Assembly: GCA_017471445.1 (NCBI GenBank) | Contig: JAFUTJ010000008.1 | Coordinates: 112,382 to 176,381 of the forward strand | Origin: Alphaproteobacteria bacterium | Lineage (GTDB): Bacteria > Pseudomonadota > Alphaproteobacteria > Rs-D84 | Length of the DNA stretch: 64,000 nucleotides | Direction of reading: 5' to 3' | Shown: positions 1-64,000 of the stretch, piece by piece | Numbering within the stretch: the first letter of the stretch is position 1 | How the letters are laid out: each line of letters begins with the position of its first letter | Notes under the pieces: model-generated | Database searches by the model: none | What the model saw: only the letters and a program-made list of their open reading frames with translations | What the model was told of the DNA's origin: nothing | Made by a program: the position numbers and the translations under genes

Positions 1-178
1 GTTGTGCCAGCGGGTGCGACGCAATTAAATCGCGTGGTAATTCGAAATCAAAATCCGACAGCAGCATTTCCGGCATCGGCGTATCAACCGGCTGTGGACG
101 CGGTTTAATACCGAAACGGTCTTGCAATCGGCTGGTATTACGAATTTCAACTTGCTTTCTCTTTCTGCCCTTTTTCAT
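1..178 (-). CDS. queA: S-adenosylmethionine:tRNA ribosyltransferase-isomerase QueA, 5' end only (runs off window)
   Basis: Minus-strand translation reads ...MPEMLLSDFDFELPRDLIASHPLAQ, matching the conserved QueA N-terminus (LSDFDF-LP-LIA). In-frame ATGs at 67, 76 and 178 leave the true start uncertain. Confidence 0.7.
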   Translation of the reverse strand, partial: MKKGRKRKQVEIRNTSRLQDRFGIKPRPQPVDTPMPEMLLSDFDFELPRDLIASHPLAQ

Positions 179-194
179 ACATTTTGCCTTTTTA

Positions 195-1088
195 TTATTT
201 CTTGAATTCTAAACCTTGGGCCGCATAGTTTTCCGCGCGTTCTTCCCAGTCGGGTTCCACACGCACAAACAGGTGCAACCGCGCATTTACCCCCCATTGG
301 TCTTGGATATCGCGCCGCGCCGCCGTACCAATTTGTTTCAGTTGCGCCCCACCCCGCCCAATTACAATTTTTTTATGCGCCGGGTTTGCAACAACAATCT
401 TTTGATATATGTCCAGAACGCCATCAGAATCAACATCAACCTGTTCGGTCATAACATTTATGTGATACGGCAATTCTTGGTGAATATATTTATAAACTTT
501 TTCCCGTGTCAATTCCGCCAGGTACAGCTCATCTGGCACATCGGTTGCATCCGCCGCATCAAACAGATATGGCGACTGGGGCATCACTGCTGCCAACGCG
601 CCCAATAATTGTTCTACTCCATCATTTTTCAGTGCTGAAATCATGAATATCTCACGAAATTCGGCCAATTCGCTTAATTGCGCTGCAATCGGCAACAGGG
701 CCGATTTCTGAACCGCATCAACCTTGTTCACGGCAACAAATAAATTTTTATGTCCGGCAATTTTACCAACCAAATCACGCACTGTTTCGGTTATGCCGTG
801 CGACGCATCAATAATTAATAAAATGGCATCTGCATCCGTTGTTGCGTCCATGGCCGCGCCAACCATCGCCCGGTCCAGCCGCCGCTTTGGCCGAAATACC
901 CCCGGGGTATCAACAAATATCAATTGCCGGTTGCCAACCATTTTCACCGCACGGTGACGGGTACGTGTTGTCTGAACCTTGTGCGATACAATTGACACCT
1001 TGCGCCCCATGATTTGGTTAACCAAGGTGCTTTTGCCCGCATTTGTTGGGCCAACGATTGCGACAAAACCAGAATATGTATCGTTCAT
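195..1088 (-). CDS. era: GTPase Era
   Basis: G1 motif GPTNAGKST, then DTPG and NKVD, with a KH-like C-terminus (VIGRGGAQLKQIG). Start moved to MNDTYSGFVAIVG (ATG at 1088). Confidence 0.9.
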   Translation of the reverse strand: MNDTYSGFVAIVGPTNAGKSTLVNQIMGRKVSIVSHKVQTTRTRHRAVKMVGNRQLIFVDTPGVFRPKRRLDRAMVGAAMDATTDADAILLIIDASHGITETVRDLVGKIAGHKNLFVAVNKVDAVQKSALLPIAAQLSELAEFREIFMISALKNDGVEQLLGALAAVMPQSPYLFDAADATDVPDELYLAELTREKVYKYIHQELPYHINVMTEQVDVDSDGVLDIYQKIVVANPAHKKIVIGRGGAQLKQIGTAARRDIQDQWGVNARLHLFVRVEPDWEERAENYAAQGLEFKK

Positions 1089-1214
1089 GCGACAAACATT
1101 ACCACAACAAAACAAAAAGTGAATAAAAATCTTGCAAACACGCCACTATAATATAACATAATGGCTGTACAGTGTGAATGTTGGGGGGGCGTATAGAAAA
1201 CAAGAGGCACAAAA

Positions 1215-1928
1215 ATGCAACTGACCGGTCCCGAAATAAAAAAACGCATGCAAGAATCAAACAAATCCGAACCCGATATTGTCATAACACCATTTGATGA
1301 CCGATGCCTGGGCAGTAACAGTTACGATTTACACCTGGCCCCGATATTAAAGGTCTATAAAAAAACAATCCCAACCGGCATGAAACCCGCGATTGCAAAT
1401 GCTGAAAACCTGACCATGCGTGATTGGTTTGTATCACCATGGGATTATGAAGATTACACACTGCGACCGGAAAAGTATGATGTTCGCAATCCGCGTTATG
1501 CATTGGACCCATGCGATGAAGTAACACACGAAACAATTGATATTGAAATTCCAGATGGCGGATTAATTTTATCACCAACAATCGGATACCTGGGGTCAAC
1601 GGTCGAATACACCGAAACACGGAATTTATTCCCATACATTGACGGCAAATCATCATTGGGACGCAATTTTATATTAAACCACCACACCGCAGGCCGTGGC
1701 GATGACGGTTTTTGCGGGCAATGGACGCTGGAAATAAAAACATTGTACCCAACGGTTGTATATCCATATATGCGCATCGGCCAGATTTATTATGAAACAT
1801 TTGTCGGTACACGCAAACCATACGACAAAAACCCGGCCAGCCATTATAATAATCAATCTGGTCCCGTTCCGGCCCGCCCAATTACAATTGACGGTTTTAT
1901 TCGTGAATTGGTTGCACGTGGGAAATAA
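1215..1928 (+). CDS. dcd: dCTP deaminase family protein (long form)
   Basis: SYDLHL, GKSSLGRNF, GFCGQWTLEIK and MRIGQIYY resemble Dcd/dUTPase-superfamily motifs. At 237 aa it is longer than the typical ~190 aa. Confidence 0.7.
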   Translation: MQLTGPEIKKRMQESNKSEPDIVITPFDDRCLGSNSYDLHLAPILKVYKKTIPTGMKPAIANAENLTMRDWFVSPWDYEDYTLRPEKYDVRNPRYALDPCDEVTHETIDIEIPDGGLILSPTIGYLGSTVEYTETRNLFPYIDGKSSLGRNFILNHHTAGRGDDGFCGQWTLEIKTLYPTVVYPYMRIGQIYYETFVGTRKPYDKNPASHYNNQSGPVPARPITIDGFIRELVARGK

Positions 1929-2013
1929 TATCAATGGTATAATAACGTATTTGCATGCACACAAATCGTGATGATTGTATGACTTATCCGACGGGGAATG
2001 GCATCAACAAACG

Positions 2014-3255
2014 CTATTTATGTTTATATGCAAACATGTCGGGCGTAAAGACGCGCGCCGCATCGCCAATCCATGCGCATGGGATTGTTATGCTGTTGCA
2101 TTGGCCGGCGGACATTTTCTGCATAATTTCGCCATTTTTGGCATTGATTATATGCGGCACGCGAAACGTCACATTTTTTGCCGAACGCGGAACAATAAAG
2201 TTTAATTCATCGCCCGCCCGCAATTCGTTGCGTAATTCCATGGTAACGGTGTCCGCGGTGCATGCGGTTATAACACCTGCCGCATGATATTCTGATTCAG
2301 AGCGTGTTGTTTCGTAATTATGTGCTTCCGAATTTACCGGCCCATCAAAGAACGCGGTCGTATAACCACGGGTTTCCAGTTTATTTAATTCTGCCATAAA
2401 CGGTGCCGGGTCAAAATTTTCCGGGTCACGCGCCCATGCATCCATTGCCACGCGATACGCATGTACAACCGACGCAACATAATATTCGCTGCGGTTTCGG
2501 CCCTCTATCTTTAATGAATCTGGCGATGCGGCCAACACATCACCCAACCGCGGCATCAGGCATAAATCACGTGCATTCATAATGTATGCACCGCGCCCAT
2601 CTTCGGTAATCGGCATTTCAACCCCAGATTCGCGTTCGCGTAAAATTACATCGTAATTCCACCGGCACAGTTGCGCGCACGCACCACGGTTTGACGGCCG
2701 CCCTGTTACAAAGTTTGACAATAAACACCGCCCAGAATACGCCATGCACATGGCCCCATGAACAAATATTTCTAATTTAATATCGGGACATGCCGCGCGA
2801 ATGGTGCAAAAATCGCGATGTGTCACTTCGCGTGCCAACACGCACAACGACGCGCCCGCATTTTGCCAAAACTTAACAGATGCCGCCGAACAAATGTTTG
2901 CCTGGGTTGAAATATGAATCGGCATATTTGGAAAATTTTCACGTACCCATGTAACAACACCCGGGTCTGCAACAATTAATGCATCCGGCCCCAGGTATTG
3001 AATAACCTTGGCCACACGGTCAAAATTGTCATATTCATGGTCATGTGCAAATAAATTGAACGCCAAATACACTTTACGACCGGCGGCGTGCGCCATGTCA
3101 ATTCCGGCCCGAACCTCGTCCGTGGTAATTTTTGCACGCGCCCGCATTGAAAATCCGGGCAATCCTGCATAAATTGCATCTGCGCCATATAATATTGCCG
3201 TGCGAAATGCCGCCAATGTTCCCGCCGGTGCCAACAGTTCTGGTAATTTATTCAT
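2014..3255 (-). CDS. U32 family peptidase-like protein (YegQ/TrhP/RlhA group)
   Basis: N-terminus ELLAPAGTLAAFRTAILYGADAIYAG and overall layout are typical of peptidase U32 proteins. Confidence 0.75.
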   Translation of the reverse strand: MNKLPELLAPAGTLAAFRTAILYGADAIYAGLPGFSMRARAKITTDEVRAGIDMAHAAGRKVYLAFNLFAHDHEYDNFDRVAKVIQYLGPDALIVADPGVVTWVRENFPNMPIHISTQANICSAASVKFWQNAGASLCVLAREVTHRDFCTIRAACPDIKLEIFVHGAMCMAYSGRCLLSNFVTGRPSNRGACAQLCRWNYDVILRERESGVEMPITEDGRGAYIMNARDLCLMPRLGDVLAASPDSLKIEGRNRSEYYVASVVHAYRVAMDAWARDPENFDPAPFMAELNKLETRGYTTAFFDGPVNSEAHNYETTRSESEYHAAGVITACTADTVTMELRNELRAGDELNFIVPRSAKNVTFRVPHIINAKNGEIMQKMSAGQCNSITIPCAWIGDAARVFTPDMFAYKHK

Positions 3256-3343
3256 GACTAATATTGTTTACAACAATTTTATAAATGCAAGTGTTTTACA
3301 AAAATATTTATACACAATTTCGGAAAGACTCTGATTTTTTCCC

Positions 3344-3371
3344 TTGATTTAGGTATACGAATATATATAAT
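3344..3371 (+). promoter_or_regulatory. sigma70-like promoter for tRNA-Thr
   Basis: TTGATT (3344-3349), 16 nt spacer, TATAAT (3366-3371), about 13 nt upstream of the tRNA 5' end. Confidence 0.5.
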
Positions 3372-3384
3372 TACATTCGCATTG

Positions 3385-3460
3385 GCCAGTTTAGCTCAGC
3401 TGGTAGAGCATCTGATTTGTAATCAGAGGGTCGTTGGTTCAAGTCCGACAACTGGCACCA
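3385..3460 (+). tRNA. tRNA-Thr (anticodon UGU)
   Basis: Hand-folded cloverleaf. Acceptor GCCAGTT/AACTGGC, D arm GCTC/GAGC, anticodon stem TCTGA/TCAGA with loop TTTGTAA, T arm GTTGG-TTCAAGT-CCGAC, encoded CCA. 76 nt. Confidence 0.92.
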
Positions 3461-3466
3461 GAATTT

Positions 3467-3489
3467 ACCGCAGGATTCTGCGGTTTTTT
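3467..3489 (+). terminator. rho-independent terminator after tRNA-Thr
   Basis: Hairpin ACCGCAG-GATT-CTGCGGT followed by TTTTTG. Confidence 0.7.
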
Positions 3490-3602
3490 GTTTAGGATGC
3501 CCAGATTATCCATTCCTAAAATTTCTATATATACCGACATCATTAAAGACATTTCAATATGGTGATTTATTTTACACCACCGCAACATTTATTGCAGATT
3601 GT

Positions 3603-3806
3603 TTATCCGCCACAAACTTTACAAGGCCGCCCACCCCTGCGTCTTGCTTCTGAACTATCTATGGAGATACAGTTTTTTGTGCATTTTTGGGCCCATTCGC
3701 AAGAATGTTTGTGATAAATACGAGAATTGGTATTAAACGCAACATCTCGCGCCATTGCACCACCATAGGCAAATACACAAAGTAATACTATCAACAATTT
3801 TTTCAT
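3603..3806 (-). CDS. small secreted Cys/His-rich (Ada-like metal-binding motif) protein
   Basis: Signal-like N-terminus MKKLLIVLLCVFAYGGAMA. Then YHKHSCEWAQKC...GGRPCKVCGG, a pattern seen in small zinc-binding domains appended to nucleases. Confidence 0.45.
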   Translation of the reverse strand: MKKLLIVLLCVFAYGGAMARDVAFNTNSRIYHKHSCEWAQKCTKNCISIDSSEARRRGGRPCKVCGG

Positions 3807-3902
3807 TTTATTTATCTCCTCTCTACAAGGGATAAGTAATTTTTTTTATTTTTCAAGATTTATACAAATTTGTTTTACAATTTAAAATACTTGGTCATTG
3901 TC

Positions 3903-4826
3903 TTAAATCAAATCCGAATACGGCAAAGATTTAATATATTCTTCCATATAATCCCAATCAGGATTACCAATTTTATCAACGGGCAACTTAATTTTATGTA
4001 ACATGAAATCTTTTTGACGGTATTGTCGTCCATATGCGTATCTATATTTATCTGCTTCAATAACAGATACCAAGAATAATTTAACAAACTTAGTTAGTGA
4101 TATTTTTTCTTGTAACACCAGAATGTTATCATCACAGGCAAAATTATAAGACCTATAAAAACAATTACAAAACATATCAATTGTTATAGCATCCTTATAT
4201 ATTTTCATTTCTGGATTTGAGATATAATCAGATACACCTTCGTTTGATGCACCCGCTGTCGCCAATGGCATTTTGCCGGGGATCCTGTTTCCTTTTGTTA
4301 AACGAACCCCTCGAACAACATTAAACAAATCAGATAACTTAAATTTTTTCCATTCTGTCGTATCAAATGGTAATTCTTTGTGTTTTATTTTGGTGTTGAT
4401 TGGACTGTAATCTATTTTATATTTTTTTAACCAATCTGGTAATGGCGGTAAATTGATATTTTTCAACGTTTTGTTCGCCTGACGACCATAACTATAACGA
4501 TACGAATTCATTTTTATCACATGGCAGTAAAACAACTTTTCTTCCAATGACATTTCTTTTTTGGGTATCAACAAATACAAATCACGACCGCTATAAAACG
4601 GTTTATCTTGAACAAATGTCGACAACACACTTCCACCGCCAGCACATGTAAGTATGCCTGCTGGTTGTGGTTCTTTTCCTGGAATACGTTTTACCCTTGC
4701 CACAACACCATTGTTTTCAGCCGTTCTGGCAACAAAATTTATTGCATCTGCATCATCAGACTGTTCCAGAGAATCAAGTTCTAGATTTATCCCGTATTTA
4801 ATATCAAATAGTTCTGATACTAACAT
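3903..4826 (-). CDS. restriction-modification specificity subunit (HsdS/BcgIB-like, two half-domains)
   Basis: Two repeated halves: SELFDIKYG...YRYSYGRQANKTLKNINLP and LSDLFNVVRG...YRYAYGRQYRQKDFMLHKIKLP. Starts 2 nt after the stop of the upstream methylase gene. Confidence 0.65.
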   Translation of the reverse strand: MLVSELFDIKYGINLELDSLEQSDDADAINFVARTAENNGVVARVKRIPGKEPQPAGILTCAGGGSVLSTFVQDKPFYSGRDLYLLIPKKEMSLEEKLFYCHVIKMNSYRYSYGRQANKTLKNINLPPLPDWLKKYKIDYSPINTKIKHKELPFDTTEWKKFKLSDLFNVVRGVRLTKGNRIPGKMPLATAGASNEGVSDYISNPEMKIYKDAITIDMFCNCFYRSYNFACDDNILVLQEKISLTKFVKLFLVSVIEADKYRYAYGRQYRQKDFMLHKIKLPVDKIGNPDWDYMEEYIKSLPYSDLI

Positions 4827-4828
4827 TG

Positions 4829-6691
4829 TTATTTACTCGTTTTTGTCAGATATGCCAGATAATTTTTTACCGTTTGTTCAAAATCAGATTGGGTCAGTTT
4901 TGAATAATCTGTTTCCATATATGCTTCGCACAACCATTCATCATTCCATTTAACAGGTCTTTTGGCTGTCAAACCGTCTTTTATATCGTTCTCCCGATAT
5001 AATTCAAGCCATCCCTTTTTGATATTTTCCCAACGGTTAAATTTATCAATGCGCCCAAGTTTCTTTGCTTTCACAAAACCATCATCTTTATAATATCCAA
5101 AGAACGTATTTTGTGTGCTGTCATGTGGGGTACGCGCCGTCCACACCATAACACATACATTGGTGCTGGCATTATTTGAATAAAATATATCATCCGGCAT
5201 TGAAAACACCGCTTTTAAAGTATGGTGTTTGAACAACTTTTCTCGTTCCATCTTAAATTTAGTTCCGATTGCACATGACATCGGCACAACCACAACCCCT
5301 GTTCCACCGGGTTCTAATAAATCCAACATATTCTGAACAAATTCCAATTCGGTATGGTCTTTTTGTGAATATGGTGGGTTGATAAGCCCGATGTTTAAAT
5401 GTTTTTCTTTTAACCATTTGATAATATCTGCACTAAAACAATCCCCAAATTTTATGTTTGATTTACCATCACCACGAACAATCATATTTGCAATCGCCAA
5501 TGTGTAAATATCATCGTCAGATTCAACGCCGTATAACTGGTTCCGTTTGATATTATCTATTTCTTTGTCGTTTGCACCCTTGAACATTTTTGACATAGCA
5601 GATACCAAAAATGCCCCGGAACCACAACAAATATCAACAACTTTACTATTTTTATTTACACCGGCCAAATCACACATAAATTCGGTTAAATGCTGTGGGG
5701 TTAAAACAATACCAAGACCACTGCCATCACCACCACTATATTTTACAAATTCATGATAAAATATACCCAACGCATCAAACGTATTATCGGCATAGTCCAT
5801 CATTGGTTTAATTTTTTTAGCCAATTCAGATATAAACCACGCCAAAGAATTAGTTTCATTCAATGAAATATCTTTGATTTTGGTATTTCTGCCGATACTT
5901 GCAAAATGGGATTTTATATCATTTATTTTGTCTGGTCTTATATCGCTACCTTCTAATACACGTTCAATGGCAGAACGCAATTGGGATAATAATGAATTAA
6001 AACTTGTGGCACGTGAATATTCGGCGGCAAACGCATCATCCTTTAATGCAATCAAAATTCCGGCAATAAATACAGGTTTTGCTCTTTCCGACATTTTCAA
6101 AGCACGTAATGAATCATGCATTACAAGTGCAAGTTTACGTATTTCATCAATTGATATTTTTTTACTAACCGTTTCACCATTTACCATACGTAAATAATTT
6201 TCAGGGCTATATAAAACATCTTTCCCTTTACTTAATTCTTGTGGTCTTTCTTGACCTTTTCGCCAATCAAAAGTGCTTACCTTGTAATTACCCGTTGGGA
6301 TTCCAGATACAGCAATCGCAATCACATTAAAATAATCTTTGATAAATTTGGCATAATACAACGCACCATCCACAGCAAATGCTTCCGGTTGATTCCAATT
6401 TTCTGATTCATGCTTTTTTACAGATGCTTTACATTCAACAACAATAACCGTATCACGTGCTTTGTCAAACGTTATAATAAATTCTGGTTTAGCGATTCCT
6501 TTGCCGCCATAATCATATTGATTTAATTCACAAATCTTGGGTTTGCCACCGGCACGCATCAACGCTTCACGTAAATCACCATTGATATTTGAGGCATCAG
6601 ATTGTGGATAAACAACCCCCCAAGGATTTTTACCAAGTGCAAAATCCATTTCTTTTTGTGTTAAACTCTCGGTTAAACGTTCACTTGCCAT
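4829..6691 (-). CDS. N6-adenine DNA methyltransferase with N-terminal PD-(D/E)xK-like nuclease region (BcgIA-like type IIB enzyme)
   Basis: SAM motif VVDICCGSGAFLV and catalytic NPPYS. The N-terminal ~150 aa contain FD...VIVVECK (D...ExK). Size (620 aa) and pairing with a ~300 aa S-like subunit match BcgI architecture. Confidence 0.6.
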   Translation of the reverse strand: MASERLTESLTQKEMDFALGKNPWGVVYPQSDASNINGDLREALMRAGGKPKICELNQYDYGGKGIAKPEFIITFDKARDTVIVVECKASVKKHESENWNQPEAFAVDGALYYAKFIKDYFNVIAIAVSGIPTGNYKVSTFDWRKGQERPQELSKGKDVLYSPENYLRMVNGETVSKKISIDEIRKLALVMHDSLRALKMSERAKPVFIAGILIALKDDAFAAEYSRATSFNSLLSQLRSAIERVLEGSDIRPDKINDIKSHFASIGRNTKIKDISLNETNSLAWFISELAKKIKPMMDYADNTFDALGIFYHEFVKYSGGDGSGLGIVLTPQHLTEFMCDLAGVNKNSKVVDICCGSGAFLVSAMSKMFKGANDKEIDNIKRNQLYGVESDDDIYTLAIANMIVRGDGKSNIKFGDCFSADIIKWLKEKHLNIGLINPPYSQKDHTELEFVQNMLDLLEPGGTGVVVVPMSCAIGTKFKMEREKLFKHHTLKAVFSMPDDIFYSNNASTNVCVMVWTARTPHDSTQNTFFGYYKDDGFVKAKKLGRIDKFNRWENIKKGWLELYRENDIKDGLTAKRPVKWNDEWLCEAYMETDYSKLTQSDFEQTVKNYLAYLTKTSK

Positions 6692-7008
6692 AAACTTCCC
6701 TTTCTTCGCACGATAATTATAGAAGTTTTTCTATAACCACCACAACAAAAAATCCTTCTCTTGGCTTCTATTATACCACTAAAGATAATCATAAATAATG
6801 AAAACTTGATAAAAACACTGTAATTTTATGCTGGGAACAAAATATTTTGCAAAGGCATCGGGCATTTTTGTATTTTCATGTCAAAATTCGTTTTTGGGGC
6901 GATTTTTCGTTGTTTTTTTATGATGGCATTGTTCCATCAACCGGCACCAGATATAATGTTGTAAGTACATCAAAACCGATAAACACATATTTCACTCACT
7001 TAACACAC

Positions 7009-7036
7009 TTGACAATTACAATATTTGTACTATATT
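7009..7036 (+). promoter_or_regulatory. sigma70-like promoter upstream of the paralogue pair
   Basis: TTGACA (7009-7014), 16 nt spacer, TATATT (7031-7036). RBS AGGACGAGAG precedes the ATG at 7062. Confidence 0.5.
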
Positions 7037-7061
7037 ATTGTATAAATAAAGGACGAGAGTT

Positions 7062-7865
7062 ATGGAATATCAACCAGATATTAACGCTGCACGCAAAACA
7101 CTTAGAAACAAATTTGTTGCATCGATGATGCCTTTTTCGGAATATTCCAGCGCATATGTAATCACAAACGAGAATCTGCGTTCAGAATTGAAATACATGC
7201 CGATGCATACAAATCGCGCATTGGTTACAACCGGTTCGGGCGACCATCCGATATTTTGCGCATTAAATGGCGCATCACACGTTGACACATTTGATGTTAC
7301 ATACAATGCAAAATGCATTTTAGACATCAAAACGGCGGCATTTGGCGTTTTAAGTTTGAACGAATATTGGCAAATATTAAATAAGTTACATTATTCGCAG
7401 AATATTAAAAATCTGCCAAATATGGATTTGATATTACCCAGATTATCACCCATTGTGCGCGAATACATATATCAAATGAACGAATACCCAATATTTAGCC
7501 GTGGATTAGGCGCAGATTCATATAATCAATATGCCCCTTTGCCGGCTGAATACGAAATAATGCGCCAGAAAATACAGAATCAATTTCCATTTATATGGTC
7601 AAATATTGCCGATTTAGGCGAAAAATTGACGGAATCGTATGATTTTATTCATACGTCAAATATATTTGAGTATATAAAACCCAATGATATGGAACAGATT
7701 ATATCGCCGTTAATGAACCACACAAACATTGGCGGTCGAATAATTATGATACAACAACGCCCAAGCGGTCTGATTGGTGATTTCTGCCGGTTTATTGAAT
7801 CCAAAAAGTCAAATTGGCGTGCGATAAAAACAGGACACATCAACGTATTAGAACGCGAACGTTAA
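7062..7865 (+). CDS. DUF3419/BtaA-like SAM-dependent methyltransferase-fold protein, paralogue 1
   Basis: TTGSGDHPIFCALNGASHVDTFDVTYNAKCILDIKTAA resembles the DUF3419 pattern (S-x-G-D/C-N...V-x-x-VD-x-N/S-x-x-Q...LK-x-AA). C-terminal YDFIHTSNIFEY...GGRIIM is also consistent. Confidence 0.5.
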   Translation: MEYQPDINAARKTLRNKFVASMMPFSEYSSAYVITNENLRSELKYMPMHTNRALVTTGSGDHPIFCALNGASHVDTFDVTYNAKCILDIKTAAFGVLSLNEYWQILNKLHYSQNIKNLPNMDLILPRLSPIVREYIYQMNEYPIFSRGLGADSYNQYAPLPAEYEIMRQKIQNQFPFIWSNIADLGEKLTESYDFIHTSNIFEYIKPNDMEQIISPLMNHTNIGGRIIMIQQRPSGLIGDFCRFIESKKSNWRAIKTGHINVLERER

Positions 7866-7887
7866 TAAAGAAACAAGGTAAAACAAA

Positions 7888-8703
7888 ATGCAACACATAC
7901 CAGACGTAAATGCCGCACAAGAATCACTGCGACCAAACAAATCAGATAACACACCTTTGTTTTCCCGGTATTCGCGTGCATATAATATAACAAATGAAGA
8001 TTTGCATTCAACGTTACGGTATGCACGCTTAGACGGTAAAAGCATGCTGACTGTTGCGGCGTCTGGCGACCACCCATTATTTGGCACAATGTATGGTGCA
8101 TCGCATATTGATACGTTTGACGTTACATACAACGCAAAATGTATCATGGATATTAAGTCGGCGGCACTAGATACACTAGATTACAAAACATATTGTGCAA
8201 TGGTAATGGATTTTCATAATGCGCCCGATGTTACCGCCGTGAATGGAATGTCAAAAATCTTTCCAGATTTAGACAAGATTGAAAAACAATACATATACAA
8301 AATGCGCGGATACGGTATTTTCGGCATGGGCGTGCAATGTGCCGAACCGGAAAAATTCTTGCCATCCGAAAGCGAATACGAAAAAATGCGGGCCGCGCCA
8401 CATGGGCCATTCAATTTCATATGGTCTGATATTTCGGATTTACATACGCATTTGACACAGGAATATGATTTTATGCATCTGTCAAACATATTCCATTATA
8501 TGGAACCGCATGATTGTGAATCTGTGCTGGACAATTTAATGCCACATGTTGCGCCGGGCGGAATGATTATGTTCTATGATTTGCCATTTGGGTCAATGAT
8601 AACAAATTGCAAAAATCGTGCATATGCACACAATAAAAAATGGGCCGCGGAATACATTCCGGGTCGCCCAATTATTGTTATGTGCCGTTCGCACATCAGA
8701 TAA
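7888..8703 (+). CDS. DUF3419/BtaA-like SAM-dependent methyltransferase-fold protein, paralogue 2
   Basis: Collinear with 7062-7865: VAASGDHPLFGTMYGASHIDTFDVTYNAKCIMDIKSAA and YDFMHLSNIFHY...GGMIMF. A tandem duplicate. Confidence 0.5.
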   Translation: MQHIPDVNAAQESLRPNKSDNTPLFSRYSRAYNITNEDLHSTLRYARLDGKSMLTVAASGDHPLFGTMYGASHIDTFDVTYNAKCIMDIKSAALDTLDYKTYCAMVMDFHNAPDVTAVNGMSKIFPDLDKIEKQYIYKMRGYGIFGMGVQCAEPEKFLPSESEYEKMRAAPHGPFNFIWSDISDLHTHLTQEYDFMHLSNIFHYMEPHDCESVLDNLMPHVAPGGMIMFYDLPFGSMITNCKNRAYAHNKKWAAEYIPGRPIIVMCRSHIR

Positions 8704-8708
8704 CCATA

Positions 8709-9527
8709 TTACACCGCAACAATAAATATTTTGGCCGCATTTGCCGCCGCAATGACTGCATCGCGGTCGACAACAAAGCATGTTTTTGCATTCACAATTA
8801 TTCCGCGCAATTTTGCCGCCGCCACCGCGCGCACCGTGTCAACACCAATTGCCGGAATATCAATACGTAAATCCTGACCAGGCTTGGTCATTTTTGCAAA
8901 AACACCACTGACACGTTTTTGATTTTTGCGCATTTCCACCACACGGTCCAACATGCGCGCCGTACCTTCGGCCGCTTCGACCGCGATAACTTGGGCATCA
9001 ACAACAACCGATGCACCAATGTCCGCCGCGCCGATTGTATGCGAAACATCCACCGCGCGTTCAATATCGGCCGCATCGCGTTTGGTGGGTTTGGTACGTG
9101 TTTTTACACCCGGTGTTTCGAATGTTAATTCCGGTGCCGCATCTTGGGCGGCAATAACACGAAAACCCGATTTTTCCAAAACTTTATTTAATGCAACCGC
9201 CATAGAATCATACCCCCGTTGATGTCGCTTTATATAAAACAATGCGCGCAAAGTCCACAAATCCGGCCGTAAATCCGTTAAATTCGGGTGCCCCAGTGAC
9301 CCAACAAATGTCATTTGTCGTATTCCACGTCGCCGAAATTCGCGTATCGCACGCCCACCCCCACCCAGTCGCACCACCATATCAGGATTTAATCTTTCGT
9401 CATAGAAATTTTTCAGTCCCACGACAAAAACATCCCACCCTGCCCGACGCAGTGCATCCCGTGTCAGCATTGGCAAATCCAACGCCCCGGCAACCAGTGC
9501 AATTTTATTATCTTTTATTTTACGCAT
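8709..9527 (-). CDS. lpxI: UDP-2,3-diacylglucosamine pyrophosphatase LpxI (DUF1009)
   Basis: IALVAGALDLP N-terminus, GGGGRAIREFRRRGI, and GAADIGASVVV...IAVEAAEGTARMLDR are typical of LpxI. Confidence 0.75.
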   Translation of the reverse strand: MRKIKDNKIALVAGALDLPMLTRDALRRAGWDVFVVGLKNFYDERLNPDMVVRLGGGGRAIREFRRRGIRQMTFVGSLGHPNLTDLRPDLWTLRALFYIKRHQRGYDSMAVALNKVLEKSGFRVIAAQDAAPELTFETPGVKTRTKPTKRDAADIERAVDVSHTIGAADIGASVVVDAQVIAVEAAEGTARMLDRVVEMRKNQKRVSGVFAKMTKPGQDLRIDIPAIGVDTVRAVAAAKLRGIIVNAKTCFVVDRDAVIAAANAAKIFIVAV

Positions 9528-9610
9528 ACGTTAATGGTACGCGCAATTGTATCTGGAATCAAGTTGCAAATTGTGTTATTATTTCCATAACATCTAAACA
9601 GGAATAGAAA

Positions 9611-10384
9611 ATGATGGCAAAATATATTGTTTCGTTGGCGATAATTGGCACGACATTGTGTGGTACCGCCAACGCGAAGTACAGTGACCGCACGTTTCGC
9701 AACGAAGTGCGCGACGGCTTGGACATAATTGGTGCACAACGCACCGCACATGAAACCCCAGATGTGGCACCGGGCGAACTGGGGCGTGAAGTTTATGAAT
9801 TTGCCGACGCGGTTAAATCTGATGACATAAAAATGTTTATACCGACAACAATGTATGTGCGATTGGGTGGTGGAATTGGCTTACCATTTATGTCGGAACA
9901 TGCACGTTACAACGGCCACAGTCATGAAATTGACAATGCGTATTCTGCGCAAATTGGGTTGGGGTTGAATCTGTCATCATATGTGCGCACAGAATTTGAT
10001 TTCCAAATGTCTGAATTAAAATTTCGCCATATACCGGACGTCAGTGCAACATATCATACCGGTGGCGCAATGTTGTACTTTGACTTTGCACGTCGATATG
10101 TTATAAATGGCGATGTCACACGGCGGCGTACATTTGTTCCATTTATGGGTGTTGGGGCCGCAATTGGTGAATATCGCTTTTCTGGGGCAGATGGGGCCGA
10201 CGGCATGGTTATTGCCGCACCACGTGTTGCGGCCGGATTTAATGTAATGCTGACCGACTTGATTGGGATTGACATAATGTATCAGTATCAGATGATGTCG
10301 GGCAATGGATTTGGTTGGAACGTCGCACGCGGCGGCACCGATGATATCAGCAATATAATGGCATCTGTGCGTTTTAATTTCTGA
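9611..10384 (+). CDS. outer-membrane beta-barrel protein (OMP_b-brl family)
   Basis: Signal peptide ending TANA, alternating beta-strand pattern, C-terminal ...VRFNF. Confidence 0.65.
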   Translation: MMAKYIVSLAIIGTTLCGTANAKYSDRTFRNEVRDGLDIIGAQRTAHETPDVAPGELGREVYEFADAVKSDDIKMFIPTTMYVRLGGGIGLPFMSEHARYNGHSHEIDNAYSAQIGLGLNLSSYVRTEFDFQMSELKFRHIPDVSATYHTGGAMLYFDFARRYVINGDVTRRRTFVPFMGVGAAIGEYRFSGADGADGMVIAAPRVAAGFNVMLTDLIGIDIMYQYQMMSGNGFGWNVARGGTDDISNIMASVRFNF

Positions 10385-10407
10385 AATATAACAATGGGGT
10401 GATACCG

Positions 10408-11049
10408 ATGAATATAAAATACTTAATTGCAATGATTACGTTTATGCCATGTGTTGCGTCGGCGGCAATTCCATACCGCGTACAACAGGTGCGAACCCCG
10501 CATGATACACGCGAAAGTGATACTGCGGCATTTGCAGATGCACATCGGTTCTATGTCGGCGGTATGTATGATTTTTCAATGTGGTTGTCTGATAATGATG
10601 GTACGACACATGCGGGCGGAAAAAACACATCTTCGTTTGATGCGGTCGTTGGGGTGCGTGCGCTTGACACATTCCGACTGGAACTTGACTATACCCACAT
10701 ACGCGCAAAATGGAATACGTTTTCATTGACTGGCAATGCCGCGTTTATAAACGCGATTGTTGATGCCCGCATTGACAGTTTGTATCGTATCTTTTACCGG
10801 CAACACATTGTGCCGTATGTTGGTGTGGGTGCGGGCCTGTCGTGGAATGATGCCGACGGCACCGAAATATCGCACGACATGTCGCCGGCGTTTGCGGCCC
10901 TGGGCGGCGTTGCGGTTGAACTGGGGGAATATTTTGCAATTGATTTTGGATATCGGTATTTATACATGGTATCGCCACGGTTTGATGTTGTATCTGATAT
11001 GAATCCCCGCGCGCATCAGTTTCGCGTTGGCGCACGTGTTAATTTCTGA
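10408..11049 (+). CDS. outer-membrane beta-barrel protein (OMP_b-brl family)
   Basis: Signal peptide ...CVASAA and C-terminal ...GARVNF. ATG at 10408 is preceded by GGGGTGA; the ORF track begins at an upstream GTG (10399). Confidence 0.65.
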   Translation: MNIKYLIAMITFMPCVASAAIPYRVQQVRTPHDTRESDTAAFADAHRFYVGGMYDFSMWLSDNDGTTHAGGKNTSSFDAVVGVRALDTFRLELDYTHIRAKWNTFSLTGNAAFINAIVDARIDSLYRIFYRQHIVPYVGVGAGLSWNDADGTEISHDMSPAFAALGGVAVELGEYFAIDFGYRYLYMVSPRFDVVSDMNPRAHQFRVGARVNF

Positions 11050-11987
11050 TGTGCAAAACATGTCCATTTTTTGGAATATGTGGCGGGTGTAAATATGATT
11101 TTACCGCCCCCGATTACCACGATAAAAAATTGGCCGAATTACGAAATATAAACATAACCGAACCGCCAATTTGGATTGCGCCCGGCACACGCCGACGCGC
11201 CGATTTTTGCTTTGGCGGCGGTCGCTTTGGTTTCTATAAAATGCACAGCAAGGACATAATTCCCATTGACGCATGTCCATTGTTATGCGATGAAATAAAC
11301 GCAATTATTCCGCATCTGCGTGCAATACCCTTTGATGGCGCGGGGTCATGTCTGGTAACGCTGTGCGATAATGGGGTGGACGTGGCAATAACATCAAATG
11401 TCACATACTTTTCCGCAGAAATGCGGGGGGCGGTGAATAATCTGCCGGTGATACGCGTATCATGGAATGGCAACGCCATACAGGCACGCGCAACGCCACG
11501 TGTTTCGTTTGGTACGCATTCCGTTGAATACCCAATTGGCGCATTTTTACAGCCGACAATCCCCGGTGCCGACGCTTTGCGTGACATGGTTGTTCGTGCA
11601 TCGCATGGCGCACAACATATCGCAGATTTATTTTGCGGATTGGGAAATTTTACATTCGCAACAAATGCCGATGGATTTGATATTGTTGGACCACATATTA
11701 GGCGCGATTTGTTCCGCCAACCGGTTACGCGCAAGATGTTAAATCAATATGATTGTGTAATAATGGACCCGCCACGTGCCGGTGCCGATGCCCAATGTCG
11801 TGAATTGGCGCATGCAAATGTACCACGGGTTATATACGTTTCATGCAACCCACAAACATTTATTCGCGACACAGAAATATTAACCCGCGCCGGATACCGA
11901 ACACAATCAATCACCCCGGTTGACCAATTCGTGGGTAGCCGCCATTGGGAAATATGTGCCGTATTTGGATTGCACATTGACGATTGA
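11049..11987 (+). CDS. RNA (uracil-5)-methyltransferase, TrmA/RlmD family (no TRAM domain)
   Basis: N-terminal Cys cluster CKTCPFFGICGGCKYD, then DPPRAGA and YVSCNPQTFIRD. The start overlaps the upstream stop (TGATG). Confidence 0.75.
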   Translation: MCKTCPFFGICGGCKYDFTAPDYHDKKLAELRNINITEPPIWIAPGTRRRADFCFGGGRFGFYKMHSKDIIPIDACPLLCDEINAIIPHLRAIPFDGAGSCLVTLCDNGVDVAITSNVTYFSAEMRGAVNNLPVIRVSWNGNAIQARATPRVSFGTHSVEYPIGAFLQPTIPGADALRDMVVRASHGAQHIADLFCGLGNFTFATNADGFDIVGPHIRRDLFRQPVTRKMLNQYDCVIMDPPRAGADAQCRELAHANVPRVIYVSCNPQTFIRDTEILTRAGYRTQSITPVDQFVGSRHWEICAVFGLHIDD

Positions 11988-12029
11988 CGGTGTTTGATAC
12001 CGTTAATTATCAAACCAGTCAAATCAAAA

Positions 12030-12052
12030 ACGGCCATTCGGCCGTCTTTTTT
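12030..12052. terminator. bidirectional rho-independent terminator
   Basis: ACGGCC-ATTC-GGCCGT flanked by an A-run upstream and a T-run downstream, between convergent genes. Confidence 0.7.
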
Positions 12053-12746
12053 ATCTATTCTTGTTCATAAAATCATCACGCATTTTATTTACAGTTATAT
12101 TTTTTACAATTTCATATGCCGGTGGAACAGTATTATTATTGCGCTTAATTTCCAGAACATCGCCACGCTGAACAAAGTCGGCAATACTTTCACCATTGGT
12201 ATATTTTTTATGCAACGTCATTTCACCAAAGATTTTACCATACACATGCATAATGGTGGAATATTCTTCTTGGATAACACCTGTAACAATCATTTTATCA
12301 CATTCCAATTGTTGGTGTAACTTTTGCTGAATACCGACAATTTGTCCGTTGTTGTTGGTTTCAACAATAATATCATCATTTACCTTTAATTCTGGCAAAA
12401 ACGGTTGCCGTTCACGATATACATACATGTCACCATTTGTGTTAATCAATGTAATATCGCGATAATATTGGTTTATGGTGCGCATTGCTTTTATATGCAT
12501 CTCACACGGTTCATTTTTACCAATCGCATTTTTCAGAAAAACCCATTTATCATTTTGCTTTGTAACGTCTATCATATCGCCAACATTGTATGGAAAATCT
12601 TGACCATCAACGGTCATATATACCACACGGCCATGTTTATTTGTTAATCGAATGCGGCGTTCATTTTGGGTGATATTTTCGATTTTCATGATTCGCATTC
12701 TGTATACCGATTCTTGAACATCGGATGATTTTGTATTTTGGAACAT
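12051..12746 (-). CDS. hypothetical protein with three internal ~65-aa repeats
   Basis: Start moved to MFQNTKS (ATG at 12746, RBS AGGAG). The longer ORF-track N-terminus would cover the dnaK promoter. The repeats share an x-I-x-L-x-N-x-x-G...GD-x-I/L-x-V/I pattern. Confidence 0.5.
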   Translation of the reverse strand: MFQNTKSSDVQESVYRMRIMKIENITQNERRIRLTNKHGRVVYMTVDGQDFPYNVGDMIDVTKQNDKWVFLKNAIGKNEPCEMHIKAMRTINQYYRDITLINTNGDMYVYRERQPFLPELKVNDDIIVETNNNGQIVGIQQKLHQQLECDKMIVTGVIQEEYSTIMHVYGKIFGEMTLHKKYTNGESIADFVQRGDVLEIKRNNNTVPPAYEIVKNITVNKMRDDFMNKNR

Positions 12747-12834
12747 GTTATAATTACTCCTGTAACTGATATGTTGTTTATATCCTACACAATAGCATAC
12801 AATTATACGTTTGCAAATATTTTGTATCCACCCC

Positions 12835-12863
12835 TTGACACATGGAAATAACATAACTATATG
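12835..12863 (+). promoter_or_regulatory. dnaK promoter
   Basis: TTGACA (12835-12840), 17 nt spacer, TATATG (12858-12863). RBS AAGGAG precedes the ATG at 12907. Confidence 0.5.
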
Positions 12864-12906
12864 TACTGCAACCGAAATTTTATAAATATGCTAAGGAGTT
12901 AAAAAT

Positions 12907-14802
12907 ATGGGAAAAGTAATTGGTATCGACCTGGGGACAACAAATTCCGCCATGGCGTTCATGGACGGTGGCGACCCAAAAATCATTGAAAATTCCGAAG
13001 GGGCCCGCACAACCCCATCTGTGGTTGCGATAACCGCAAACGGCGAACAATTGGTCGGCATCACCGCCAAGAACCAGGCGGTCACCAACCCGGCAAACAC
13101 AATATATGAAATTAAACGTTTAATGGGCCTGCGCTATGACAGTGACGCGGTACGCGAAATCGCGGCACGTGTGCCATATAAAATTGTCGCGGGCGACAAT
13201 GGCGACGCATGGGTTGAAATTGACGGTAAAAAATATGCCCCATCACAAATTTCGGCCATGACATTGGCAAAACTGAAAAAAGATGCCGAAAGTTACCTGG
13301 GTGAACCGGTAACGGATGCGGTTATTACTGTGCCGGCATACTTTAATGATTCCCAGCGCCAGGCGACCAAAGACGCGGGCCGTATTGCGGGTCTGAACGT
13401 ACTGCGCATTGTAAACGAACCAACCGCCGCCGCATTGGCGTATGGTCTGGACAAAAACAAGGACGGCGTTATCGCGGTTTACGACCTGGGTGGTGGCACA
13501 TTTGACGTATCCATCTTGGAAATTGTTGATGGCGTGTTCGAGGTTAAATCAACCAACGGTGATACTGCACTGGGTGGTTCAGACTTTGACGCACGCGTGT
13601 TGCAACACTTGGTGGCGGAATTCCGTGCGCAATCCGGCATTGATTTATCGGGCGATAAATTGGCGCTGCAACGCATGAAGGAAGCCGCCGAAAAGGCAAA
13701 AATCGAATTGTCGTCGCGCACATCGGCAGAAATCAACCTGCCGTACCTGACGGCGGACGCAACAGGGCCAAAGCACTTTAACACAACACTGACACGTGCA
13801 AAATTGGAATCATTGGTTGCGGATTTAATTGAACGCACAATTGAACCGTGCCGCAAGGCGTTAAAGGACGCGGGACTGACCCAATCACAAATTAACGAAG
13901 TTATTTTGGTTGGTGGCCAAACCCGCATGCCCAAGGTTGTTGAAACTGTACGCGAATTCTTTGGTCGCGCCCCGCACCAGGGTGTAAACCCGGACGAAGT
14001 TGTCGGCATGGGTGCCGCGATTCAGGGCGGCGTTCTGAAAGGCGATGTCAAAGACGTATTATTGTTGGACGTAACACCATTGTCATTGGGTATTGAAACA
14101 CTGGGCGGTGTGTTTACGCGCCTGATTGACCGTAACACAACAATCCCGACCAAGAAATCCCAAGTGTTCAGCACCGCCGAAGACAACCAATCGGCCGTTA
14201 CAATTCGCGTATTTCAAGGCGAACGTGACATGGCCGCCGATAATAAATTATTGGGCCAGTTTAATTTAGAGGGCATTGCCCCTGCCCCGCGTGGAATGCC
14301 ACAAATCGAAGTATCTTTTGATATCGACGCAAACGGCATTGTTCACGTATCGGCCAAAGATAAAGGCACCGGCAAAGAACAGGCGATTTCGATTAAATCC
14401 GACGGTGGGTTAAGCGAAGATGAAATCAAACGCATGGTTGATGAAGCCGCCGCCAACGCCGACGCAGACAAAAAGAAACGCGAACTGGCCGAGGCCCGTA
14501 ATACCGCCGAAACCGCTGTATTCAGCATTGAAAAATCGCTAAAAGAACATGGCGACAAGATTTCTGCGGATGAACGCAATGCAATCGAAGATGCAAAAAA
14601 AGCGGTCAGCGACGAATTGGCAAAATCGGACGCGACGGCGCAAAGCCTGAAAGAAAAGACCGATGCATTAACGGAAAAAGCCATGAAATTAGGCGAAGCC
14701 GTCTACAAGGCCGCCCAAGCGGAAGCGGCCGCACAGCAAAATGGTGCGGACCAAAAACCGGATAATAATGGCGCAACCGATGCAGACTTTTCAGAAAAAT
14801 AA
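12907..14802 (+). CDS. dnaK: molecular chaperone DnaK (Hsp70)
   Basis: [17 protein letters not shown] and [11 protein letters not shown], with full-length Hsp70 collinearity. No grpE or dnaJ is adjacent. Confidence 0.97.
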
Positions 14803-14805
14803 AAA

Positions 14806-14826
14806 TTGCCCCGTTTGGGGCGATTT
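14806..14826. terminator. terminator after dnaK
   Basis: GCCCC-GTTT-GGGGC followed by a T-run, directly after the dnaK stop. Confidence 0.65.
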
Positions 14827-15267
14827 TTATTTTTCGTTTCCGGGTTTTACACGTACCGCAAACCGCGATGGCGACATAAACGCGAATGTAAAGTCCTTTA
14901 ATACACTGCTGGATGCGGTGTAATTAAATTTCTTAATCGCTTCCAACAATGCTTTCTTGACATCGTCATTATATCCGTATTGTTCATGTTTATAATATGT
15001 ATCCATCGCGGCCAGTACATCTCTTACCGCAATATATACAGAATTATTCTGCCCACGCAACAATCCATTTACCTTTAATTCTTGATATTTCTTATAGACA
15101 TCGCAATATTCACGCGGATTTTTACGTGCCAATTCAAACGATTTAATGGATTCACGAATTTTCGCCAATTCTTGTGTATCTTTGGCGCGCGACACGCGAC
15201 TGTTCAGGTATTGAACAACCCCATCAAAGAATTTATCAATTGTTTTATCGTAATCAATCATTGCCAT
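14827..15267 (-). CDS. hypothetical protein
   Basis: 146-aa ORF, last gene of the virB11-like transcription unit. No recognisable motif. Confidence 0.4.
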   Translation of the reverse strand: MAMIDYDKTIDKFFDGVVQYLNSRVSRAKDTQELAKIRESIKSFELARKNPREYCDVYKKYQELKVNGLLRGQNNSVYIAVRDVLAAMDTYYKHEQYGYNDDVKKALLEAIKKFNYTASSSVLKDFTFAFMSPSRFAVRVKPGNEK

Positions 15268-15274
15268 TCCATGT

Positions 15275-15637
15275 TTAACGTGTGTTATTTTTATTTATCG
15301 GCATGCTTTTCTTACGCCCCAGACCAATTTTTGCAATTGCCCGACGGAATACGTCGCCCAATCCAACAACCGGACCAGATGTGTATTCTTTGCTTGCCCC
15401 TAATTCGCGCAACTCATATTCTCGCAGTTTTTCCGCGTCAATCACCGCACCATTTTCATCAACGATACCTGCATTAATCAAATCGGTACGATTACGATAT
15501 TTCTTACGCGCCTCTACTTCCTTTATATACATACTGTATCTGTATCTTTCTGATTCAACAACAACGCCGTTTTCGGTAATCAGACCCAACTCTATCATTT
15601 CGGCGTCACTGCCATCGTATTTTATATCTTTTGCCAT
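15275..15637 (-). CDS. hypothetical protein
   Basis: 120-aa ORF immediately downstream of the VirB11-like ATPase. No recognisable motif. Confidence 0.4.
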   Translation of the reverse strand: MAKDIKYDGSDAEMIELGLITENGVVVESERYRYSMYIKEVEARKKYRNRTDLINAGIVDENGAVIDAEKLREYELRELGASKEYTSGPVVGLGDVFRRAIAKIGLGRKKSMPINKNNTR

Positions 15638-15680
15638 ATTTAACTCCTTTTTTATTTGTCATCTCTTGTTGGCTGGGTAT

Positions 15681-16640
15681 TTATACAACCTCGGTCACGG
15701 CGCGCAATGCCCCATCCCGCGACAATTGTACAACACGAATCTTTTGTTTCATTTCCGCAATTAATTCAGCGCGGTCATACGCCGGTTGGGTATGTAATAT
15801 GCGGTCTGCGAACGCGGCATAGGCGGCATCGGCACTTTCGGCATGAATTGTTGTATAGAAATGGTCGTGTCCCGTCCCCAGCATTTCCCACAACACCGAT
15901 GCATTATCGGTGGAAATTTCCCCGCCAATAATTACATCTGGGGTCATGCGCACGACCAAATCCAACAATCGTGCATAATTAAAGTCGTTTGTTTGTTCGG
16001 TACGCGACAAAACAAAGTGCACCCGGTTTTTCTGGGGCACACGAATTTCACGCGCGTCTTCCACCGTGATAACGCGACTGTTTTTATCAATCAACGTTAA
16101 CATATGGTTCAAGAATGTCGTTTTTCCGGTTGCGGTTGCACCACTTATCAAAATCGGACTGCCGTCATTTATGGCAGACATTAATCGGTCATACGGGTCA
16201 TCTGGGCGCGTTTTGTCACGTGGCTTTACCCGCATTAACTGTTCCCCCTGTTTCAGGTGGTAATTTTCGAAACTGGTTTCAACCGCGCCACCACCACGAA
16301 TATTCATTGCAACGCCACCCGTTACATCGTTTTCATCATATTGCACATTGGGCCCGGCAATTGCCGAAAAACGGTGATTGCCCGGCAATGTTGCATAAAC
16401 CACCGGCACACCATGAACCGGGTCAAACGGACGTTCATAAATATTTGCAACCGTATGTATCAGGTCAACCAAGTACTGCTTGCTTAACACCGCGGCATCG
16501 TACGCGACCCATGGAACACGTGCCCCATGCAGTCGCATCCATACCTGGCCTGCGTGATTAATTGCAATTTCTTCGACAAATGACGGTGTATAAAAATCCG
16601 CCAATGGACGCAATAAAGATTCCAAGACTACATTTGGCAT
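15681..16640 (-). CDS. VirB11/TrbB-family secretion ATPase
   Basis: Walker A SGATATGKTT, then RVITVEDAREI, MTPDVIIGGEI and GTGHDHFYTTIHA, collinear with VirB11-type hexameric ATPases. Confidence 0.75.
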   Translation of the reverse strand: MPNVVLESLLRPLADFYTPSFVEEIAINHAGQVWMRLHGARVPWVAYDAAVLSKQYLVDLIHTVANIYERPFDPVHGVPVVYATLPGNHRFSAIAGPNVQYDENDVTGGVAMNIRGGGAVETSFENYHLKQGEQLMRVKPRDKTRPDDPYDRLMSAINDGSPILISGATATGKTTFLNHMLTLIDKNSRVITVEDAREIRVPQKNRVHFVLSRTEQTNDFNYARLLDLVVRMTPDVIIGGEISTDNASVLWEMLGTGHDHFYTTIHAESADAAYAAFADRILHTQPAYDRAELIAEMKQKIRVVQLSRDGALRAVTEVV

Positions 16641-16719
16641 TACGCCATTAATTTTATCATAAATCGCCCCTTGAACAAAGGGGATTTATTTGTTAAGATT
16701 ATTAAAAAGAGAGAAAAAG

Positions 16720-17280
16720 ATGAAACTATCACTGATTTGCGCTTTATCTGGTACATTAATGCTGGCCGCGTGTGCCGGTGGTGACACACCGTATAATGAA
16801 TATGATTTTGCAAACGGTGGACCGGATGCACCACTGTACAACGAACGCACCGCCGAATTTATGCAGGATGACAACCAATATTCATATATTGATTCATACA
16901 AACCAAAAACATCCGCAGAAAAGGAAGAAAACGACAACCGTTGGAACACGGCGCGTATGGAAACCCGCTGGCAAGAATATCGCGGAACAATGGTCCGGGT
17001 TCAGATATTATTGGGCAACACCGACATGCGCGAAATGCGCCTGCGGTTAATGCAAAGTGCCGACGGCATGGACGTTGATGGCGATTCACGTACAATCTTG
17101 GCACGTGTCGCAGATTTTGAGATGAAACGGGTGTGCGGTCGCAACGCAGACAGCATTGTTGTTGTCTATGACCGCCCGTCATTTGACGTTATGCGCCCAA
17201 CACCATATTTCGACTATCGCATCGAAGCCGAAGGCGTAACCATGCGCGAATACGGGTTCCGGTGCGTATACAACGACTAA
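16720..17280 (+). CDS. lipoprotein, unknown function
   Basis: MKLSLICALSGTLMLAAC lipobox. Start moved to the ATG at 16720. Confidence 0.5.
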   Translation: MKLSLICALSGTLMLAACAGGDTPYNEYDFANGGPDAPLYNERTAEFMQDDNQYSYIDSYKPKTSAEKEENDNRWNTARMETRWQEYRGTMVRVQILLGNTDMREMRLRLMQSADGMDVDGDSRTILARVADFEMKRVCGRNADSIVVVYDRPSFDVMRPTPYFDYRIEAEGVTMREYGFRCVYND

Positions 17281-17317
17281 CCAAACTTAATTAACAACAA
17301 ACGAAAGGAACGAACAA

Positions 17318-17647
17318 ATGAAAAAATTCATGTCTGTTTTGGGTGTATGTGGCGCGTTTACGTTGGCGGCATGCGACAGTAACGCCGGCGCACAACGTGG
17401 TGACACGGTTATTATTAACTTTGCCGGTTTTTTAGGCGAAGAACAATTTGAGGGCGGCACCGCCGAAAATTTCCCCTTGAAATTAGGCAGCGGTCAATTC
17501 GTACCAGGTTTTGAGGACCAATTAATTGGTGCCGAAAAAGGCGAAGAACGCGACGTAAACATCACATTCCCAGAAAACTATGTCCCACACCTGGCCGGTA
17601 AAGACGTTGTGTTCAAGGTAACGGTCGTTGACATTGTCAAAGAATAA
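17318..17647 (+). CDS. FKBP-type peptidyl-prolyl isomerase domain lipoprotein (trigger-factor-PPIase-like)
   Basis: Lipobox FTLAAC. GDTVIINFAGFLGEEQFEGGTAENFPLKLGSGQFVPGFEDQLIG...LAGKDVVFKVTV follows the trigger-factor/FKBP PPIase domain pattern. Confidence 0.7.
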   Translation: MKKFMSVLGVCGAFTLAACDSNAGAQRGDTVIINFAGFLGEEQFEGGTAENFPLKLGSGQFVPGFEDQLIGAEKGEERDVNITFPENYVPHLAGKDVVFKVTVVDIVKE

Positions 17648-17723
17648 TTTTTTCTGGCCGGTGATTATTATTGCGGGCATACAAAAAAACTATCGCGATA
17701 ATTCAACCAAATAAACACAAAAC

Positions 17724-17752
17724 AAAAAATCACGCCATGCGTGATTTTTTTT
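17724..17752. terminator. bidirectional terminator
   Basis: ATCACGC-CAT-GCGTGAT flanked by A6 and T8, between convergent genes. Confidence 0.65.
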
Positions 17753-17829
17753 ATATATTGTTTTTTTCTTGTCACCGCCCCACAAAAAAAGCGTACCGAA
17801 CATACCACATTCATCACAACAGATTGTCA

Positions 17830-18105
17830 TCAACCAATCTTGTGCTTTATTTCGCGGATGCGGGCCAATATTTCTTTCATATCCGCATCGGTAACCGACG
17901 GCGTAACGCGGTTATTTATTTCATCGGCCAACACAATACACAATGTGGCCAACAATGAATTTTCCGGCAACGGACCAATTCTGTCCAATATTTCACGGGC
18001 GCGCGCATCAACCATTTTACCCAATTCAATCAGGCGTGGTTCTTGGCCGTCTTCACATCCCATGGGGTAATTTTTATTAACAATTGGTATTGAAACAACA
18101 CTCAT
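17830..18105 (-). CDS. zapA: cell division protein ZapA-like
   Basis: About 90 aa. The V-x-I-x-V-N-x-x-x-Y...C...E...L...A..VD pattern is typical of ZapA, and it is paired with a coiled-coil partner upstream. Confidence 0.55.
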   Translation of the reverse strand: MSVVSIPIVNKNYPMGCEDGQEPRLIELGKMVDARAREILDRIGPLPENSLLATLCIVLADEINNRVTPSVTDADMKEILARIREIKHKIG

Positions 18106-18112
18106 ATTTTTC

Positions 18113-18322
18113 TTACTTTAATTTTTGTAATATTCCGATTGATTTATCAATCATATCGGCCGCACGTGCATTTTTTTCACGCAGTGACCGCACCTGTTCG
18201 GTCAGGATTGCCACCTCTAAATCTGTTTGCTTTCCGGCATTTACCGCGGTTGCACGCAGTCGCGACACCGCATCATCCAACGCCGCCAGTTCTGTAAATA
18301 TCTGATGCTTTATATCTGTCAT
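18113..18322 (-). CDS. DUF4164-like coiled-coil protein (ZapA-associated)
   Basis: Small coiled-coil ORF directly upstream of zapA, as in alphaproteobacteria. Start moved to MTDIKHQ (ATG at 18322). Confidence 0.45.
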   Translation of the reverse strand: MTDIKHQIFTELAALDDAVSRLRATAVNAGKQTDLEVAILTEQVRSLREKNARAADMIDKSIGILQKLK

Positions 18323-18417
18323 AACAATAGCGATTGTACGATATTTTTTATATGCGTTCAACACCAAAATATGGTATAATACCGACGTTAATTAATTAAA
18401 TGTAGCGGGGTTGTTTT

Positions 18418-19455
18418 ATGAAGCCAAAAATTATTTATATTTCTGGGAATGAAGTTTTTGATATTGCCGATATTCGTGCCGCATTTGACACGGTTCGCGA
18501 CGCATTGGGATTGGCACCAGACACGGTTTTGTTTGGTGTACCGGTTGACAGGGATGCATCTGTTTTATCCACCACGACCGATGCGGCAATCGCACCCGCC
18601 ACGCCAATTATCACATCAGATATTGCAACCGATACTGTGGCAGATGCCGCATCCGTACATACCGCGGCACCAATTATTGATATCGCCACCGCAGAACCCA
18701 CCCCCACGGTTGATTTGCCCGTAAAACGTCCACGCGGGCGGCCACGCGCCAATTCGGCCACAATCAACATTGAACCAATTGTTGAATCACATACCGATAC
18801 GACCGAACCGGCCCCTGTGCCAGATACAATGGATACTGATTCCAATACAATCATGACCGACGAAACGCCAATTGTACCAATTTTATCGGTTTTGGGTAAA
18901 AAAGATGAACCAACCCCAGATACATTTGATTCTGCATCCCCAGAACCAGAGCCAGAACAGAACAATGATTCCAACACAGAATCTGCACCGGATATTGCCG
19001 ACACCGACGTTATTGACACAACTGTTACGGACGATATCGCCGAATCGGTACCAGAAACTGAAATTACCCCGGCAATTGATGACACCGAAAAAACATTGGA
19101 ACAATTACTGGAAAGCATGGCCCCGTTAAGTGAAGATAAAGAAACCGCGATTGTTGAATCACTGGAATCCGATGACGAAATTGTCGACATTACCGCCCAA
19201 TCAGACGATGACGATGTTACACTGGAACATTTGGCATCAGAATTTGTTGCATCGGCCGATAAAATTGCCACACCAGACGAACGTCCACAAACCGGCGGTA
19301 AAATTGGAAAATTAAAAAATATATTACCATTTAAAAAGGCAAAACGTAATGATTCTGGGCTAATGGGCGACCTGTTTGGGTGGGCCGGCATTGCCGCCAA
19401 CGACGAAGAATTTTCAATCCCTGGATTCTTTACGAACGCCGCATCAAAAAAATAA
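18418..19455 (+). CDS. acidic, T/D/P/E-rich low-complexity protein with an AT-hook-like motif
   Basis: Ordered N-terminus (~45 aa), a long acidic disordered region containing KRPRGRPRA, and an ordered basic/hydrophobic C-terminus ...EEFSIPGFFTNAASKK. Confidence 0.55.
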   Translation: MKPKIIYISGNEVFDIADIRAAFDTVRDALGLAPDTVLFGVPVDRDASVLSTTTDAAIAPATPIITSDIATDTVADAASVHTAAPIIDIATAEPTPTVDLPVKRPRGRPRANSATINIEPIVESHTDTTEPAPVPDTMDTDSNTIMTDETPIVPILSVLGKKDEPTPDTFDSASPEPEPEQNNDSNTESAPDIADTDVIDTTVTDDIAESVPETEITPAIDDTEKTLEQLLESMAPLSEDKETAIVESLESDDEIVDITAQSDDDDVTLEHLASEFVASADKIATPDERPQTGGKIGKLKNILPFKKAKRNDSGLMGDLFGWAGIAANDEEFSIPGFFTNAASKK

Positions 19456-19461
19456 TATGCA

Positions 19462-20505
19462 ATGGATACATTAAATCTAAGCATCGCCGTCAGATTATTG
19501 CGCAATTCTGGTTTTAATGTTTTGGGCGCAGACAGTGCTTTCTTGTATTTAGAAGACCCATCATGCATCCTGCGCAGTTTTCAGACCTTTGCCGAATATA
19601 TGTGGATTATTATTTGCTGTATTACGGGAATATTGCTGTTTGGGTGGGGAATTTCACTGATTCGCGGTGCCAAGAATGATATTTTCACAAATATGCGTAA
19701 TTTAGCCCTTATATTTGGTATACTTGGGGCGGCGGGACCAATTATAAACACGATTTATGGGGATAATTTGTTTGGCCGTGGTTGCAATACAATCAAGATT
19801 TCACAATCCGCCGTGGCCGAATTATTAGATGCCCGTAACGCAACACTGAACAAACACGGCAAAAACGAATTATACGAAGAATTTGATATGTATGATTCGG
19901 GACCAACGTATTACGATGAAGACATATTTGATACCAATGTTATGGATGATTACCCCGACGATGCCATAGCCGACACACCAACCGTCGTACGCGATGGAAC
20001 ACCACCATCACATGATGATACGCATTTGACATCCGATGGCGGTGCGGGAATCGGAACAACAACAACCGCACCACACAATGCCAGCAATGGCACATCCCGG
20101 AACGAGGTTATTTACACACGCCCCGACGGTTCACGATATAAACACGTTGGCGGCAGTCGCGCATGGCGCAACAATAATCCAGGCAACCTGCGCGGTGGTG
20201 ATACATCCATTGGCACCGCCGGTGGCTTTGCCGTATTTGCCAGTGAATCAGACGGAATGCGCGCGTTGCATAAGTTATTACGTACGCCAAACTATCAACG
20301 GTTAAGTATTCTGGACGCAATGAAACGATATGCACCTGCATCAGATAATAACCGCCCCGTCCAATATGCCCAGAAAATCGCATCACGCGCAGGCGTTTCA
20401 ATAAACACAAAATTATCACAATTGAACGACACACAAATGGATGCCGTTGCAAATACAATTCGCACCGTCGAAGGGTGGACGCCCGGCAAAATTGTGGAAA
20501 TGTAA
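19462..20505 (+). CDS. membrane protein with C-terminal conserved WRNNNPGN-motif domain
   Basis: Two or three predicted TM helices, an acidic linker, then GGSRAWRNNNPGNLRGG...GGFAVFASESDGMRAL...YAPASDNN. I recognise the domain pattern from phage or secreted proteins but cannot name it. Confidence 0.5.
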   Translation: MDTLNLSIAVRLLRNSGFNVLGADSAFLYLEDPSCILRSFQTFAEYMWIIICCITGILLFGWGISLIRGAKNDIFTNMRNLALIFGILGAAGPIINTIYGDNLFGRGCNTIKISQSAVAELLDARNATLNKHGKNELYEEFDMYDSGPTYYDEDIFDTNVMDDYPDDAIADTPTVVRDGTPPSHDDTHLTSDGGAGIGTTTTAPHNASNGTSRNEVIYTRPDGSRYKHVGGSRAWRNNNPGNLRGGDTSIGTAGGFAVFASESDGMRALHKLLRTPNYQRLSILDAMKRYAPASDNNRPVQYAQKIASRAGVSINTKLSQLNDTQMDAVANTIRTVEGWTPGKIVEM

Positions 20506-20520
20506 CAAGAGGTAAATGGA

Positions 20521-21168
20521 ATGAAAAACCAACGTGGTGATATTAAGTTAACAGTACTGATGATTTTGGCCATCGGTATGTTATTTGCAATAATTTATAT
20601 GTTACGCACAAATACGTCACGTGTTGGGAACGCGGTTGGCATATCGTCACCAACAACCACACCAATTGATAATGATGCGAAAATAAATACCTCTGTAACC
20701 ACGTTGAATGAATATTCTGATTCAGAATTTAACGATGGCCTGGGGCGTGCCGACAAGACTGAAAAATATGAATTGGATGAAATTGGGGCCGGGTTGGCAG
20801 AAATTGTTGAATTTAATCGCGACATAAATTCTGATGGTATGATTGACCGTATAACGCGCCGCCGTATTGAAAATGGCACACCACATTTTTATTATCAATA
20901 TACTATTGAAATTCGCCGCAACGCGTCGTTTATTGATATTACCCCGCCCGACATGCAAACGGTCGAAGGGGCCGACTGTGCACTGCGAAAATTCCGGTTT
21001 ATGTTTCAACCGAAATTTAGCATACAAAAAATTGACCGCCCAATGGGCGATACATGGAATACACCAACCCCGGCCATTCAGACAATATATAAATTAAATG
21101 GTGAAAAATTGGTTGAATCGTCACCGCGTGACATGGGCACCGTATGTGATGTTGGCGAATTATTTTAA
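20521..21168 (+). CDS. membrane-anchored/exported hypothetical protein
   Basis: N-terminal TM segment LTVLMILAIGMLFAIIYML. No recognised domain. Confidence 0.45.
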   Translation: MKNQRGDIKLTVLMILAIGMLFAIIYMLRTNTSRVGNAVGISSPTTTPIDNDAKINTSVTTLNEYSDSEFNDGLGRADKTEKYELDEIGAGLAEIVEFNRDINSDGMIDRITRRRIENGTPHFYYQYTIEIRRNASFIDITPPDMQTVEGADCALRKFRFMFQPKFSIQKIDRPMGDTWNTPTPAIQTIYKLNGEKLVESSPRDMGTVCDVGELF

Positions 21169-21840
21169 CAATTGCATATTACGCGCAGAATATAAAACAT
21201 CACCTGCGACCAAGAAATGGTCATACAACCGGATTCCAAACACATTTAACAGACGCTGAATCTCGTGCGTCATTTCAATATCATCATGTGAAAATGAACG
21301 GCCAGATATTGGATGATTATGAACAATAACAACACTGGTTGAATTTTGTTCTAATGCACATTTTACAATTTCACGTGGATACACCGCCGCCCAATCACTG
21401 GTACCGCAACTGTGCGTATCGTCACGCAGTATATGCATATCACTGTCCAGGTAAATTACATGAAATTCTTCTACGGCCTTGCCATTCAATAATAATCTGC
21501 AATAGTCTGCCAATAAATTTTCATCATGAAATATCGGCCGTTCATCCAAGCGTTTTCTGTAACCGACCAAAACAATATTGTGAATTACCTTTAAGAACAA
21601 CGCCGTACTGTGGCCGATACCGGGGAATTTTTCTAATTCATCACGCGATGCAGTCAATATTTGGTATATTCCGCCATATTTTTGCAACAACCCACGCGCC
21701 AACGGCCGCACATCGCGCCGTGGGATTGCATATCCCAATAACAATTCCAACAATTCATAATCTGCCAACTTTCCGTCTATGAATTTTTGACGTAGACGGC
21801 CACGATGACCACTGTAAAAATTATCGTCGGCACCAAACAT
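21160..21840 (-). CDS. radC: RadC-like JAB domain protein
   Basis: HhH-like region GIGHSTALFLK and JAMM-like VHNHPISGRSFSHDD. The ATG at 21840 overlaps the map stop (TAATG). Confidence 0.8.
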   Translation of the reverse strand: MFGADDNFYSGHRGRLRQKFIDGKLADYELLELLLGYAIPRRDVRPLARGLLQKYGGIYQILTASRDELEKFPGIGHSTALFLKVIHNIVLVGYRKRLDERPIFHDENLLADYCRLLLNGKAVEEFHVIYLDSDMHILRDDTHSCGTSDWAAVYPREIVKCALEQNSTSVVIVHNHPISGRSFSHDDIEMTHEIQRLLNVFGIRLYDHFLVAGDVLYSARNMQLLK

Positions 21841-22601
21841 TACACTGCGCGTTCCGTAAATATTATAACGCCATCTTCGGTAATCCCCAGGGTATGTTCC
21901 CATTGCGCCGACAAACCGCCATCAACCGTACGCGCGGTCCAACCATCGGCATCAATCTTGCATTCTGGTCGTCCTGTATTAATCATTGGTTCAATTGTAA
22001 ACACCAAACCCGGCACCATTTTAACCCGATCCCACATCTTGTCATAAAAATGATAAATTTGCGGGTCATCATGCATAACCTTGCCAATGCCATGGCCCAC
22101 AAAGTCCCGCGATATTGAAAAACCGTGCGGCTTAACAACGGATTCAATCGTTTTGCCAATTTCAGACAACGGCACACCCGGCGCACAAATTGATATTGCC
22201 GCATTCAGTGCATCTTGACATGTCTGAACCAATTCGCGGGCGCGCGGGGACACGTTACCAATCATAAACATGCGCGACGCGTCACCATGGAATCCCTTGT
22301 ATTCTGCGGTCAAATCAACATTTACAATATCGCCATCTTTTAATATTTCATTATCGTTTGGAATTCCATGTACAATAACATCATTTACCGACGTACAAAT
22401 ATGCTTTGGGAATCCGTGATAACCAAAATCAGACGACCGGGCCCCATTTTCCCGCAAGAATTCTGCAACCATGCGGTCAATTTCACCGGTTGAAATTCCC
22501 GCCCGAATATGTGGCGTAATAAAATCAAAACACCGTGCAACCAAATCGCCAGATGCACGCAAACGCTTAAAATCCTTGGGGGCATATACAGATGATAACA
22601 T
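21840..22601 (-). CDS. map: type I methionine aminopeptidase
   Basis: The metal-ligand context (DIVNVDLT, HGIG, FTIEP, WEHT) is collinear with MAP-1. Confidence 0.92.
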   Translation of the reverse strand: MLSSVYAPKDFKRLRASGDLVARCFDFITPHIRAGISTGEIDRMVAEFLRENGARSSDFGYHGFPKHICTSVNDVIVHGIPNDNEILKDGDIVNVDLTAEYKGFHGDASRMFMIGNVSPRARELVQTCQDALNAAISICAPGVPLSEIGKTIESVVKPHGFSISRDFVGHGIGKVMHDDPQIYHFYDKMWDRVKMVPGLVFTIEPMINTGRPECKIDADGWTARTVDGGLSAQWEHTLGITEDGVIIFTERAV

Positions 22602-22603
22602 TA

Positions 22604-23593
22604 TTAATTCCTTTGTTTAATTGACATTTTTGCGGCCCGCACAGCCAGTTTTAATGCAAAATCACGCAACAATATATCGGCGGGCATTCCGGTTGTGCGC
22701 ATTTGCTTTTCCAATTCGTTCAATCGCACCAAGACCGCGCTGATTTCATCTGCGGTCCAAAATTTCACCGCACGATTAAATTTTTCGGCAACTTTCCAAA
22801 ACAGACGTGGCAATTGCCCATCAACCACCGCCGTCAACAATTTCTTGAAATGCGAATCCAGCATTCGCACCAACATATTCGGTTCGGCATTATCATACAG
22901 CAACCGGTCCAATGCCTGCATTGTCTGGTTTACATATCCGGCGGTTAACGAATACAGAAAATCATCTGTATCCGCCGCACCCGTATCAGGCAAACATTTT
23001 TCCACATCTTCCAATTCAATGATTTTTTTATCATCAACATACAATGCAATTTTCGCCAAGAATCCACGCGTAATTCCGCGGTCCCCGCCCAGGTGCGATG
23101 TCATATACGCCATTGCGTCGGGTGTAATTTGTTGAATACCGGCGGCGGCCGACAATTCACCGCGAATTAACGCCGCCAACGAACGCGCATCATCGGTATA
23201 GCATGCCAACGCCGCAACATTATCGCCCCCTTCGAACATTGTGCGCAATGCACCACCCGCGCGCAAATCGCCCGCCGCAACAATCACGGTCGCACACAGT
23301 CCCGAATGGTTCACCAATTCTGAAATATTTTTTGCCGCCGCGTCACCCGCCCCCGACACAATGACCATTTTACGGCCACCGAACATTGACGGACTGCAAC
23401 TTTCTGCAAACAACGCGTCTTCTTTTTCCCGCCATTCATCCGCGTCCAGCGCAAACAGATTATCCTTTTCTATCCCCAGTTTTTTTATCGCCCTGTCACA
23501 AAATTCATCCACCTGGCCACCGTCGGGCCCATATACCAGCACCGCGCGAATTTTTTCAATACCGTTGTTAAAGTCCGCTTCTTTCCATTTCAT
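22604..23593 (-). CDS. holA: DNA polymerase III delta subunit
   Basis: LVYGPDGGQVDEF N-terminus, ~330 aa, and position downstream of lptE as in many proteobacteria. Confidence 0.75.
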   Translation of the reverse strand: MKWKEADFNNGIEKIRAVLVYGPDGGQVDEFCDRAIKKLGIEKDNLFALDADEWREKEDALFAESCSPSMFGGRKMVIVSGAGDAAAKNISELVNHSGLCATVIVAAGDLRAGGALRTMFEGGDNVAALACYTDDARSLAALIRGELSAAAGIQQITPDAMAYMTSHLGGDRGITRGFLAKIALYVDDKKIIELEDVEKCLPDTGAADTDDFLYSLTAGYVNQTMQALDRLLYDNAEPNMLVRMLDSHFKKLLTAVVDGQLPRLFWKVAEKFNRAVKFWTADEISAVLVRLNELEKQMRTTGMPADILLRDFALKLAVRAAKMSIKQRN

Positions 23594-24075
23594 TATTTAT
23601 CGTTATCTGCGTCTGTTTCATACCGGCGCGTTTCTGCAATTGCGCGTGCACCGATTTTATTCCCCAGCACGTTTATAGTATTTTTTACTGCATTGTTATA
23701 TGATGCGTTTGCCGCAACCAAGTATCGCACAAATGTGTAACTTTCCGACGCAACTTCGGTTCCGGATGCAATTTGTTTCCCATTATGTGTTAATGTATAT
23801 GTTGCACGCATAGAAATTTCCTGCCATGTGGCATCACCGGTTGGGTTTAATGCCTTGTACTTGGTACTGGGGCCCATCAGGTTAACCTTTAACACATATG
23901 GTGCGGTTGCATCTTTTTGTCCACCGAATTGGGCATTCAATGCATTACGCAGTTCAATACCATTTACACCACTGACCGGTGCGACATATATGTCGGCAAT
24001 GTTATCAGAATACATTGGACGAAATCCGCATCCGGCCATTGCAAGCACCAACAAAAAGAATATAATTTTGCGCAT
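23593..24075 (-). CDS. lptE: LPS-assembly lipoprotein LptE
   Basis: Lipobox LAMAGCGFRPMY, ~160 aa, lptE-holA synteny. Start moved to MRKIIFF (24075). Confidence 0.7.
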   Translation of the reverse strand: MRKIIFFLLVLAMAGCGFRPMYSDNIADIYVAPVSGVNGIELRNALNAQFGGQKDATAPYVLKVNLMGPSTKYKALNPTGDATWQEISMRATYTLTHNGKQIASGTEVASESYTFVRYLVAANASYNNAVKNTINVLGNKIGARAIAETRRYETDADNDK

Positions 24076-24147
24076 CGGTAATTCTGTTTTCCTGTTGCAA
24101 TTTACCTGTATATTACCTAGACTTTTAGTAAATCGCAAGGGGGAAAG

Positions 24148-25389
24148 ATGAATATTTTTCTGATGCTGTTGGCATTTTTATTCATGGGCACATATTACAT
24201 GTTATCTGGACCGTCATTACACCGGGAAACACATACGGTTGAATATGCGATAACCCAGGCCGATTTACGCGGCATTGCCGAATGCACTGCGGCGGTACAT
24301 AACGCATCAATCCGTGGTGGGGAATTTGATGACCAATGCGTTTCAGAAAATGGTATTACCAGCCTGTTTGTATGTCTAAACAAATCGCTGGATGTTACAG
24401 ATTGCAACGCATCAACCGGTCGCCGCCCGGTATTTAGTTACATTGTCACCGCGACATCACCGATACCAATGGACCAATATAACAACATGATGGAAATAAT
24501 GGACAAATACTATTCCGATGCGGGCACATTTGGGATATTTTCCGATGGCACAATTGCATCTGGGGGCACGGCCAGTCGCCGTATCGTCCCACGTGGTGTA
24601 ATTACAAAAATGGAATTAACCGCCGGTCAATTGGTATACATGACGCAATATGAAATTCCTGATGCAGATATTGAATTTACAGACCCAGAATCCGCCGATA
24701 TTTCATGCCCCGGCGGCACGATAAAGACATACCGCTTTGGCCGGTGGCAATGCGTGACCCATAATATGAAATCTGATTGTGGTGGCGATATGATATGGAA
24801 TTCGACTTTATATGAATGCGTCCCCGATGAATCGCGCAAGCCATTGTGTGCATCCAAACAAACGGCGGTTATTGTTGACGATGTATGGGAATGCATTGAC
24901 CCATTCCCAGAACAGAGCTGCGCCACCAACATGATATCGCGATTAAATTATGAAACACTGGAATGGGAATGTGTTCCTGACCCGGCGGCAACGGTTGATA
25001 CAAAAAAGTGCGCGGCGGCAACACGTGGTGTTGTATACGGTGGCATTGGGGCAACATTACGTGTTTCGGCGGCATCGTCATGCACCGATTGCGAACGTAT
25101 GATAATTGATTCTGAAACATGCGCATCTGCGTGCGTTCCCGACCCGGCTAAGATTAATTTACCCGCGTGCTATCCCGGAACAATTTCAGAATGCAGTGGC
25201 CCATCACGCGCATTTTATTTTGGTTTTACAAATGCATCCGCGGCGACAGGTGTGGATGCACTGAAAAATGCATATATACCAATTGATAAATCACATTCCC
25301 AGAATCGCCGCTTTAATTGCATGGACTGTGGTGCGGGCGAAATTGATTCTGCGCGTTCTGTTCCACCATACACCGCCATTTGTAAATAG
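24148..25389 (+). CDS. membrane-anchored Cys-rich repeat protein
   Basis: N-terminal TM helix. Five copies of a W/Y-x-C-V/I-x-D/P module: RWQCVTHN, LYECVPDE, VWECIDPF, EWECVPDP, ASACVPDP. Roughly 25-30 cysteines. Confidence 0.55.
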   Translation: MNIFLMLLAFLFMGTYYMLSGPSLHRETHTVEYAITQADLRGIAECTAAVHNASIRGGEFDDQCVSENGITSLFVCLNKSLDVTDCNASTGRRPVFSYIVTATSPIPMDQYNNMMEIMDKYYSDAGTFGIFSDGTIASGGTASRRIVPRGVITKMELTAGQLVYMTQYEIPDADIEFTDPESADISCPGGTIKTYRFGRWQCVTHNMKSDCGGDMIWNSTLYECVPDESRKPLCASKQTAVIVDDVWECIDPFPEQSCATNMISRLNYETLEWECVPDPAATVDTKKCAAATRGVVYGGIGATLRVSAASSCTDCERMIIDSETCASACVPDPAKINLPACYPGTISECSGPSRAFYFGFTNASAATGVDALKNAYIPIDKSHSQNRRFNCMDCGAGEIDSARSVPPYTAICK

Positions 25390-25392
25390 TGT

Positions 25393-26418
25393 TTATATCA
25401 GATTCTTTCGCAATTGTTGCACCAAATCTTGATTTGTTGTATGCGAAACATGTCGCATTATAAATTGTCGTAAATTATATGTGCATGCCCACTTTATCCA
25501 CCCGCGGGCGGCGGCAATGCGTCCAATGGCCAATGGTCGCGTATCATTACTTGTAATAATTCGTATAATACGTCGGCGAATTTTTAACGCGCCACGTCGG
25601 CGCAACATTATAAATCGTGGGAAATGCCGATACCCGATAAAAGATACGCCACACGCAACCCGCCCGACATTAAAGCGTGAAAAATCCATATTCAGTTTTT
25701 CACGCACAAATTCGCGAATGCGCCACGCCGCAACATGCAACATATGTGAATCATTACCATACAAACAGAAATCGTCACAATATCGAATATAGTCATGCCA
25801 TCGCAACACATGCTTAACAAACATATCCAGTTCATTCATATATACATTTCCCAACCATTGACTGGTCAGGTTTCCAATCGGCATATTTTTACCGGCCCCG
25901 CCCGACCGCACGATATTTTCCAGCAACGCGACAATCCGTACATCATTAATTTTATGACGAATTATTTGCATCAAAATTTCATGGTCAATTGACGGATAGA
26001 ATTTACGAATATCGCATTGCAAAACATACTTGTTCCGGCGCACAAATTGCATTGTTCGTTTTGATGCGGCGTGCAATCCGCGTCCTGAAATACACGCATA
26101 TGAATCACGAACAAACATACGTTGCCATATTGGCCCCAGAATGTTTATCAACGCATGTTGAACAATATGGTCGGGGTACAATGGTAATACGTATATCAGG
26201 CGTTCCTTGGGCTCAAACACACGGAACGTGCGATATTGCGACGTTGTATATTCCCCGCGCATTAACTGTTCGCGCAATCGTCGCAGGTTGCCATTGCGAT
26301 TGGCCATAAATGCACGCACGGCCCGGCGGGACTTTTTATTTTTAATTGCGCGCCGCGCCGCCAGGTCAAAATTTTCGGTTGAAATAAATTGATTCCAAAG
26401 ATTTTTGTATGTTTTCAT
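25393..26418 (-). CDS. reverse transcriptase, diversity-generating-retroelement (DGR) type
   Basis: EPKERLIY, DHIVQHALINIL, SYACISGRGLHAA, DIRKFYPSIDH, PIGNLTSQWLGNVY (DGR-diagnostic GxxxSQ), YIRYCDDF (YxDD box with Cys) and FIGYRHFP. Collinear along its whole length with Bordetella phage BPP-1 bRT as I recall it. Start moved to MKTYKNLWNQF (26418). Confidence 0.85.
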   Translation of the reverse strand: MKTYKNLWNQFISTENFDLAARRAIKNKKSRRAVRAFMANRNGNLRRLREQLMRGEYTTSQYRTFRVFEPKERLIYVLPLYPDHIVQHALINILGPIWQRMFVRDSYACISGRGLHAASKRTMQFVRRNKYVLQCDIRKFYPSIDHEILMQIIRHKINDVRIVALLENIVRSGGAGKNMPIGNLTSQWLGNVYMNELDMFVKHVLRWHDYIRYCDDFCLYGNDSHMLHVAAWRIREFVREKLNMDFSRFNVGRVACGVSFIGYRHFPRFIMLRRRGALKIRRRIIRIITSNDTRPLAIGRIAAARGWIKWACTYNLRQFIMRHVSHTTNQDLVQQLRKNLI

Positions 26419-26453
26419 TAATTGTTGGCTGTGGTATTTTGGGACAAATATTA

Positions 26454-26579
26454 CAATCACATGACCCACAATGTCCCACCAAAGACCAATGCAAATTGCA
26501 CCAACGTTTTTATTATCACGACACAAACAACCGCAGAAAATAACGTGGCACGATATTCTTGCTGTTTTTTGTTAAACAT
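26454..26579 (-). CDS. possible 41-aa hydrophobic micro-protein (speculative)
   Basis: ATG at 26579 gives MFNKKQQEYRATLFSAVVCVVIIKTLVQFALVFGGTLWVM. It has one TM-like helix and a weak RBS, and lies in the RT upstream spacer. Confidence 0.2.
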
Positions 26580-26585
26580 ACCACG

Positions 26586-27479
26586 TCACTTTTCCTGGGT
26601 CGCGATACGATTCTTCCAGAAATTGTTACGTTGGTTGTTTAATTTTGCAATTTCTGCCGTGACCCGTTCAATACGGTCGTTATATTCTGCAATATCAAAT
26701 TCTGCCTCTTTTATTTCTGCGGGCGATTCTGTCAACCGATTTACCATAATCCAATCTTCTATATTGCGGACGGATTGATGTAACCTTTCTTTCTGTTCTT
26801 CTTTTTGATGCAAATCAGATTCAATCGCATCGTATGCCATGGTATCAAATATAGAAATCTGGTATACTGCATTGTTGCGCGTTGGAACGGTTGTCCGGGG
26901 GCCATGACGCATATTTATATTTGCAATAATTTCGTCTGCACGCGCCCCGCCCGCACGTAAATCTGCCACATTGCATTCGGCAACAAAACGAAAGCAATCA
27001 CGGATATTTGCCAATGCATGATATCCCCGATTCATATGACCGTTATCTTGGATATATATTGTAACATACCCATTATTGTGCGTTCGTAACACATCATTCC
27101 ATTTACCGTTATTAAAACGGTTATTATTCATAAAATTAATTAAATAGTGTCGCAACTGGTTCAATTGCACATTATATTCACGTCCCCGACAAAATCGCAT
27201 AATATTGTTATGCCCATTAAACACGAACGGCGAACTTGTACCCCAACGCCCCGGGTTATATGACATTTGGGACCATAACGCGTTACAAATTGCATCACCA
27301 TCAATTTTACCAATATAAATCTCATCAAAACGGATGGGGTTATCATACCTTTCGCCAAGTTTCAGACGTGTCACCGACGCACTTAAATCCGCCGCTGAAA
27401 ATTCACCAACATATTTGGTTTGCGTATTGTAACGAATAACATCTTCGTAACAGGAATATTTTGATTTTTTGCGTGCCAT
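26586..27479 (-). CDS. hypothetical protein with Asn-rich globular N-domain and coiled-coil C-terminus
   Basis: 297-aa ORF directly upstream of the RT on the same strand. The C-terminal ~85 aa are predicted helical (EEQKERLHQSVRNIEDW...IERVTAEIAKLNN). No recognised family. Confidence 0.5.
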   Translation of the reverse strand: MARKKSKYSCYEDVIRYNTQTKYVGEFSAADLSASVTRLKLGERYDNPIRFDEIYIGKIDGDAICNALWSQMSYNPGRWGTSSPFVFNGHNNIMRFCRGREYNVQLNQLRHYLINFMNNNRFNNGKWNDVLRTHNNGYVTIYIQDNGHMNRGYHALANIRDCFRFVAECNVADLRAGGARADEIIANINMRHGPRTTVPTRNNAVYQISIFDTMAYDAIESDLHQKEEQKERLHQSVRNIEDWIMVNRLTESPAEIKEAEFDIAEYNDRIERVTAEIAKLNNQRNNFWKNRIATQEK

Positions 27480-27556
27480 ACAATCCCCCCATGGTTATAA
27501 CCCGGTTCATTATATATATAGCACGCATTAACGCTTTTGTCAATATTTGTCAACAA

Positions 27557-29149
27557 TCATATGTCGTTACGCGTAAATTTTCCAGAATCCAGCATATCGC
27601 GCACCATAAAATGACGAATCTTTTTTGCCGATGTCATTGGTAATTCATCGGTTGTGATGGCAAAGTGACCGACCCACTTGTACGGCGCAATTTTCAGGTT
27701 TGATGCCCGCACCAACAATGAAACCGTATCAATTGTGGTACCCGGCTTTACCTGAAACACCGCGAACGGAACAATTTTACCATTTATCGTATACTCAAAC
27801 ACTGCGGCCGCCAATATTTCCGGGTTTTGCAAATACAAGTCTTCCAATTCATCGGGGTAAACGTTTTTACCACTGTCCAAAACAATAACCTGTTTCTGAC
27901 GTCCACGCACAATCAGACGCCCACGCCGGTCGCGCATGCCCACATCGCCGGTGCGAAACCATCCATCTGGGGTAAACGCATCGCGATTCGCCGCGTCGTT
28001 ATCGATATAGCCCGGCATTAACATATTCCCCCGAAACCATATTTCACCAATACCATCGCGATTGGGATTATTAATCTTAATCTCGTTCCCACGCAGTGGC
28101 CCTGCATAATGTGTGCCGCGACCATCGGGATTTGGCACCGCCCAATTAAACAATGCCGGCCCCGTTGTTTCGGTTAAACCATAGCAATCACCCACCGAAA
28201 AACCCATGCGTTCGTAAAACTTGCGAATCGATGGCTTTAACGTTGCGCCCGCCGATACCAGCACGCGCGTATTTCCACCAAATGCATCATGCACCGGCCG
28301 CGTTACGCGCCGCACAACACACCCCAGCCCACACGCACGCAATATATGCCGCATTGATATAATGCAACGCATTAACGTCCATGCATGCTTGTCCCGTGCC
28401 GAATCGACAATTTTTTTATAAAACACTTCCCAAATACGGGGAACCGCGGGAATAACCTCTGGCTTGTACTGTTTCCAGTCTTTGATAAATTCTTGCGGTT
28501 TTAATACAGGTTGCAGCAATAATTTACACTGTAAACACACAGGAACGATTATATTTATCACCACACCATATATATGATACAGTGGTAAAAAACCATAAAA
28601 TGTAAAGCCCGGACGCACAACATGCGCATAAAAATACGCCCCGTTTACCAACCCCAACAGGTTGCCATGCGTGATACCAACAACTTTTGGATTTCCGGTG
28701 GACCCAGATGTGAACGATAACTGGGCAATATCGGCCGGACCAACATCGGCGGCAACAAAATCTGATTCGTCTGTGTCATCAATGTTTTCGATATCAAACA
28801 TCTGAAAACCCGCATCATCGAATCTGTGTACGGCATCTGCCAAAACCAATTTACAATTTGTGCGGCGAATCATATTCACGTGTTCCACACGCGCCAACCC
28901 AGTATCCAACATTAAACATTTTGCACCGATTGCCGTAATTGCATAATACGACCGAACAAAATCCGGCGTATTACCCGACAATATTCCAACCGTATCACCA
29001 CGGCGAATACCAAAACGCTGGGCCAATAATACCGCACGACGCTTTACCTTGGTCAATAAATCTGAATATGTTTCATTCTGGCGCACAAAGAATATGTTGT
29101 CGCGATTGCGCGCACAAACATCCGCCAACATTTCATAAATATTTTTCAT
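27557..29149 (-). CDS. AMP-dependent synthetase/ligase (long-chain fatty-acid-CoA ligase-like)
   Basis: AMP-binding signature SFTSGSTGNPKVV, then YGLTET and GWFRTGD. Confidence 0.85.
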   Translation of the reverse strand: MKNIYEMLADVCARNRDNIFFVRQNETYSDLLTKVKRRAVLLAQRFGIRRGDTVGILSGNTPDFVRSYYAITAIGAKCLMLDTGLARVEHVNMIRRTNCKLVLADAVHRFDDAGFQMFDIENIDDTDESDFVAADVGPADIAQLSFTSGSTGNPKVVGITHGNLLGLVNGAYFYAHVVRPGFTFYGFLPLYHIYGVVINIIVPVCLQCKLLLQPVLKPQEFIKDWKQYKPEVIPAVPRIWEVFYKKIVDSARDKHAWTLMRCIISMRHILRACGLGCVVRRVTRPVHDAFGGNTRVLVSAGATLKPSIRKFYERMGFSVGDCYGLTETTGPALFNWAVPNPDGRGTHYAGPLRGNEIKINNPNRDGIGEIWFRGNMLMPGYIDNDAANRDAFTPDGWFRTGDVGMRDRRGRLIVRGRQKQVIVLDSGKNVYPDELEDLYLQNPEILAAAVFEYTINGKIVPFAVFQVKPGTTIDTVSLLVRASNLKIAPYKWVGHFAITTDELPMTSAKKIRHFMVRDMLDSGKFTRNDI

Positions 29150-29477
29150 ACGTAATACCCTTGCATTGTTATAAAAACATCATAATTATATAACGTATAC
29201 ACACAAAAACCAAGCATTTCATAAGACTTAGTTCACAAATATTGATTCGCACGCCCAAACAATCAATATATAGACACACAATCAAAATATTATGCCCACA
29301 TATTGTGTTTTTGATTAAAAACGAATCAGATTCGCGATAAAAATTCATACAAAAACACTTTCAGTGTACAAACCAGCGATTCACATACATGCGCAACACA
29401 GCAGAAAAGTCCCCTTTCTAAAAGTAAAGCAAAAAAAAAATTTTTTTTATCTTTTACACATTGCGAAAACTTTCTCA

Positions 29478-29526
29478 AAACTATATATTGTTGTCAAAGG
29501 AATCTAAAAACCACTATATGTTGTGT
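29478..29526 (+). promoter_or_regulatory. putative tandem NrdR boxes upstream of nrdD
   Basis: AAACTATATATTGTTG (29478-29493) and CCACTATATGTTGTGT (29511-29526) resemble the NrdR box consensus acaCwAtATaTwgtgt and lie about three helical turns apart. A further ACACAAT...ATTGTGT inverted repeat sits at 29276-29308. Confidence 0.45.
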
Positions 29527-29552
29527 TTTTATAAAAATATAGGGAACAAACA

Positions 29553-31613
29553 ATGTCTGATGTACAAAACGAAGTAAAGATTCAAATCCTGCCGACACTG
29601 ACCACAAAGTTGGTTGCCGTGCAAAAGCGGTCTGGCGAAACCGTGCCATTTGATGCGAAAAAGATTTTTGACGCAATTAAAAAGGCCGTTGCGGTTACAA
29701 CTGAAATGACCGACCAACAGATTGCAAATGCAACGCAGAGTGTGTTGGACAAACTGGACGAAAAATTCGCCGAAAAAACACCAACGGTTGAAGATATTCA
29801 AGAAACAGTTATTCAGACATTAATGGACACCCATGCCTATAAGACGGCCGAGGCATATATTGTTTACCGTCATAAACGCAACGAAATTCGTCACGCAATG
29901 GTTGATGCCGTTGATATTATCGAAGGCTATGTCGGTGGTTCCAATTGGCGAATCAAAGAAAATGCAAATATCGGTTATTCAATTGGTGGGTTAATTCTGC
30001 GCACGTCGGAACGCGTAACGGCGGAATATTGGTTGAACCTGTACCCACGCGAAGTAGCCGACGCGCACAAATCCGCCGCAATTCATATTCATGACCTGGG
30101 GTGGTTAACCGGGTACTGTGCGGGCTGGTCACTGCGCGAGTTATTATACGAGGGGTTCAACGGTGTGCCGGGTTACCTGCAATGCGAACCGGCGAAACAC
30201 ATGGCAACGGCAATTTCGCACATGGTAAATTTCTTGGGCACGTTGCAAAACGAATTTGCCGGTGCCCAGGCGTTTTCATCGGTTGATACGTATCTGGCAC
30301 CATATGTCAGAATCGACAAACTGTCGTATGCAGACGTTAAAAACGCGATGCAAACACTGGTATTTAACTGTGCGGTGCCGTGCCGTTGGGGAACACAAAC
30401 ACCGTTTATTAACTTTACATTTGATTGGACATGTCCAAAAGACCTGGCAAATCAGCGGCCATTTGTCGGCAAGAAACAGGTTGACTTTACCTATGGCGAT
30501 TTACAGGCGGAAATGGACACCATTAACAAAGCATTTATAGAAGTTATGACCGAAGGCGATGCCCAGGGTCGTCCGTTTACATTCCCAATTCCGACATATA
30601 ATATCACGCCTGATTTTCCGTGGGATCATCCGAATGTAAAGCCATTGTTTGACCTGGCGGCAAAATATGGTATTCCGAATTTCCAGAATTTCTTGAATTC
30701 TGACCTGAACCCGACCGATGTGCGTTCAATGTGTTGTCGGTTACGGCTGGACGTGCGTGAATTGTTAAAGCGCGGCGGCGGTCTGTTTGGCTCAGCGGAA
30801 AAGACCGGTTCAATTGGCGTTGTAACAATCAACCTGTCGCGGTTGGGATATACACACCGTGGCGACCGTGACGGCCTGTTCCGCGAATTACAGCGTTTAT
30901 TAAACTTGGGGCGCGATTCGCTGGAAATCAAGCGCAAGATTATTTCCAAGAACATGGAACGTGGACTGTATCCGTTTACCAAACGCTATCTGGGCAACTG
31001 GAATCACCACTTTTCAACTATCGGCGTAAATGGCGCGAACGAAATGGTTATGAACTTTACAAACGGCACCGAAAGCATTGCAACGCCGTTTGGGAAAAAA
31101 CTGGTTTTGGACGTTATGGACTTTATTCGCGAAAACCTGGCCAATTTCCAGGAAGAAACCGGCAATCTGTATAATTTAGAGGCAACACCGGCCGAAGGCT
31201 GCTCTTATCGATTTGCCAAGACCGATAAAAAGAATTTCCCGGACATCATCACGGCCGGCACACCTGATGCACCGTATTACACAAATTCAACCCAGTTACC
31301 GGTGAACTATACCGATGATCCATTTGTTGCACTGGAACACCAAGAAGAATTACAGCGTAAATATACCGGTGGCACAATGTTGCACCTATATATGGGTGAA
31401 CCGGTGTCATCTGGGGCGGCCGCGCAAAAAATTGTTCGCACGATATTCGAAAACTATCGCATACCGTACATGACATTAACCCCGACATTTTCAATATGTC
31501 CAAAACATGGGTATTTGGCGGGTGCGTACGATTTCTGTCCGAAATGCGACGCGGAAATTGTGGCCAACCAAGACACATGCAAATGCGATTGCGAACGGAT
31601 GGACGATAAATAA
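29553..31613 (+). CDS. nrdD: anaerobic ribonucleoside-triphosphate reductase NrdD, large polypeptide lacking the glycyl-radical loop
   Basis: N-terminal ATP-cone (VQKRSGETVPFDAKKI), a class III RNR core, and a C-terminal zinc-ribbon-like CPKHG...CPKCD. The ORF stops before the expected RxxGY glycyl-radical motif. Confidence 0.85.
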   Translation: MSDVQNEVKIQILPTLTTKLVAVQKRSGETVPFDAKKIFDAIKKAVAVTTEMTDQQIANATQSVLDKLDEKFAEKTPTVEDIQETVIQTLMDTHAYKTAEAYIVYRHKRNEIRHAMVDAVDIIEGYVGGSNWRIKENANIGYSIGGLILRTSERVTAEYWLNLYPREVADAHKSAAIHIHDLGWLTGYCAGWSLRELLYEGFNGVPGYLQCEPAKHMATAISHMVNFLGTLQNEFAGAQAFSSVDTYLAPYVRIDKLSYADVKNAMQTLVFNCAVPCRWGTQTPFINFTFDWTCPKDLANQRPFVGKKQVDFTYGDLQAEMDTINKAFIEVMTEGDAQGRPFTFPIPTYNITPDFPWDHPNVKPLFDLAAKYGIPNFQNFLNSDLNPTDVRSMCCRLRLDVRELLKRGGGLFGSAEKTGSIGVVTINLSRLGYTHRGDRDGLFRELQRLLNLGRDSLEIKRKIISKNMERGLYPFTKRYLGNWNHHFSTIGVNGANEMVMNFTNGTESIATPFGKKLVLDVMDFIRENLANFQEETGNLYNLEATPAEGCSYRFAKTDKKNFPDIITAGTPDAPYYTNSTQLPVNYTDDPFVALEHQEELQRKYTGGTMLHLYMGEPVSSGAAAQKIVRTIFENYRIPYMTLTPTFSICPKHGYLAGAYDFCPKCDAEIVANQDTCKCDCERMDDK

Positions 31614-31657
31614 CAATACAAATCAACAAAAACTAACAAAAAAAAGGAGAAAGAAAA

Positions 31658-31837
31658 ATGACAAACACAAACAGAACACCATGCGAAAAATTTTCACGTT
31701 CAATGGGATTCATTCGCCCGGTCAGCAATTTTAACGTTGGCAAATATTCTGAATTCTGTGAACGCAAGACATTTACAGAAACAAACAGTTTGACCACCGG
31801 CGCACGCCACTGTGAATTGATGAAGAAAGCGGCGTAA
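31658..31837 (+). CDS. 59-aa ORF encoding the NrdD glycyl-radical loop
   Basis: RBS AGGAGA 8 nt upstream of the ATG at 31658. Translation is MTNTNRTPCEKFSRSMGFIRPVSNFNVGKYSEFCERKTF.... It matches the NrdD C-terminal pattern R-x-x-G-[YF]-[LI]...N-x-GK-x-x-E...R. It is below the 60-aa cut-off of the ORF track and in a different frame from nrdD. Confidence 0.6.
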   Translation: MTNTNRTPCEKFSRSMGFIRPVSNFNVGKYSEFCERKTFTETNSLTTGARHCELMKKAA

Positions 31838-31843
31838 TCCGTC

Positions 31844-32548
31844 ATGCGCGAAATACAAATCGGGGGATTGGTTTCATTCACCACCATTGACTATCCCGGG
31901 AAATTGGCCGCTGTGCTGTTCTTGGTTGGGTGTCCGTTGCGGTGTGCGTATTGTTCCAACCCCCATTTAATTACCCCCGCCCCCGGCGAATATGACCCAG
32001 AATTGGTCTTTGATTGGCTAAAATCACGCATTGGCCGGCTAGAGGCGGTTGTATTTTCCGGGGGCGAGGCATTAATGCACGGTGATGCATTAATTGAATA
32101 CATGCGGCGCGTACGTGAACTGGGGTTTAATATTGGCCTGCACACAAACGGTTTTTATCCAAACGTTTTACGACGCGCGGAATCTGTTATTGACTGGGTA
32201 GGTTTGGATTACAAGGCAACACGTGCGCGTTATCATGAATTGGTTGGTAACGACGTTGCGTATGATTTAATGTCTGGGTCACTGGATTTCCTGGTTGAAT
32301 CTGGCATGGATTTTGAGGTTCGTATTACATGCGACCCACGGTATATAACAAAATCGGATTTAATGGAAATAATTACCGATTTACATAACCGCGGTGTAAA
32401 AACCGTCGCAATTCAGAAATATATCCCCCATCACGAAGACGGCCAAACACCAACAACCGCGGCCGACCGGGACCAATTTTTTAATGATGATGAATTACGT
32501 AATAAAATAACCCGATTAATACCATCTGTTATTTGGCGTAATTCGTAA
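31844..32548 (+). CDS. nrdG: anaerobic ribonucleotide reductase activating protein (radical SAM)
   Basis: GCPLRCAYCSNP radical-SAM cluster motif, located directly downstream of nrdD. Confidence 0.85.
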   Translation: MREIQIGGLVSFTTIDYPGKLAAVLFLVGCPLRCAYCSNPHLITPAPGEYDPELVFDWLKSRIGRLEAVVFSGGEALMHGDALIEYMRRVRELGFNIGLHTNGFYPNVLRRAESVIDWVGLDYKATRARYHELVGNDVAYDLMSGSLDFLVESGMDFEVRITCDPRYITKSDLMEIITDLHNRGVKTVAIQKYIPHHEDGQTPTTAADRDQFFNDDELRNKITRLIPSVIWRNS

Positions 32549-32570
32549 TTTATGGTATAATTTTGCCGAA

Positions 32571-33881
32571 ATGTCGGCATGTAAAATAATTTTACAAACA
32601 AATTCACACGCGCACGTGGTCAAATCGATTCCGGGCGATTGCGTGTGTGTTGTATCGTTGGGCGGCGGTGGCATTACAGATTTAAGTTTCGGAATGCGCA
32701 TGTCCCAGATTGTCAATCGCGAATTATTGAATTCAATGCCCGATATACCAAATTATGTCGTGGTTTATGACCAAGGTATGTCTAGCCCAACCCGAATTCA
32801 GATGCAATATGAAACACATCGGCAAAATATTGTTACAAATCCGCCAACAGACCAACCGGTAAATTTATACATAAACGAACAAAACATTAATTGGGTATTT
32901 CGGCATCGGGTTGCGCCATTGATTACGGCGGGCCATCAAAAATTAAATTTTATTTTTGACGGCGATAAAACACGTATGAAATCGGAAATAACAAAACGAA
33001 TTTCATCTATCACGGCCAAACCACAACAGTATATAAAAAACATTTTTCCATTCGATTTGTATTTTTCAGAACCGTATATGGATGATTTGTTTAACGCGAT
33101 TCTGTTACCGCGAATAACAGATGAAAATGGCAATCGCATACCAACCGATGTTGCCGCACGACGCATTCGTAAAATTAATTTTCGGGCACATTGCTTTGGT
33201 GCATATGTCGCACTGGGGATGGAAAAACGTATGCAAAACAAAATGCGCGAATTGGGGTATTGTGAATCTGAAATGAAACACATACAATCCCAGATGTTGG
33301 TTGTGGCATTAAATCCGGCATGTCCATTTGGTGTGTCAAAATCACAATTTTTCGGGTTCATGTCTGCGTATGATAAACAATTACAACGCCCGGCAAATTG
33401 GGTTACTGAATATATTACAAATCGCCGCAATTCAGAATTAAACGATAATAAAAAATGGGACATGAAACGCGGTTTCTTGTCGGGAAAATATGGCAATATA
33501 TTTTTTGTAAAGAAACGTTTTGCATTGGTCGGCCATGGGACTAACCCGCCAATTGGCAATGACGAACACAATAATTCGCATTATTTATACGACGGTATGA
33601 CCGATGATGGCAGGTTTATAATGCAATTATCACGTAACATAATAATAAACGGCATAAAAAATTCGTTAACCATGGATTGTGACGGCGACGCCGCGCCACT
33701 GGGGCCGATTGAAGAACTGATTTTAGATGGTGAAAATGATACAAAAATTAAACGTGAATTTACCAAAATGCAGAAAAATGGCAACAGATTTATGACCGAC
33801 GTTTATAATTTTGCAACCCAACAAATTCGCGAAAATAAAATCGCACAACCGGCAAAACAAAATTCGCCAAATATACGATAA
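32571..33881 (+). CDS. hypothetical protein (possible Cys-nucleophile alpha/beta-hydrolase-like)
   Basis: No clear family. VVSLGGGG and RAHCFGAYVA loosely resemble the oxyanion-hole and nucleophile-elbow motifs of dienelactone-hydrolase-like enzymes. This is weak. Confidence 0.35.
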   Translation: MSACKIILQTNSHAHVVKSIPGDCVCVVSLGGGGITDLSFGMRMSQIVNRELLNSMPDIPNYVVVYDQGMSSPTRIQMQYETHRQNIVTNPPTDQPVNLYINEQNINWVFRHRVAPLITAGHQKLNFIFDGDKTRMKSEITKRISSITAKPQQYIKNIFPFDLYFSEPYMDDLFNAILLPRITDENGNRIPTDVAARRIRKINFRAHCFGAYVALGMEKRMQNKMRELGYCESEMKHIQSQMLVVALNPACPFGVSKSQFFGFMSAYDKQLQRPANWVTEYITNRRNSELNDNKKWDMKRGFLSGKYGNIFFVKKRFALVGHGTNPPIGNDEHNNSHYLYDGMTDDGRFIMQLSRNIIINGIKNSLTMDCDGDAAPLGPIEELILDGENDTKIKREFTKMQKNGNRFMTDVYNFATQQIRENKIAQPAKQNSPNIR

Positions 33882-33937
33882 TACAACACGGCGCAATTAA
33901 CAATCATACAAATAATATTGTCTTATAAATCAATAAA

Positions 33938-33966
33938 CGGTGGCGATGGTGCCACCGGTATTATTT
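33938..33966. terminator. terminator between convergent genes
   Basis: CGGTGGC-GATGGT-GCCACCG followed by GTATTATTTT. Confidence 0.55.
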
Positions 33967-33969
33967 TCG

Positions 33970-35664
33970 TTACTGCATATCTGGTATCGTCAACATATCA
34001 TTATATTGCGACAAGTAACGTTTACCTGTCATACAATAAACCTTTTGCCGGGAATCTTGGTATTCACGAAGCGCGGTAACCCATCGTTCTTCAATATCAT
34101 TCACAGCACCCTGGTACCCAATAAACGCGCCAATCGTACCACCAGCACCGGCACCAATTGCCGTTGATTTCATACGGGCACGATTACTGAAATCAATTAA
34201 CGCGCCATCTTCGGCATCAACAGTCATCGGATAAAAATCGTCCAAAGTATATTCTGTTTCCTGGGAATCTGTTGATGTCTGATCTTTTTTTGTGTTTTTT
34301 AACGAAATTGCCATACCTTTTGCATCACGACCAACAATGTCGGACGGTTTAAATTTAGCCTTTAATTCACTGTCCCATTGCGATGCCTTGACCCCAAAGA
34401 AACTATCGGAAACGCCGGTTATCATCGCTGCGATATGTTCTGTTGGGATTTGGGCGGACGAAATCTCAACATATTCGCCGGTTGATACCGACGACATTTC
34501 TTTTTCATTCAATTCATAACGATATTCAGTGCTAATACTGGCGATAAAATCTTTGTTACCTGATTTCAATTTAGAAAATTCTTTATCTTGGTTTGCATTA
34601 ATTACAACGTGTATCAAAGATATCGGTGCGCATTCTGTAAATTTATTGTTTGTTGTATTATATTTACATTCAACAATTGATTCATCAGATATATTTATAA
34701 AAGCCTTTTTGTTTTCTGACGGGTTGTATTGTGCCCCCTTTATCAACGCACCCCATAAACATTTAGTTTGTGCACCTTTTAGATCCTGGCAATTTTCAAT
34801 TCGCAAAACACTGTCGCCAATGCCGGACATGTTACCAATAACACCACCGGCAACGGCATTAACCCCCGCAGATAAAATCGTGTCACCGGCAACTTTGCCA
34901 CTGTATATGCTGGTTGCCATTAATGCCGCACCACCCAATCCACCAATTAAAGTACTTTGCATTTTACCTTTACTGGTTCCAAACAGGCCGTCTTTCCCGG
35001 GGTCATTTTTGCCGACAACGTTTCCGCCAACGGCGGCAACCACCGACGCGGCCGCAATTTTCAGCCCCGCGTTTTGTTTCTGTTCGGCGTTCATAACGCG
35101 TTCAACATCATCCTTGGTCGGTGCACTGTCTGCCGGAAATATTATTTCAGATGCCATTGGTAAATACGAACCATCGGGAAATTCCGATATATTGCATTTT
35201 ATTGTGTCACCTGCGGCAATTTTTACACGTGCAACATTTGCATCCGTTCCGCCGGGCCCCATTTGATAACCGTACATATTCACCACGGCAACACATGTTG
35301 CCGCACCACCGGCACCACGCCCCGCGGTTGGAACCGCCCATTCAAATTCACCGTCGGGATAAATACGCGAACATTTTTCCAAATTTTCACGCGCCGCGTC
35401 GTTTTCACCGTTAATAATTTGTTCGGCCAATTGCGCATTTGCAACCGTAACCGGCAATTCAGCCGCCGCCGATACATTATTGGCATTTTGTGCATTTGCA
35501 TACGCCCGTTGTTGCGCAACCGCATTATAAGATTCGGCATAACTGCGCGATAGATTTCCCACACGCACCGCCGCATCACACGACCAAGGGTACAATGAAC
35601 AGGAAACAAGGCACAGGGTTGCCAACGAACAGCGACCTGAAAACAACAAACAGTTTTTTTGCAT
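33970..35664 (-). CDS. exported protein with glycine-zipper segments
   Basis: Start moved to MQKNCLLF (ATG at 35664, RBS GAGGAGAG). Signal-like N-terminus. Gly-zipper stretches LIGGLGGAALMATSIYSG, GVNAVAGGVIGNMSGIG and AIGAGAGGTIGAFIGYQG. Confidence 0.5.
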   Translation of the reverse strand: MQKNCLLFSGRCSLATLCLVSCSLYPWSCDAAVRVGNLSRSYAESYNAVAQQRAYANAQNANNVSAAAELPVTVANAQLAEQIINGENDAARENLEKCSRIYPDGEFEWAVPTAGRGAGGAATCVAVVNMYGYQMGPGGTDANVARVKIAAGDTIKCNISEFPDGSYLPMASEIIFPADSAPTKDDVERVMNAEQKQNAGLKIAAASVVAAVGGNVVGKNDPGKDGLFGTSKGKMQSTLIGGLGGAALMATSIYSGKVAGDTILSAGVNAVAGGVIGNMSGIGDSVLRIENCQDLKGAQTKCLWGALIKGAQYNPSENKKAFINISDESIVECKYNTTNNKFTECAPISLIHVVINANQDKEFSKLKSGNKDFIASISTEYRYELNEKEMSSVSTGEYVEISSAQIPTEHIAAMITGVSDSFFGVKASQWDSELKAKFKPSDIVGRDAKGMAISLKNTKKDQTSTDSQETEYTLDDFYPMTVDAEDGALIDFSNRARMKSTAIGAGAGGTIGAFIGYQGAVNDIEERWVTALREYQDSRQKVYCMTGKRYLSQYNDMLTIPDMQ

Positions 35665-35716
35665 CTCTCCTCTTTTCCCCCATCTGTGCTGGACATATAC
35701 GCCAATGTCACGTGGT

Positions 35717-36865
35717 TTAGAATTGCAACCGCAGACGCACACCAACATCAACACTGCTTAAACGGCCGCTTTCGTACCAATTGGTATAGTGAAACACACT
35801 ATCATACGGTGCCTCGTATTCGCCATCGCTGTAACCCGACCCATCTGACAGCCATTCTGTCTGGGAAACAACAATACTGCCCGATGTCTTTACCTTGCCC
35901 ATGTTGGCATACCGCACAAAGAAATCAGCACGCAGGCCACTGCCCAAATCGGTTGATACGCCACCTTCGACCATAAAGGCCAAATTCTTTTCCGTGCCGC
36001 CATTGTGATACGCGTATACGTCCGATATACCGGTTAATTTTCCGGCCTCGGTTTCTTGGGGTAATGCAACAGAATAGAAATTTTTATCAAGGACAACATA
36101 GTCAGCAATTGTATTCAACGCCAGCCCGGCACCAACACCCACATACGGCCGCAGTGACCCGCCCGCAATATACCCAGTATACGAATCAATATTGTAATAC
36201 AAATTCAACATAACCGTATTTGACGTAATTGCGCCGCCATCAACACTGGCCTTAACAGTTGCCGCCCCCGTATCATCGGCGGTTAAAACATCGCTGGCAT
36301 AACTTAGCCCGGAATAACGCAAATACGAAAAGTCAATACGAATATCGTTATTAATTGCCGCACCAACAGAAACCTGTAACGGGATTACCGTGTCTGAATT
36401 ATATCCCGATGGCGCAAACGAACCCGGAACGTACGTTCCACCTTCTTCGCCGCCGTAACCTTGGGACATGTCACCCATAATACTGGCCGCGTATGCCGCC
36501 GACAATCCGATATACAGCCCACTATCCGCCAGGCGTTCATAATCCGCCGGTTGATAATATTGCCGTCCGGCGGTTGTCGCCGCCGACCCAACACGCGGCA
36601 ATGCGCCGGTTATACGTCCCGGCTGGGCCGCAACCGTTGAATTTGCCACAACAACACCATTTGACGGTGTCGGCAGGTATACAACCTGGGAATTAGGATT
36701 AGCGGCCGCGACATTTACAGAATTTCCAGGCACAACAACAACCGGATTGACCGCGTTTGCCACATTAGCATTATACGCCGGATTCACCGGATAAACCGCA
36801 CCCGCGCCACCATGGACGCCCAACAAAACGCCAATAAAAACGGCGGAAATTCGGGTATTATTCAT
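35717..36865 (-). CDS. outer-membrane beta-barrel protein with N/V/P-rich N-terminal extension
   Basis: Signal peptide, low-complexity VNPAYNANVANAVNPVVVVPGNSVNV..., then a beta-barrel pattern ending VGVRLRLQF. Confidence 0.6.
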   Translation of the reverse strand: MNNTRISAVFIGVLLGVHGGAGAVYPVNPAYNANVANAVNPVVVVPGNSVNVAAANPNSQVVYLPTPSNGVVVANSTVAAQPGRITGALPRVGSAATTAGRQYYQPADYERLADSGLYIGLSAAYAASIMGDMSQGYGGEEGGTYVPGSFAPSGYNSDTVIPLQVSVGAAINNDIRIDFSYLRYSGLSYASDVLTADDTGAATVKASVDGGAITSNTVMLNLYYNIDSYTGYIAGGSLRPYVGVGAGLALNTIADYVVLDKNFYSVALPQETEAGKLTGISDVYAYHNGGTEKNLAFMVEGGVSTDLGSGLRADFFVRYANMGKVKTSGSIVVSQTEWLSDGSGYSDGEYEAPYDSVFHYTNWYESGRLSSVDVGVRLRLQF

Positions 36866-37031
36866 TCCTTGCCTGTTATTCCTTTGCGCATATTATATCA
36901 CAAAAGCAACCATCATAAAAGTATTTAATGCGACATTCTATCCCGACCATAAATAAATTCACCGGTATCCAGTGACGGTACAACACATCACCATGCCACA
37001 GTTTGCAATATGCCTTGGTTTATTTTAATAA

Positions 37032-37727
37032 CTAAAAAAACAACCACACCACAATTGGTGCCAATACCGCGGTTAACAACCCAGATATTACGATGGCCAG
37101 GCTGCTCATTGCCCCCTCTATTGGGCCCATTTGCATGGCCTTGGTTGTACCAGCGGCGTGCGATGCATTGCCGATTGCAATACCACGCGATATCGGATTA
37201 CGTAAACCAATTGCACGACATAAAATATCACTGACCGATGCACCCAATATACCGGTAACAATCACCGCCGACACAGTTAACGCAACCACCCCACCCAGTT
37301 TTGATGTAATACCAACCGCCAATGCCGTTGTAACAGAAATCGCGACCAGTGATTTCGCAATCACATCACCCAATCCAAACAATATACACACAATACACAC
37401 CGAAAACACCGACGCAACAACACCAATCAACATTGAAAACAAAATTGTAAACATATGTTTGCGCAACAACGGTAATTGCCGATACATTGGTACCGCAAAG
37501 CAAACTGTTACCGGGGTCAACATATATGTCAGATACTTTGCCCCCATATTGTATTTTTCGTATGGTACACCGGTCAATATCAGCACACAAATAACACCGA
37601 TTGTGCCCAAAAACAATGGGGTTGTAAACGGATTGGTCCAACGCCGATTTATAACAACCGCCAACAAAAACATGCCTATTGTTAACGTCGCGCCAAAATA
37701 TGTTGCATTCGACAAAAATTCAATCAT
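37032..37727 (-). CDS. lrgB: LrgB/CidB family protein
   Basis: Polytopic, 231 aa, TPVTVCFAVPMYRQ, and paired with lrgA by a 4-nt overlap. Confidence 0.8.
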   Translation of the reverse strand: MIEFLSNATYFGATLTIGMFLLAVVINRRWTNPFTTPLFLGTIGVICVLILTGVPYEKYNMGAKYLTYMLTPVTVCFAVPMYRQLPLLRKHMFTILFSMLIGVVASVFSVCIVCILFGLGDVIAKSLVAISVTTALAVGITSKLGGVVALTVSAVIVTGILGASVSDILCRAIGLRNPISRGIAIGNASHAAGTTKAMQMGPIEGAMSSLAIVISGLLTAVLAPIVVWLFF

Positions 37728-38089
37728 TTTTTACGCCCCCCAATGTTACGGTGTTCCAAGAAATAATCTGCGGTAACACCGGTCATCACCATTGTTACAA
37801 CATATGCAATTATCATCAATAATACCAGCATCCACCAAATGTTGGAAATATCACCCCACACATCAATCACAGCAGCCGCAGGCACAATAAAAAACAACGA
37901 CATTATACCATGCATCCAATCAGCAACATCGGCGACCCATTCTAAGCGAATAACGCGTGTCCACAACGCAACGAACATCAGCATCAGACCCCAAATACTG
38001 CCTGCGATGGGTAATGGTATTATGTATTCACACAATTCACCCAAAAAAACAAACAATAAAATGATTGCAAATTGAAACAGGTACTTCAT
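37724..38089 (-). CDS. lrgA: LrgA/CidA holin-like protein
   Basis: Four TM helices, ~120 aa, MKYLFQFAIILLFVFLGE start (38089). Confidence 0.75.
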   Translation of the reverse strand: MKYLFQFAIILLFVFLGELCEYIIPLPIAGSIWGLMLMFVALWTRVIRLEWVADVADWMHGIMSLFFIVPAAAVIDVWGDISNIWWMLVLLMIIAYVVTMVMTGVTADYFLEHRNIGGRKK

Positions 38090-38161
38090 AGCCCACCCCC
38101 CATACGCCATAATAATATAATCAAAAAAAATAAAATACAGTACTTTTTACATGAATACATG

Positions 38162-38418
38162 TTGAAATTTTTCATATTAAATTGTATGTTCTGAATGCGT
38201 CACAAAATATTTTTTCGCGACGCAAGACACAGTTAGTACAGAAAGGGCTTAATCACCCTGTTGTTACTGATGCAGATGCATTACTGACCTGGCTTTATCC
38301 CGACAATCATGTCGGGAAGGCGTTGTTATACAATACCCACAACGGGAAAAGCAACGCGGTCTTTGTAATAACGGACTGATTAACTTCCCGACACCTGACT
38401 AACATTTAGGTGTCTTTT
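38162..38418 (+). promoter_or_regulatory. promoter plus ~220-nt structured leader with terminator/antiterminator alternatives (candidate riboswitch or attenuator)
   Basis: TTGAAA (38162-38167), 17 nt spacer, TATGTT (38185-38190). Terminator GACACCT...AGGTGTC plus TTTT at 38390-38418. TGTCGGGAAG (38310-38319) is exactly complementary to CTTCCCGACA (38385-38394), which overlaps the terminator 5' arm. It can alternatively pair with CCCGACA (38299-38305). Confidence 0.5.
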
Positions 38419-38451
38419 CATTAACAAAAAAATGAAAGGGGAATTAATATA

Positions 38452-38991
38452 ATGTCTGGGGAAAAAATAATCGTATTTATGTGTTGTTCAATTGCATGCA
38501 CCGCAGCAAACGCCGGTGGCCCGTTTACAAATAAAAATAAATTAGGTGATGTCATGATGGTTATGTCCCCGACATATGCATTGGGGATGACGATGATGGC
38601 AAATGATTACATCGGCACATTACAATTGGGTGAATCTGTTATCTTGGCCCAGGCCGCCAGCGAAGGAATAAAAGCATTAAATTTGGAAACGCGACCAAAT
38701 GGTAACGACAAGAAATCATTCCCATCGGGCCATGCCGTTGGCGCGTTTTCTGGTGCAATGTTTGTACATAAACGGTACGGTTGGAAACCTGCGTTGATAC
38801 CATATGGTTTCAGTATAATTGCCGGATGGTCGCGCACAGCGGTGCGTGCGCATTACTGGCATGATGTGTTGGGTGGGGCGGCGGTTTCGGCGTTGTTTAC
38901 ATGGGTACTGGTCGATAAATATATACCAAAAAATGTAACAGTCAGCGCCGATACCGAACATGTGCACGTTGGGTTCCAGACCCGTTTCTAA
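38452..38991 (+). CDS. PAP2-family phosphatase (LpxE/PgpB-like)
   Basis: The PAP2 motifs KSFPSGHA and SRTAVRAHYWHDVLGG, with an N-terminal signal or TM segment. Confidence 0.8.
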   Translation: MSGEKIIVFMCCSIACTAANAGGPFTNKNKLGDVMMVMSPTYALGMTMMANDYIGTLQLGESVILAQAASEGIKALNLETRPNGNDKKSFPSGHAVGAFSGAMFVHKRYGWKPALIPYGFSIIAGWSRTAVRAHYWHDVLGGAAVSALFTWVLVDKYIPKNVTVSADTEHVHVGFQTRF

Positions 38992-39028
38992 CCGCACCAT
39001 ACATAAAACAGAAAATCAAAAACCGATA

Positions 39029-40114
39029 TCAGTTTTCATCGCGAAACAGGCGTGCGGGGTCAACTGTGGCGTTGCCACGTCGAACCTCCATATACATTTC
39101 GGGTCTGTCACTGTTCATGCGACCAACCGGTTCCCCGGCCAGAACGTCTTGGTCTGGTAAAACATCAATCATCCCCAGGTTTGTCATAACAGTATTATAA
39201 CCATTTTTGTGCGACATAATTATAACCTTGCCAAAACCCTTGAAATTATCGGCAAATTTTACGATACCATCTGCCGGGGCGGTAACAATTGCATCGCCAC
39301 GCGTGCGAATGCGCCACCCGTCAGATTTAAGACCCAATGCGGTCTTTTCACCAAATCGTACCGTTATGCGCCCACGCACCGGCAAGTTTAATTTACGTCG
39401 CGAAAAACGTTCGTCTGATGACATTGTTGATGACCCCACGCCGGCAGATAATTCTGATATACTTTTTGCGCGCGCCGACAAATCACGCAATTTTTTCTGC
39501 AAGGCAGATTGTTGTGACTTTAATTTTTCATTTTGCGCACTGCGTGTACGCAATAACTTGTCCAATTCGCTTTTTTCTGTCGCATATTTTTTGGCCGTAC
39601 GATCTAATTTTTCTTTTTCTATCGCGCGCTCGTTACGTATTTGGGTTAATTCATTAATTTGTTTTTTTGCCGTTTGAATTTCACTATCAAAATTTTCGGC
39701 CGCCCCCATCAGTACCGCCGATGTCAAAACGTACTGATGCATATCATCGGTATCAAAGTTTGGATGTGATGCCACAAATAAAATACTGGCCGCGGAATCT
39801 GCAATACGCTGATGATTCTGGTTCATTGTGGCGGTTAATTTATCACGCTGGGCATCTAATTCAGCGATTTTACGCGCAACAGCGGCACGCTGTTCTTCCA
39901 GGGTGCCAACACGACCGGCGGCCGCAACCAATTTTTTTCGCGTGGCCGCAACATCTGCATCCGATGTTTTAACCTGTTGTGCCAATTTTTTATTTTGCTG
40001 TTCTGTTTGTTTTATTTGCGATTGAATTTTTGCCAATTCATTACTGTCCGCCGCAATGGCCGGAACACATATGCTTAACACCCCCAGAAAACAAAATGCA
40101 GACAACTTCATCAT
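39029..40114 (-). CDS. EnvC-like murein hydrolase activator (coiled coil + LytM/M23 domain)
   Basis: Signal peptide, ~230 aa Q/K/A-rich coiled coil, and a C-terminal LytM-like domain (GWRIRTRGDAIVTAPADGIVKFA...IIMSHKNGYNTV). Confidence 0.75.
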   Translation of the reverse strand: MMKLSAFCFLGVLSICVPAIAADSNELAKIQSQIKQTEQQNKKLAQQVKTSDADVAATRKKLVAAAGRVGTLEEQRAAVARKIAELDAQRDKLTATMNQNHQRIADSAASILFVASHPNFDTDDMHQYVLTSAVLMGAAENFDSEIQTAKKQINELTQIRNERAIEKEKLDRTAKKYATEKSELDKLLRTRSAQNEKLKSQQSALQKKLRDLSARAKSISELSAGVGSSTMSSDERFSRRKLNLPVRGRITVRFGEKTALGLKSDGWRIRTRGDAIVTAPADGIVKFADNFKGFGKVIIMSHKNGYNTVMTNLGMIDVLPDQDVLAGEPVGRMNSDRPEMYMEVRRGNATVDPARLFRDEN

Positions 40115-40229
40115 GCGAATATTCTATCAAAAAATGTTGCAAAACGCAATGATGTTACACGCAATTCGCCACCCGGAATCCCCCCAAACATGGGAATAAA
40201 TTCATGCAGATGAATAATCACCGATTAAG

Positions 40230-41444
40230 TTAATCAGTAACAACGACCTTTAAGAATGTTTTTTTACCTTTCTGTACGATGATTTCTGGGGCGCGGGCAA
40301 CAACAAACTTACCATCCGTTATACGGGCACCATTTATTTGGATACCCCCCTGCTCTATCATCCGTCTGGATTCACCGCGGGATGTAAACAATCCTGTTGC
40401 GACCAAAAATTCGGCCACCGGCATATCGCCCGGCATTGAAATGTTTACCGATGGCATGTTTGACATGTCCCCACCACCAAATAGTCCGGTGGCCATTTTT
40501 TCTGCATCGCGCGCCGCATCTGTGCCGTGTGCAATTTCTGTTGCCGAAAATGCCAAAATTTTCTTAACCGCGTTTAATTCTGCGCCTTGGCATTTTGACA
40601 TCTTGTCAATTTCCGCCAATGGAATTTCCGTAAATATTTTCAAGAACTTTTCAACCAATTCATCCGGTATATTGCGAAAATATTGATAATAATCATACGG
40701 GGACAATTTATCTTCGTTGACCCAAATTGCGTTACCAGCAGATTTCCCAATTTTATTACCTGCGGCATCGGTTATTAATGATGTAGACAGAACAAACGCT
40801 TCGCGGCCCAATTTTTTACGGATTAATTCAATGCCCATAATTGCGTTGCCCCATTGGTCGGCACCGCATAATTGCAATATACAACCATACTGTTTATACA
40901 GGGTCAAGAAATCCACCGCCTGAAACGTCATGTAATTAAATTCCAAGAATGTCATGCCGTTTTCCAGGCGACGTTTCACACTTTCCATGGACAGCATGCG
41001 CGGCACGGTAAAGTCGGTACCAAATTGTGCCAAGAAATCAATGTGGCTGTACCCGCGCATCCAATCATAATTATCAACAATAACCGCGTCCGACGCGCCA
41101 TCGCCAAAGTGCAAGAATTTAGAATATGACTTTTTTAATCCGGCAATATTTTTTGCCAATGTTTCTTCGGTCATCATTGGGCGACCGGTATCACGCCCAG
41201 ACGGGTCACCAATGCGCCCGGTTGCCCCACCGACCAACATTAACGGCCTGTGCCCGAATTTTTGCAGCATGCGCATCATCATCACCGGCACCAAGTGTCC
41301 CACATGCAACGAATCCGCCGTTGGGTCAGACCCCAAATATGCCGTAATTTTGCCGTTATTTAATGCATCATTTAATCCCGTCATATTTGATGTTTGGTTA
41401 ATAAAACCGCGCATTTCTAATTCGTGCAATAATTCGTTTTGCAT
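40230..41444 (-). CDS. tyrS: tyrosine--tRNA ligase
   Basis: HVGH (HIGH) motif, KIGKS (KMSKS) motif, and a C-terminal S4 domain. Confidence 0.95.
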   Translation of the reverse strand: MQNELLHELEMRGFINQTSNMTGLNDALNNGKITAYLGSDPTADSLHVGHLVPVMMMRMLQKFGHRPLMLVGGATGRIGDPSGRDTGRPMMTEETLAKNIAGLKKSYSKFLHFGDGASDAVIVDNYDWMRGYSHIDFLAQFGTDFTVPRMLSMESVKRRLENGMTFLEFNYMTFQAVDFLTLYKQYGCILQLCGADQWGNAIMGIELIRKKLGREAFVLSTSLITDAAGNKIGKSAGNAIWVNEDKLSPYDYYQYFRNIPDELVEKFLKIFTEIPLAEIDKMSKCQGAELNAVKKILAFSATEIAHGTDAARDAEKMATGLFGGGDMSNMPSVNISMPGDMPVAEFLVATGLFTSRGESRRMIEQGGIQINGARITDGKFVVARAPEIIVQKGKKTFLKVVVTD

Positions 41445-41513
41445 ATGATTTTCCTTTTACTATTGTGAATGTGATTTTAGCAGAACATCAATCATATTCA
41501 ACGAAAAACATTA

Positions 41514-41774
41514 CTATCGCAAAACCGCGCCCTTTATCATTGTAACGTCTTCTTTGATGCCATCTATTTTCATTTGCAATTGGCCAATGCCCGTTTCCAA
41601 AATGGTTGTACGATTTTCCAATGCGGTTATTCGCGCATCCGCCCGTTCAATATCGGTCAAGGACGAATCTTGGCGGGCAACCCAATAAACCATACCGGCG
41701 ATAAAGGCGATTAAAAACCAACTGTCGCGCAGGGAATCGATTATTCCACGCATATTATTTTTCTGTGACATCAT
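41514..41774 (-). CDS. membrane-anchored coiled-coil protein (phage-cluster)
   Basis: One TM helix (WFLIAFIAGMVYWV) followed by a coiled coil. Confidence 0.4.
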   Translation of the reverse strand: MMSQKNNMRGIIDSLRDSWFLIAFIAGMVYWVARQDSSLTDIERADARITALENRTTILETGIGQLQMKIDGIKEDVTMIKGAVLR

Positions 41775-41971
41775 TAACCACCCTGGCCCCGTGTTATTAA
41801 TGTTTCAATTTTATGCACCAGGGCGCGTTGCCCTTCTAGCATTCTTAATTCTGCGTCGGTTGCGTTTGCGCCCAATACGCGTTCAACCGTCATCCGCCGC
41901 AGGTGCGCCATTACTGCCGCGCCTGATGGTCCGGCAAATGCGCGCGCAAAGCAATTTTCAATATTTTCCAT
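41774..41971 (-). CDS. small phage protein (Bbp19-like?)
   Basis: 65 aa, FARAFAGPSGAAVMAHLRRMT...LEGQRALVHKIETLI. It resembles small proteins found next to portal genes in alphaproteobacterial prophages. The family name is recalled, not verified. Confidence 0.35.
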   Translation of the reverse strand: MENIENCFARAFAGPSGAAVMAHLRRMTVERVLGANATDAELRMLEGQRALVHKIETLITRGQGG

Positions 41972-41990
41972 TTGTTATTTACCCCCATAA

Positions 41991-43226
41991 CTAAATCATA
42001 TTTTCGGCGGCCGCCATTTGCACAATCGGGGCCAAGTATTTTAATTCGGCATCACTGTGCAATGATATATGTTCAATTACCCCGCGCCGTGACAGTATTT
42101 GCAGCCCCCGTGTACACAACGGGCGTATAAATTCATGTAACAATCGCCCATACGTTGCCCCCAGAATGCGCATCATATCACTGTTACGGGCCAATATTTC
42201 CGTTGCGGTCATTTCTTTATCGGTCAACAATCCCAACCGGTCGGCCAACATTGCATGGCGAATGCGTTCCCGCAAATCGTTCAATATTATTTGCGAAACG
42301 TCAAAATCGGCACCACTGGACAATGGGGTCAGGCCCGAACTGCCCACGGCCTTTGGAATAATTGCACCAGGTGTCAGATTAATATTCGCCAGGTTTATTA
42401 CACCATCATCGTCCGCCATCCATATACCAGAAACGGCAATGGTTGCATTTTTTAGTACCAATTCAACAACCTTGTTCGCGGTTTTAATATCTGGCAATGT
42501 GCGCAATACCGGGCCGCGCCCGTACAATTCGCCCGACATTAATGACCAACGGAATATCAGGTACGGGTTTGTGTCAAACGTGCCACGTGCAACGATATTA
42601 TTTTCCATATTACCGCCAACATCCAACCATGCGGTAAAGTCACAATCGTCGCACAGGCATTGCACCATGCGCAATGGCATGTCTGGGTCGTGACGCATTT
42701 TGTCGGCAATGTCGGCGGGCGGTGTCCATGTTGGGTATTTTTCTGTGACATCGCGGGCGGTCATTGTTGTGGTATGAAATATTGCATTTGGCAACACGGC
42801 AATATCGGTAATGGGTATTGCGATAAAGTTAAACGCACTGTCTGCACCAATTGGATTTTCGGCCATGAACATACACGCCGTACCGTAAACAACCAAATCC
42901 ATATAGCATTGATGGACCGTTGTATAAAAATTAGAATCGTTCAGGTGCGCCCGCAATGCCGCCGCCGCGGGTTCTGGGTCGGGGGCAGAATCGCTTTCCT
43001 GTACCAGATTAATCCACAAACTTTCCGGCGGGGTCAGCAATGAATACATTGCCGCGGCCAGGTTATCCGCCGCATCGGCCGCCGTTGCGTCAAACAATGT
43101 TGCCGCATCTGAATCCGACGATGGTATGGTATACCGCCGCGCATCGTCCCAACGGTGAATCCACGGCGCACGCATATCAATTGCACGGCGATACATGCGT
43201 TGTAATTTTTCAATATCATATTGCAT
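41991..43226 (-). CDS. podovirus-type portal (head-to-tail connector) protein
   Basis: LQRMYRRAIDMRAPWIHRWDDARRYTIPSS...AADNLAAAMYSLLTPP parallels T7 gp8 (YERLKNDRAPYETRAQNCAQYTIPS...GLNNLASKLMLALFP). Start moved to MQYDIEKL (43226, RBS AAAGGA). Confidence 0.7.
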   Translation of the reverse strand: MQYDIEKLQRMYRRAIDMRAPWIHRWDDARRYTIPSSDSDAATLFDATAADAADNLAAAMYSLLTPPESLWINLVQESDSAPDPEPAAAALRAHLNDSNFYTTVHQCYMDLVVYGTACMFMAENPIGADSAFNFIAIPITDIAVLPNAIFHTTTMTARDVTEKYPTWTPPADIADKMRHDPDMPLRMVQCLCDDCDFTAWLDVGGNMENNIVARGTFDTNPYLIFRWSLMSGELYGRGPVLRTLPDIKTANKVVELVLKNATIAVSGIWMADDDGVINLANINLTPGAIIPKAVGSSGLTPLSSGADFDVSQIILNDLRERIRHAMLADRLGLLTDKEMTATEILARNSDMMRILGATYGRLLHEFIRPLCTRGLQILSRRGVIEHISLHSDAELKYLAPIVQMAAAENMI

Positions 43227-43260
43227 AACAAAATCCTTTTGGTTTATTTTTAAGTGTTTG

Positions 43261-44106
43261 TTACAGGTTAAATTCTGTATTCGCATAAATTGTCGTGGGC
43301 GTGTTGCATGTTGCACGTACCGGCATCGGGCGGCACGAAATTGCACCGGCAACCGCGTCCAGGCCGTCATCATGCGTTGCACCATTTGGTGTCCACCCAA
43401 TCATTTCGGGCAACAATTGCGTTTTTGTAATCCGTGTATGCGCATGCATGCGTCCAGACCCCAACAGTGGTTCAATCGCATCGCAAATGCGAATTTCTTT
43501 GTTCGTGTGGTTTGACACCGGGTCAATAACAACACCGATGCCGCGGGCGCGGGCAATACTGCGCATTATTTCAGGTAATGTGCCGCCAATACCGTTTGTT
43601 TCAATTGCGATGCGGCGCATTTGATACCGCGACATTAAATTCAGTATTGTTCCGCATTGCCACGTGATTGGCGAAGGGATGTTTTCTGGTGGTGACATAT
43701 ACATTACGTCGTGAATAAATACATGGCGCGATATATCGTCGCGGTACAAGATGACGCAAACACTGCCATCATGACCACGCCCGGCGGACGATGGGTCCCA
43801 ATAAACACATGCCGCATTAATTGGCCAATTGCCAATTCGCGCATGGTCTGAATCAAAATCATCGTCATAAAACTTAATTTTTTCCGGGTCCAGACGAACG
43901 CCATCCATCGGCACAAAATTTAACATCATTTGCGATGAAAAATGTCGTTCACCAACAATCGTGCGAATTTCATTTATCTTGTCGGTCCCAAAAACATCGG
44001 GCCATGTGGGCGTGCCGGCGGCATCCATAATCGGTATTCGCAACACACGATACCCTCGCAAAAAAGGAATTGAAAAACCAATTTTTTCATATACTATATC
44101 AGACAT
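43261..44106 (-). CDS. terminase large subunit, C-terminal nuclease half (split gene)
   Basis: WPDVFGTDKINEIR...FSSQMML, then the RNase-H-like nuclease signatures CVYWDPSSAGRGHDGS, IAIETNGIGG and THDDGLDAVAGA. No ATPase motifs. Its ATG shares the tetranucleotide CATG with the divergent dnaB start. Confidence 0.7.
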   Translation of the reverse strand: MSDIVYEKIGFSIPFLRGYRVLRIPIMDAAGTPTWPDVFGTDKINEIRTIVGERHFSSQMMLNFVPMDGVRLDPEKIKFYDDDFDSDHARIGNWPINAACVYWDPSSAGRGHDGSVCVILYRDDISRHVFIHDVMYMSPPENIPSPITWQCGTILNLMSRYQMRRIAIETNGIGGTLPEIMRSIARARGIGVVIDPVSNHTNKEIRICDAIEPLLGSGRMHAHTRITKTQLLPEMIGWTPNGATHDDGLDAVAGAISCRPMPVRATCNTPTTIYANTEFNL

Positions 44107-45670
44107 GGATTTTACCCCAAAAACTTTACCAACAAATTTAGAAGCGGAACAGGCCGTACTGGCCGCTGTGTTAATGAATAACCGCGCATTGGAACGTGTA
44201 TCGGAATTTTTACGTACCGAACATTTTGCGCACCCCGCACACCAAGAAATCTATAAATTGGCCGAACGTCAATTTGCCGCAGGTATTCCGTTTGACATAA
44301 TTACTGCGAAAAATTATCTGGACCAACAAGGAACACTGGAATCTGTGGGTGGGGTTGATTATTTAACCCAATTGGCCGGGGCCGGCGCAACCGTTGTAAA
44401 CGTTGAACAATATGCGCGAATTGTATGCGAAAATGCAATGCGGCGCGAACTGATTAACCTGGGGCAATCAATTACAGACGCGGCATACATTGAAGATTTG
44501 GACAATCCTGTTTCGCATCAGTTAGAGGTTGCAGAACAAAAACTGTTCGAAATGTCAACCAAAGGTTCGTCCGAGCGCGAAATTGCATCAATCGCCACCG
44601 CATTAAACGAGGCCATGCAGGAGGCCGAGGTTGCATACAAGGCCGACGGTAAATTATCGGGTTTGACAACGGGACTAAACGCGTTGGATGCGGCAATCAG
44701 TGGACTGCACCATTCCGACCTGATTATTATTGCGGGCCGTCCCGGTATGGGAAAAACAACATTGGCCATGAATATTGCGTTTAATGCCGCAAATGCCATT
44801 CTGAACGGGCGGGCAAATGACCGGTATCGTGGCGCGGTTGTATTTTTCAGTTTGGAAATGTCGCAATCGCAATTGGCGGCGCGTGTGTTATCATCGCAGT
44901 CAAAAATTCCGGCATCGTCTATGCGCGAAGGAAATTTGACAGACGAAGATTTCCTGAAAATGTCCCAGTATTCGTCGGCAATTGGGCGCGTACCATTATA
45001 TATTGATGACACGCCCGGCATGTCGGTGCCAATGATTCGTACGCGTGCGCGGCGTTTGGCACGGAAATGTGGCGGGATTGCGTTAATTGTGATTGATTAC
45101 CTGCAATTAATGACATCACCCGGCGGACGGCGCAATGACAACCGTGTCCAAGAATTATCTGAAATAACGCGTGGTCTGAAAGTATTGGCCAAGGAATTAG
45201 ATGTGCCGTTGATTGCCCTGTCGCAATTGTCACGCAGTGTTGAACAGCGTGACGACAAACGGCCACAGTTGTCCGACCTGCGTGAATCGGGTTCTATTGA
45301 ACAGGACGCGGACATTGTTATGTTCACATACCGCGAAGAATATTATTTGCAAAACCGTGACCCATCACAACGCATATCCGGAAATACCAATTCAACAATT
45401 GTTGAAAGTTGGCAAAAACGTTATGACCGTGCCAAGGGCAAGGCTGACGTTATTTTGGGCAAGAACCGTCATGGTCGCACAGATACGTTGCACATGGCAT
45501 TCTTTGGCGATTACAGTTTGTTTGATAACCTGCCGGATGATGTGGGTGACCGTGGCGATGATGGGTATGGCACACCAACAACAAATGCGCCCGCGCAATC
45601 GACCAATATGGGTGACGAAGTGCCCGATTCAATTGATTTAAGTGCGGTGCCGGATGATATGCCGTTGTAA
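44105..45670 (+). CDS. dnaB: replicative DNA helicase DnaB (with acidic C-terminal tail)
   Basis: N-terminus PTNLEAEQAVLAAVLMN, Walker A GRPGMGKTT, and IDYLQLM, ALSQLSR, LRESGSIEQDAD. Start moved to MDFTPKTLP (44105). About 45 extra D/P/G-rich residues at the C-terminus. Confidence 0.9.
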   Translation: MDFTPKTLPTNLEAEQAVLAAVLMNNRALERVSEFLRTEHFAHPAHQEIYKLAERQFAAGIPFDIITAKNYLDQQGTLESVGGVDYLTQLAGAGATVVNVEQYARIVCENAMRRELINLGQSITDAAYIEDLDNPVSHQLEVAEQKLFEMSTKGSSEREIASIATALNEAMQEAEVAYKADGKLSGLTTGLNALDAAISGLHHSDLIIIAGRPGMGKTTLAMNIAFNAANAILNGRANDRYRGAVVFFSLEMSQSQLAARVLSSQSKIPASSMREGNLTDEDFLKMSQYSSAIGRVPLYIDDTPGMSVPMIRTRARRLARKCGGIALIVIDYLQLMTSPGGRRNDNRVQELSEITRGLKVLAKELDVPLIALSQLSRSVEQRDDKRPQLSDLRESGSIEQDADIVMFTYREEYYLQNRDPSQRISGNTNSTIVESWQKRYDRAKGKADVILGKNRHGRTDTLHMAFFGDYSLFDNLPDDVGDRGDDGYGTPTTNAPAQSTNMGDEVPDSIDLSAVPDDMPL

Positions 45671-45736
45671 TTATTTTGCTTGCGTATTTGAACAATTTTA
45701 ATTAAAATTTTGTCAAGATTATCAAGGGAGATTTCC

Positions 45737-46744
45737 ATGGCCCAAGAAGAAATTATATTTCCAAATAACATTCGCAACATCCGCATGAAAAGCGGTATGA
45801 AAATGACCGAATTGGCACGGCGAACGGGGTTGTCTTTGTCGGCGGTTTCCAAGATTGAAAAAGGTGTACGCCGGTTGAACCAAAAACAACTGTTAAACAT
45901 CTGTAACATTTTGGGTTGCAAATTGTCAGACATTTTCATTCATGAATCAGACGCGGTGGCGGACCAATGGCAATCGGAAATCAAGCGCAGATTAAATGAT
46001 AATGAAGACAGCGGTCTGAAAGTATTTGGCAGTGGACTGCGCAAAATTCGGCAAAGCCGTGGCAAGACCATTGCCCAGGCGGCAAAAGATGCCGGCATGA
46101 CGTTAAGCGTGTATCACAAGATAGAGGTTGGTCAACGCGAAGTATATCAAAATGAAATTGAACCGTTGGCAAAATCGTTTGCGTTGTCGGTTGAAAACAT
46201 GTTTGATAAAATCGCGAACCTGTATAAATCTGGCGAATTAAATAAACAGATTAGCAAGGTTAAAGAACGTGTTAAGTCTGTTCTGATTCCGGGCAACCCA
46301 TTGGCCGGTATTGACATGCAAGGCAGTTTATATGGCGCAAAATTGTACGATAGTGCACGCAAAAAACTGATTCCGGTATTTGGAATACCAAATGGAAAAT
46401 CAATTGCATTCCGAAAATCTGACAAAACAATGATTGTTGCACCCGCCGGACTGGAAGGACGCAAAGGTATTTATGCCGTTGTTCCAAATGCCAAGCGCAC
46501 AGATGGTTTTATACCCGAAAAATCATACGTGTTTGCGGATTCAGAAACCGCCGCAGTCACGGGCGATTTGGCGGTTTGTATTGATTCTGATTTTACTGCA
46601 CTGGGGGAAAAGGACACCGCAACGGCACAGATTGTGCGTGTGCGCCAAGATGCCCACGGTAAACAATACGGTCAAATCGTATCACCAGATGAAAAGATTG
46701 TCGCCCCCACAATGCACAAAGTTATCATGATTGTCATGGAATAA
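45737..46744 (+). CDS. repressor-like protein with two XRE-type HTH domains and a degenerate S24/LexA-like C-terminal domain
   Basis: Two HTH units: IRNIRMKSGMKMTELARRTGLSLSAVSKIEKG and LRKIRQSRGKTIAQAAKDAGMTLSVYHKIEVG. The C-terminal beta-rich region has a CI/LexA-like layout but no clear Ser/Lys dyad. RBS GGGAG precedes the ATG at 45737. Confidence 0.6.
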   Translation: MAQEEIIFPNNIRNIRMKSGMKMTELARRTGLSLSAVSKIEKGVRRLNQKQLLNICNILGCKLSDIFIHESDAVADQWQSEIKRRLNDNEDSGLKVFGSGLRKIRQSRGKTIAQAAKDAGMTLSVYHKIEVGQREVYQNEIEPLAKSFALSVENMFDKIANLYKSGELNKQISKVKERVKSVLIPGNPLAGIDMQGSLYGAKLYDSARKKLIPVFGIPNGKSIAFRKSDKTMIVAPAGLEGRKGIYAVVPNAKRTDGFIPEKSYVFADSETAAVTGDLAVCIDSDFTALGEKDTATAQIVRVRQDAHGKQYGQIVSPDEKIVAPTMHKVIMIVME

Positions 46745-46775
46745 TTAATACATACAGACCAGAGAGAGAATATAC

Positions 46776-47450
46776 ATGACCCCAAAAGCCAGCGTTGTCG
46801 CGCAAAAGTTGTTAAATCTGTATCGGCAAGAACACGTTATATTTGGTGGGTGGTCTGCGGTAAATCCAATTTTTGTAAACGAAGCAACCGCAGACGTAAT
46901 TGCCGAAATGCGTAATCTGCCAAATGGAAAAACGTTAATCGCACATATTGAAAATCTGCGCACAGGACGTACCCCAATGAACACCATTGACCGCAGTTTA
47001 TTGCCATATGGCGGATTGATGGACGAAACCGCGGCGACAATTAAACTGACCACCGCAGAAATAACGGAACTGACAAACGGGTTGTCAAACTTTACACCCG
47101 ACCAAGACGGATTGGCGCGAATTCAATCGTTAAACGTTGTTAAAAAATTTGGCGATGAATGGTTGGTTGGTATTCGCGCAGCATTGGCCGAATACCCAGA
47201 ATTAATTGAAAAATGGGCGGTTGTACGTAAAACATATCGTGCATATTATTTATGGAAAGTGGCCAGCGATATGCTGACCACACCAATGTCAGAACGCGCA
47301 CGCGCACAATTACAGGCCGACATGCCAGATTATGAAATGTACCTGCCGATGTTTGGGGACGCAGGAACAGAACTGTTAACAAAACTGCGCACATTTATCA
47401 GCAGTATTAAACACCCAACCGCAAACAACGACGAAGGCGGCACAAATTAA
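46776..47450 (+). CDS. hypothetical protein (cassette gene 3)
   Basis: 224-aa ORF with no recognised motif. Its stop overlaps the stop of the terminase N-fragment at a TTAA (47447-47450). Confidence 0.45.
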   Translation: MTPKASVVAQKLLNLYRQEHVIFGGWSAVNPIFVNEATADVIAEMRNLPNGKTLIAHIENLRTGRTPMNTIDRSLLPYGGLMDETAATIKLTTAEITELTNGLSNFTPDQDGLARIQSLNVVKKFGDEWLVGIRAALAEYPELIEKWAVVRKTYRAYYLWKVASDMLTTPMSERARAQLQADMPDYEMYLPMFGDAGTELLTKLRTFISSIKHPTANNDEGGTN

Positions 47451-48064
47451 TCAGCATCACACGTGCGATAAATCGTGTCACGCGTATGTGGTGTGCCGAT
47501 ATAAATCATTGTACCGGCGGGTGATAATATAAAATCCAATTCACGCAATCTTTCCCGCAGGTCCGCACGTTTTTGTGATGTGTTGCTGGTGTTTGGAACC
47601 TCTATATCATCACAGATTATTAAATCGGCACGCATACCGGTTATATTGCCATGAATACCCTGGCATACCACGGATGGTTCACGAATACCAATTGGGCGGT
47701 TTATTGTTATTCGGTCAGATGACCATTCTTTTTTATTTGACGGCACCAAATCGCGACACATTGGATGGTTTTCAATTATATTACGAATGTGCCCCACCAT
47801 GCGGCACGCCAATGTACTTTCCGCCGATAAAATTAATATGCGTGTTTTGGGGTCGCGCGCCAATACGCACGCGGCAAAAATGCCAACAACGGTTGATTTA
47901 CCAGAATGTCGAAACGCCATTAACAATCCGCGGCGTGGTGGCGTACACAGCGTTTCAACCAAGAAACGCATGATTTGCCGGTGGTGCAATGGTGTTGTTT
48001 GCCCCAGGCATGCATTCCATTCATCCAAGAATCTATAAAACGCCGTAATCATTGCATATTTCAT
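47447..48064 (-). CDS. terminase large subunit, N-terminal ATPase half (split gene)
   Basis: Walker A AFRHSGKST, Walker B ADLIICDDIE, and coupling motif YIGTPHT. It ends 13 residues later. No nuclease domain. Confidence 0.7.
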   Translation of the reverse strand: MKYAMITAFYRFLDEWNACLGQTTPLHHRQIMRFLVETLCTPPRRGLLMAFRHSGKSTVVGIFAACVLARDPKTRILILSAESTLACRMVGHIRNIIENHPMCRDLVPSNKKEWSSDRITINRPIGIREPSVVCQGIHGNITGMRADLIICDDIEVPNTSNTSQKRADLRERLRELDFILSPAGTMIYIGTPHTRDTIYRTCDAD

Positions 48065-48195
48065 TTGGTGCCATGACCGTTATATAAACACAATCCTTTA
48101 TGCAATATGGGCATGTATCGCCATTCATGCAATACGGAACACAAAACGTTCTGACCCAGGTATATAATAATTTATGCATAAAAATCCCCCCCGGG

Positions 48196-48543
48196 TTATG
48201 ACATTAATTCGTCAAAGCGATTAATTAACGATTTTAATATATTCGGTCGCGTGGTTTTTATGTTGCGCAATTTTTCAATATTGCGGCGACGTTTTTCATC
48301 GTATGTTGCGCCCGATTCCGATGCAATGCGCGACAGTACGGCATCGGTTGTCATGCCACGTGTTGCAACGCCACCAGAACCATATTTTGCGCGCTGGGCA
48401 GCGATATTCTTTTTAACCAGGTTTGTTTTCGCCGTTGCGTCCGCAGCCATTTGCGCCAAGATTTGTTGGCGTTGGGTCTTGGCGGTGGATTTATTCTTTT
48501 TATAATCCAATACGTCTGTTACATCTGATACAATTTGTCCCAT
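48196..48543 (-). CDS. small basic coiled-coil phage protein (unknown; small terminase or internal protein candidate)
   Basis: 115 aa, K/R/A-rich, immediately upstream of the TerL N-fragment. Confidence 0.35.
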   Translation of the reverse strand: MGQIVSDVTDVLDYKKNKSTAKTQRQQILAQMAADATAKTNLVKKNIAAQRAKYGSGGVATRGMTTDAVLSRIASESGATYDEKRRRNIEKLRNIKTTRPNILKSLINRFDELMS

Positions 48544-48569
48544 TGTTTTCCCCCATTGTTATTTAATTG

Positions 48570-50288
48570 TTAAATTATATAGTGGCCGTATGCCGTTACC
48601 GATAACACATTTATTGGCATGGCATCGGTACCACTGATTTCCCAGATTGGCGTAAATGCGTCATATCGTGTCCCCAACATTCCAATTGATGCATCGCCGG
48701 AAAAACCGGTGGCGTTATCCGAATATATAGAATTTGGCAAAGTAACGCGCATGCCATTTAATATCAGTGACTTGGTATCGCGCACACGCACAGACAGCCG
48801 GCGTATGCGCACATGGCGCGCGTTATGTCCACCACCACGCAGTGGCATCGCCGATGCACAATATGAAAAACTGTATGCATTCATATCATTCATTGCGGTT
48901 TCATCAAAGCGTTCAATGGTATACACACCATCGCGACATACACATACAAATGTATTATGACCAATCGTGCATACAGATTGAAAATCACCATGTGTTGTAT
49001 AGTGTGACCATGCGGCAATTCCCATTTGTGCATTGTAATTCATTACCGCCATATCACCCGCGGCCATTACAACATACATGCGGCGCAACGTGTCATTATA
49101 TGTAATGTCAATTGGGTCGTGCATTAAATGTTTCGCCATTGAACATAAATCGGTTGCACGGTAATTCTGGGCCAAATCATCCAACACCAATTGCCGAATG
49201 TCGCATCCGGTACGTGATATAAACACAGTTGCACCCGATACACATTGTGGGGCCAGGTATTTGTCAGTCAAACTGCCCACCGATGTGTGTTGTTTGATAT
49301 CAATTGATGATGGGGTTAATGGTTTACTGGTAATCGCCCATTCACCAGAATCGGTCAATATTTGTAAATTATCACTGGCCACCACGGTGCATATATGTTG
49401 TGGCGATTGCGACAACAATGTTACAAAAATTGCCTCGTCATCCAGACCGGTACCGACATCAAAGTTATTATGACGGCCAACCTGGGACATCCATACGCCA
49501 CATTTGTGCGACCGCGAACCACCGAATATCAGGCGGTCTTGATGAAATGTAATACTGGTTGGCCAACCACGCGCATTTGAAAACACCGATTCACGCCAAT
49601 CGGCAACCGGGCCGGCGGGAATTGAATATGCACCGTTTACAAACGCAACCAATTGCGATTGGTTTATATATTCGCGAATTGTCCATTGTTGATTCATTAC
49701 GATAAATGTACTGCCGACTATATCGGGTGTCCAACATGCGCGATTTGCCGTAAATGTTGCAAAATTATTTCCATATTCATGCGTTGAAATTGTAATCGTT
49801 ACATCCGACGTATCGTCAAAGCGCATAAATGGCATAAACATGTCTTGATTATTATCAGAATGCGCAAATTCAAATCCGGTTAATGTAAACGTGCCACCGT
49901 TGCCGCGTAATACACGCGGGCGATAATCTGGGTGAACAAATATCATGGTATCAAAACGTTGGGCATATTGTATGCATGGAATATCATCTGTACCCCATGG
50001 CGATAATATGTCGCATACGCGCGTGCCATCGGGCGTATATATTGCAATATGTTCTGGCATAATTGCCAATATATAATTTTCATTAACACCAACACAGAAT
50101 GGCACCAGGCGCGCGGCATCATAAATATTACAAACATGCGCCAATCCAGAACGGCGAATAATACCACCACCGTCGGTTACATCCATATTTTCCAACCGCG
50201 ATAAACCATGTATATTATCGTTTGTATAAAATTCTGGGGAAACCGCACCATGCGCAAACGAAGAATACGTTTTTACAAAATTTGTCAT
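48570..50288 (-). CDS. tail tubular protein B (T7 gp12/nozzle)-like
   Basis: ARGWPTSITFHQDRLIFGGS parallels T7 gp12 NPWPSF...FFFRNRLGFLSG, and AAWSHYTTHG parallels QSWSHWDFG. Located after the gp11-like gene. Confidence 0.55.
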   Translation of the reverse strand: MTNFVKTYSSFAHGAVSPEFYTNDNIHGLSRLENMDVTDGGGIIRRSGLAHVCNIYDAARLVPFCVGVNENYILAIMPEHIAIYTPDGTRVCDILSPWGTDDIPCIQYAQRFDTMIFVHPDYRPRVLRGNGGTFTLTGFEFAHSDNNQDMFMPFMRFDDTSDVTITISTHEYGNNFATFTANRACWTPDIVGSTFIVMNQQWTIREYINQSQLVAFVNGAYSIPAGPVADWRESVFSNARGWPTSITFHQDRLIFGGSRSHKCGVWMSQVGRHNNFDVGTGLDDEAIFVTLLSQSPQHICTVVASDNLQILTDSGEWAITSKPLTPSSIDIKQHTSVGSLTDKYLAPQCVSGATVFISRTGCDIRQLVLDDLAQNYRATDLCSMAKHLMHDPIDITYNDTLRRMYVVMAAGDMAVMNYNAQMGIAAWSHYTTHGDFQSVCTIGHNTFVCVCRDGVYTIERFDETAMNDMNAYSFSYCASAMPLRGGGHNARHVRIRRLSVRVRDTKSLILNGMRVTLPNSIYSDNATGFSGDASIGMLGTRYDAFTPIWEISGTDAMPINVLSVTAYGHYII

Positions 50289-50305
50289 ATATAATTTCCC
50301 ATTAA

Positions 50306-50824
50306 TTAAAAGCGAATATTAACCAGCGAAAATGAATCAATCTCTTCGCATGGGGTGGTTGTACTGTCAATAAAGCGGGCCGTTTTTAATTCTGATTCAT
50401 ATAACGTGGCCAACATGCGAAACACATTCTGGTCACCAGTTAATGGGATACAGAATTCCAGTGCCAATTTCGTCGCCGCCAAATCAACAAAATACCCCGG
50501 AAAGCATTCAACCGGCGTGCGCGTTATTGCCAGTATGCGATTTGTTTTTCCCGGTGCGTAAATGCGGTTTCCCACAACGCGCCCACGGCATCGCACAACG
50601 CGCAGTACATTGTTTGGCAAAACAAAATACCCGCCGTCATTGCGTACTAAATCAATTTGGCGACACGCAAATCGCCACGGGTGCGACGCAATTAATCCAT
50701 CCATAATCGGTCCAAACAGTGTGCGCGACAAATTAGCCGCCGCCGTATCATCGGTCAATGCATTTATCGGACGTTCACCCAATTTTAATAATGCCATTGA
50801 ACATATATCTATCTTGGTCAGCAT
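50306..50824 (-). CDS. tail tubular protein A / adaptor (T7 gp11)-like
   Basis: ICSMALLKLGERPINALTDDTAAANLSRTLFGPIMDGLIASHPWRF parallels T7 gp11 VNDILASIGEPPVSTLEGD...[21 protein letters not shown]. Start moved to MLTKIDI (50824, preceded by a G-run RBS). Confidence 0.55.
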   Translation of the reverse strand: MLTKIDICSMALLKLGERPINALTDDTAAANLSRTLFGPIMDGLIASHPWRFACRQIDLVRNDGGYFVLPNNVLRVVRCRGRVVGNRIYAPGKTNRILAITRTPVECFPGYFVDLAATKLALEFCIPLTGDQNVFRMLATLYESELKTARFIDSTTTPCEEIDSFSLVNIRF

Positions 50825-50890
50825 AAAATACCCCCCCATATAAAATTTGGGCCGCGATATTCACGGCCCAATATGAACACACCAAATTAT

Positions 50891-51121
50891 TTATGACAAC
50901 GCCGCTGTCGTAACATTAGACGCAGTAATATTGATTCGCTTAATCGTCGTTGTATCCGATGCGTTAATGATAATAATATCACCAATATTCATCAGCGTTT
51001 TTACCGCATTAAAATACCCCGTGGCAGAAATTGTTGCCATAGTTTCGGTCGCACAATAATGCCACAATGTAAATCCATTTGCATATGCAATAACCGATAA
51101 ATTTTTATTTGTAAATGCCAT
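50891..51121 (-). CDS. small phage structural-module protein
   Basis: 76-aa ORF between the capsid and adaptor genes. Confidence 0.35.
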   Translation of the reverse strand: MAFTNKNLSVIAYANGFTLWHYCATETMATISATGYFNAVKTLMNIGDIIIINASDTTTIKRINITASNVTTAALS

Positions 51122-51147
51122 TTATCTTAATCCTTTGGTAAAAATTG

Positions 51148-51975
51148 TTAGTGTTGGTCTGCAATATCTGCACATTTAACGCGCACGATACCGTTGTTAT
51201 CAATTAATACTGCACCTTGGGACATGCTGTTGCTGATAAAGTGCGCGGCGCGTTCACCATGCCATGAAATATCGGTTTTGACATCTTGCCCGCATGCATG
51301 ACCAATGCTGGATGCATGATAGATAAAGCAATCACGATTATCATCTTTGACCGGCAATGCGTTATACATTACCCATGTAATACCCAACCATTTTTTGGAT
51401 TCAAACCCGCGTGTTAATGGCGAATCAGTTACATAATCTGCGGAAACAAATTCGTCCATTGATAACAATTCGTTCCATTGGCGTACCCCCACAACCGCAA
51501 AGCGGCGGCCATCGTCAGGAACATCGTTTGCGTTTAATATTTCAACCGCAGACAAAATTAAATTTTTGGTCAGACCTGTTGAATAATCACCAACTGCGGT
51601 TTCTGCCGAATTCATTGCATCAACGATTAATTCATCACTCTTGCGTCCCAACGCATACGCACCGGCCGACGCAACGACACGACGTTCGTCAATATTGGTC
51701 TTTAATTCATCCATACGGTCAACCCAATCGCCCGCATAGTAATCAGACAATACGCATTCAACCGGTTCATGTTCCAGATTCATAACCGGAACAATGCCGT
51801 GACGTGATTTTGTACTGGCCACGCCACGCCCAATTTTTGGGAATGTTGTGGATGCGCCAACAACACCCGATTTACTGCGTACTGTTGAACGCAGTTTTGT
51901 GCCCATTTGTTGGTAAGCCAAGTGTACATCGGCTTCGAACTGCTTAATAAAAACATTATCTATGGAAACAGACAT
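51148..51975 (-). CDS. major capsid protein (T7 gp10-like HK97 fold)
   Basis: FIKQFEADVHLAY...GASTTFPKIGRG...DELKTNIDERRVVASAGAYALGRKSDELIVDAM parallels T7 gp10 FLKVFGGEVLTAF...SAQFPVLGR...DVRSEYTSQLGESLAMAADGAVL. Confidence 0.6.
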   Translation of the reverse strand: MSVSIDNVFIKQFEADVHLAYQQMGTKLRSTVRSKSGVVGASTTFPKIGRGVASTKSRHGIVPVMNLEHEPVECVLSDYYAGDWVDRMDELKTNIDERRVVASAGAYALGRKSDELIVDAMNSAETAVGDYSTGLTKNLILSAVEILNANDVPDDGRRFAVVGVRQWNELLSMDEFVSADYVTDSPLTRGFESKKWLGITWVMYNALPVKDDNRDCFIYHASSIGHACGQDVKTDISWHGERAAHFISNSMSQGAVLIDNNGIVRVKCADIADQH

Positions 51976-52145
51976 TTTATAATTATCCTTTTATTAATTA
52001 TTAGTTTTATATATTGCATTTTATTTTGTGTGCCGGTTGTGCAATATGCGCCGGTATGCAAAAGTCGGGTCCAAAAAATGGATTGCCCGGGAAAATTCTG
52101 ATTAATGATTTCCATTTATATGCAAATCAAAAATCATAAATCAGA

Positions 52146-52202
52146 AAAAATGCCCGGCTATTAAATACCGGGCATTAAAATAAAAAACCCGCATTACGCG
52201 GG
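52146..52202 (-). terminator. two tandem rho-independent terminators downstream of the KA-repeat gene
   Basis: On the minus strand, CCCGC-GTAAT-GCGGG followed by TTTTTT (52188-52202 region), then ATGCCCGG...CCGGGCAT followed by TTTTTT (52146-52178). Confidence 0.6.
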
Positions 52203-52212
52203 AAAATAAAAA

Positions 52213-52569
52213 TTATTTTTTCTTGGTGGCTGTCTTTTTGGCGACAGTCTTTTTAACCGTTGCTTTTTTTGCAACCGGTTTTTTAGCAGCAACTTTCTTT
52301 ACAGTTGGCTTTTTCGCCGCAACTGTTTTCTTTGCAACCGGCTTTTTTGCGGCTGTTGCTTTTTTTGCAACAGGCTTTTTCGCCGCAACAGTTTTCTTTG
52401 CGACTGGCTTTTTCGCCGCAACTGTTTTCTTTGCAGCAGGTTTCGTCGCCGTTGCTTTCTTTACCGCCGGCTTTTTCGCCGCAACCGTTTTCTTTGCAGC
52501 AGGTTTCGCAGCCGGTTTCTTTGCAGCAACTGTCTTTTTCGCTGCAGATTTTAAGAATGTGAATGCCAT
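52213..52569 (-). CDS. histone H1-like lysine/alanine-rich repeat protein
   Basis: 118 aa made almost entirely of AAKKP(V/A)AKKTV-type repeats. Strong RBS GAAGGAGAG before the ATG at 52569. The opposite-strand 138-aa ORF is an antisense shadow. Confidence 0.75.
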   Translation of the reverse strand: MAFTFLKSAAKKTVAAKKPAAKPAAKKTVAAKKPAVKKATATKPAAKKTVAAKKPVAKKTVAAKKPVAKKATAAKKPVAKKTVAAKKPTVKKVAAKKPVAKKATVKKTVAKKTATKKK

Positions 52570-52680
52570 TCTTCTCTCCTTCTTGTGTCATTTTTGGATA
52601 GAACAAAATCGTTTTGTTCTTGCTTTATATTTTATATGAATAAAAAAAATTAGTAAAGGAGAAAGTAACTTTTTTTTGTA

Positions 52681-53337
52681 TTATGAATACAATTTCTTGA
52701 AACCATTTTCTATTTTGCGAATATATTCTGCATCGTTATCACGCCAATATTTTGGATCGCGCATCATGCGACGCAAGTCATCATCTGTTAAATTTTCAGA
52801 TACATTTTTTTCGGTACGCACATCTGGTTCCATTGATTGCATCATCTTGTAAATGCTTTGGATTCCCTGGGGTGTGGCGCACAATGCATCAAACGCATCG
52901 CGTGGTAAAAACTTTTCACCAAATGCATTTATTGCATTTAATGCGTCACGTGTTTTTTCATCACTACCGAAAAAATTTTTCATTTCTGACATTGCAGATG
53001 TTTCATTTTGCATTGCAAACAAATCAGATATAACAGGTGATAAAAATTCTGTTGCCAAGGAATAAATTTTTTCAACCTGGGCCGATGTTAATCCAATTTC
53101 ACGAAATTTTTGTCGCAACGAATCGTCATCAAATAAATCATTCGTTGGATAATCTGATGCATTTTCTGGCACACCAATTGCACGATTAAATTTTTCACGC
53201 GTGGCGTCATCTGAATTTTCATCTGGGATTGAAATCATTGAACCGATTTTCTTTTCCAATTCACAATATGATTTTATCAACGCATCTGTATTTAGTGTGC
53301 CATCATTGTTCTTGAATTTTTCTGGAATTTTTTCCAT
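52681..53337 (-). CDS. capsid scaffolding/assembly protein-like
   Basis: MEKIPEKFKNNDGTLNTDALIKSYCELEKKIG is typical of podovirus scaffold N-termini. Acidic and helical, and positioned upstream of the capsid gene. Start moved to 53337. Confidence 0.5.
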   Translation of the reverse strand: MEKIPEKFKNNDGTLNTDALIKSYCELEKKIGSMISIPDENSDDATREKFNRAIGVPENASDYPTNDLFDDDSLRQKFREIGLTSAQVEKIYSLATEFLSPVISDLFAMQNETSAMSEMKNFFGSDEKTRDALNAINAFGEKFLPRDAFDALCATPQGIQSIYKMMQSMEPDVRTEKNVSENLTDDDLRRMMRDPKYWRDNDAEYIRKIENGFKKLYS

Positions 53338-53338
53338 T

Positions 53339-53527
53339 TTATTTTCCTTTTGTTTCATTTGTTTGCTGCATAAAGTAAATGCCACCAATTGTAAATAATG
53401 CACCACACATCGCAAACAAATCAGAATCACCAACCATGTATGCAGCAATTGCAGATATTATTCCAATCGCAGACATTATTCGTGTGCGCGAATTTGCAAA
53501 AAAACCACCACTGAATATTTTATTCAT
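53339..53527 (-). CDS. small two-TM protein (holin-like)
   Basis: MNKIFSGGFFANSRTRIMSAIGIISAIAAYMVG..FAMCGALFTIGGIYF. Lies directly after the hydrolase gene. An alternative start is at 53548. Confidence 0.4.
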   Translation of the reverse strand: MNKIFSGGFFANSRTRIMSAIGIISAIAAYMVGDSDLFAMCGALFTIGGIYFMQQTNETKGK

Positions 53528-53540
53528 GTCTATCACCGGT

Positions 53541-53951
53541 TTACGCATAGAACAGTAATCCATCAATATCGGCAATATATCCACGCGACATTGCCCAATC
53601 TGGGATTACGCCATCATGGTGAAACATTGTTGCGCCGTAACAGTAATCTGGTAAATTCCCATGCAACATGCGTTCTGCGACACGGCAGCACATTTGCAAC
53701 CCACGATTTGCGGCATCAACATTTAATAATTCATGTTTGGATGATGTATCATTCAAAACCAGGAACATATTCTTATCAGAAACAATATCGCGAATTTCAC
53801 GCTTTGTTTTTATTGCAGCGTTCGCAATCATTGATGTTAACGCTTCGGCGGCACGCAAAGATGTGCCACCGGTTTCTGCATAAACAACACGTGCAACACG
53901 ATATACGATACGTTGCGACGCATCTGGGTTCTTTATCAGATTAAAATGCAT
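53541..53951 (-). CDS. cell-wall hydrolase (SleB/Hydrolase_2-like) endolysin candidate
   Basis: VARVVYAETGGTSLRAAEALTSMIANA...ATMFHHDG resembles SleB-family hydrolases. Start moved to MHFNLIK (53951). Confidence 0.55.
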   Translation of the reverse strand: MHFNLIKNPDASQRIVYRVARVVYAETGGTSLRAAEALTSMIANAAIKTKREIRDIVSDKNMFLVLNDTSSKHELLNVDAANRGLQMCCRVAERMLHGNLPDYCYGATMFHHDGVIPDWAMSRGYIADIDGLLFYA

Positions 53952-53976
53952 TATTGGTTCCCCCCGATAAAAAAAT

Positions 53977-54036
53977 CCCGCACAGAAATGTGCGGGACCA
54001 TTAAAAGCGAAAAATCCGCAACCAATTTGCGGACAT
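53977..54036 (-). terminator. two tandem terminators downstream of birA
   Basis: On the minus strand, TCCGCAA-ATTGG-TTGCGGA followed by TTTTT, then CCCGCACA-TTTC-TGTGCGGG followed by TTTTTTT. Confidence 0.6.
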
Positions 54037-54122
54037 AATCTCTCCTGTTGACGCATGATATACTATCACAAATTACATAAAAAGTCAAGTCATTAATTGC
54101 AAGTACCGATTTTCCGCGGTGT

Positions 54123-54791
54123 TCATAATGTTATTTCATCGCCATAGACCAAAAAATATTGTTTATCATGACGCAATATCAACGCGCCATTTTCATTTAA
54201 TCCAATCATTTTAGCCGCGTTTCCACGATAACGTACAGTTTGGTTTAATCCAATCGCCATTTCCATCCAACGCGCACGTACAGACGCAAAATCAGAATGC
54301 ATCCATTTATCCATATTTCGCATCAGCACGCGTAACACGTCCAGAACCGCAATATCTGAACAATAATCCAACATCTTGGTCGTTTTGTATTCGGGAACCG
54401 TTGGATTGTTTTTTATATTTATTCCAATTCCGCATATTACAAATGCACCGGAATATTCTATTAATACACCACTTATTTTTTTACCTGAAACCAGTATGTC
54501 ATTCGGCCATTTTATGTTTGGCGAAATACCAAATGCGGCAAGCGTTTCTGCAATTGCGACCGCAACCGAATACGACAGGCGCGCATCGCGTTCGGGTGAA
54601 TTGTAAATAAAACTGACGTACAAATTACCATGATGGGAAACCCATGTTCGCCGATAACGACCACGACCGGCACTTTGTGCGTGTGCGACAATTGCCATGT
54701 GATCAGTTGCCGTACCAGATGCAATCATTTCATGCGCACGGGTTTGTGTGCTGGGGATTTTATCAAATGAAATTAATTTATAATTTGCCAA
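54123..54791 (-). CDS. birA: biotin--[acetyl-CoA-carboxylase] ligase, group I (no N-terminal HTH)
   Basis: SAGRGRYRRTW (GRGRxGRxW), KWPNDI, GIGIN. At 222 aa it has no DNA-binding domain. Confidence 0.85.
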   Translation of the reverse strand: MANYKLISFDKIPSTQTRAHEMIASGTATDHMAIVAHAQSAGRGRYRRTWVSHHGNLYVSFIYNSPERDARLSYSVAVAIAETLAAFGISPNIKWPNDILVSGKKISGVLIEYSGAFVICGIGINIKNNPTVPEYKTTKMLDYCSDIAVLDVLRVLMRNMDKWMHSDFASVRARWMEMAIGLNQTVRYRGNAAKMIGLNENGALILRHDKQYFLVYGDEITL

Positions 54792-55194
54792 TGGTGTATA
54801 TTCCGCCGTTATTTATTATGAATTGATGTCCGAATGTTTTTCGTAATTGATAAATCGCCGTGTCAACCGCATGCGTTGCCACACACGCATCATAACCCAA
54901 TGCAACCTTTAATTCCGCCATATTTGCGCCGCCGTTATACAGGCGTGCGATAATCTTTTCCTGGGCCGGGGGTAATATCATGTCGTGCCCAAATATTTTT
55001 TTCATAATACCGGTATTGTCCATCGCCCCCAAAATTTTTGCCTTTAATTCAATCCCAGAAATTTTATCATTTAATTTGATTGTATCAAAATCAACATCCG
55101 AATCCGCAGGCAAATCAACAACAGTCGCCCCCAAATCGCCCAAGATTTGACGCCAAACAACATCTGATGTATAAATGCGAATGCCACCCAACAT
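54778..55194 (-). CDS. winged-helix (OmpR/PhoB effector-domain-like) protein
   Basis: The C-terminus EKIIARLYNGGANMAELKVALGYDACVATHAVDTAIYQLRKTFG...GGIYTIG follows the trans_reg_C pattern. Overlaps the birA start by 14 nt. Confidence 0.5.
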   Translation of the reverse strand: MLGGIRIYTSDVVWRQILGDLGATVVDLPADSDVDFDTIKLNDKISGIELKAKILGAMDNTGIMKKIFGHDMILPPAQEKIIARLYNGGANMAELKVALGYDACVATHAVDTAIYQLRKTFGHQFIINNGGIYTIGKL

Positions 55195-55283
55195 GTATTC
55201 AGGTTAAACCACCACAGAACACATGTCCATAAAAAACGCCGCAATATGCGGCAAAAAACACAATTAAATATATGACGTACAAT

Positions 55284-55517
55284 TTATTCGCGATGTGCGA
55301 TAAATTTCGTAAAATCGTCAATATTTGCGCCGGTTGATGACAAGATTTTAGAAATACTGTTGGTTGATGGCCAACGCGGTTGCCCTTCGCGAGACCAGCG
55401 TTTTGACCGGTTAAACGTTGTTGGGTCCAGACCGCTGCACTTGGCCAGGCCCGAACAAGACATTCCGTGTTCTGTGGCAAAACATTCAATTGCGTGCCAA
55501 ACATCGTCGTGTGTCAT
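55284..55517 (-). CDS. small XRE/CI-type HTH protein
   Basis: WHAIECFATEHGMSCSGLAKCSGLDPTTFNRSKR...RWPSTNSISKIL matches the N-terminal HTH of alphaproteobacterial S24-type repressors, but no peptidase domain follows. RBS GAGGAGAA. Confidence 0.65.
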   Translation of the reverse strand: MTHDDVWHAIECFATEHGMSCSGLAKCSGLDPTTFNRSKRWSREGQPRWPSTNSISKILSSTGANIDDFTKFIAHRE

Positions 55518-55657
55518 GATATATTCTCCTCTCTGTTTTATTATTTTCCCGATTCCAAACGCATTTTATGCCTGAAATCCGCCATGTACAACAAGGACTG
55601 TTTCCTAGGGCTAAAAGCATAGAAAATATTGCCCAAAAAATATTTTTGACAAAAGTA

Positions 55658-55686
55658 TTGACAAATAAAATAAAATGTATTATATT
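55658..55686 (+). promoter_or_regulatory. near-consensus sigma70 promoter
   Basis: TTGACA (55658-55663), 17 nt spacer, TATATT (55681-55686). Confidence 0.6.
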
Positions 55687-55692
55687 TCGATT

Positions 55693-55894
55693 CGTCAAAG
55701 GGGGCAACCCCGGCGACCAGGTGCGAAAGCATCTGTGGGGTTCAGGGATTCAGACTCCCTCCTACATTCTCTCTCCTCTGGACCATGGACCCCAGAAACA
55801 TTTTTTAGAATGCCCATTTCTTTTTCTCCTTTCCTTCCTTTCAAGGGCATTCGGAAACACCGCCGGCCGGGAATCCAACCGGCGGCGTTTTTTA
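55693..55894 (+). ncRNA. candidate ~200-nt small RNA with CU-rich (anti-Shine-Dalgarno-like) loops
   Basis: Bounded by the promoter above and by terminator CGCCGG...CCGGCG plus T7 (55859-55894). Hairpins are GGGG-GCAA-CCCC (55701-55712), GGTGC-GAAA-GCATC (55720-55733) and AGGGA-TTCAGAC-TCCCT (55744-55760), followed by CCUACAUUCUCUCUCCUCU. GAATGCCC/GGGCATTC (55808-55852) closes a 29-nt loop UUUCUUUUUCUCCUUUCCUUCCUUUC. There is no plausible ORF, and the downstream gene (ssb) is convergent. Confidence 0.5.
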
Positions 55895-55952
55895 TTTACA
55901 ATTAACAACCATACAAGTGCATATGACGTAATTGGAAAAACAACATAAAAAA

Positions 55953-55978
55953 CGCGGGGATTTGCCCCGCGTTTTTTT
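55953..55978. terminator. bidirectional terminator after ssb
   Basis: CGCGGGG-ATTTG-CCCCGCG flanked by A- and T-runs. Confidence 0.7.
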
Positions 55979-55987
55979 ATCGGCATA

Positions 55988-56446
55988 TTAAAACGGAATA
56001 TCGTCGCCAATTTCCGCAACAGAAATTTCTTCGCGTGGGGCGACGGGTGCCGCCGGGGCCGCGGCGGGTGCACCATAACCATCTGACATGGCCTTGGCAC
56101 CACCCAAGATTACCATTTGACCGGCGAATTGATTCAATGTTACTTCGGTTGTATAAACGTCCACACCCTGTTGATTTTGCCATTTGCGGGTGCGCAGGGA
56201 ACCCTCTAAATACAACTTGGTACCCTTTTGCAACATGCGTTCGGCAACATCAACCAAATTTGGGTTAAATATAACAACGCGGTGCCATTCGGTTTGTTCC
56301 TTTTGTTCACCGGTTTGACGGTCACGCCAACGTTCCGATGTGGCCAATGAAAAACTGATAACCTTTTGTCCGCTTTGCATTGTGCGAACCTGGGGGTCTT
56401 GGCCCACGTTGCCAACCAGAATTACTTTATTTATGCTGCCTGCCAT
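55988..56446 (-). CDS. ssb: single-stranded DNA-binding protein
   Basis: OB-fold N-terminus [23 protein letters not shown], a Gly/Pro/Ala-rich linker, and the acidic tip GDDIPF. Confidence 0.95.
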
Positions 56447-56633
56447 GGTTTTCTTCCTTTTTTGTTTTTATTATTCTTATAATTGATTATGCCGAATATT
56501 TACGCAAAATTGCAAGTGAAAAAGATGCGGGGTGTGGGGACTTGACATTTATATGCGGTGACACTACAATATTCATATCAATTTGGGCATGGTCTTGTCC
56601 GATTTATCTTCCACACAACAAAGGATTTTTTCA

Positions 56634-57902
56634 ATGCACGTTAACGAATTAAAGGCAAAAAGCCCGCAACAGTTATTAAAAATGGCCGAAGATATGGGTA
56701 TTGAAAACCCGTCGCAATTGGATGTAAAGCAATTGCGATTTGCGGTTATGCGCATATATGCCGCCGATAAAAAAGTTACTTTGATTGGTGACGGGGTTCT
56801 GGAACGTATGCAAGATGGGTTTGGGTTCTTGCGCGCGCCGGAAAGCAATTACCTGGCCGGGCCAGATGATTTGTATGTGTCACCGAATCTGATTAAAAAA
56901 TATGGATTAAAAACCGGTGATTATATCGAAGGGCGCATTCAAGCACCACAAAACGAATCAGAACGGTATTTCGCATTAGAAACAATTGAACGCGTAAATG
57001 GTGGAAACCCAGAAAACCTGCGGCATCGGGTGTCTTTTGACGATATGACACCGTTATACCCAGATGAAAAATTACAGATGGAAGTTCCCGACGACAAAGA
57101 CAAAGGGCGCAGTTTGTCGGCACGTGTAATTGACCTGATTTCGCCAACCGGCAAGGGGCAACGTTCGTTAATTGTTGCGCCACCGCGCACAGGTAAAACC
57201 GTCATGTTACAAAACATTGCGCATTCAATTGCGACAAATTACCCGGACGTAAAATTAATTGTTCTGTTGATTGATGAACGCCCCGAAGAAGTTACCGATA
57301 TGCAGCGCAGCGTCAAGGGCGAGGTTATATCATCCACGTTTGACGAACCGGCCGCCCGCCATATTCAGGTTGCCGAAATGGTTATTGAAAAGGCCAAACG
57401 TTTGGTAGAGGCCGGACAAGACGTTGTTATATTGTTGGATTCGATTACACGTCTGGGGCGTGCATATAATACGTGTGTGCCATCGTCGGGCAAGGTTTTA
57501 ACCGGCGGTGTTGATGCGTATGCATTGCAAAGACCAAAGCGATTCTTTGGTGCGGCCCGTAATATCGAAGGTGGCGGGTCATTAACCATTATTGCAACCG
57601 CATTAATTGAAACGGGGTCCAAAATGGACGAAGTTATATTCGAAGAATTCAAGGGCACCGGAAACAGCGAAATTATTTTAGATCGCAAGTTGTCCGACAA
57701 ACGCGTGTACCCGGCCATTGATATTACAAAATCTGGCACACGCAAAGAAGACTTGTTGGTGGGGCGTGAAATACTGTCAAAAATGTATGTATTGCGCCGT
57801 ATCATAAATCCAATGGGAACGTTAGAGGCGATGGAATTCTTGCTGGATAAATTGCGTCTGACCAAAACGAACGAGGATTTCTTTAATTCAATGAATCAGT
57901 AA
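56634..57902 (+). CDS. rho: transcription termination factor Rho
   Basis: N-terminus [20 protein letters not shown], an RNA-binding domain, Walker A PPRTGKT, and [16 protein letters not shown]. Start moved to MHVNELK (56634). Confidence 0.95.
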
Positions 57903-57907
57903 AAACG

Positions 57908-58132
57908 ATGAAATTTTATTGTATCACAATTGCGCTGACATCAATGGTCGGCGCATATTTTATTGGGCGTGCCACAGGCCGTTCCGCCGCCAAGGTTGAA
58001 ATTGCCGCCCGTGACACAATTACTAACGAAAAAATTATAAAAACAATGGAATGTGTAAATGCAGAAATTATTCATATTGGCACCGGCGATATTCGTCGCA
58101 TCCTGCACGAACAATACACAATTGCCGAATAG
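57908..58132 (+). CDS. small N-terminally membrane-anchored protein (i-spanin-like)
   Basis: One TM helix (ITIALTSMVGAYFIG) followed by a short helical region. Confidence 0.35.
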   Translation: MKFYCITIALTSMVGAYFIGRATGRSAAKVEIAARDTITNEKIIKTMECVNAEIIHIGTGDIRRILHEQYTIAE

Positions 58133-58250
58133 TATAATATGCCCATGCATGCCGATATATGGACATGCGGGCGACTGGGACATAATCAGTGACGATTTGG
58201 CACGTAATATTTATCGTCACAACCAATTTTGCACCAAATTAAACAAGTAA
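58059..58250 (+). CDS. small lipoprotein in overlapping alternate frame (o-spanin-like)
   Basis: Lipobox FVASC. 63 aa. Overlaps the 3' 74 nt of the previous ORF in another frame. Confidence 0.35.
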   Translation: MQKLFILAPAIFVASCTNNTQLPNSIICPCMPIYGHAGDWDIISDDLARNIYRHNQFCTKLNK

Positions 58251-58253
58251 AAA

Positions 58254-58276
58254 ACGCCATAACCGGCGTTTTTTTA
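58254..58276. terminator. bidirectional terminator (spanin-like pair / proS)
   Basis: ACGCC-ATAAC-CGGCGT flanked by A5 and T7. Confidence 0.65.
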
Positions 58277-59710
58277 GTAAGACTTTGCAACGAATACATA
58301 TGTTGAATCGGCATCGTCCAGACAACGACGCGTGATTTTATATTTTTCCATCATTGCGTCAAATTCTGCACATTGCGTTAATACATATTTAATGCGGAAA
58401 AATCCAATTTTACCCGATGCCAATGCCGCATCCAGCGCAGATAAATCTGTGACATTATGAATCATTGATTCATTACGTTTCTGCGCACGTGCCAACATAT
58501 CATCATGGATTTGGCGCAACATATTTGTGGCATCTGTCACAAAGGCATCCACAGACATCGTTTTCTTGGATTCCCGCCCAATATCACGACGTGTAACAGT
58601 TATTGCGCCATCTGCCATTTCGCGTGCACCAACCTCTATACGTAATGGAACGCCGCGTTTAATCCATTTCCACATTTTGTCCGGCGACCGCATATCGGTA
58701 TCATCAACAAAAACACGCACACCTGTGGCGCGTAATTTTTCTGCGATTTGTTCTGCCCAGGCATTTAATTCATCGGCTGTTTCATCACGTGTAATAGGAA
58801 TAATCACAACCTGGTACGGGGCAACCGTCGGCGGCAGAACCAGCCCATCATCATCACTGTGCGTCATTAACAAACCGCCCATCATGCGGGTTGATGTGCC
58901 CCAACTGGTCGTCCAGGCGTATGACAATTTACCATCGGTCCCAAGATACTGAATTCCGAATGATTTGGCAAAATGTTGCCCCAGGTCGTGCGATGTGCCG
59001 GCCTGTAAAGCCTTGCCATCTTGCATAATTTGTTCAATCGTATATGTATGGTCGGCACCAGCAAAGCGTTCTTCGGGTGTTTTTTCACCAACAATGCATG
59101 GTATTGCCAAAACATCGCGCATATAGTCATGATACATTTTATGCATTGCGCGTGCATCGGCATTTGATTCTTCGTGTGTGGCGAACACATTGTGCCCTTC
59201 TTGCCAATTAAATTCAGATGTGCGCAAGAACATACGCGGACGCATTTCCCAACGCATAACGTTTACCCACTGATTCAACTTTAACGGCAAATCACGATAC
59301 GATTGCACCCAACGCGACATGGCCTCGCCAATAATGGTTTCGGATGTTGGGCGAATAATATATGGTTCGGTCAGCTTTGATTCCGGATCAGGCAGTAATT
59401 TACCATCTATCATTTTCAGACGATAATGTGTAACGACCGCCGCTTCCTTGGCAAAGCCGGCGACATGTTCCGCTTCCTTATTAAAAAACTCAATCGGAAT
59501 CAATAACGGAAAGTTTGCGTTTTGTACGCCCGATGCCTTAATTCGTTTATCCATTTCGTCGCGCATTAATTCCCAAATGGCCCAACCATATGGCTTTATC
59601 GTCATACAACCGCGCACAGGTGCGTTTTCGGCCAAATCCGCCGCCACAATCAGATTTTGATACCATTCACTAAAATTTTCCGCCCTTGTTGGTGTTATTG
59701 CTGTTTTCAT
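58274..59710 (-). CDS. proS: proline--tRNA ligase (archaeal/eukaryote-like type, no INS domain)
   Basis: N-terminus AENFSEWYQNLIVAADLAE...RGCMTIKPYG, class II motifs, and a C-terminal extension ending ...VFVAKSY. Confidence 0.9.
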   Translation of the reverse strand: MKTAITPTRAENFSEWYQNLIVAADLAENAPVRGCMTIKPYGWAIWELMRDEMDKRIKASGVQNANFPLLIPIEFFNKEAEHVAGFAKEAAVVTHYRLKMIDGKLLPDPESKLTEPYIIRPTSETIIGEAMSRWVQSYRDLPLKLNQWVNVMRWEMRPRMFLRTSEFNWQEGHNVFATHEESNADARAMHKMYHDYMRDVLAIPCIVGEKTPEERFAGADHTYTIEQIMQDGKALQAGTSHDLGQHFAKSFGIQYLGTDGKLSYAWTTSWGTSTRMMGGLLMTHSDDDGLVLPPTVAPYQVVIIPITRDETADELNAWAEQIAEKLRATGVRVFVDDTDMRSPDKMWKWIKRGVPLRIEVGAREMADGAITVTRRDIGRESKKTMSVDAFVTDATNMLRQIHDDMLARAQKRNESMIHNVTDLSALDAALASGKIGFFRIKYVLTQCAEFDAMMEKYKITRRCLDDADSTYVFVAKSY

Positions 59711-60546
59711 TTTTTCATCTCTTTATTTTTAATATCTTTTAATTCCATATATTTTTCTGACACGATTTTCCCCAGTGTCGCAGCGATTTCTTTTCTGTCC
59801 ATGTTACCCGGTTGAACAGGTGGCATAATTGTAATTTCAACACGAAATCCGCCAATTGCCATAATGTGAAAGATTTGACCAAATGCACTGCGTTCGTGGG
59901 AACATTTGGGGCCCATGTCTTGCTTTGCATTATCAAAGTAACCATAATGTTCGGCCAATGTTTCATCATCAATTGGTGAACCATCGCGATATCGGTAATG
60001 CATCGCAATCGGTTGAACCCATGTATCAGATTGTTCAATGAAATTGAACAATGTGCTCTTAAACGGTTTCACATATGCGCCGTTGGTCGTCGTCCCTTCT
60101 GGGAATATAATCATTGGGTATTTTACGCCACGGACCCGGTTTTGCACGTGCGTTAATGCATCGCGCGCATGCGACGGGCGGCGGTCAACAAATACAACGC
60201 CAAATTTGCGCGAAATTGGTCCGACAATTGGCCAGTGTTCCATTTCTTTTTTGGCAACAAAACTGCCCCCGATGGCCAATGGGAATGTTGCGATTTCAAA
60301 TACCGATATATGATTTGACACAACAATTAATGGCCGGTGTTCGGACAATTTACCGTTTACACGTATTTTTATACCCGCCAATTTTACCAAGAACCACATA
60401 AACACACGCATATACCAAACCGCCATGCGCCCACGTGGCAATAATGCGATAATCGGAATCTGAACCCCAACCAATACGCAAAACATCGCGAATTTAATCA
60501 CAGCAATAAATGTGTTAAAGATATTCTGGTGTGGTGTGTGTTTCAT
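59707..60546 (-). CDS. olsA: lysophospholipid acyltransferase (PlsC family), OlsA-like
   Basis: VSNHISVFE (HX4D/E box) and FPEGTT. Starts 1 nt after the olsB-like stop (ATG at 60546). Confidence 0.65.
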   Translation of the reverse strand: MKHTPHQNIFNTFIAVIKFAMFCVLVGVQIPIIALLPRGRMAVWYMRVFMWFLVKLAGIKIRVNGKLSEHRPLIVVSNHISVFEIATFPLAIGGSFVAKKEMEHWPIVGPISRKFGVVFVDRRPSHARDALTHVQNRVRGVKYPMIIFPEGTTTNGAYVKPFKSTLFNFIEQSDTWVQPIAMHYRYRDGSPIDDETLAEHYGYFDNAKQDMGPKCSHERSAFGQIFHIMAIGGFRVEITIMPPVQPGNMDRKEIAATLGKIVSEKYMELKDIKNKEMKK

Positions 60547-60547
60547 G

Positions 60548-61522
60548 TTATGCGCCCATACCCGTGGTGTTATTATCATCGGCATCTTCGATAAATTCGG
60601 CATCGGCCGCGTCTTCGCGTAATAAAAACTCAAAAACTGCGCCCGCCATTTTCAATGGCACCGTTACCGGCGACAGGACGATTTTCCCAATTGTTTTAAT
60701 TACGCCGTCACGACCTTCGCCGTCGTCAATGCCGTCCAATGCGGTTGCACGCCCCAAGAAATGTTTCTTGTACGCGGCATCAATGTTTTTAACCTGTAAC
60801 ATAACGAACACGTCGTATGTATTAAATGGCCCGTCAACAAATACGCCACGCCCAAACGATGCCCCCAGCCGCAGGTACCCCTTAATCAACGGGGGCATTT
60901 CGCGGCGTGCGGCATCTTCGTCAACAAATTCGCGAGGTAATATATTCATTCGAGATAATTTTGGATTAACACCGGGCGCAAAGCGTTCTGGTAAAACAGT
61001 GGCACGTAAACTGGCCGGGGACAGGTTATTATAATACAGGTACGAAATCGCCTGGGCCGCCAGTCCCGGATTTTTACCAACCCATGACGCAACACCAAAA
61101 ACAATAACAATTTTGCGACGCACAACATATTCGCCCAGTCCCGCCCACAACATACGCATTACCAGCGCATTTTCACGATATTCGCGTGCAACACACGCAC
61201 GCGACATTTCGGCAATATTTGCAGGGGATTTTTTTATCTTGGAAATATTAAATTCTGTTTCGGTGTAAAACCCGCCCATTTTTTCAGCGGCATCGCGCCC
61301 GATAATACGGTATGTGCCAACCACACGCCCATTGTGAAAGACCGCCATATAATCGGCATGTGTATCATAATCGTCATATTCTTCGCGCAATGCATGCTGT
61401 TCCGGGGTGGCGGATGCCCCCTCCTCGGCTACAAAAACGTCATAGCGCAGGTTACGCACCATGCGACGTTCTTCTTTGTTTCGGGTTAATCGAACCTCGT
61501 AATCACGGACCTTTATCGTCAT
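60548..61522 (-). CDS. olsB: GNAT-family N-acyltransferase, OlsB-like (lyso-ornithine lipid synthase)
   Basis: YEVRLTRNKEERRMVRNLRYDVFVAEEGA...GTYRII matches the OlsB/hemolysin-like acyltransferase N-terminus, and it forms an operon with a PlsC-family gene. Confidence 0.65.
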   Translation of the reverse strand: MTIKVRDYEVRLTRNKEERRMVRNLRYDVFVAEEGASATPEQHALREEYDDYDTHADYMAVFHNGRVVGTYRIIGRDAAEKMGGFYTETEFNISKIKKSPANIAEMSRACVAREYRENALVMRMLWAGLGEYVVRRKIVIVFGVASWVGKNPGLAAQAISYLYYNNLSPASLRATVLPERFAPGVNPKLSRMNILPREFVDEDAARREMPPLIKGYLRLGASFGRGVFVDGPFNTYDVFVMLQVKNIDAAYKKHFLGRATALDGIDDGEGRDGVIKTIGKIVLSPVTVPLKMAGAVFEFLLREDAADAEFIEDADDNNTTGMGA

Positions 61523-61679
61523 GTAAATAATTCCCCTTGGGTTACAAACATTGATTCAGACTAACAAATAAAAGCAAAATTGTAAAGGTGTTAATTGTTT
61601 TTGGCTTTTTGGGTTCATATTATTACGCCGCATGAAAATCCATGCGGCGCAGAACATACACAGGCCAAAGTTAATTACT

Positions 61680-62372
61680 CTATTTTTCCATACCCTGTTG
61701 GCACATTTGCATCATCAACAACATCTGCATTCTTTGCTTTGCGATTGCAAATACGTTTTTATTGCCAGATTGACGCAATATACCAGGGATCGATTTTTTT
61801 ACATCACGGTATATCGGTGTCCCAGGCATATGCGGACGTGCATTTACCGCCACATGTCCCGTGTGAACCTTTGCATTACCAACCGCAGATTTTACCGGTG
61901 CAGGCCGGGGCTTTTGCGGGATGGTGCTTGGTTTTTGTTTGTCGTATTGACGCAATATACCGTTTATAATATTCAATGCATCTGACGTGTTTTTTGCACC
62001 GTATGCATTCAATTTTGATACCAATTCTGGGTTGTTGGGTATTTTCATTTGACTGTTTGGGTTGGTCATTATAACACGCGACCATTTTGCACGATGTTCG
62101 GCATGCGCCTTTTTCAGTTGCTGTGCGGCCGGATTATCGGCATTTCGTGTGGTGACAAACGTGCCCGCCATATCCATTGCGCTTTGCCAGGCATGCCCCA
62201 ATGTCTTATTACGGGTCCACATCGTCATGGCCAATCCGAAATACATTCGCTTGTACTCACGCGTGATTTTACGCTGTAATTCAGGCGACAACGCATTGCC
62301 CATCGCGCGTTTGGCCCCATACAGTGCCATGATAAACTGATTTGTGTTTTGATTTTGTGTGTTGTTGTTCAT
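61680..62372 (-). CDS. hypothetical protein
   Basis: 230-aa ORF with an N/Q-rich N-terminus and basic composition. No recognised motif. Confidence 0.4.
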   Translation of the reverse strand: MNNNTQNQNTNQFIMALYGAKRAMGNALSPELQRKITREYKRMYFGLAMTMWTRNKTLGHAWQSAMDMAGTFVTTRNADNPAAQQLKKAHAEHRAKWSRVIMTNPNSQMKIPNNPELVSKLNAYGAKNTSDALNIINGILRQYDKQKPSTIPQKPRPAPVKSAVGNAKVHTGHVAVNARPHMPGTPIYRDVKKSIPGILRQSGNKNVFAIAKQRMQMLLMMQMCQQGMEK

Positions 62373-62619
62373 TGTGCGCTCCTTTGGTTTTCAATGTGGC
62401 GCATCATTACCCACATCATATTTATATAGTGTGCACGTGACCTTTTTCAAGGGCGCATATTATTTTTGACTTTATTCCCAAACTTGGTTACCATTAGTGA
62501 TGTTTTATGCCATAAAAAGCATACTGTTGCCAATAATGGGCGGTGTGGGCATGTAAACCCCGGTCTTGCCAATAATGGGGGCCGTGGAAATTCATCATAA
62601 CAATATAAGGAGTTTCTTG

Positions 62620-63630
62620 ATGAAAAAAACTTTATCGTTGGCGGCCGTCATGACCGTCATTTCGGCACCGGCATTTGCCGCGAATATGGAAAACCCACTG
62701 TATATGCCACATTCACGCGAAGTGTATTCCAAAACAACGGGTGGCGTTATGTACAAAATTACTGATGCAACCCTGCACCAGCGGTTGCGTGACCATGACG
62801 GCGAAGTGGAATTTCCCGTTTGGCGTGCGTCCGAAGAAATTGGGGTTGGCGTTACCGACCGGTGGATGGTGCATGGCGTAATTGGATACACCTATGATGG
62901 TGATATTGACCGCCAAGGTTTCCACCTGGGGCGGCTGGGGACGACATACCGCGTGATTCAGACATCTGATGATATCGTGTGGGATTTGTATGGCGATTTA
63001 CACATGGGCGGCATACAAAAAATGAAGGGCGCATACCAAGGTACCGCCACCGCCGGAACATTTGATTATCGCAACTATTCCAACGGGCGTTGGGGCGTGC
63101 ATGTCGGGTCCAAGGTTGGGAAAACGTGGTCGCGCCTGACCGCCAGTGTTTTTGCCGAAGTATTAAAAACATGGGGTAACGACAATAACGAAATAAACGT
63201 ATCAGAACTAATGTTGGCCCCAAGTATGCCGGTTACCGCGGTTGGTGTACCGTCAAAAATATCGGCAGAACTGAAATCAACATGGGAAATTAATGCAGGT
63301 GCAAATCTGTTTTACCAGATTGATGACCGGTGGTCCGGTGGTTTTGGGTTCCGTTATAACCATCATGCCGACAATGGTGTAAAGAGCATTTCAACCGAAA
63401 TCCCAACCGCAATGGGACGCACCGTTGCGGCGGCGTTTGTTGATAAACTGGCCAATATGAAGGACGAATTTAACGAGTATATCAGCACAATTACCATCGC
63501 ACGTCAAATGACAGACTGTCTGCAATTGGCATGGTATCTGGATTATACATTTGACGACGGTCATGAAAAATCATCAAACAGTACGAATTTCAAGGCCGAA
63601 ACCGGATTGCGATTAAACCTGCGATTCTAA
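62620..63630 (+). CDS. outer-membrane beta-barrel protein
   Basis: Signal peptide MKKTLSLAAVMTVISAPAFA (ATG at 62620 after AAGGAG) and a C-terminus GLRLNLRF. Confidence 0.65.
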   Translation: MKKTLSLAAVMTVISAPAFAANMENPLYMPHSREVYSKTTGGVMYKITDATLHQRLRDHDGEVEFPVWRASEEIGVGVTDRWMVHGVIGYTYDGDIDRQGFHLGRLGTTYRVIQTSDDIVWDLYGDLHMGGIQKMKGAYQGTATAGTFDYRNYSNGRWGVHVGSKVGKTWSRLTASVFAEVLKTWGNDNNEINVSELMLAPSMPVTAVGVPSKISAELKSTWEINAGANLFYQIDDRWSGGFGFRYNHHADNGVKSISTEIPTAMGRTVAAAFVDKLANMKDEFNEYISTITIARQMTDCLQLAWYLDYTFDDGHEKSSNSTNFKAETGLRLNLRF

Positions 63631-63635
63631 TAAAA

Positions 63636-63660
63636 ATCCCACAAAAGTGGGATTTTTTGT
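63636..63660. terminator. bidirectional terminator
   Basis: ATCCCAC-AAAA-GTGGGAT followed by TTTTT. Confidence 0.7.
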
Positions 63661-63673
63661 TGTGGGGATTATT

Positions 63674-64000
63674 TCACACCAGCGATTTTAATATTTGTAT
63701 TAATCGCTGTTTTTCATGACTGCCATCTGTGTTAAAGCGTATTAACGGAATATTATATGTTCTGAATATATTATCTTTCATTCTGTCACGTTCATATTGT
63801 TTTGTCCCCGTACGATGATACGCAGTGCCATCAACCTCTATCCCAAGTTTAGGTTTCTTGGACACACGGTCAAATATAACAAAATCACAATGTGTCATTA
63901 TGTTGTTTGCATAATTAAATTCTGTGTCTGTTAAATTTTGCAAATTACAAAACATATGTTTTAACGGGACATGTAATGCAACATCAAATATCTTGAACAA
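63674..64000 (-). CDS. DUF2726/restriction-endonuclease-fold domain protein, C-terminal part (runs off window)
   Basis: HCDFVIFDRVSKKPKLGIEVDGTAYH...ERDRMKDNIFRTYNIPLIRF follows the DUF2726 nuclease-like pattern (D...E-x-D/K). The ORF is open at the window edge. Confidence 0.55.
   Translation of the reverse strand: MFKIFDVALHVPLKHMFCNLQNLTDTEFNYANNIMTHCDFVIFDRVSKKPKLGIEVDGTAYHRTGTKQYERDRMKDNIFRTYNIPLIRFNTDGSHEKQRLIQILKSLV

Follow-up and report, generated by a model that had tools for sequence, protein, structure and literature searches.

A lone DGR-type reverse transcriptase gene in an Rs-D84 alphaproteobacterium, probably orphaned from its cassette

The stretch of DNA analysed here (the window) comprises 64,000 nt of contig JAFUTJ010000008.1 (assembly GCA_017471445.1), from a gut or rumen alphaproteobacterium of the reduced-genome lineage Rs-D84 / 'Ca. 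Enterousia'. It carries a reverse transcriptase (RT) gene of the DGR type that lies between two convergent host genes. The features of the locus, in the coordinates of the window, are the following.

24148..25389, plus strand: gene of p413 (ORF call), a convergent, Cys-rich protein of 413 aa; a flanking host gene, no part of a DGR
25390..26585, no strand assigned: segment of 1196 nt made up of the RT gene and its spacer, absent from syntenic relatives
25393..26418, minus strand: DGR-clade RT gene, intact, 341 aa, start codon ATG 26418
26419..26585, minus strand: spacer of 167 nt upstream of the RT gene, with an alternative GTG start
26457..26579, minus strand: hydrophobic ORF of 40 aa inside the spacer, considered incidental
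26586..27479, minus strand: gene of p297, with a modelled alpha/beta N-terminal domain and coiled-coil hairpin; a flanking host gene, no part of a DGR
27557..29149, minus strand: predicted AMP-binding (acyl-CoA-ligase-like) gene (Pfam AMP-binding, E 5.6e-58), the upstream synteny anchor

The full RT open reading frame extends over 25393..26526 on the minus strand, with the conserved start MKTYKNLW at ATG 26418. Other gene callers place the start at GTG 26469, which would give a protein of 358 aa and is preceded by GGTGGG. The RT is 100% identical to NCBI MBR1380254.1 (IJ560_01560) and matches the Pfam family RVT_1. Its translation displays the motifs DHIVQHALINIL, SYACISGRGLHAA, PIGNLTSQ and YCDD. 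A preliminary description of the locus had recognized the DGR motif-4 variant IGNLTSQ in this gene, and the translation confirms it. The same description had proposed a collinearity with the RT of Bordetella phage BPP-1 (bRT), and this is borne out by a phmmer search of PDB chains: bRT (8ub7_A) is the best match (E 3.8e-49), aligned over residues 3-320 against 3-318. Next, at ~1e-16, come RTs of group II introns, together with chains that carry the deposited name 'Retron-type reverse transcriptase'.

With group II, retron and UG/DRT/Abi RTs the protein shares the palm-and-fingers core (RVT_1), and there are partial matches, including those to PADLOC DRT/UG models. The NCBIfam scores are far below the family cutoffs: 108.6 bits for group II TIGR04416 (cutoff 300), 59.3 for retron St85 (235), 42.5 for Drt3a (200), 33.7 for Drt2 (390) and 30.5 for AbiA (250). 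Rfam gives no match at E<=1 between positions 24000 and 29500, so no intron or retron RNA was detected, and the neighbours are host genes. An assignment to the group II, retron, DRT or Abi classes was rejected on these grounds. The RT has no added domain, no maturase/X-domain-specific domain and no effector domain. With bRT as the best solved relative, and with relatives of 50-65% identity that lie beside adenine-biased pairs of template repeat (TR) and variable repeat (VR), the protein is, on sequence comparison, a genuine member of the DGR clade.

The RT retains 94 of the 98 near-invariant columns of its family, and the four substitutions (L to M twice, I to V and P to S) are all between similar residues. 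Its profile score is 543.9 bits; relatives, including those in intact cassettes, span 514-591 bits. There are no SNPs in the gene among assemblies of this strain. The sequence shows no sign of decay. The catalytic box YCDD, where the BPP-1 enzyme has YMDD, had been singled out in the preliminary description as a deviation. All of the best 120 RT homologues share YCDD, among them relatives whose TR/VR pairs are clearly adenine-biased. Since the box is the norm of the clade, it is not read as a sign of altered function.

The relatives at 50-65% identity belong to gut and rumen Alphaproteobacteria of the Rs-D84 / 'Ca. Enterousia' group, where the family cassette consists of a target gene with a C-terminal VR, followed by the TR, a conserved accessory gene of 108 aa and the RT. 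A TR profile finds the repeat in 21 related loci (E<1e-44), and in 19 the accessory gene immediately precedes the RT. TR/VR pairs of the relatives differ at 10-21 A sites, against 0-4 mismatches at non-A sites. The 108-aa accessory matches no Pfam family and displays no sequence similarity to Avd, the protein found in the BPP-1 DGR (mtd-avd-TR-brt). For the closest RT relatives, P0002 and P0004, the cassette is complete and is found elsewhere, at ArgRS ... Dus-RodZ-UvrA. Not all cassettes are complete: in one locus (L029) the RT is truncated and the TR and accessory are missing while a VR-like target remains, and in two others (L012 and L013) TR, accessory and RT are present with no VR in the 6-9 kb upstream. 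Decayed or partial DGR cassettes thus occur within this lineage. 'Incomplete DGR cassettes' located by DGRscan have been mentioned (PMC5758913), and in the literature on orphan DGR RTs no direct quantitative statement was found.

None of the other cassette components accompanies the RT described here. An A-mismatch diagonal scan, in which the whole window served as candidate TR at a length of 50 nt, in both orientations, for A or T, with <=2 non-A mismatches, recovered a planted positive control and revealed no A- or T-biased repeat. A looser scan at 40 nt, also with <=2 non-A mismatches and with candidate TRs from 18-34 kb, gave only trivial matches from an A-rich tract at 31606-31677, and blastn with a word size of 7 found no repeats. 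The nucleotide profile of the family TR has a best E of 0.44 in the window. For the accessory, the protein HMM against the six-frame translation reaches E 0.32, at an unrelated site, and the nucleotide profile E 0.47. Target proteins of a complete relative (L002) have no tblastn match in the window, and the flanks of the window, inspected over 8.8 kb and 8.4 kb, contain no TR, VR or accessory. The region inspected amounts to about 81 kb of a ~0.9-Mb genome; in these about 81 kb around the RT, TR, VR and accessory are absent. The preliminary description had seen no TR/VR by eye and had proposed an A-mismatch alignment as a check; on the window, both the exhaustive scan and the profile searches agree with it.

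The 167-nt spacer and its small hydrophobic ORF, which the preliminary description had pointed out, are both present, the ORF with 40 aa. About 25 nt beside the RT start codon resemble the spacer between accessory and RT in L002; the remaining ~140 nt are unrelated. Alignments, nhmmer, the TR profile, folding and Rfam speak against the spacer as a decayed accessory, a TR or a structured RNA, and these were rejected. An nhmmer search found no similarity to the accessory gene in the spacer, and across the 2.3-kb region the nucleotide profile of the accessory has no match up to E 100. TR-profile similarity is likewise missing from the spacer, and its folding z-score is -0.17, with no structure beyond that of shuffled controls. 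The suggestion of a cryptic TR is not supported for this spacer. PKYHSQQ in the spacer looks by eye like DKYYSFS, with which the accessory ends, but this resemblance is not borne out statistically.

In the relatives, the RT is translationally coupled to the upstream accessory gene, and here this coupling is lost. The conserved ATG 26418 has no Shine-Dalgarno or GGGG-type ribosome-binding site, which the relatives do have. The GTG at 26469, with its preceding GGTGGG, leaves translation possible. No terminator is predicted between p297 and the RT, and both are on the same strand.

The p297 gene had been described as an unknown with an Asn-rich core and a coiled-coil tail, unlike Avd. The Asn-rich stretch is present, and an AF2 model built with 36 homologues (pLDDT 91.6) has a coiled-coil C-terminus; the model made without an alignment (pLDDT 44.8) was unusable. 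The modelled fold is neither a four-helix bundle nor CLec or Ig-like, and a search against PDB folds gave no match at E<0.001. In hhalign the probability of a relationship to the family accessory is 0.05%. Fold search, family searches and hhalign thus reject p297 as an Avd, an accessory or a CLec target. The protein is still an unknown in that it belongs to no Pfam, PHROG or PADLOC family, but it does have relatives. An empty word-index search had made it look like an ORFan, but an exhaustive HMMER search overturned this: the family numbers 92 representative clusters, and the best match over the full length has 43% identity. A Laminin_G_3 match below the cutoff (E 0.0064) occurs in one of 36 family members and is treated as chance. 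With 43-46% identity, p297 is less conserved than its neighbours, the AMP-ligase (82%) and p413 (65%). It is a lineage-conserved, fast-evolving host protein.

On the other side of the RT, as the preliminary description had noted, a convergent Cys-rich gene abuts the 3′ end: the p413 gene ends at a distance of 3 nt from the stop codon of the RT. A hydrophobic N-terminus suggests that p413 may be secreted. Homologues are found in L035 (65% identity), L039 (413 aa) and L006 (55%), and p413 has no family match, no TR/VR-profile match and no A-biased repeat. The AMP-ligase displays 82% amino acid identity to its L035 counterpart and is collinear with those of L038 and L039.

The gene order NrdDG / AMP-ligase / p297 / convergent 413-aa protein / LptE-HolA-Map-RadC is kept in relatives, and four of them (L035-L037 and L039) have the same block without an RT. 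The stop codons of p297 and p413 are separated by only 21-42 nt in the syntenic relatives. In L035 the AMP-ligase and the p297 homologue are followed by a 21-nt hairpin and then by the convergent p413 homologue; in L039 the same order extends across 16.8 kb, with a gap of 42 nt. Since the relatives keep this synteny with so small a gap, the RT and its 167-nt spacer may be read as a lineage-specific insertion, the choice of insertion here over deletion in the relatives being one of parsimony. Because the block is present in relatives that have no RT, p297, p413 and the AMP-ligase are ordinary syntenic host genes and not partners of the RT, and the earlier suggestion that the RT had been co-opted to work with them is not supported. 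The RT-containing arrangement is identical in the independent assemblies L001, L044 and L045. With 0-4 SNPs in 5-21 kb, these assemblies are close to clonal, so the shared arrangement carries little weight as a sign of fixation. Among the loci examined there is no other with a lone RT of this kind.

The lone gene is probably an orphaned DGR RT, separated from its cassette and now situated between conserved convergent host genes. A rearrangement or a partial transfer may have brought this about. DGR cDNA synthesis requires a TR-containing RNA, and the RT of this family presumably also needs the 108-aa accessory. Without the rest of its cassette, the RT would be incapable of mutagenic retrohoming where it now lies. 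On balance it is likely to be a recently orphaned relic, functionless or barely expressed; this is favoured because the ATG lacks a Shine-Dalgarno sequence and because translational coupling to the accessory has been lost. The host lineage has genomes of <1 Mb (PMC12306168). In such a lineage useless DNA would be expected to go fast, and a useless 1-kb gene should decay. A full-length RT with 94 of 98 residues kept is therefore a hint of either recent orphaning or retained function. That the intact gene is kept because it still works, be it in trans on a distant cassette without an RT or in a TR-independent role, is conceivable but rather unlikely.

The first of these roles amounts to a split DGR, in which rearrangement has moved a functional RT that acts in trans on a cassette of TR, accessory and target, this cassette lying at a distance of >35-45 kb or on a separate contig of the genome. 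An RT that is intact and as conserved as those in intact cassettes is consistent with this, as are the uniform arrangement in every independent assembly of the strain, near-clonal as these are, and the partial cassettes of relatives, two of which show no VR across 6-9 kb of upstream sequence. Targets >100 kb away have been documented for chromosomal DGRs (PMC5758913). However, in the same survey only targets are reported to be remote, and the TR and RT, with or without avd, are the invariant core of all DGR architectures (PMC5758913). In all 19-21 relatives, the RT forms one contiguous unit with TR and accessory. The best 120 of 310 accessory clusters include none that bears an IJ560 locus tag, and the conserved RT start lacks both a ribosome-binding site and translational coupling. 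A split DGR is the main alternative, though a less likely reading of the locus.

Could the RT instead have acquired a role independent of TR and VR, such as a defence-type cDNA synthesis, possibly co-transcribed with the AMP-ligase and p297? The intact ORF, the common strand with p297 with no predicted terminator between them and the partial PADLOC DRT/UG matches would fit, but the neighbours are conserved in relatives without an RT, and hence form no conserved module with it. The protein has neither an added domain nor clade-specific changes, its substitutions being the four similar-residue ones, and in NCBIfam it stays well below the DRT, retron and Abi cutoffs. The arrangement, moreover, has no second example among the loci examined, and such a role is very unlikely. 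Still less credible is a cryptic local DGR, with p297, for its Asn-rich core, or p413 as target or template and with repeats too diverged to be seen. The faster evolution of p297 relative to its neighbours might point this way, and the sole difference between the window and L001 falls in the Asn-rich stretch of p297. Yet this T/A SNP, one of only four in 5 kb, introduces a stop codon. The A-mismatch scans and blastn found no genuine repeat, the p297 and p413 families occupy the same place where no RT is present, and the p297 fold, with its coiled-coil C-terminus, is not CLec or Ig-like. The cryptic local DGR is largely refuted.

The RT can be set beside known systems. It is collinear with BPP-1 bRT over 318 residues and has the same motif-4 signature IGxxxSQ, whereas the TR, VR, target and accessory expected from the phage system are missing within about 81 kb. 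The Rs-D84 / 'Ca. Enterousia' cassettes (L002, L006-L028, L040 and L041) share with it the RT clade (55-65% identity), the IGNLTSQ motif, a YCDD/YSDD box and the host lineage. They differ in carrying target-VR, TR and accessory ahead of the RT, and in their other chromosomal positions; here, all parts but the RT are missing and the gene sits between unrelated host genes. Incomplete cassettes such as L029 also represent partial sets of DGR components in the same bacterial lineage. L029, however, has kept a VR-like target beside a truncated RT, while in the window the RT is intact and the rest is gone.

A new retroelement system built with the neighbouring genes is not supported, and the RT appears to be a stray component of a DGR family with many members. 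The locus is mainly a warning that unusual-looking genes beside a DGR-type RT are no evidence of a new retroelement system. DGRs with a conserved 108-aa accessory, by sequence not an Avd, are common in the reduced-genome Rs-D84 / Enterousia lineage of the gut, and this accessory may deserve a study of its own. If the RT described here does act in trans, it would represent a natural DGR in which the RT is unlinked from its template. Linkage in cis of RT and TR would then be dispensable in nature, which would bear on how the DGR RNA-protein complex is assembled.

The reverse transcriptase (RT) gene and the segments that adjoin it are listed here in window coordinates.

24148-25389, plus strand: convergent, Cys-rich gene of 413 aa (p413), with its stop 3 nt from the RT stop
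25393-26526, minus strand: RT open reading frame of the ORF map; the conserved N-terminus MKTYKNLW begins at ATG 26418, which gives 341 aa
26419-26585: spacer of 167 nt upstream of the RT, holding a 40-aa hydrophobic open reading frame
26586-27479, minus strand: 297-aa open reading frame (p297)

The spacer with its hydrophobic open reading frame and the convergent Cys-rich gene at the RT 3' end are as given in the preliminary description. Gene callers differ on the RT start: NCBI places it at ATG 26418 (341 aa), ENA and Logan at GTG 26469 (358 aa). The in-frame GTG 26469 is preceded by GGTGGG.

At the amino acid level, the RT belongs to the DGR clade. The translation contains DHIVQHALINIL, SYACISGRGLHAA, PIGNLTSQ and YCDD, the motifs originally read by eye. 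Collinearity with the Bordetella phage BPP-1 RT, as stated in the preliminary description, is confirmed by phmmer against all PDB chains, where 8ub7_A is by far the best match (E 3.8e-49, residues 3-320 vs 3-318). Next, at ~1e-16, come RTs of group II introns and PDB chains labelled 'Retron-type reverse transcriptase', and scores against the group II, retron, DRT and Abi NCBIfam models are all far under cutoffs. MBR1380254.1 (IJ560_01560), from an Alphaproteobacteria MAG, matches the RT at 100% identity. Homologues number in the thousands, and the nearest (55-65% identical) belong to 'Ca. Enterousia' / order Rs-D84, represented by MAGs from gut and rumen; genomes of this lineage are < 1 Mb (PMC12306168). 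The YCDD box had been viewed as unusual, but it is universal in the 120 best homologues and so is the norm of the clade, in DGRs with adenine-biased TR/VR differences; the window RT and 20 relatives have YCDD in 15 of 21 cases and YSDD in six.

Judged by its sequence, the RT is undecayed. The 20 relatives define 98 near-invariant columns; the window RT deviates at four of them, all by similar-residue swaps (L to M, I to V, P to S, L to M); other Enterousia-type relatives deviate at 0-5 and a distant one (L024, 45% identical) at 31. Against the profile of relatives it scores 543.9 bits, within the leave-one-out range of 514-591. The same RT arrangement is found in independent assemblies: one (L044) shows 100% identity across 21 kb, and L001 and L045 differ from the window by 1 and 4 SNPs, with none in the RT. 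These assemblies are nearly clonal and therefore have no power to measure selection. The L001 MEGAHIT contig (window 25386-27722) stops exactly at the RT/p413 junction, at 25386, possibly because strains are heterogeneous or coverage is low at the boundary of the insertion.

Related loci carry complete DGR cassettes. An exhaustive diagonal scan for repeats with mismatches at A (or T) of one copy reveals clear template repeat (TR)/variable repeat (VR) pairs in them. The pairs lie ~0.3-1.5 kb upstream of the RT and differ at 10-21 adenines and at 0-4 other positions. ORF maps show a fixed order: target gene with C-terminal VR, TR, a 108-aa accessory protein gene, and RT. A nucleotide profile of 14 TRs picks out the TR in 21 related loci, with E<1e-44, plus many VRs. 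In the two closest RT relatives (64-65% identity) the cassette is complete and lies at a different locus, ArgRS ... DUF308-TspO-Dus-RodZ-UvrA, which is absent from the window. The accessory is conserved (MTLDEI...PMPG...KIDKYYSFS) and its gene usually overlaps the RT start or ends 0-25 nt from it. Three examples directly upstream of the RT are:

L013: 9657-9983
L002: 9548-9874
L041: 6215-6541

The accessory has no Pfam family and its sequence matches no PDB chain, Avd included. The family forms 310 clusters in a 5.8-billion-protein collection, and none of the best 120 has a Pfam annotation. It may represent a non-Avd accessory class additional to the four listed in PMC5758913. In some cassettes a small GIY-YIG-domain open reading frame sits between accessory and RT (L006: 9652-9990; L040: 2779-3102). 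Incomplete or decayed cassettes also exist in the lineage. In L029 (9233-10381) a target whose end is VR-like lies beside an RT truncated at ~residue 119, and there is neither TR nor accessory; L012 (6249-8100) and L013 (9171-11038) keep TR, accessory and RT, with no VR in 6-9 kb of upstream sequence.

At the window locus, TR, VR and accessory are absent for ~34 kb to one side of the RT and ~46 kb to the other, which upholds the initial reading that these parts were missing. Blastn (word size 7) gave no candidate repeats. The diagonal scan covered A or T in either orientation, taking candidate TRs first from 18-34 kb and later from the entire window; the whole-window run found zero biased repeats, and a planted synthetic VR was picked up. 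A looser 40-nt scan returned solely trivial matches from a strongly A-rich tract (31606-31677), which runs from the nrdD 3' end into the nrdD-nrdG spacer. The tract gives such matches in any A-mismatch scan, and masking it is advisable in DGR searches. The best window match to the TR profile has E 0.44, the accessory HMM does no better in the six-frame translation than E 0.32, elsewhere than at the RT, and the accessory-gene nucleotide profile has none over 25300-27600 even at E<=100. The target and accessory proteins of L002 gave no tblastn match, and DGR parts are also absent from 8.8 kb and 8.4 kb of the same scaffold past the window ends, reached via window-end proteins. The RT stands alone within ~81 kb.

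In the spacer, only the ~25 nt adjoining the ATG are similar to the stretch between accessory and RT in L002; the rest matches nothing compared. Its folding is no stronger than that of shuffled controls (z = -0.17), and Rfam gives no match. In relatives, RT translation is coupled to the accessory gene or a GGGG-type ribosome-binding site is present; the window RT has neither at its ATG.

Elsewhere in the window, phage capsid/scaffold Pfam matches (Phage_T7_Capsid, Phage_capsid_2) at ~51680-53340, ~26 kb from the RT, may mark a prophage remnant. This region has no TR/VR signal, and a diverged tandem repeat array (52217-52546) lies among its genes. Two neighbouring paralogous genes at 7062-8703, with weak DUF3419 matches, share ~58% nucleotide identity over 453 nt.

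The flanking genes are resident, unrelated host chromosomal genes and not RT partners. L035-L037 carry, one after another, an AMP-ligase (82% amino acid identity to that of the window), a p297 homologue, a 21-nt hairpin and a convergent p413 homologue (65%). The 40-kb contig L039 reads NrdG-NrdD / AMP-ligase / p297 homologue / 42 nt / convergent 413-aa gene / LptE / HolA / Map / RadC, exactly the window's order and collinear on both sides by blastn, without the RT; in L038 the side with NrdD / AMP-ligase / p297 is the same. Because these loci (L035-L037, L039) keep the gene order without the RT, the 1196-nt segment 25390-26585 (RT and spacer) is lineage-specific. Parsimony favours an RT insertion relative to the syntenic loci over its deletion from them.

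p297 had been called an unknown and not a typical Avd. The latter stands: its AF2 model from 36 homologues is confident (pLDDT 91.6) and joins an N-terminal alpha/beta domain to a long coiled-coil hairpin. The model matches no PDB fold at E<0.001, and the protein falls in no Pfam, PHROG or PADLOC family and shows no similarity to the accessory in profile comparison. Together these searches rule out both an Avd and a C-type-lectin target. As for the former, relatives exist: a word-index protein search was empty, but exhaustive HMMER gave 92 representative clusters with full-length matches (37-43% identity). With 43-46% identity, p297 is evolving much faster than AMP-ligase (82%) and p413 (65%) beside it. 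At window 27088 a premature stop (Leu131, TTA to TAA) gives open reading frames of 130 and 149 aa; the stop allele is in two independent ENA contigs (L001, L045) and the intact allele in four others.

We lean modestly towards the RT being an orphaned relic. A rearrangement or partial transfer would have orphaned it and left it incapable of local mutagenic retrohoming. A split DGR, with the RT acting in trans, is a tentative but serious alternative. Against it, a remote TR would be unusual, because TR-RT, with avd optional, is the core of every DGR architecture in a large GenBank survey that reports remoteness for target genes only (PMC5758913). No IJ560-tagged accessory is among the best 120 of the 310 clusters, which is weak negative evidence. 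Co-option of the RT with its neighbours, as proposed in the preliminary description, finds no support, with the same block lying syntenic without it, and a new function is improbable. A cryptic local DGR, set against the negative scans, is more improbable still. The RT gene is a displaced piece of an already known kind and, barring demonstrated trans activity, of low to moderate interest.

Follow-up and report, generated by a model that had tools for sequence, protein, structure and literature searches.

A class III ribonucleotide reductase locus with the NrdD-type glycyl-radical loop encoded by a separate small gene

The window analysed here, a 64,000-nucleotide stretch of alphaproteobacterial DNA, has on its plus strand three closely packed genes in the order nrdD, a 59-codon open reading frame (ORF) and nrdG (Table 1). 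The original prediction, which was made from the letters alone, had described a 686-residue NrdD that ends past its zinc ribbon without a radical motif, a gap of 44 nucleotides, a 59-codon ORF in another frame behind a good ribosome-binding site and nrdG directly after it. All of these features are present, and both the ORFs and the profile matches described below bear out the missing motif. The small ORF is in a different frame from nrdD, and nrdG starts 6 nt past its stop codon. Each of the three frames is closed by a stop codon between nrdD and the small ORF, and so, joining the two would take more than one change. No terminator-like site was found between the genes of the window locus.

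Table 1. Features of the nrdD locus in the window (position 1 is the first letter of the window).
Feature	Position	Strand	Remarks
nrdD large subunit, 686 aa	29553..31613	+	ATP-cone, catalytic barrel, zinc ribbon; without glycyl-radical loop
ATP-cone, allosteric activity domain, residues 23-111	29619..29885	+	PF03477, E 5.8e-23
Finger loop S392-M-C-C-R396, double-cysteine MCCR type	30726..30740	+	aligns with T. maritima SCCRL
Zinc ribbon C649-x2-H652-x9-C662-x2-C665	31497..31547	+	aligns with T. maritima zinc site; predicted by sequence
Intergenic spacer, 44 nt, A-rich	31614..31657	+	Shine-Dalgarno AAGGAGA at 31644-31650, 8 nt 5' of ATG
Small subunit, 59 aa, NrdD-type glycyl-radical loop as own polypeptide	31658..31837	+	Pfam NRDD 530-562/562
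R14-S-M-G17-F18 radical motif	31697..31711	+	G17 at 31706-31708, predicted radical site
19-residue C-terminal extension TETNSLTTGARHCELMKKAA, ending -AA	31778..31834	+	past end of Pfam, TIGR02487 and PRK08270 NrdD profiles
nrdG activase (radical SAM), 234 aa	31844..32548	+	TIGR02495 NrdG2, E 3e-53

The large ORF has the catalytic barrel of a class III NrdD: residues 136-667 match positions 1-529 of the 562 in Pfam NRDD, PF13597 (E 1e-170), and NCBIfam PRK08270 is matched with 1028 bits (cut-off 548) over profile positions 4-664 of 684. The finger loop belongs to the MCCR type, a lineage of NrdD defined in PMC9669993, and is expected from its sequence to be the radical acceptor; SMCCRL (residues 392-397 in the window) is present in all seven of the split or fused relatives compared. 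The zinc ribbon is the last conserved element of the protein and is invariant in the 81 loci discussed below. In T. maritima NrdD the corresponding zinc site is described as CxxxHx6CxxC, and in the structure the ribbon comes after the last barrel strand and before the radical loop (PMC4493059). The window NrdD reads ...SICPKHGYLAGAYDFCPKCDAEIVANQDTCKCDCERMDDK up to its stop codon, which falls at position 529 of the Pfam profile, and there is no RxxG[FY] glycyl-radical loop on this polypeptide. The CKCDC cluster in its tail was considered as an extra metal site and rejected; it is absent in relatives and has no weight as evidence. The neighbouring NrdG scores 180 bits against TIGR02495 (cut-off 131), as befits an adjacent radical-SAM activase.

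The remainder of the NrdD profile is found in the small ORF. Its residues 6-39 match Pfam NRDD positions 530-562 (E 3.7e-4), and so, the large and small ORFs tile the profile with neither a gap nor an overlap. TIGR02487 (581 positions) is also divided, with positions 1-549 on the large ORF and 550-580 on the small one, and it is divided likewise in Cupriavidus necator. A fused NrdD gives the same picture: in the Actinomyces oris protein, the large ORF corresponds to residues 48-610 of the alignment and the small one to residues 609-644. Taken with the placement of the zinc ribbon, the division of the profiles indicates that the break lies exactly between ribbon and radical loop. The original prediction had taken the small ORF for the NrdD radical loop and had suggested alignment with these family profiles; the alignments break cleanly between the two ORFs. 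On the strength of these matches, the small ORF is assigned as encoding exactly the loop that is missing from the large NrdD.

The small protein reads MTNTNRTPCEKFSRSMGFIRPVSNFNVGKYSEFCERKTF, followed by the 19-residue tail. Gly17 lies within an RxxG[FY] motif, and seven residues (R14, G17, N26, G28, K29, E32 and R36) are invariant in 35 divergent small proteins, in which Cys9, E10, M16, R20, P21, F39 and E41 are almost invariant. The tail is conserved as well. For example, none of G48, R50, H51, L54, K56 and A59 varies among 47 sequences, and 99 of 108 Enterousia-type small proteins end in -AA. A Pfam scan of the small protein with E values up to 1 returned NRDD together with a single chance match; a Gly_radical domain of the pyruvate formate-lyase (PFL) type was not among the results. 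Neither NCBIfam nor Pfam has a model of its own for the small protein, and no NrdD chain was matched when the PDB was searched by sequence with the small protein alone or with a profile of 47 homologues that was too narrow for the result to count either way. AlphaFold2 gave the small protein alone a low-confidence model (pLDDT 59, pTM 0.33) with a weak helix across the tail, which is weakly compatible with a protein that would fold only upon binding. We also considered that the conserved Cys9 might complete the zinc site in trans; this idea was dropped because four ligands are available in the large subunit itself and the fused form has this Cys too.

A gene that stops short of its last domain has the raw look of a truncated gene, and the original prediction had allowed for a sequencing frameshift in the A-rich spacer or a freshly broken gene. 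Neither idea survives the comparisons. Positions 31300-32000 are identical, without any indel, in three independent gut-metagenome run assemblies at 26-101x depth. A scan of species-representative genomes gave 314 relatives, the best 80 of which were examined; all are Candidatus Enterousia or gut Alphaproteobacteria, with NrdD proteins that are 85-89% identical. In each of these 80, as in the window, which makes 81 loci in all, the nrdD stop codon is followed by a spacer, a GGAGG-type Shine-Dalgarno sequence, an ATG, the small ORF and then nrdG. The small gene has diverged at codon positions one, two and three by 0.16, 0.09 and 0.44, respectively (nucleotide diversity in 81 sequences), and its dN/dS is 0.08 with dS about 1.5, the loop (0.067) and the tail (0.094) each being low. 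The small gene is under strong purifying selection. A split that is common to 80 species genomes, selected in this way and reparable only by more than one change is next to impossible to explain as a recent pseudogene or as an error of sequencing or assembly. Furthermore, Enterousia genomes are smaller than 1 Mb (PMC12306168), and keeping the operon in every species examined despite this small size points to a function.

Could the ribosome join the two ORFs into a full-length NrdD by stop readthrough, frameshifting or bypass of the spacer? The spacer is short (21-58 nt in the 81 loci) and A-rich (57% A), and the small ORF, 57-64 codons long, is in the same frame as nrdD in 31 of the loci, which are properties that recoding might exploit. 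However, the +1 and +2 frames are about equally common (27 and 23 loci), and the frame-0 loci still have one to three stops between nrdD and the small ORF. The varying length of the spacer also speaks against recoding, and in lineages outside Enterousia the two ORFs either overlap or stand 142 nt apart. In addition, a strong, GGAG-type Shine-Dalgarno sequence is kept no more than 18 nt from an ATG in all 81 loci, with nrdG beginning 2-10 nt past the small ORF in every one, and the small gene occurs alone in phages (see below). We therefore regard recoding as very improbable.

The split is also present far beyond the relatives of the window. There are 217 stand-alone homologues with at least 78% identity to the small protein of the window, all of them 57-92 aa long. 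A profile of 47 members had 2393 matches among 1.84 billion representative proteins, and the best 150 are all 47-118 aa. With a second profile, built from divergent members, the clusters matched number at least 7998, and every one of the best 120 is short. By inspection of the sequences for a Met start and the absence of an upstream zinc ribbon, 137 of 148 best matches to the first profile and 114 of 116 to the second are stand-alone proteins. The order large nrdD, small gene, nrdG was checked and found in three metagenomic lineages. A survey of relatives for fused and split versions, another suggestion of the original prediction, turned up the split in seven cultured bacteria, namely C. necator H16 (on megaplasmid pHG1), C. 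metallidurans, Ralstonia solanacearum, Azospira sp. I09, Bradyrhizobium barranii, Paracoccus denitrificans and Sulfuricurvum kujiense, and the fused form in A. oris. Thus, the architecture is conserved in about 80 species and in distant Proteobacteria. Among the proteins of at most 200 aa returned by one search, fused fragments come mainly from Actinobacteria.

The fused A. oris NrdD and the C. necator large subunit share 69% identity, and the window large subunit is only 56-58% identical to either protein (57% to A. oris). By similarity, the fused form therefore nests among the split ones.

In RefSeq, the small coding sequence is named 'nrdD, anaerobic ribonucleoside-triphosphate reductase' and the large one 'ribonucleoside triphosphate reductase' in C. 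necator H16, Azospira, B. barranii and S. kujiense. The small gene of C. necator H16 (H16_RS32675) has 66 codons. The small ORF of R. solanacearum is hypothetical or has no annotation in many GenBank records. On the two-polypeptide reading, this amounts to an annotation gap, in which many GenBank records pass over the small gene and RefSeq lists it as a second 'nrdD'. One of these loci comes with genetic evidence. PMC2864759 reports that NrdDG is required for anaerobic (denitrifying) growth of C. necator H16, and it gives the CH34 genes as Rmet_5137 and Rmet_5139, that is, with one gene in between. The H16 genetics concern nrdD and nrdG, and RefSeq shows the H16 locus to be split; together, these results indicate that the split locus is functional in at least one organism.

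Viruses have the small gene too. Viral contigs, when scanned, yielded 429 stretches that encode the small protein, and in the best 80 of them, it is always a stand-alone ORF of 48-125 aa. In 74 of these 80, there is no nrdD or nrdG within 6 kb, although an nrdD may lie farther off on some of the contigs. One phage copy adjoins terminase, portal and Mu-F genes, and another copy is in a prophage lysis region of the complete genome of Turicimonas muris YL45. The orphan copies would imply a module that is able to act in trans, paired with a large subunit that comes from another locus or is resident in the host. HNH genes adjoin two of the phage copies; insertion of a homing endonuclease was considered as the cause of the split and rejected, as the bacterial operons have none.

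These observations also bear on the view that the small protein, although real, does not carry the catalytic radical. It might regulate, act as a decoy for NrdG or donate a radical to some other enzyme, with a large protein that works differently or is not a reductase at all. The complex of the two subunits is deduced from sequence, the conserved extra tail with its -AA end is not part of an ordinary NrdD, and the phage orphans exist apart from nrdD; each of these would suit such a role. Against it, the large subunit has every other element of an NrdD and no candidate radical loop, and the residues that are invariant in the small protein match the ones that mark the C-terminal loop of NrdD. 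Moreover, the small gene is located between nrdD and nrdG in every bacterial chromosome or plasmid locus examined, the T. muris prophage copy excepted. We consider a non-carrier role unlikely, although less so than recoding.

The locus is, then, quite probably a two-polypeptide class III (anaerobic) ribonucleotide reductase with its activase, in which the radical module acts in trans. The original prediction favored an autonomous mini-subunit, and this reading has gained from the Shine-Dalgarno sequence and ATG that the small gene has of its own in 81 of 81 loci, from the three frames and the dN/dS of 0.08, and likewise from the split in distant cultured Proteobacteria and the orphan copies in phages. 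In such an enzyme, the large subunit would be regulated, would bind the substrate and would contribute the cysteine for the attack on it. The 59-aa protein, translated separately from its own ribosome-binding site, would supply the loop that dips into the barrel in fused enzymes. NrdG would convert Gly17 of the small protein to a glycyl radical, and from the docked loop, the radical would pass to the finger-loop cysteine and on to the substrate, as in ordinary NrdD. Presumably the two polypeptides assemble non-covalently, and the small protein could be activated either free or docked.

One can imagine why such an arrangement would be selected. In the fused T. maritima enzyme, the buried glycine needs a large conformational change for the activase to gain access (PMC4493059), a change that would not be needed with a free peptide; NrdG might gain access to it with less difficulty than to a loop inside the barrel. 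In glycyl radical enzymes, oxygen cuts the chain at the radical glycine (PMC13450708), and the loss to a split enzyme would be limited to a 59-residue peptide, which is presumably cheap to replace. Taken further, the small protein could be a freely exchangeable radical cartridge that is activated by NrdG off the enzyme, is plugged into the loopless large subunit and is replaced after oxygen cleavage, with the phage copies serving to keep or boost the anaerobic dNTP supply of the host. We put this extension forward tentatively, as somewhat less likely than not.

The small ORF is labelled by annotation pipelines but is not discussed in the literature that we searched. A search for split, spare-part or autonomous glycyl radical NrdD proteins found no description, and a brief earlier mention is possible. 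A June 2026 review states that proteins serving as spare parts are known for formate lyases only and that the existence of others is yet to be determined (PMC13450708); Andorfer 2021 likewise restricts spare parts to formate lyases. Family-wide analyses of the reductases describe the split class II NrdJa/NrdJb and take the class III radical domain to be C-terminal. A survey of phage reductases reports split nrdD genes that result from introns or fragmentation, not a split at the radical loop (PMC3653736).

If the two-polypeptide interpretation is correct, the radical of a large branch of the class III enzymes resides on a peptide of its own, about 60 residues long. The members of this branch would include culturable and genetically tractable bacteria such as C. 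necator H16, R. solanacearum, P. denitrificans and Bradyrhizobium, in which the spare-part question would be directly testable. An 'NrdD' expressed alone from any of these bacteria would be a dead enzyme, and phages would have acquired a new small auxiliary gene. If the cartridge idea also holds, pyruvate formate-lyase would no longer be the only enzyme with an autonomous glycyl-radical cofactor, the small protein being the first other case, and the reductase would be the first glycyl radical enzyme with a radical domain that is always supplied in trans.

Several known systems resemble parts of this arrangement. The canonical NrdD/NrdG pairs of phage T4, E. coli and Thermotoga maritima (4COI; PRK08270, TIGR02487) share with the window the ATP-cone, the barrel, the MCCR finger loop, the Cys/His zinc ribbon, the RxxG[FY] radical loop and the adjacent radical-SAM activase. 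The difference is that the canonical radical loop forms the C-terminal end of the NrdD chain itself, whereas in the window, it is a separate gene product with 19 extra residues in its tail. In the class I alpha/beta reductases, a stable radical likewise resides on a small subunit of its own, from which it is passed to the catalytic one, but the proteins and the chemistry are unrelated (a tyrosyl radical and a metal cofactor in a ferritin-like protein).

Two further cases involve reductase genes that are themselves divided. The class II NrdJa/NrdJb of Pseudomonas aeruginosa and relatives has, like the window, a C-terminal module on a separate polypeptide that is encoded beside the barrel subunit. 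Unlike the small protein of the window, NrdJb has no radical site; it consists of IscU-like and zinc-finger domains for re-reduction of the active site. Some phage genes are also in pieces, including nrdA of Aeh1 (nrdA-a and nrdA-b, split by mobE) and nrdD of phiAS4, which is in three pieces; these are adjacent ORFs without an intron or intein (PMC3653736). Such cases are isolated and recent, and they are linked to homing endonucleases or have no known cause, whereas the split in the window is old, widespread and selected, with a fixed domain boundary.

The closest parallel is with the cofactors of pyruvate formate-lyase, GrcA/YfiD of E. coli and Y06I of phage T4, which are also small, stand-alone proteins with a glycyl-radical loop. 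The original prediction drew this analogy, and it is right in that a small radical-glycine protein stands alone in 81 loci and in phages. GrcA is activated by the activase of its parent enzyme, acts in trans and has phage versions; for the small protein of the window, the operon position and the phage orphans suggest a corresponding activation and action in trans. The analogy does not extend to the type of domain or to the parent enzyme. GrcA is of the PFL type (PF01228; IPR011140), whereas the small protein of the window matches the NrdD profile only. Furthermore, GrcA replaces the damaged domain of an enzyme that has one of its own, whereas the large subunit in the window is without any radical loop, and so, the small protein would be obligatory for this reductase rather than a spare.

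NrdD-type radical mini-proteins, the small glycyl-radical loop proteins encoded apart from the large subunit, are also present as orphans in phages and prophages. Among the best 80 loci on viral contigs with such a gene, both nrdD and nrdG are absent nearby in 74. A prophage of Turicimonas muris YL45 has one orphan gene in its lysis region. Two viral contigs, L169 and L170, carry a large nrdD without the radical loop about 3.8 kb downstream of the small gene, which thus does not sit immediately behind nrdD.

Read with the standard bacterial code, the called genes throughout another locus, L087, are interrupted by many in-frame stops (one 835-aa gene has 41), which suggests a phage in which a stop codon has been reassigned. 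An ORF of the window has a match (E 2e-79) to a head-to-tail connector protein of phages, which places phage-derived DNA about 10 kb from the nrdD operon. An nrdD operon of the related Candidatus Enterousia is also found inside an IMG/VR 'viral' contig (L099).

The small protein of the window ends in -AA, as do 99 of the 108 Enterousia-type small proteins. The same ending is present in 25 of the 296 other small proteins, versus about 5 expected, and -AAE is the ending of 55 of these 296. In C. necator and C. metallidurans, the large subunits terminate in -LAA. The -AA end of the small proteins could be a docking or a degradation signal.

Two genes upstream of nrdD in the window, an AMP-dependent ligase and a reverse transcriptase, have counterparts upstream of the split operon in a distant relative: the AMP-ligase in L089/L090 and an RVT_1/GIIM gene in L090. 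The 436-aa ORF directly 3' of nrdG has no Pfam match, and neither do several other long window ORFs, marked as such in the table.

Features of the window and of the compared loci
Sequence	Feature	Position	Strand
Window	ORF, no Pfam match	24148-25389	
Window	RVT_1 ORF	25393-26526	-
Window	ORF, no Pfam match	26586-27479	
Window	AMP-dependent ligase	27557-29149	-
Window	-AA end of small protein	31829-31834	
Window	436-aa ORF	32571-33881	+
Window	ORF, no Pfam match	33970-35754	
Window	ORF, no Pfam match	35717-36865	
Window	connector-protein match	41991-43400	-
Window	ORF, no Pfam match	48570-50288	
L082	Pyr_redox_2 gene after nrdG	5799-6725	
L085	orphan mini-protein gene	5001-5204	
L086	orphan mini-protein gene	2039-2242	
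L088	orphan mini-protein gene	5001-5189	
L091	R. solanacearum small ORF	3531-3704	
L096	fused A. oris NrdD	1177-3156	
L100-L178	mini-protein genes, viral contigs (mostly orphan)	match near 6001	
L169, L170	mini-protein gene	6001-6144	
L169, L170	nrdD	about 9924-11261	

The small ORF of R. solanacearum overlaps the start of nrdG, and in many GenBank records it is either not annotated or named hypothetical; because of the high GC content, a spurious 564-aa open frame passes through it. The fused NrdD of Actinomyces oris has no ATP-cone at its N-terminus and matches the NCBIfam profile PRK08270 from profile position 95 onward. In one split lineage (L082), nrdG is followed by a thioredoxin-reductase-like gene (Pyr_redox_2), which is consistent with a thioredoxin-dependent reductase of the MCCR (double-cysteine finger-loop) type.

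Follow-up and report, generated by a model that had tools for sequence, protein, structure and literature searches.

A T7-like particle gene cluster with a divided terminase gene in Candidatus Enterousia, most likely a domesticated gene transfer agent

What is a set of phage head, tail, packaging and lysis genes doing in the chromosome of an uncultured alphaproteobacterium from the gut, a member of the Candidatus Enterousia / Rs-D84 lineage with its genomes of less than 1 Mb? The genes lie mainly on the minus strand, between tyrS (40230-41444) and birA, in a 64-kb stretch of DNA that was analysed as a whole (the window). A first-pass annotation had described them as a T7-like cluster resembling either a gene transfer agent (GTA) or a capsid-forming satellite. 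We consider that the cluster is probably a domesticated, vertically inherited particle system derived from a T7-like (pelagiphage-like) podovirus and fixed in the chromosomes of Candidatus Enterousia and related bacteria, and that its gene content and evolution point to a GTA as the most likely function. If this reading is true, we are most likely dealing with a new phage-derived GTA-like machine in a tiny-genome gut bacterium, and not with a dying prophage.

Profile searches, which had been proposed as a check, were run on the ORFs and upheld the T7-like assignments for portal, scaffold, capsid, adaptor, nozzle, lysin and a split terminase large subunit (TerL). In transcription order (minus strand unless stated), the first gene encodes a SleB / Hydrolase_2-like endolysin of 136 aa (53541-53951; weak PF07486 match; phrog_938, 3.9e-9). 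Its identity agrees with the earlier annotation, but its start does not, and the 171-aa ORF starting at 54056 was rejected, as it would run across a conserved promoter/terminator leader. The gene call that follows, a 69-aa protein with two TM segments (53339-53548), is kept in 64/64 loci, and is holin-like to judge from its sequence and position. Next come a scaffolding protein of the T7 gp9 family (52681-53337; PF05396), a histone-H1/HC2-like K/A/P-repeat protein (52213-52569; PF07382 HC2, 46.6 bits against a cutoff of 40), and the major capsid protein (MCP; 51148-51975; PF19821; phrog_3437, 3.6e-71; PDB 9EG4_A, 1.5e-25), which is 80-91% identical across species. All Enterousia-type loci have the H1-like gene between scaffold and MCP, and related phage contigs lack it, making it a new feature, specific to the domesticated lineage. 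A 76-aa protein, p76 (50891-51121; phrog_18004, 2.5e-12), weakly matches the N-terminus of 9EG4_H orf16, present in 7 copies per asymmetric unit, and is probably a minimal capsid decoration protein.

The tail is represented by a gp11-like adaptor (50306-50824; phrog_394, 7.9e-29; PDB 8CK1_E 'Connector Protein', 3e-3) and a gp12-like nozzle (48570-50288; phrog_376, 1.1e-77; PDB 8CK1_A 'Tail Nozzle', 1.2e-31). A 115-aa protein (48196-48543), intact in 79/79 loci, matches PF24072 T7_gp14 below the Pfam cutoff (E 3.4e-4) and is possibly a gp14-like internal virion protein; the earlier statement that core genes are missing thus stands for gp15/16, which were not found, and is less secure for gp14. 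Likewise, the present genome has no tail fibre, as had been noted, but in about 80% of relatives a 182-aa gene with a weak match to the T7-fibre N-terminal domain separates the 115-aa gene from the N-terminal half of TerL, and this mini-fibre has been lost here, in one of at least 8 independent losses. At the far end of the cluster lie a portal of the T7 gp8 family (41991-43226; PF12236; phrog_332, 2e-70), a 65-aa Bbp19-like protein (41774-41971; PF25181), whose gene comes after the portal in related phages as well, and the 85-aa p85 (41514-41771), with an N-terminal TM helix and a coiled coil and no significant family match in profile searches. The genes form a complete set for assembling heads and packaging DNA, with a short tail and lysis genes in addition. 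Neither the block nor the rest of the window contains an integrase, polymerase, primase, gp15/16, full fibre or recognisable small terminase, in line with the absences first reported. The possibility that missing modules lie nearby was also examined, and no phage modules were found elsewhere in the 64 kb or in the differing flanks of relatives.

The terminase gene is divided in two, with three genes on the opposite strand between its halves, as had been read from the letters and as profile searches bear out. TerL-N (47447-48064; phrog_38 positions 272-460, 2.8e-44) holds the ATPase core, in which Walker A, Walker B and the C-motif reach a conservation of at least 98% in 83 sequences, and TerL-C (43261-44106; phrog_38 positions 466-701; PF22530) holds the last ATPase strand, the lid and an RNaseH-like nuclease, whose motifs YWDPS and HDDGLDA are invariant. 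When concatenated, the halves align through the junction in one piece with intact T7-type TerLs and T7 gp19. An intein or intron origin of the split was rejected: signatures of either were not seen, and there is no space for intein halves because the two parts abut in the profile (460/466). Related free phages have an intact TerL and the normal order portal-scaffold-MCP-...-fibre-TerL.

The three plus-strand genes encode DnaB (44105-45670), an XRE-family regulator in which two HTH_3 domains are joined by a C-terminal domain of unassigned type (45737-46744; dN/dS 0.06), and p224, a clade-restricted, all-alpha protein of 224 aa (46776-47450) with no fold match in structure comparison. They are embedded without intergenic DNA, the cassette junctions overlapping by 4 and 2 bp: the start codons of TerL-C and dnaB overlap back-to-back (CATG), and the stop codon of p224 overlaps that of TerL-N (TTAA), a 4-bp overlap in 54/82 loci. 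The dnaB promoter (TTGAAA-16-TACTAT, 44070-44097) is within the first TerL-C codons. Although these genes had been taken for the element's own replication and regulation genes, DnaB is most likely the replicative helicase of the host, since it passes NF006606, the NCBI cellular alphaproteobacterial equivalog model (608 bits, cutoff 540), as well as TIGR00665 (510, cutoff 385), and fails the phage_DnaB model TIGR03600 (416 against 499). A two-piece terminase with a cell-type replicative helicase embedded in it is a new feature.

The block had been delimited at 41514-54056, which covers the genes between tyrS and birA, but the conserved unit reaches to about 55720 and includes birA, two probable regulators and a conserved control region. 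The group I biotin-protein ligase gene birA (54123-54791; TIGR00121, 141.8 bits, cutoff 83) is a host housekeeping gene that in every genome separates the regulators from the late operon. Its start is overlapped by the 3' end of the gene for p138 (138 aa; 54778-55194), whose AF2 model (pLDDT 87) has a C-terminal winged-helix domain; the best Foldseek matches were winged-helix domains, including an OmpR-type effector, over 59-73 residues (rmsd 2.4-3 Å, E only 0.02-0.2), a PDB profile search gave weak matches to AdcR and ArlR, and NCBI labels some homologues wHTH, so that p138 probably acts as a transcription factor. A conserved TTGGACA promoter for p138-birA follows an intrinsic terminator (55237-55253; 63/63 loci) located 3' of p77, a 77-aa HTH protein (55284-55517; weak HTH_26/HTH_23 matches). 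No other gene of the block is as strongly conserved (84-100% identity across species, dN/dS 0.04), and a homologue with 59% identity adjoins the portal in a phage-like contig (L116), suggesting that p77 is a probable phage-derived regulator. In an alignment of 62 loci, the control region upstream of p77 (55518-55720) displays two TTTGTCAA repeats together with CTAGGAAAT and TGGAATAAAATCAA blocks, likely to serve as operators and promoters, and TTGTCA promoter-like matches are found there at 55664 and 55652.

The late promoter (54060-54088) has TTGACT, a spacing of 17 nt and an extended -10 (TG-n-TAGTAT), and conservation across 64 loci is at least 95% for its -35 CTTGACTT and its -10 TGATAtTAT. 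Between it and the lysin start codon, the leader contains two tandem intrinsic terminators (53974-54034). This arrangement is kept in 63/64 loci; a leader with at least two terminator-like hairpins was found in 63/64, compared with 0-4 loci at control gene junctions, and the stems vary by species yet remain paired through compensatory changes. A promoter followed by two terminators ahead of late genes is a new feature. Further along, two terminator-like hairpins lie 3' of the H1-like gene (52149-52202), with conserved TGGCGC...TGCATAACC blocks downstream of them, ahead of MCP, and a terminator follows MCP-p76 (50847-50871; 73/77 loci) at a position analogous to T7 Tphi. A strict terminator scan of the 3.3-kb cassette inside TerL was positive on the cluster strand in 2/75 loci and on the other strand in 0/75, while the same scan of the short late leaders was positive in 59/64.

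These signals also account for an imperfect 13-nt direct repeat, which had been proposed as an att remnant. The repeat exists, but its left copy is formed by the final codons of p85 and its right copy by the -10 region of the late promoter, conserved in all relatives, and we estimate that an 11/13 match between two flanks of about 100 nt would arise by chance in roughly one in ten tries; the att reading was rejected.

Could the cluster be an active mobile element, either a temperate podovirus or a capsid-forming satellite that integrates repeatedly at one site and relies on a helper for the functions it lacks? A relative of TerL-N is encoded by 187 species genomes, and the best 80 of these, all Enterousia-type MAGs, were used for synteny; the set was therefore retrieved through the TerL-N gene itself. 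The block, including the split TerL, was syntenic in 80/80 at an unchanged chromosomal place, gene order being identical wherever the locus was long enough to display it. The flank downstream of the block changes between genomes and the block does not, and its divergence between species equals that of host genes. The only genome of the 80 that lacks particle genes is a deletion variant (L047), which lost the capsid-to-fibre and nuclease-to-portal segments and retained DnaB-XRE-p224. A mobile element would find some support in 19 Enterousia-type copies listed as viral contigs in IMG/VR, and in a gene content that, lacking replication and fibre genes, resembles capsid-forming satellites. However, no integrase, excisionase, rep/pri module or att was found, and a cell-type DnaB lies inside the block, making this explanation extremely improbable. 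The satellite part of the first-pass annotation falls with it, since an adaptor and a nozzle are encoded in the element itself, at a locus that is fixed and inherited vertically.

Alternatively, the particle genes might be functionless leftovers of a defective prophage, kept only by the apparently essential dnaB operon embedded in them. The tight packing of dnaB, XRE and p224 would fit this, as would the evident survival of the species that deleted its particle genes. Linkage, however, does not protect reading frames, and the roughly 20 genes of the block are all intact, with ORFs whole in essentially all loci. For block genes dN/dS was 0.04-0.24, as low as for birA (0.125) and DnaB (0.06), with values of 0.06 for MCP and portal, 0.08 for TerL-N, 0.15 for TerL-C, 0.13 for the adaptor and 0.14 for the nozzle; dS, at 1-2, was saturated. 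Purifying selection on the particle genes thus matches that on housekeeping genes in strength, and about 17 particle and lysis genes have stayed intact in about 80 species at dN/dS 0.06-0.24. Distance matrices of particle genes and of DnaB+birA were correlated (r = 0.85, reached by 0/999 permutations), a test that depends on linkage, all conserved genes being physically joined to the apparently essential dnaB. Useless DNA would moreover be shed by reduced genomes of less than 1 Mb, and the regulatory signals are conserved with compensatory stem changes. The selection analysis already largely refutes a functionless remnant, which we regard as very unlikely. The GTA-like reading, in contrast, is strengthened, because the order and place are the same in 80/80 genomes, the ORFs are intact, dN/dS is low, particle and host genes co-diverge, and the hosts have genomes below 1 Mb.

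How might such a GTA work? We propose that p77, p138 and the XRE protein together would set the on/off state. The near-consensus late promoter would fire into the two tandem terminators, so that particle genes would be made only once termination is overcome. After read-through, the late transcript would span lysin to TerL-N and, because neither terminator nor intergenic DNA is met there, would continue antisense through p224-XRE-dnaB into TerL-C-portal-p85; this would express TerL-C and portal, and interfere with expression of the helicase and repressor. Both the antitermination and the read-through steps are drawn from sequence signals. TerL-N and TerL-C are predicted to join non-covalently as a single terminase. 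T7-type terminases normally require a small subunit and specific ends; the Enterousia enzyme, having no recognisable sequence-specific small subunit, would fill heads with host DNA, which we infer to be the cargo of the particles, and the H1-like protein may condense it. Particles would be released by lysin and holin, and the short tail, whose sole pore protein would be gp14-like, would bring DNA into the periplasm of sister cells. This delivery is uncertain, because the element lacks gp15/16 and a full fibre, and even the mini-fibre has been lost repeatedly.

These reduced delivery parts also suit the alternative that particles are made and selected, but not for gene transfer: they might serve programmed lysis that releases DNA or nutrients in a partner-dependent symbiont, act as a decoy or defence against related podoviruses, or package their own neighbourhood as in lateral transduction. 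Purifying selection proves some function and not which, dependence on other cells is predicted for Rs-D84 bacteria, and the element of about 14 kb could fit whole in the head if the capsid is T=7, as is the closest solved capsid (9EG4, 7 chains per asymmetric unit). On the other hand, lysin and holin would suffice for lysis alone, and the conservation of the TerL ATPase and nuclease motifs, portal, adaptor and nozzle is difficult to account for without DNA packaging and use of the tail. We therefore judge a non-transfer role to be unlikely, though more probable than the other alternatives, and retain a GTA as the preferred reading.

Among known systems, the RcGTA type of Rhodobacter capsulatus, Caulobacter and Dinoroseobacter has in common with the Enterousia element a head/tail/packaging cluster without integration or replication genes, vertical inheritance under purifying selection in an alphaproteobacterial lineage, and lysis genes with dedicated regulators. 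In RcGTA, recipient functions carry DNA over the inner membrane, and by analogy the Enterousia element would likely need them too. The two are not homologous: RcGTA is siphovirus-like and HK97-type, with a tape measure and intact TerL and TerS, whereas the Enterousia element has a T7-type portal (PF12236), scaffold (PF05396), adaptor and nozzle, a split terminase, an embedded helicase gene and an H1-like gene. BaGTA of Bartonella is likewise a domesticated phage cluster of host-associated alphaproteobacteria in which particle genes are physically, and possibly functionally, linked to DNA replication. BaGTA is tied to a phage-derived run-off replication origin, not to host dnaB, and its structural genes belong to another type than those of T7. 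FpGTA of Faecalibacterium is a GTA-like system of a gut bacterium with podovirus-like morphology and genus-wide conservation, encoded by an operon of about 10 kb and a second operon, and its DNA packaging was demonstrated experimentally (PMC12946183, 2026). Its host belongs to the Firmicutes, neither a split terminase nor an embedded helicase is reported for it (PMC12946183), and the likeness is one of description, the Enterousia system being known from its genes.

Homology is found with pelagiphage-type podoviruses (Pelagibacter phage Hodr, OQ414635; IMG/VR contigs such as L113), which have homologous MCP (43-58% identity), portal, Bbp19-like, scaffold, p76-like, adaptor, nozzle, fibre N-terminal domain and TerL, and the same local order scaffold-MCP-p76-adaptor-nozzle. 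These phages, 32-35 kb long, encode early and replication functions, large internal proteins, a fibre of 653 aa and an undivided TerL of 507 aa. The Enterousia element has a shortened decoration protein (76 versus 269 aa) and nozzle (572 versus about 820 aa), its fibre is 182 aa or missing, and its portal block is downstream of TerL-C and not upstream of scaffold. A parallel for the split itself is the nrdA gene of phage Aeh1, which is interrupted by a homing-endonuclease gene and still functional. In both cases an essential enzyme gene is halved by an insert and the conserved halves presumably reassemble, but the Enterousia insert is most likely a host replication/regulation operon, on the opposite strand, and not a homing endonuclease.

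Six-frame ORFs and three profile libraries (PHROGs, Pfam and NCBIfam) were used on every ORF of the block, and the gene list drawn up in the first-pass annotation was borne out. Between birA (54123-54791) and tyrS (40230-41444), reading along the minus strand, the first genes encode a 136-aa SleB/Hydrolase_2-like lysin (53541-53951; phrog_938, and PF07486 weakly), TM69, a 69-aa protein with two transmembrane segments (53339-53548; gene call only), a T7-type scaffold (52681-53337; PF05396), and the KA protein, a K/A/P-repeat protein resembling H1 and HC2 (52213-52569; PF07382 HC2, above the Pfam cutoff). They are followed by the major capsid protein (MCP, 51148-51975; PF19821, and PDB 9EG4_A at 1.5e-25), the 76-aa p76 (50891-51121; phrog_18004), an adaptor (50306-50824; phrog_394, and the 'Connector Protein' PDB 8CK1_E at 3e-3) and a nozzle (48570-50288; phrog_376, and the 'Tail Nozzle' PDB 8CK1_A at 1e-31), with one solved podovirus tail (PDB 8CK1) supporting both of the last two assignments. 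Next come the 115-aa p115 (48196-48543; weak PF24072) and the first half of the large terminase, TerL-N (47447-48064; phrog_38), which is separated from the second half, TerL-C (43261-44106; phrog_38, PF22530), by a cassette of three plus-strand genes encoding DnaB (44105-45670), a double-HTH XRE protein (45737-46744) and the 224-aa p224 (46776-47450). The block closes, again on the minus strand, with a T7-type portal (41991-43226; PF12236), a 65-aa Bbp19-like protein (41774-41971; PF25181) and p85, an 85-aa transmembrane and coiled-coil protein without a family match (41514-41771). A search of Rfam found no known RNA family within the cluster. The lysin, previously read as a 171-aa ORF, had been over-extended, the extra 105 nt being a conserved regulatory leader. 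The 13-nt direct repeat proposed as an att remnant exists, but the left copy codes for the C-terminal residues of p85 and the right one coincides with the -10 region of a promoter kept in all relatives; hence it is no att site.

Profile searches found no integrase, polymerase, primase, gp15/16, full fibre or small terminase either within the block or across the remaining 50 kb of the window, and the same modules, including a primase-helicase, were missing from the flanks of the cluster in relatives. These results agree with the lack of integrase, polymerase, primase and small terminase noted at first; for the small terminase, not even a candidate was recognised. Two other claimed absences hold only in part. 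The statement that core genes are missing is correct for gp15/16, but p115 gives a weak, sub-threshold match to the T7 gp14 family (E 3e-4). A fibre is indeed lacking in the window, but most relatives carry a 182-aa gene, p182, between p115 and TerL-N, with a weak match to the N-terminal domain of the T7 tail fibre (E 5e-4), and on a tree of 74 loci p182 has been lost at least 8 separate times. Thus, although the cluster shares the structural module of T7-like podoviruses (portal, scaffold, MCP, adaptor, nozzle and TerL), it does not qualify as an autonomous T7-like phage or prophage, having only a weak gp14-like gene and, in relatives, a truncated fibre, which agrees with the earlier judgement that this content is too small for an autonomous podovirus.

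More than 3,700 MCP homologues were found, and the best 120 clusters are all 77-87% identical and lie on contigs of up to 969 kb. When an alignment of TerL-N was scanned against one genome per GTDB species, relatives were detected in 187 genomes, of which the best 80 are all gut MAGs with the titles Candidatus Enterousia, Alphaproteobacteria or 'Rickettsiales'. The Rs-D84 lineage, common in the guts of humans, ruminants, pigs, horses and chickens, has genomes of 0.75-1.0 Mb and a predicted dependence on other cells. Mapping by tblastn showed that 80/80 loci are syntenic, with a single gene order wherever the contig is long enough: p77, p138 and birA, then lysin, TM69, scaffold, KA protein, MCP, p76, adaptor, nozzle, p115, p182 where present and TerL-N, then p224, XRE and DnaB on the opposite strand, and finally TerL-C, portal, Bbp19 and p85. 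Because the p77-p138-birA trio is constant upstream of the particle genes while the flanks beyond p77 and beyond p85 vary among genomes (tyrS follows p85 only in the window and in the relative L012), the conserved unit measures ~14.2 kb (41514-55720), exceeding the 12.5 kb originally assigned to the block.

Two MAGs each contain two divergent whole-block copies (L012/L033 in JAFTTY01; L020/L029 in JAZTWT01), and each copy has its own DnaB, with 86% identity between copies. We rejected the possibility of true two-copy genomes, since bins mixing two Enterousia species are most likely. Nineteen Enterousia-type chromosomal copies (L093-L111) are catalogued as viral genomes in IMG/VR, where virus-prediction pipelines have mislabelled them as virus or provirus.

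In nearly every locus, each gene is one intact reading frame, the exceptions being contig ends and the locus L047. Pairwise dN/dS (NG86, with dS of 1-2 and therefore saturated) was 0.04 for p77, 0.06 for both MCP and portal, 0.065 for p76, 0.08 for TerL-N, 0.13 for the adaptor, 0.14 for the nozzle, 0.15 for TerL-C, 0.18 for the scaffold and 0.24 for the lysin; the comparison genes DnaB, XRE and birA gave 0.06, 0.06 and 0.125. Protein distances of the particle genes followed those of DnaB and birA (Mantel r 0.85, 0/999 permutations), all these genes being physically linked and so not independent. The intact frames, dN/dS values and co-divergence rule out both a recently spreading mobile element and a prophage in decay that linkage alone has preserved. 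Retention as a functionless relic, again through linkage, is likewise contradicted by the intact ORFs and low dN/dS, and we consider it very improbable. An active phage or satellite is more improbable still, for the cluster has no phage modules, occupies a fixed syntenic locus, carries a cell-type DnaB and co-diverges with DnaB and birA. The likeness to capsid-forming satellites that had been suggested also failed on comparison: elements of the cf-PICI type have an integrase, a rep/pri module, att sites, variable presence and helper-phage tails, whereas the present locus lacks int, rep and att, is fixed in every species and encodes its own adaptor and nozzle.

The locus L047 (JAZLBQ010000007.1, 9641-14580), from one Enterousia species, carries two clean deletions, the first between residue 70 of the capsid protein and the fibre gene, the second between residue 90 of TerL-C and Bbp19, and retains DnaB, XRE, p224, TerL-N, lysin and scaffold. 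It looks like a natural knock-out of particle function, and since the particle genes were lost and the cassette was kept, the former are dispensable for life and the latter apparently not.

That the large terminase is split was confirmed, as the two pieces cover adjoining parts of one profile (phrog_38 positions 272-460 for TerL-N and 466-701 for TerL-C). When joined in silico, the halves give a single-piece alignment (residues 8-453) with intact T7-like terminases, and the alignment to T7 gp19 (PDB 4BIJ) crosses the junction uninterrupted near gp19 residue 216. By our own reading of this alignment, the break would lie between the helix that follows the C-motif and the last strand of the ATPase core, so that the halves would have to reassemble as one fold. 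A split-intein or intron-interrupted terminase was considered and rejected, since the halves abut at 460/466, the gp19 alignment is continuous and no space is left for intein halves; three protein genes on the opposite strand make up the insert. Across 72-83 species, at least 98% conservation was seen for Walker A (AFRHSGKST), Walker B (LIICDD-E) and the C-motif (GTPH), and equally for the nuclease motifs YWDPS, ETNG-G and HDDGLDA.

In a library of 1.8 billion proteins, the nearest of the more distant TerL-N relatives are for the most part intact, with lengths of 450-515 aa, and in the related phage-like contig L113 an intact TerL of 507 aa closes a normal T7 order (portal-Bbp19-scaffold-MCP-p76-adaptor-nozzle-...-fibre of 653 aa-TerL). 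A 501-aa protein of Pelagiphage Hodr was dropped as a comparator, having no BLASTP similarity to TerL-N or TerL-C, and other intact TerLs were used. The provirus-flagged L111 (IMGVR_UViG_2820136564_000001, 4731-10749; MCP 73%, DnaB 56%) contains TerL-N, a reverse-strand DnaB and TerL-C, with an 834-aa ORF without a Pfam match in place of XRE and p224, and without a scaffold gene ahead of the capsid gene. L111 represents the terminase split in an older or alternative form, and because so divergent a locus has it too, the split with dnaB inside is probably older than the Enterousia radiation.

The DnaB encoded in the cassette passes the cellular equivalogs NF006606 (608 bits, cutoff 540) and TIGR00665 (510, cutoff 385) but fails the phage_DnaB model (416 bits, cutoff 499), and in scans with PHROGs, Pfam and NCBIfam it was the sole replication gene of the cluster. 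With ~900 genes in the genome, this DnaB probably serves as the cell's replicative helicase. Homologues of p224 are confined to the Enterousia-type clade, and its all-alpha AF2 model (pLDDT 76) found no PDB match (best E 0.4). At the two ends of the cassette, the stop codons of TerL-N and p224 overlap as TTAA in 54 of 82 loci, and the start codons of dnaB and TerL-C overlap back-to-back as CATG in 35 of 76, lying within 17 bp in the rest. Codons 4-16 of TerL-C (within 44047-44106) are conserved at all three codon positions, and a plus-strand promoter-like site, TTGAAA-16-TACTAT (44070-44097), coincides with the TerL-C start and ends 7 nt before the dnaB ATG, which suggests that the dnaB mRNA is nearly leaderless and that the sequence at the start of TerL-C is doubly constrained. 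A strict scan detected terminators in the 3.3-kb cassette in 2/75 loci on the cluster strand and in 0/75 on the other; with the same scan they appeared in 59 of the 64 short birA-lysin leaders.

This birA-lysin spacer contains a near-consensus late promoter, with conservation of at least 95% at both the -35 CTTGACTT and the extended -10 TGATAtTAT, followed by two hairpin and T-run terminators with stems that vary among species and pairing that is kept. At least two such hairpins were present in 63/64 loci, compared with 0-4 loci for control gene junctions. RNAalifold recovered only 3 pairs in the late leader, because MAFFT misaligns the variable hairpins, and the terminators were assigned from per-sequence scans and inspection. 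Further conserved terminators follow p77, the KA gene and MCP-p76 (73/77 loci), the last at the position that Tphi occupies in T7. The region upstream of p77 holds two TTTGTCAA repeats and further invariant blocks, and conserved blocks also precede MCP; there, a motif (TGGCGC...TGCAT) that resembled a sigma-54 promoter was rejected, its spacing varying among species.

As for the two small genes upstream of birA, p138 was modelled with high confidence (pLDDT 87), and over the C-terminal 60-70 residues the model superposes on winged-helix DNA-binding domains, OmpR-type effector domains among them, at E values of only 0.02-0.2. Profile-profile comparison with a PhoB effector sequence gave nothing, and the putative winged-helix assignment comes from the structure model and these weak PDB matches. 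A p77 homologue adjoins the portal gene in the phage-like contig L116, and p77 is therefore probably a retained phage regulator.

The KA protein lies between scaffold and capsid in every Enterousia-type locus and is absent from related phage contigs, in which unrelated genes take its place. Its repeat number varies (ORFs of 89-194 aa in Enterousia-type loci), and it nearly always ends in the Cys-containing motif CAKK(A/P)CAKKK. Several structural proteins are shorter than their phage homologues: p76 matches only the N-terminus of the 269-aa capsid-bound protein of PDB 9EG4, the nozzle has 572 aa compared with ~820 aa, and the fibre of Enterousia-type loci has 182 aa or is absent. The 9EG4 capsid, which is the nearest solved one, has seven MCP chains per asymmetric unit, which points to T=7. 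The closest 'phage' record is L092 (MT838907.1), a 5084-bp human faecal virome contig with MCP 61% and portal ~40% identical, which keeps the normal phage order portal-Bbp19-scaffold-MCP-p76-adaptor-nozzle and may represent a phage relative still living in the same habitat.

These data show a T7-type particle system that has been domesticated and is inherited vertically. A GTA-like role for it seems to us the probable one, since selection maintains packaging (the portal and both activities of TerL) along with the head, tail and lysis functions, everything needed for viral self-propagation is gone, and there is no recognisable small terminase able to confer sequence specificity. As in GTAs, structural and packaging genes form a chromosomal cluster without replication, integration or excision genes of its own, conserved and vertically inherited across the host lineage under purifying selection (80/80 loci syntenic; dN/dS 0.04-0.24). 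The original proposal of GTA-like or satellite-like logic built from T7-type parts is thus upheld for GTAs by gene content, vertical inheritance and selection, but not for satellites. Selection on the particles would also be expected if they served a role other than transfer, which we regard as unlikely.

Among known systems, the RcGTA-like viriforms (Rhodogtaviriformidae) consist of HK97-type siphovirus genes with a tape measure, TerS and an intact TerL; the cluster is not homologous to them, in that all its matches are T7-type (PF12236, PF05396, PF22530, and the 8CK1 adaptor and nozzle) and it has no tape measure or tail tube. FpGTA, the GTA-like element of Faecalibacterium (PMC12946183), has a Firmicute host, and a split terminase is not reported for it. 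Full-text literature searches turned up neither an account of a phage-like cluster in Enterousia or Rs-D84 nor one of a T7-type GTA. Only a handful of GTA families are known, and we know of none made of T7-type parts. To our knowledge, there is also no precedent for a conserved two-piece large terminase with an apparently essential helicase operon nested inside by overlapping start and stop codons, for a lineage-specific H1-like gene in a head module, or for a promoter-terminator-terminator leader. We therefore view the cluster as a GTA-like domesticated phage, some of whose architectural features match no described system known to us.

From the conserved signals and the absence of terminators or intergenic DNA, we infer a control logic in which the late promoter would be gated by its two terminators, the late transcript would run antisense through the helicase and repressor operon to TerL-C and portal, and the two terminase halves would then reassemble. 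The most complete version of this reading, which we offer as tentative and somewhat doubtful, is that of an independent T7-type GTA family, universal in these reduced-genome gut symbionts, with a two-polypeptide terminase that encloses the cell's only replicative helicase gene and a repressor, head-to-head and tail-to-tail; antiterminated late transcription, antisense through dnaB and the repressor to TerL-C and portal, would act as a commitment switch coupling replication shut-off to particle production, and the H1-like protein would serve as a packaging or condensing factor. If true, an independent GTA domestication would be added in a common gut lineage. About 1.5% of a 0.75-1.0 Mb genome is devoted to the cluster, a cost which argues that DNA exchange or some other particle function matters to a partner-dependent, genome-reduced host; one possible benefit is the countering of mutational decay. 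The architecture also yields concrete hypotheses on the ways in which a domesticated phage becomes connected to the control circuits of its host.

Elsewhere in the window, a type I restriction-modification pair (Methylase_S, 3903-4826; N6_Mtase, 4829-6691) lies in a stretch of 34-37% GC beside tRNA-Thr (3385-3460), and the region 3385-6691 looks like a small acquired island. A 358-aa reverse transcriptase (Pfam RVT_1; 25393-26469, minus strand) may be a retron or defence enzyme; its neighbours (24148-25389, plus; 26586-27479, minus) have no Pfam or PHROG match. With no TR/VR repeat nearby, it is not a diversity-generating retroelement (DGR), and a DGR-diversified fibre was rejected, the neighbours having no phage matches either. 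In a 347-aa protein (19462-20505, plus strand), the C-terminal ~110 residues match PHROG 2276, 873 and 7182, which are phage tape-measure, endolysin and 'tail injection transglycosylase' families, and the protein could be the host's own lytic transglycosylase or what is left of a gp16-like ejection protein after relocation. Finally, genes for LrgB and LrgA, holin/antiholin-like murein hydrolase regulators, are located 3.5 kb from the cluster (37032-38110, minus strand) and adjoin an M23 peptidase gene (39029-40114); a link of LrgAB to particle release is possible.
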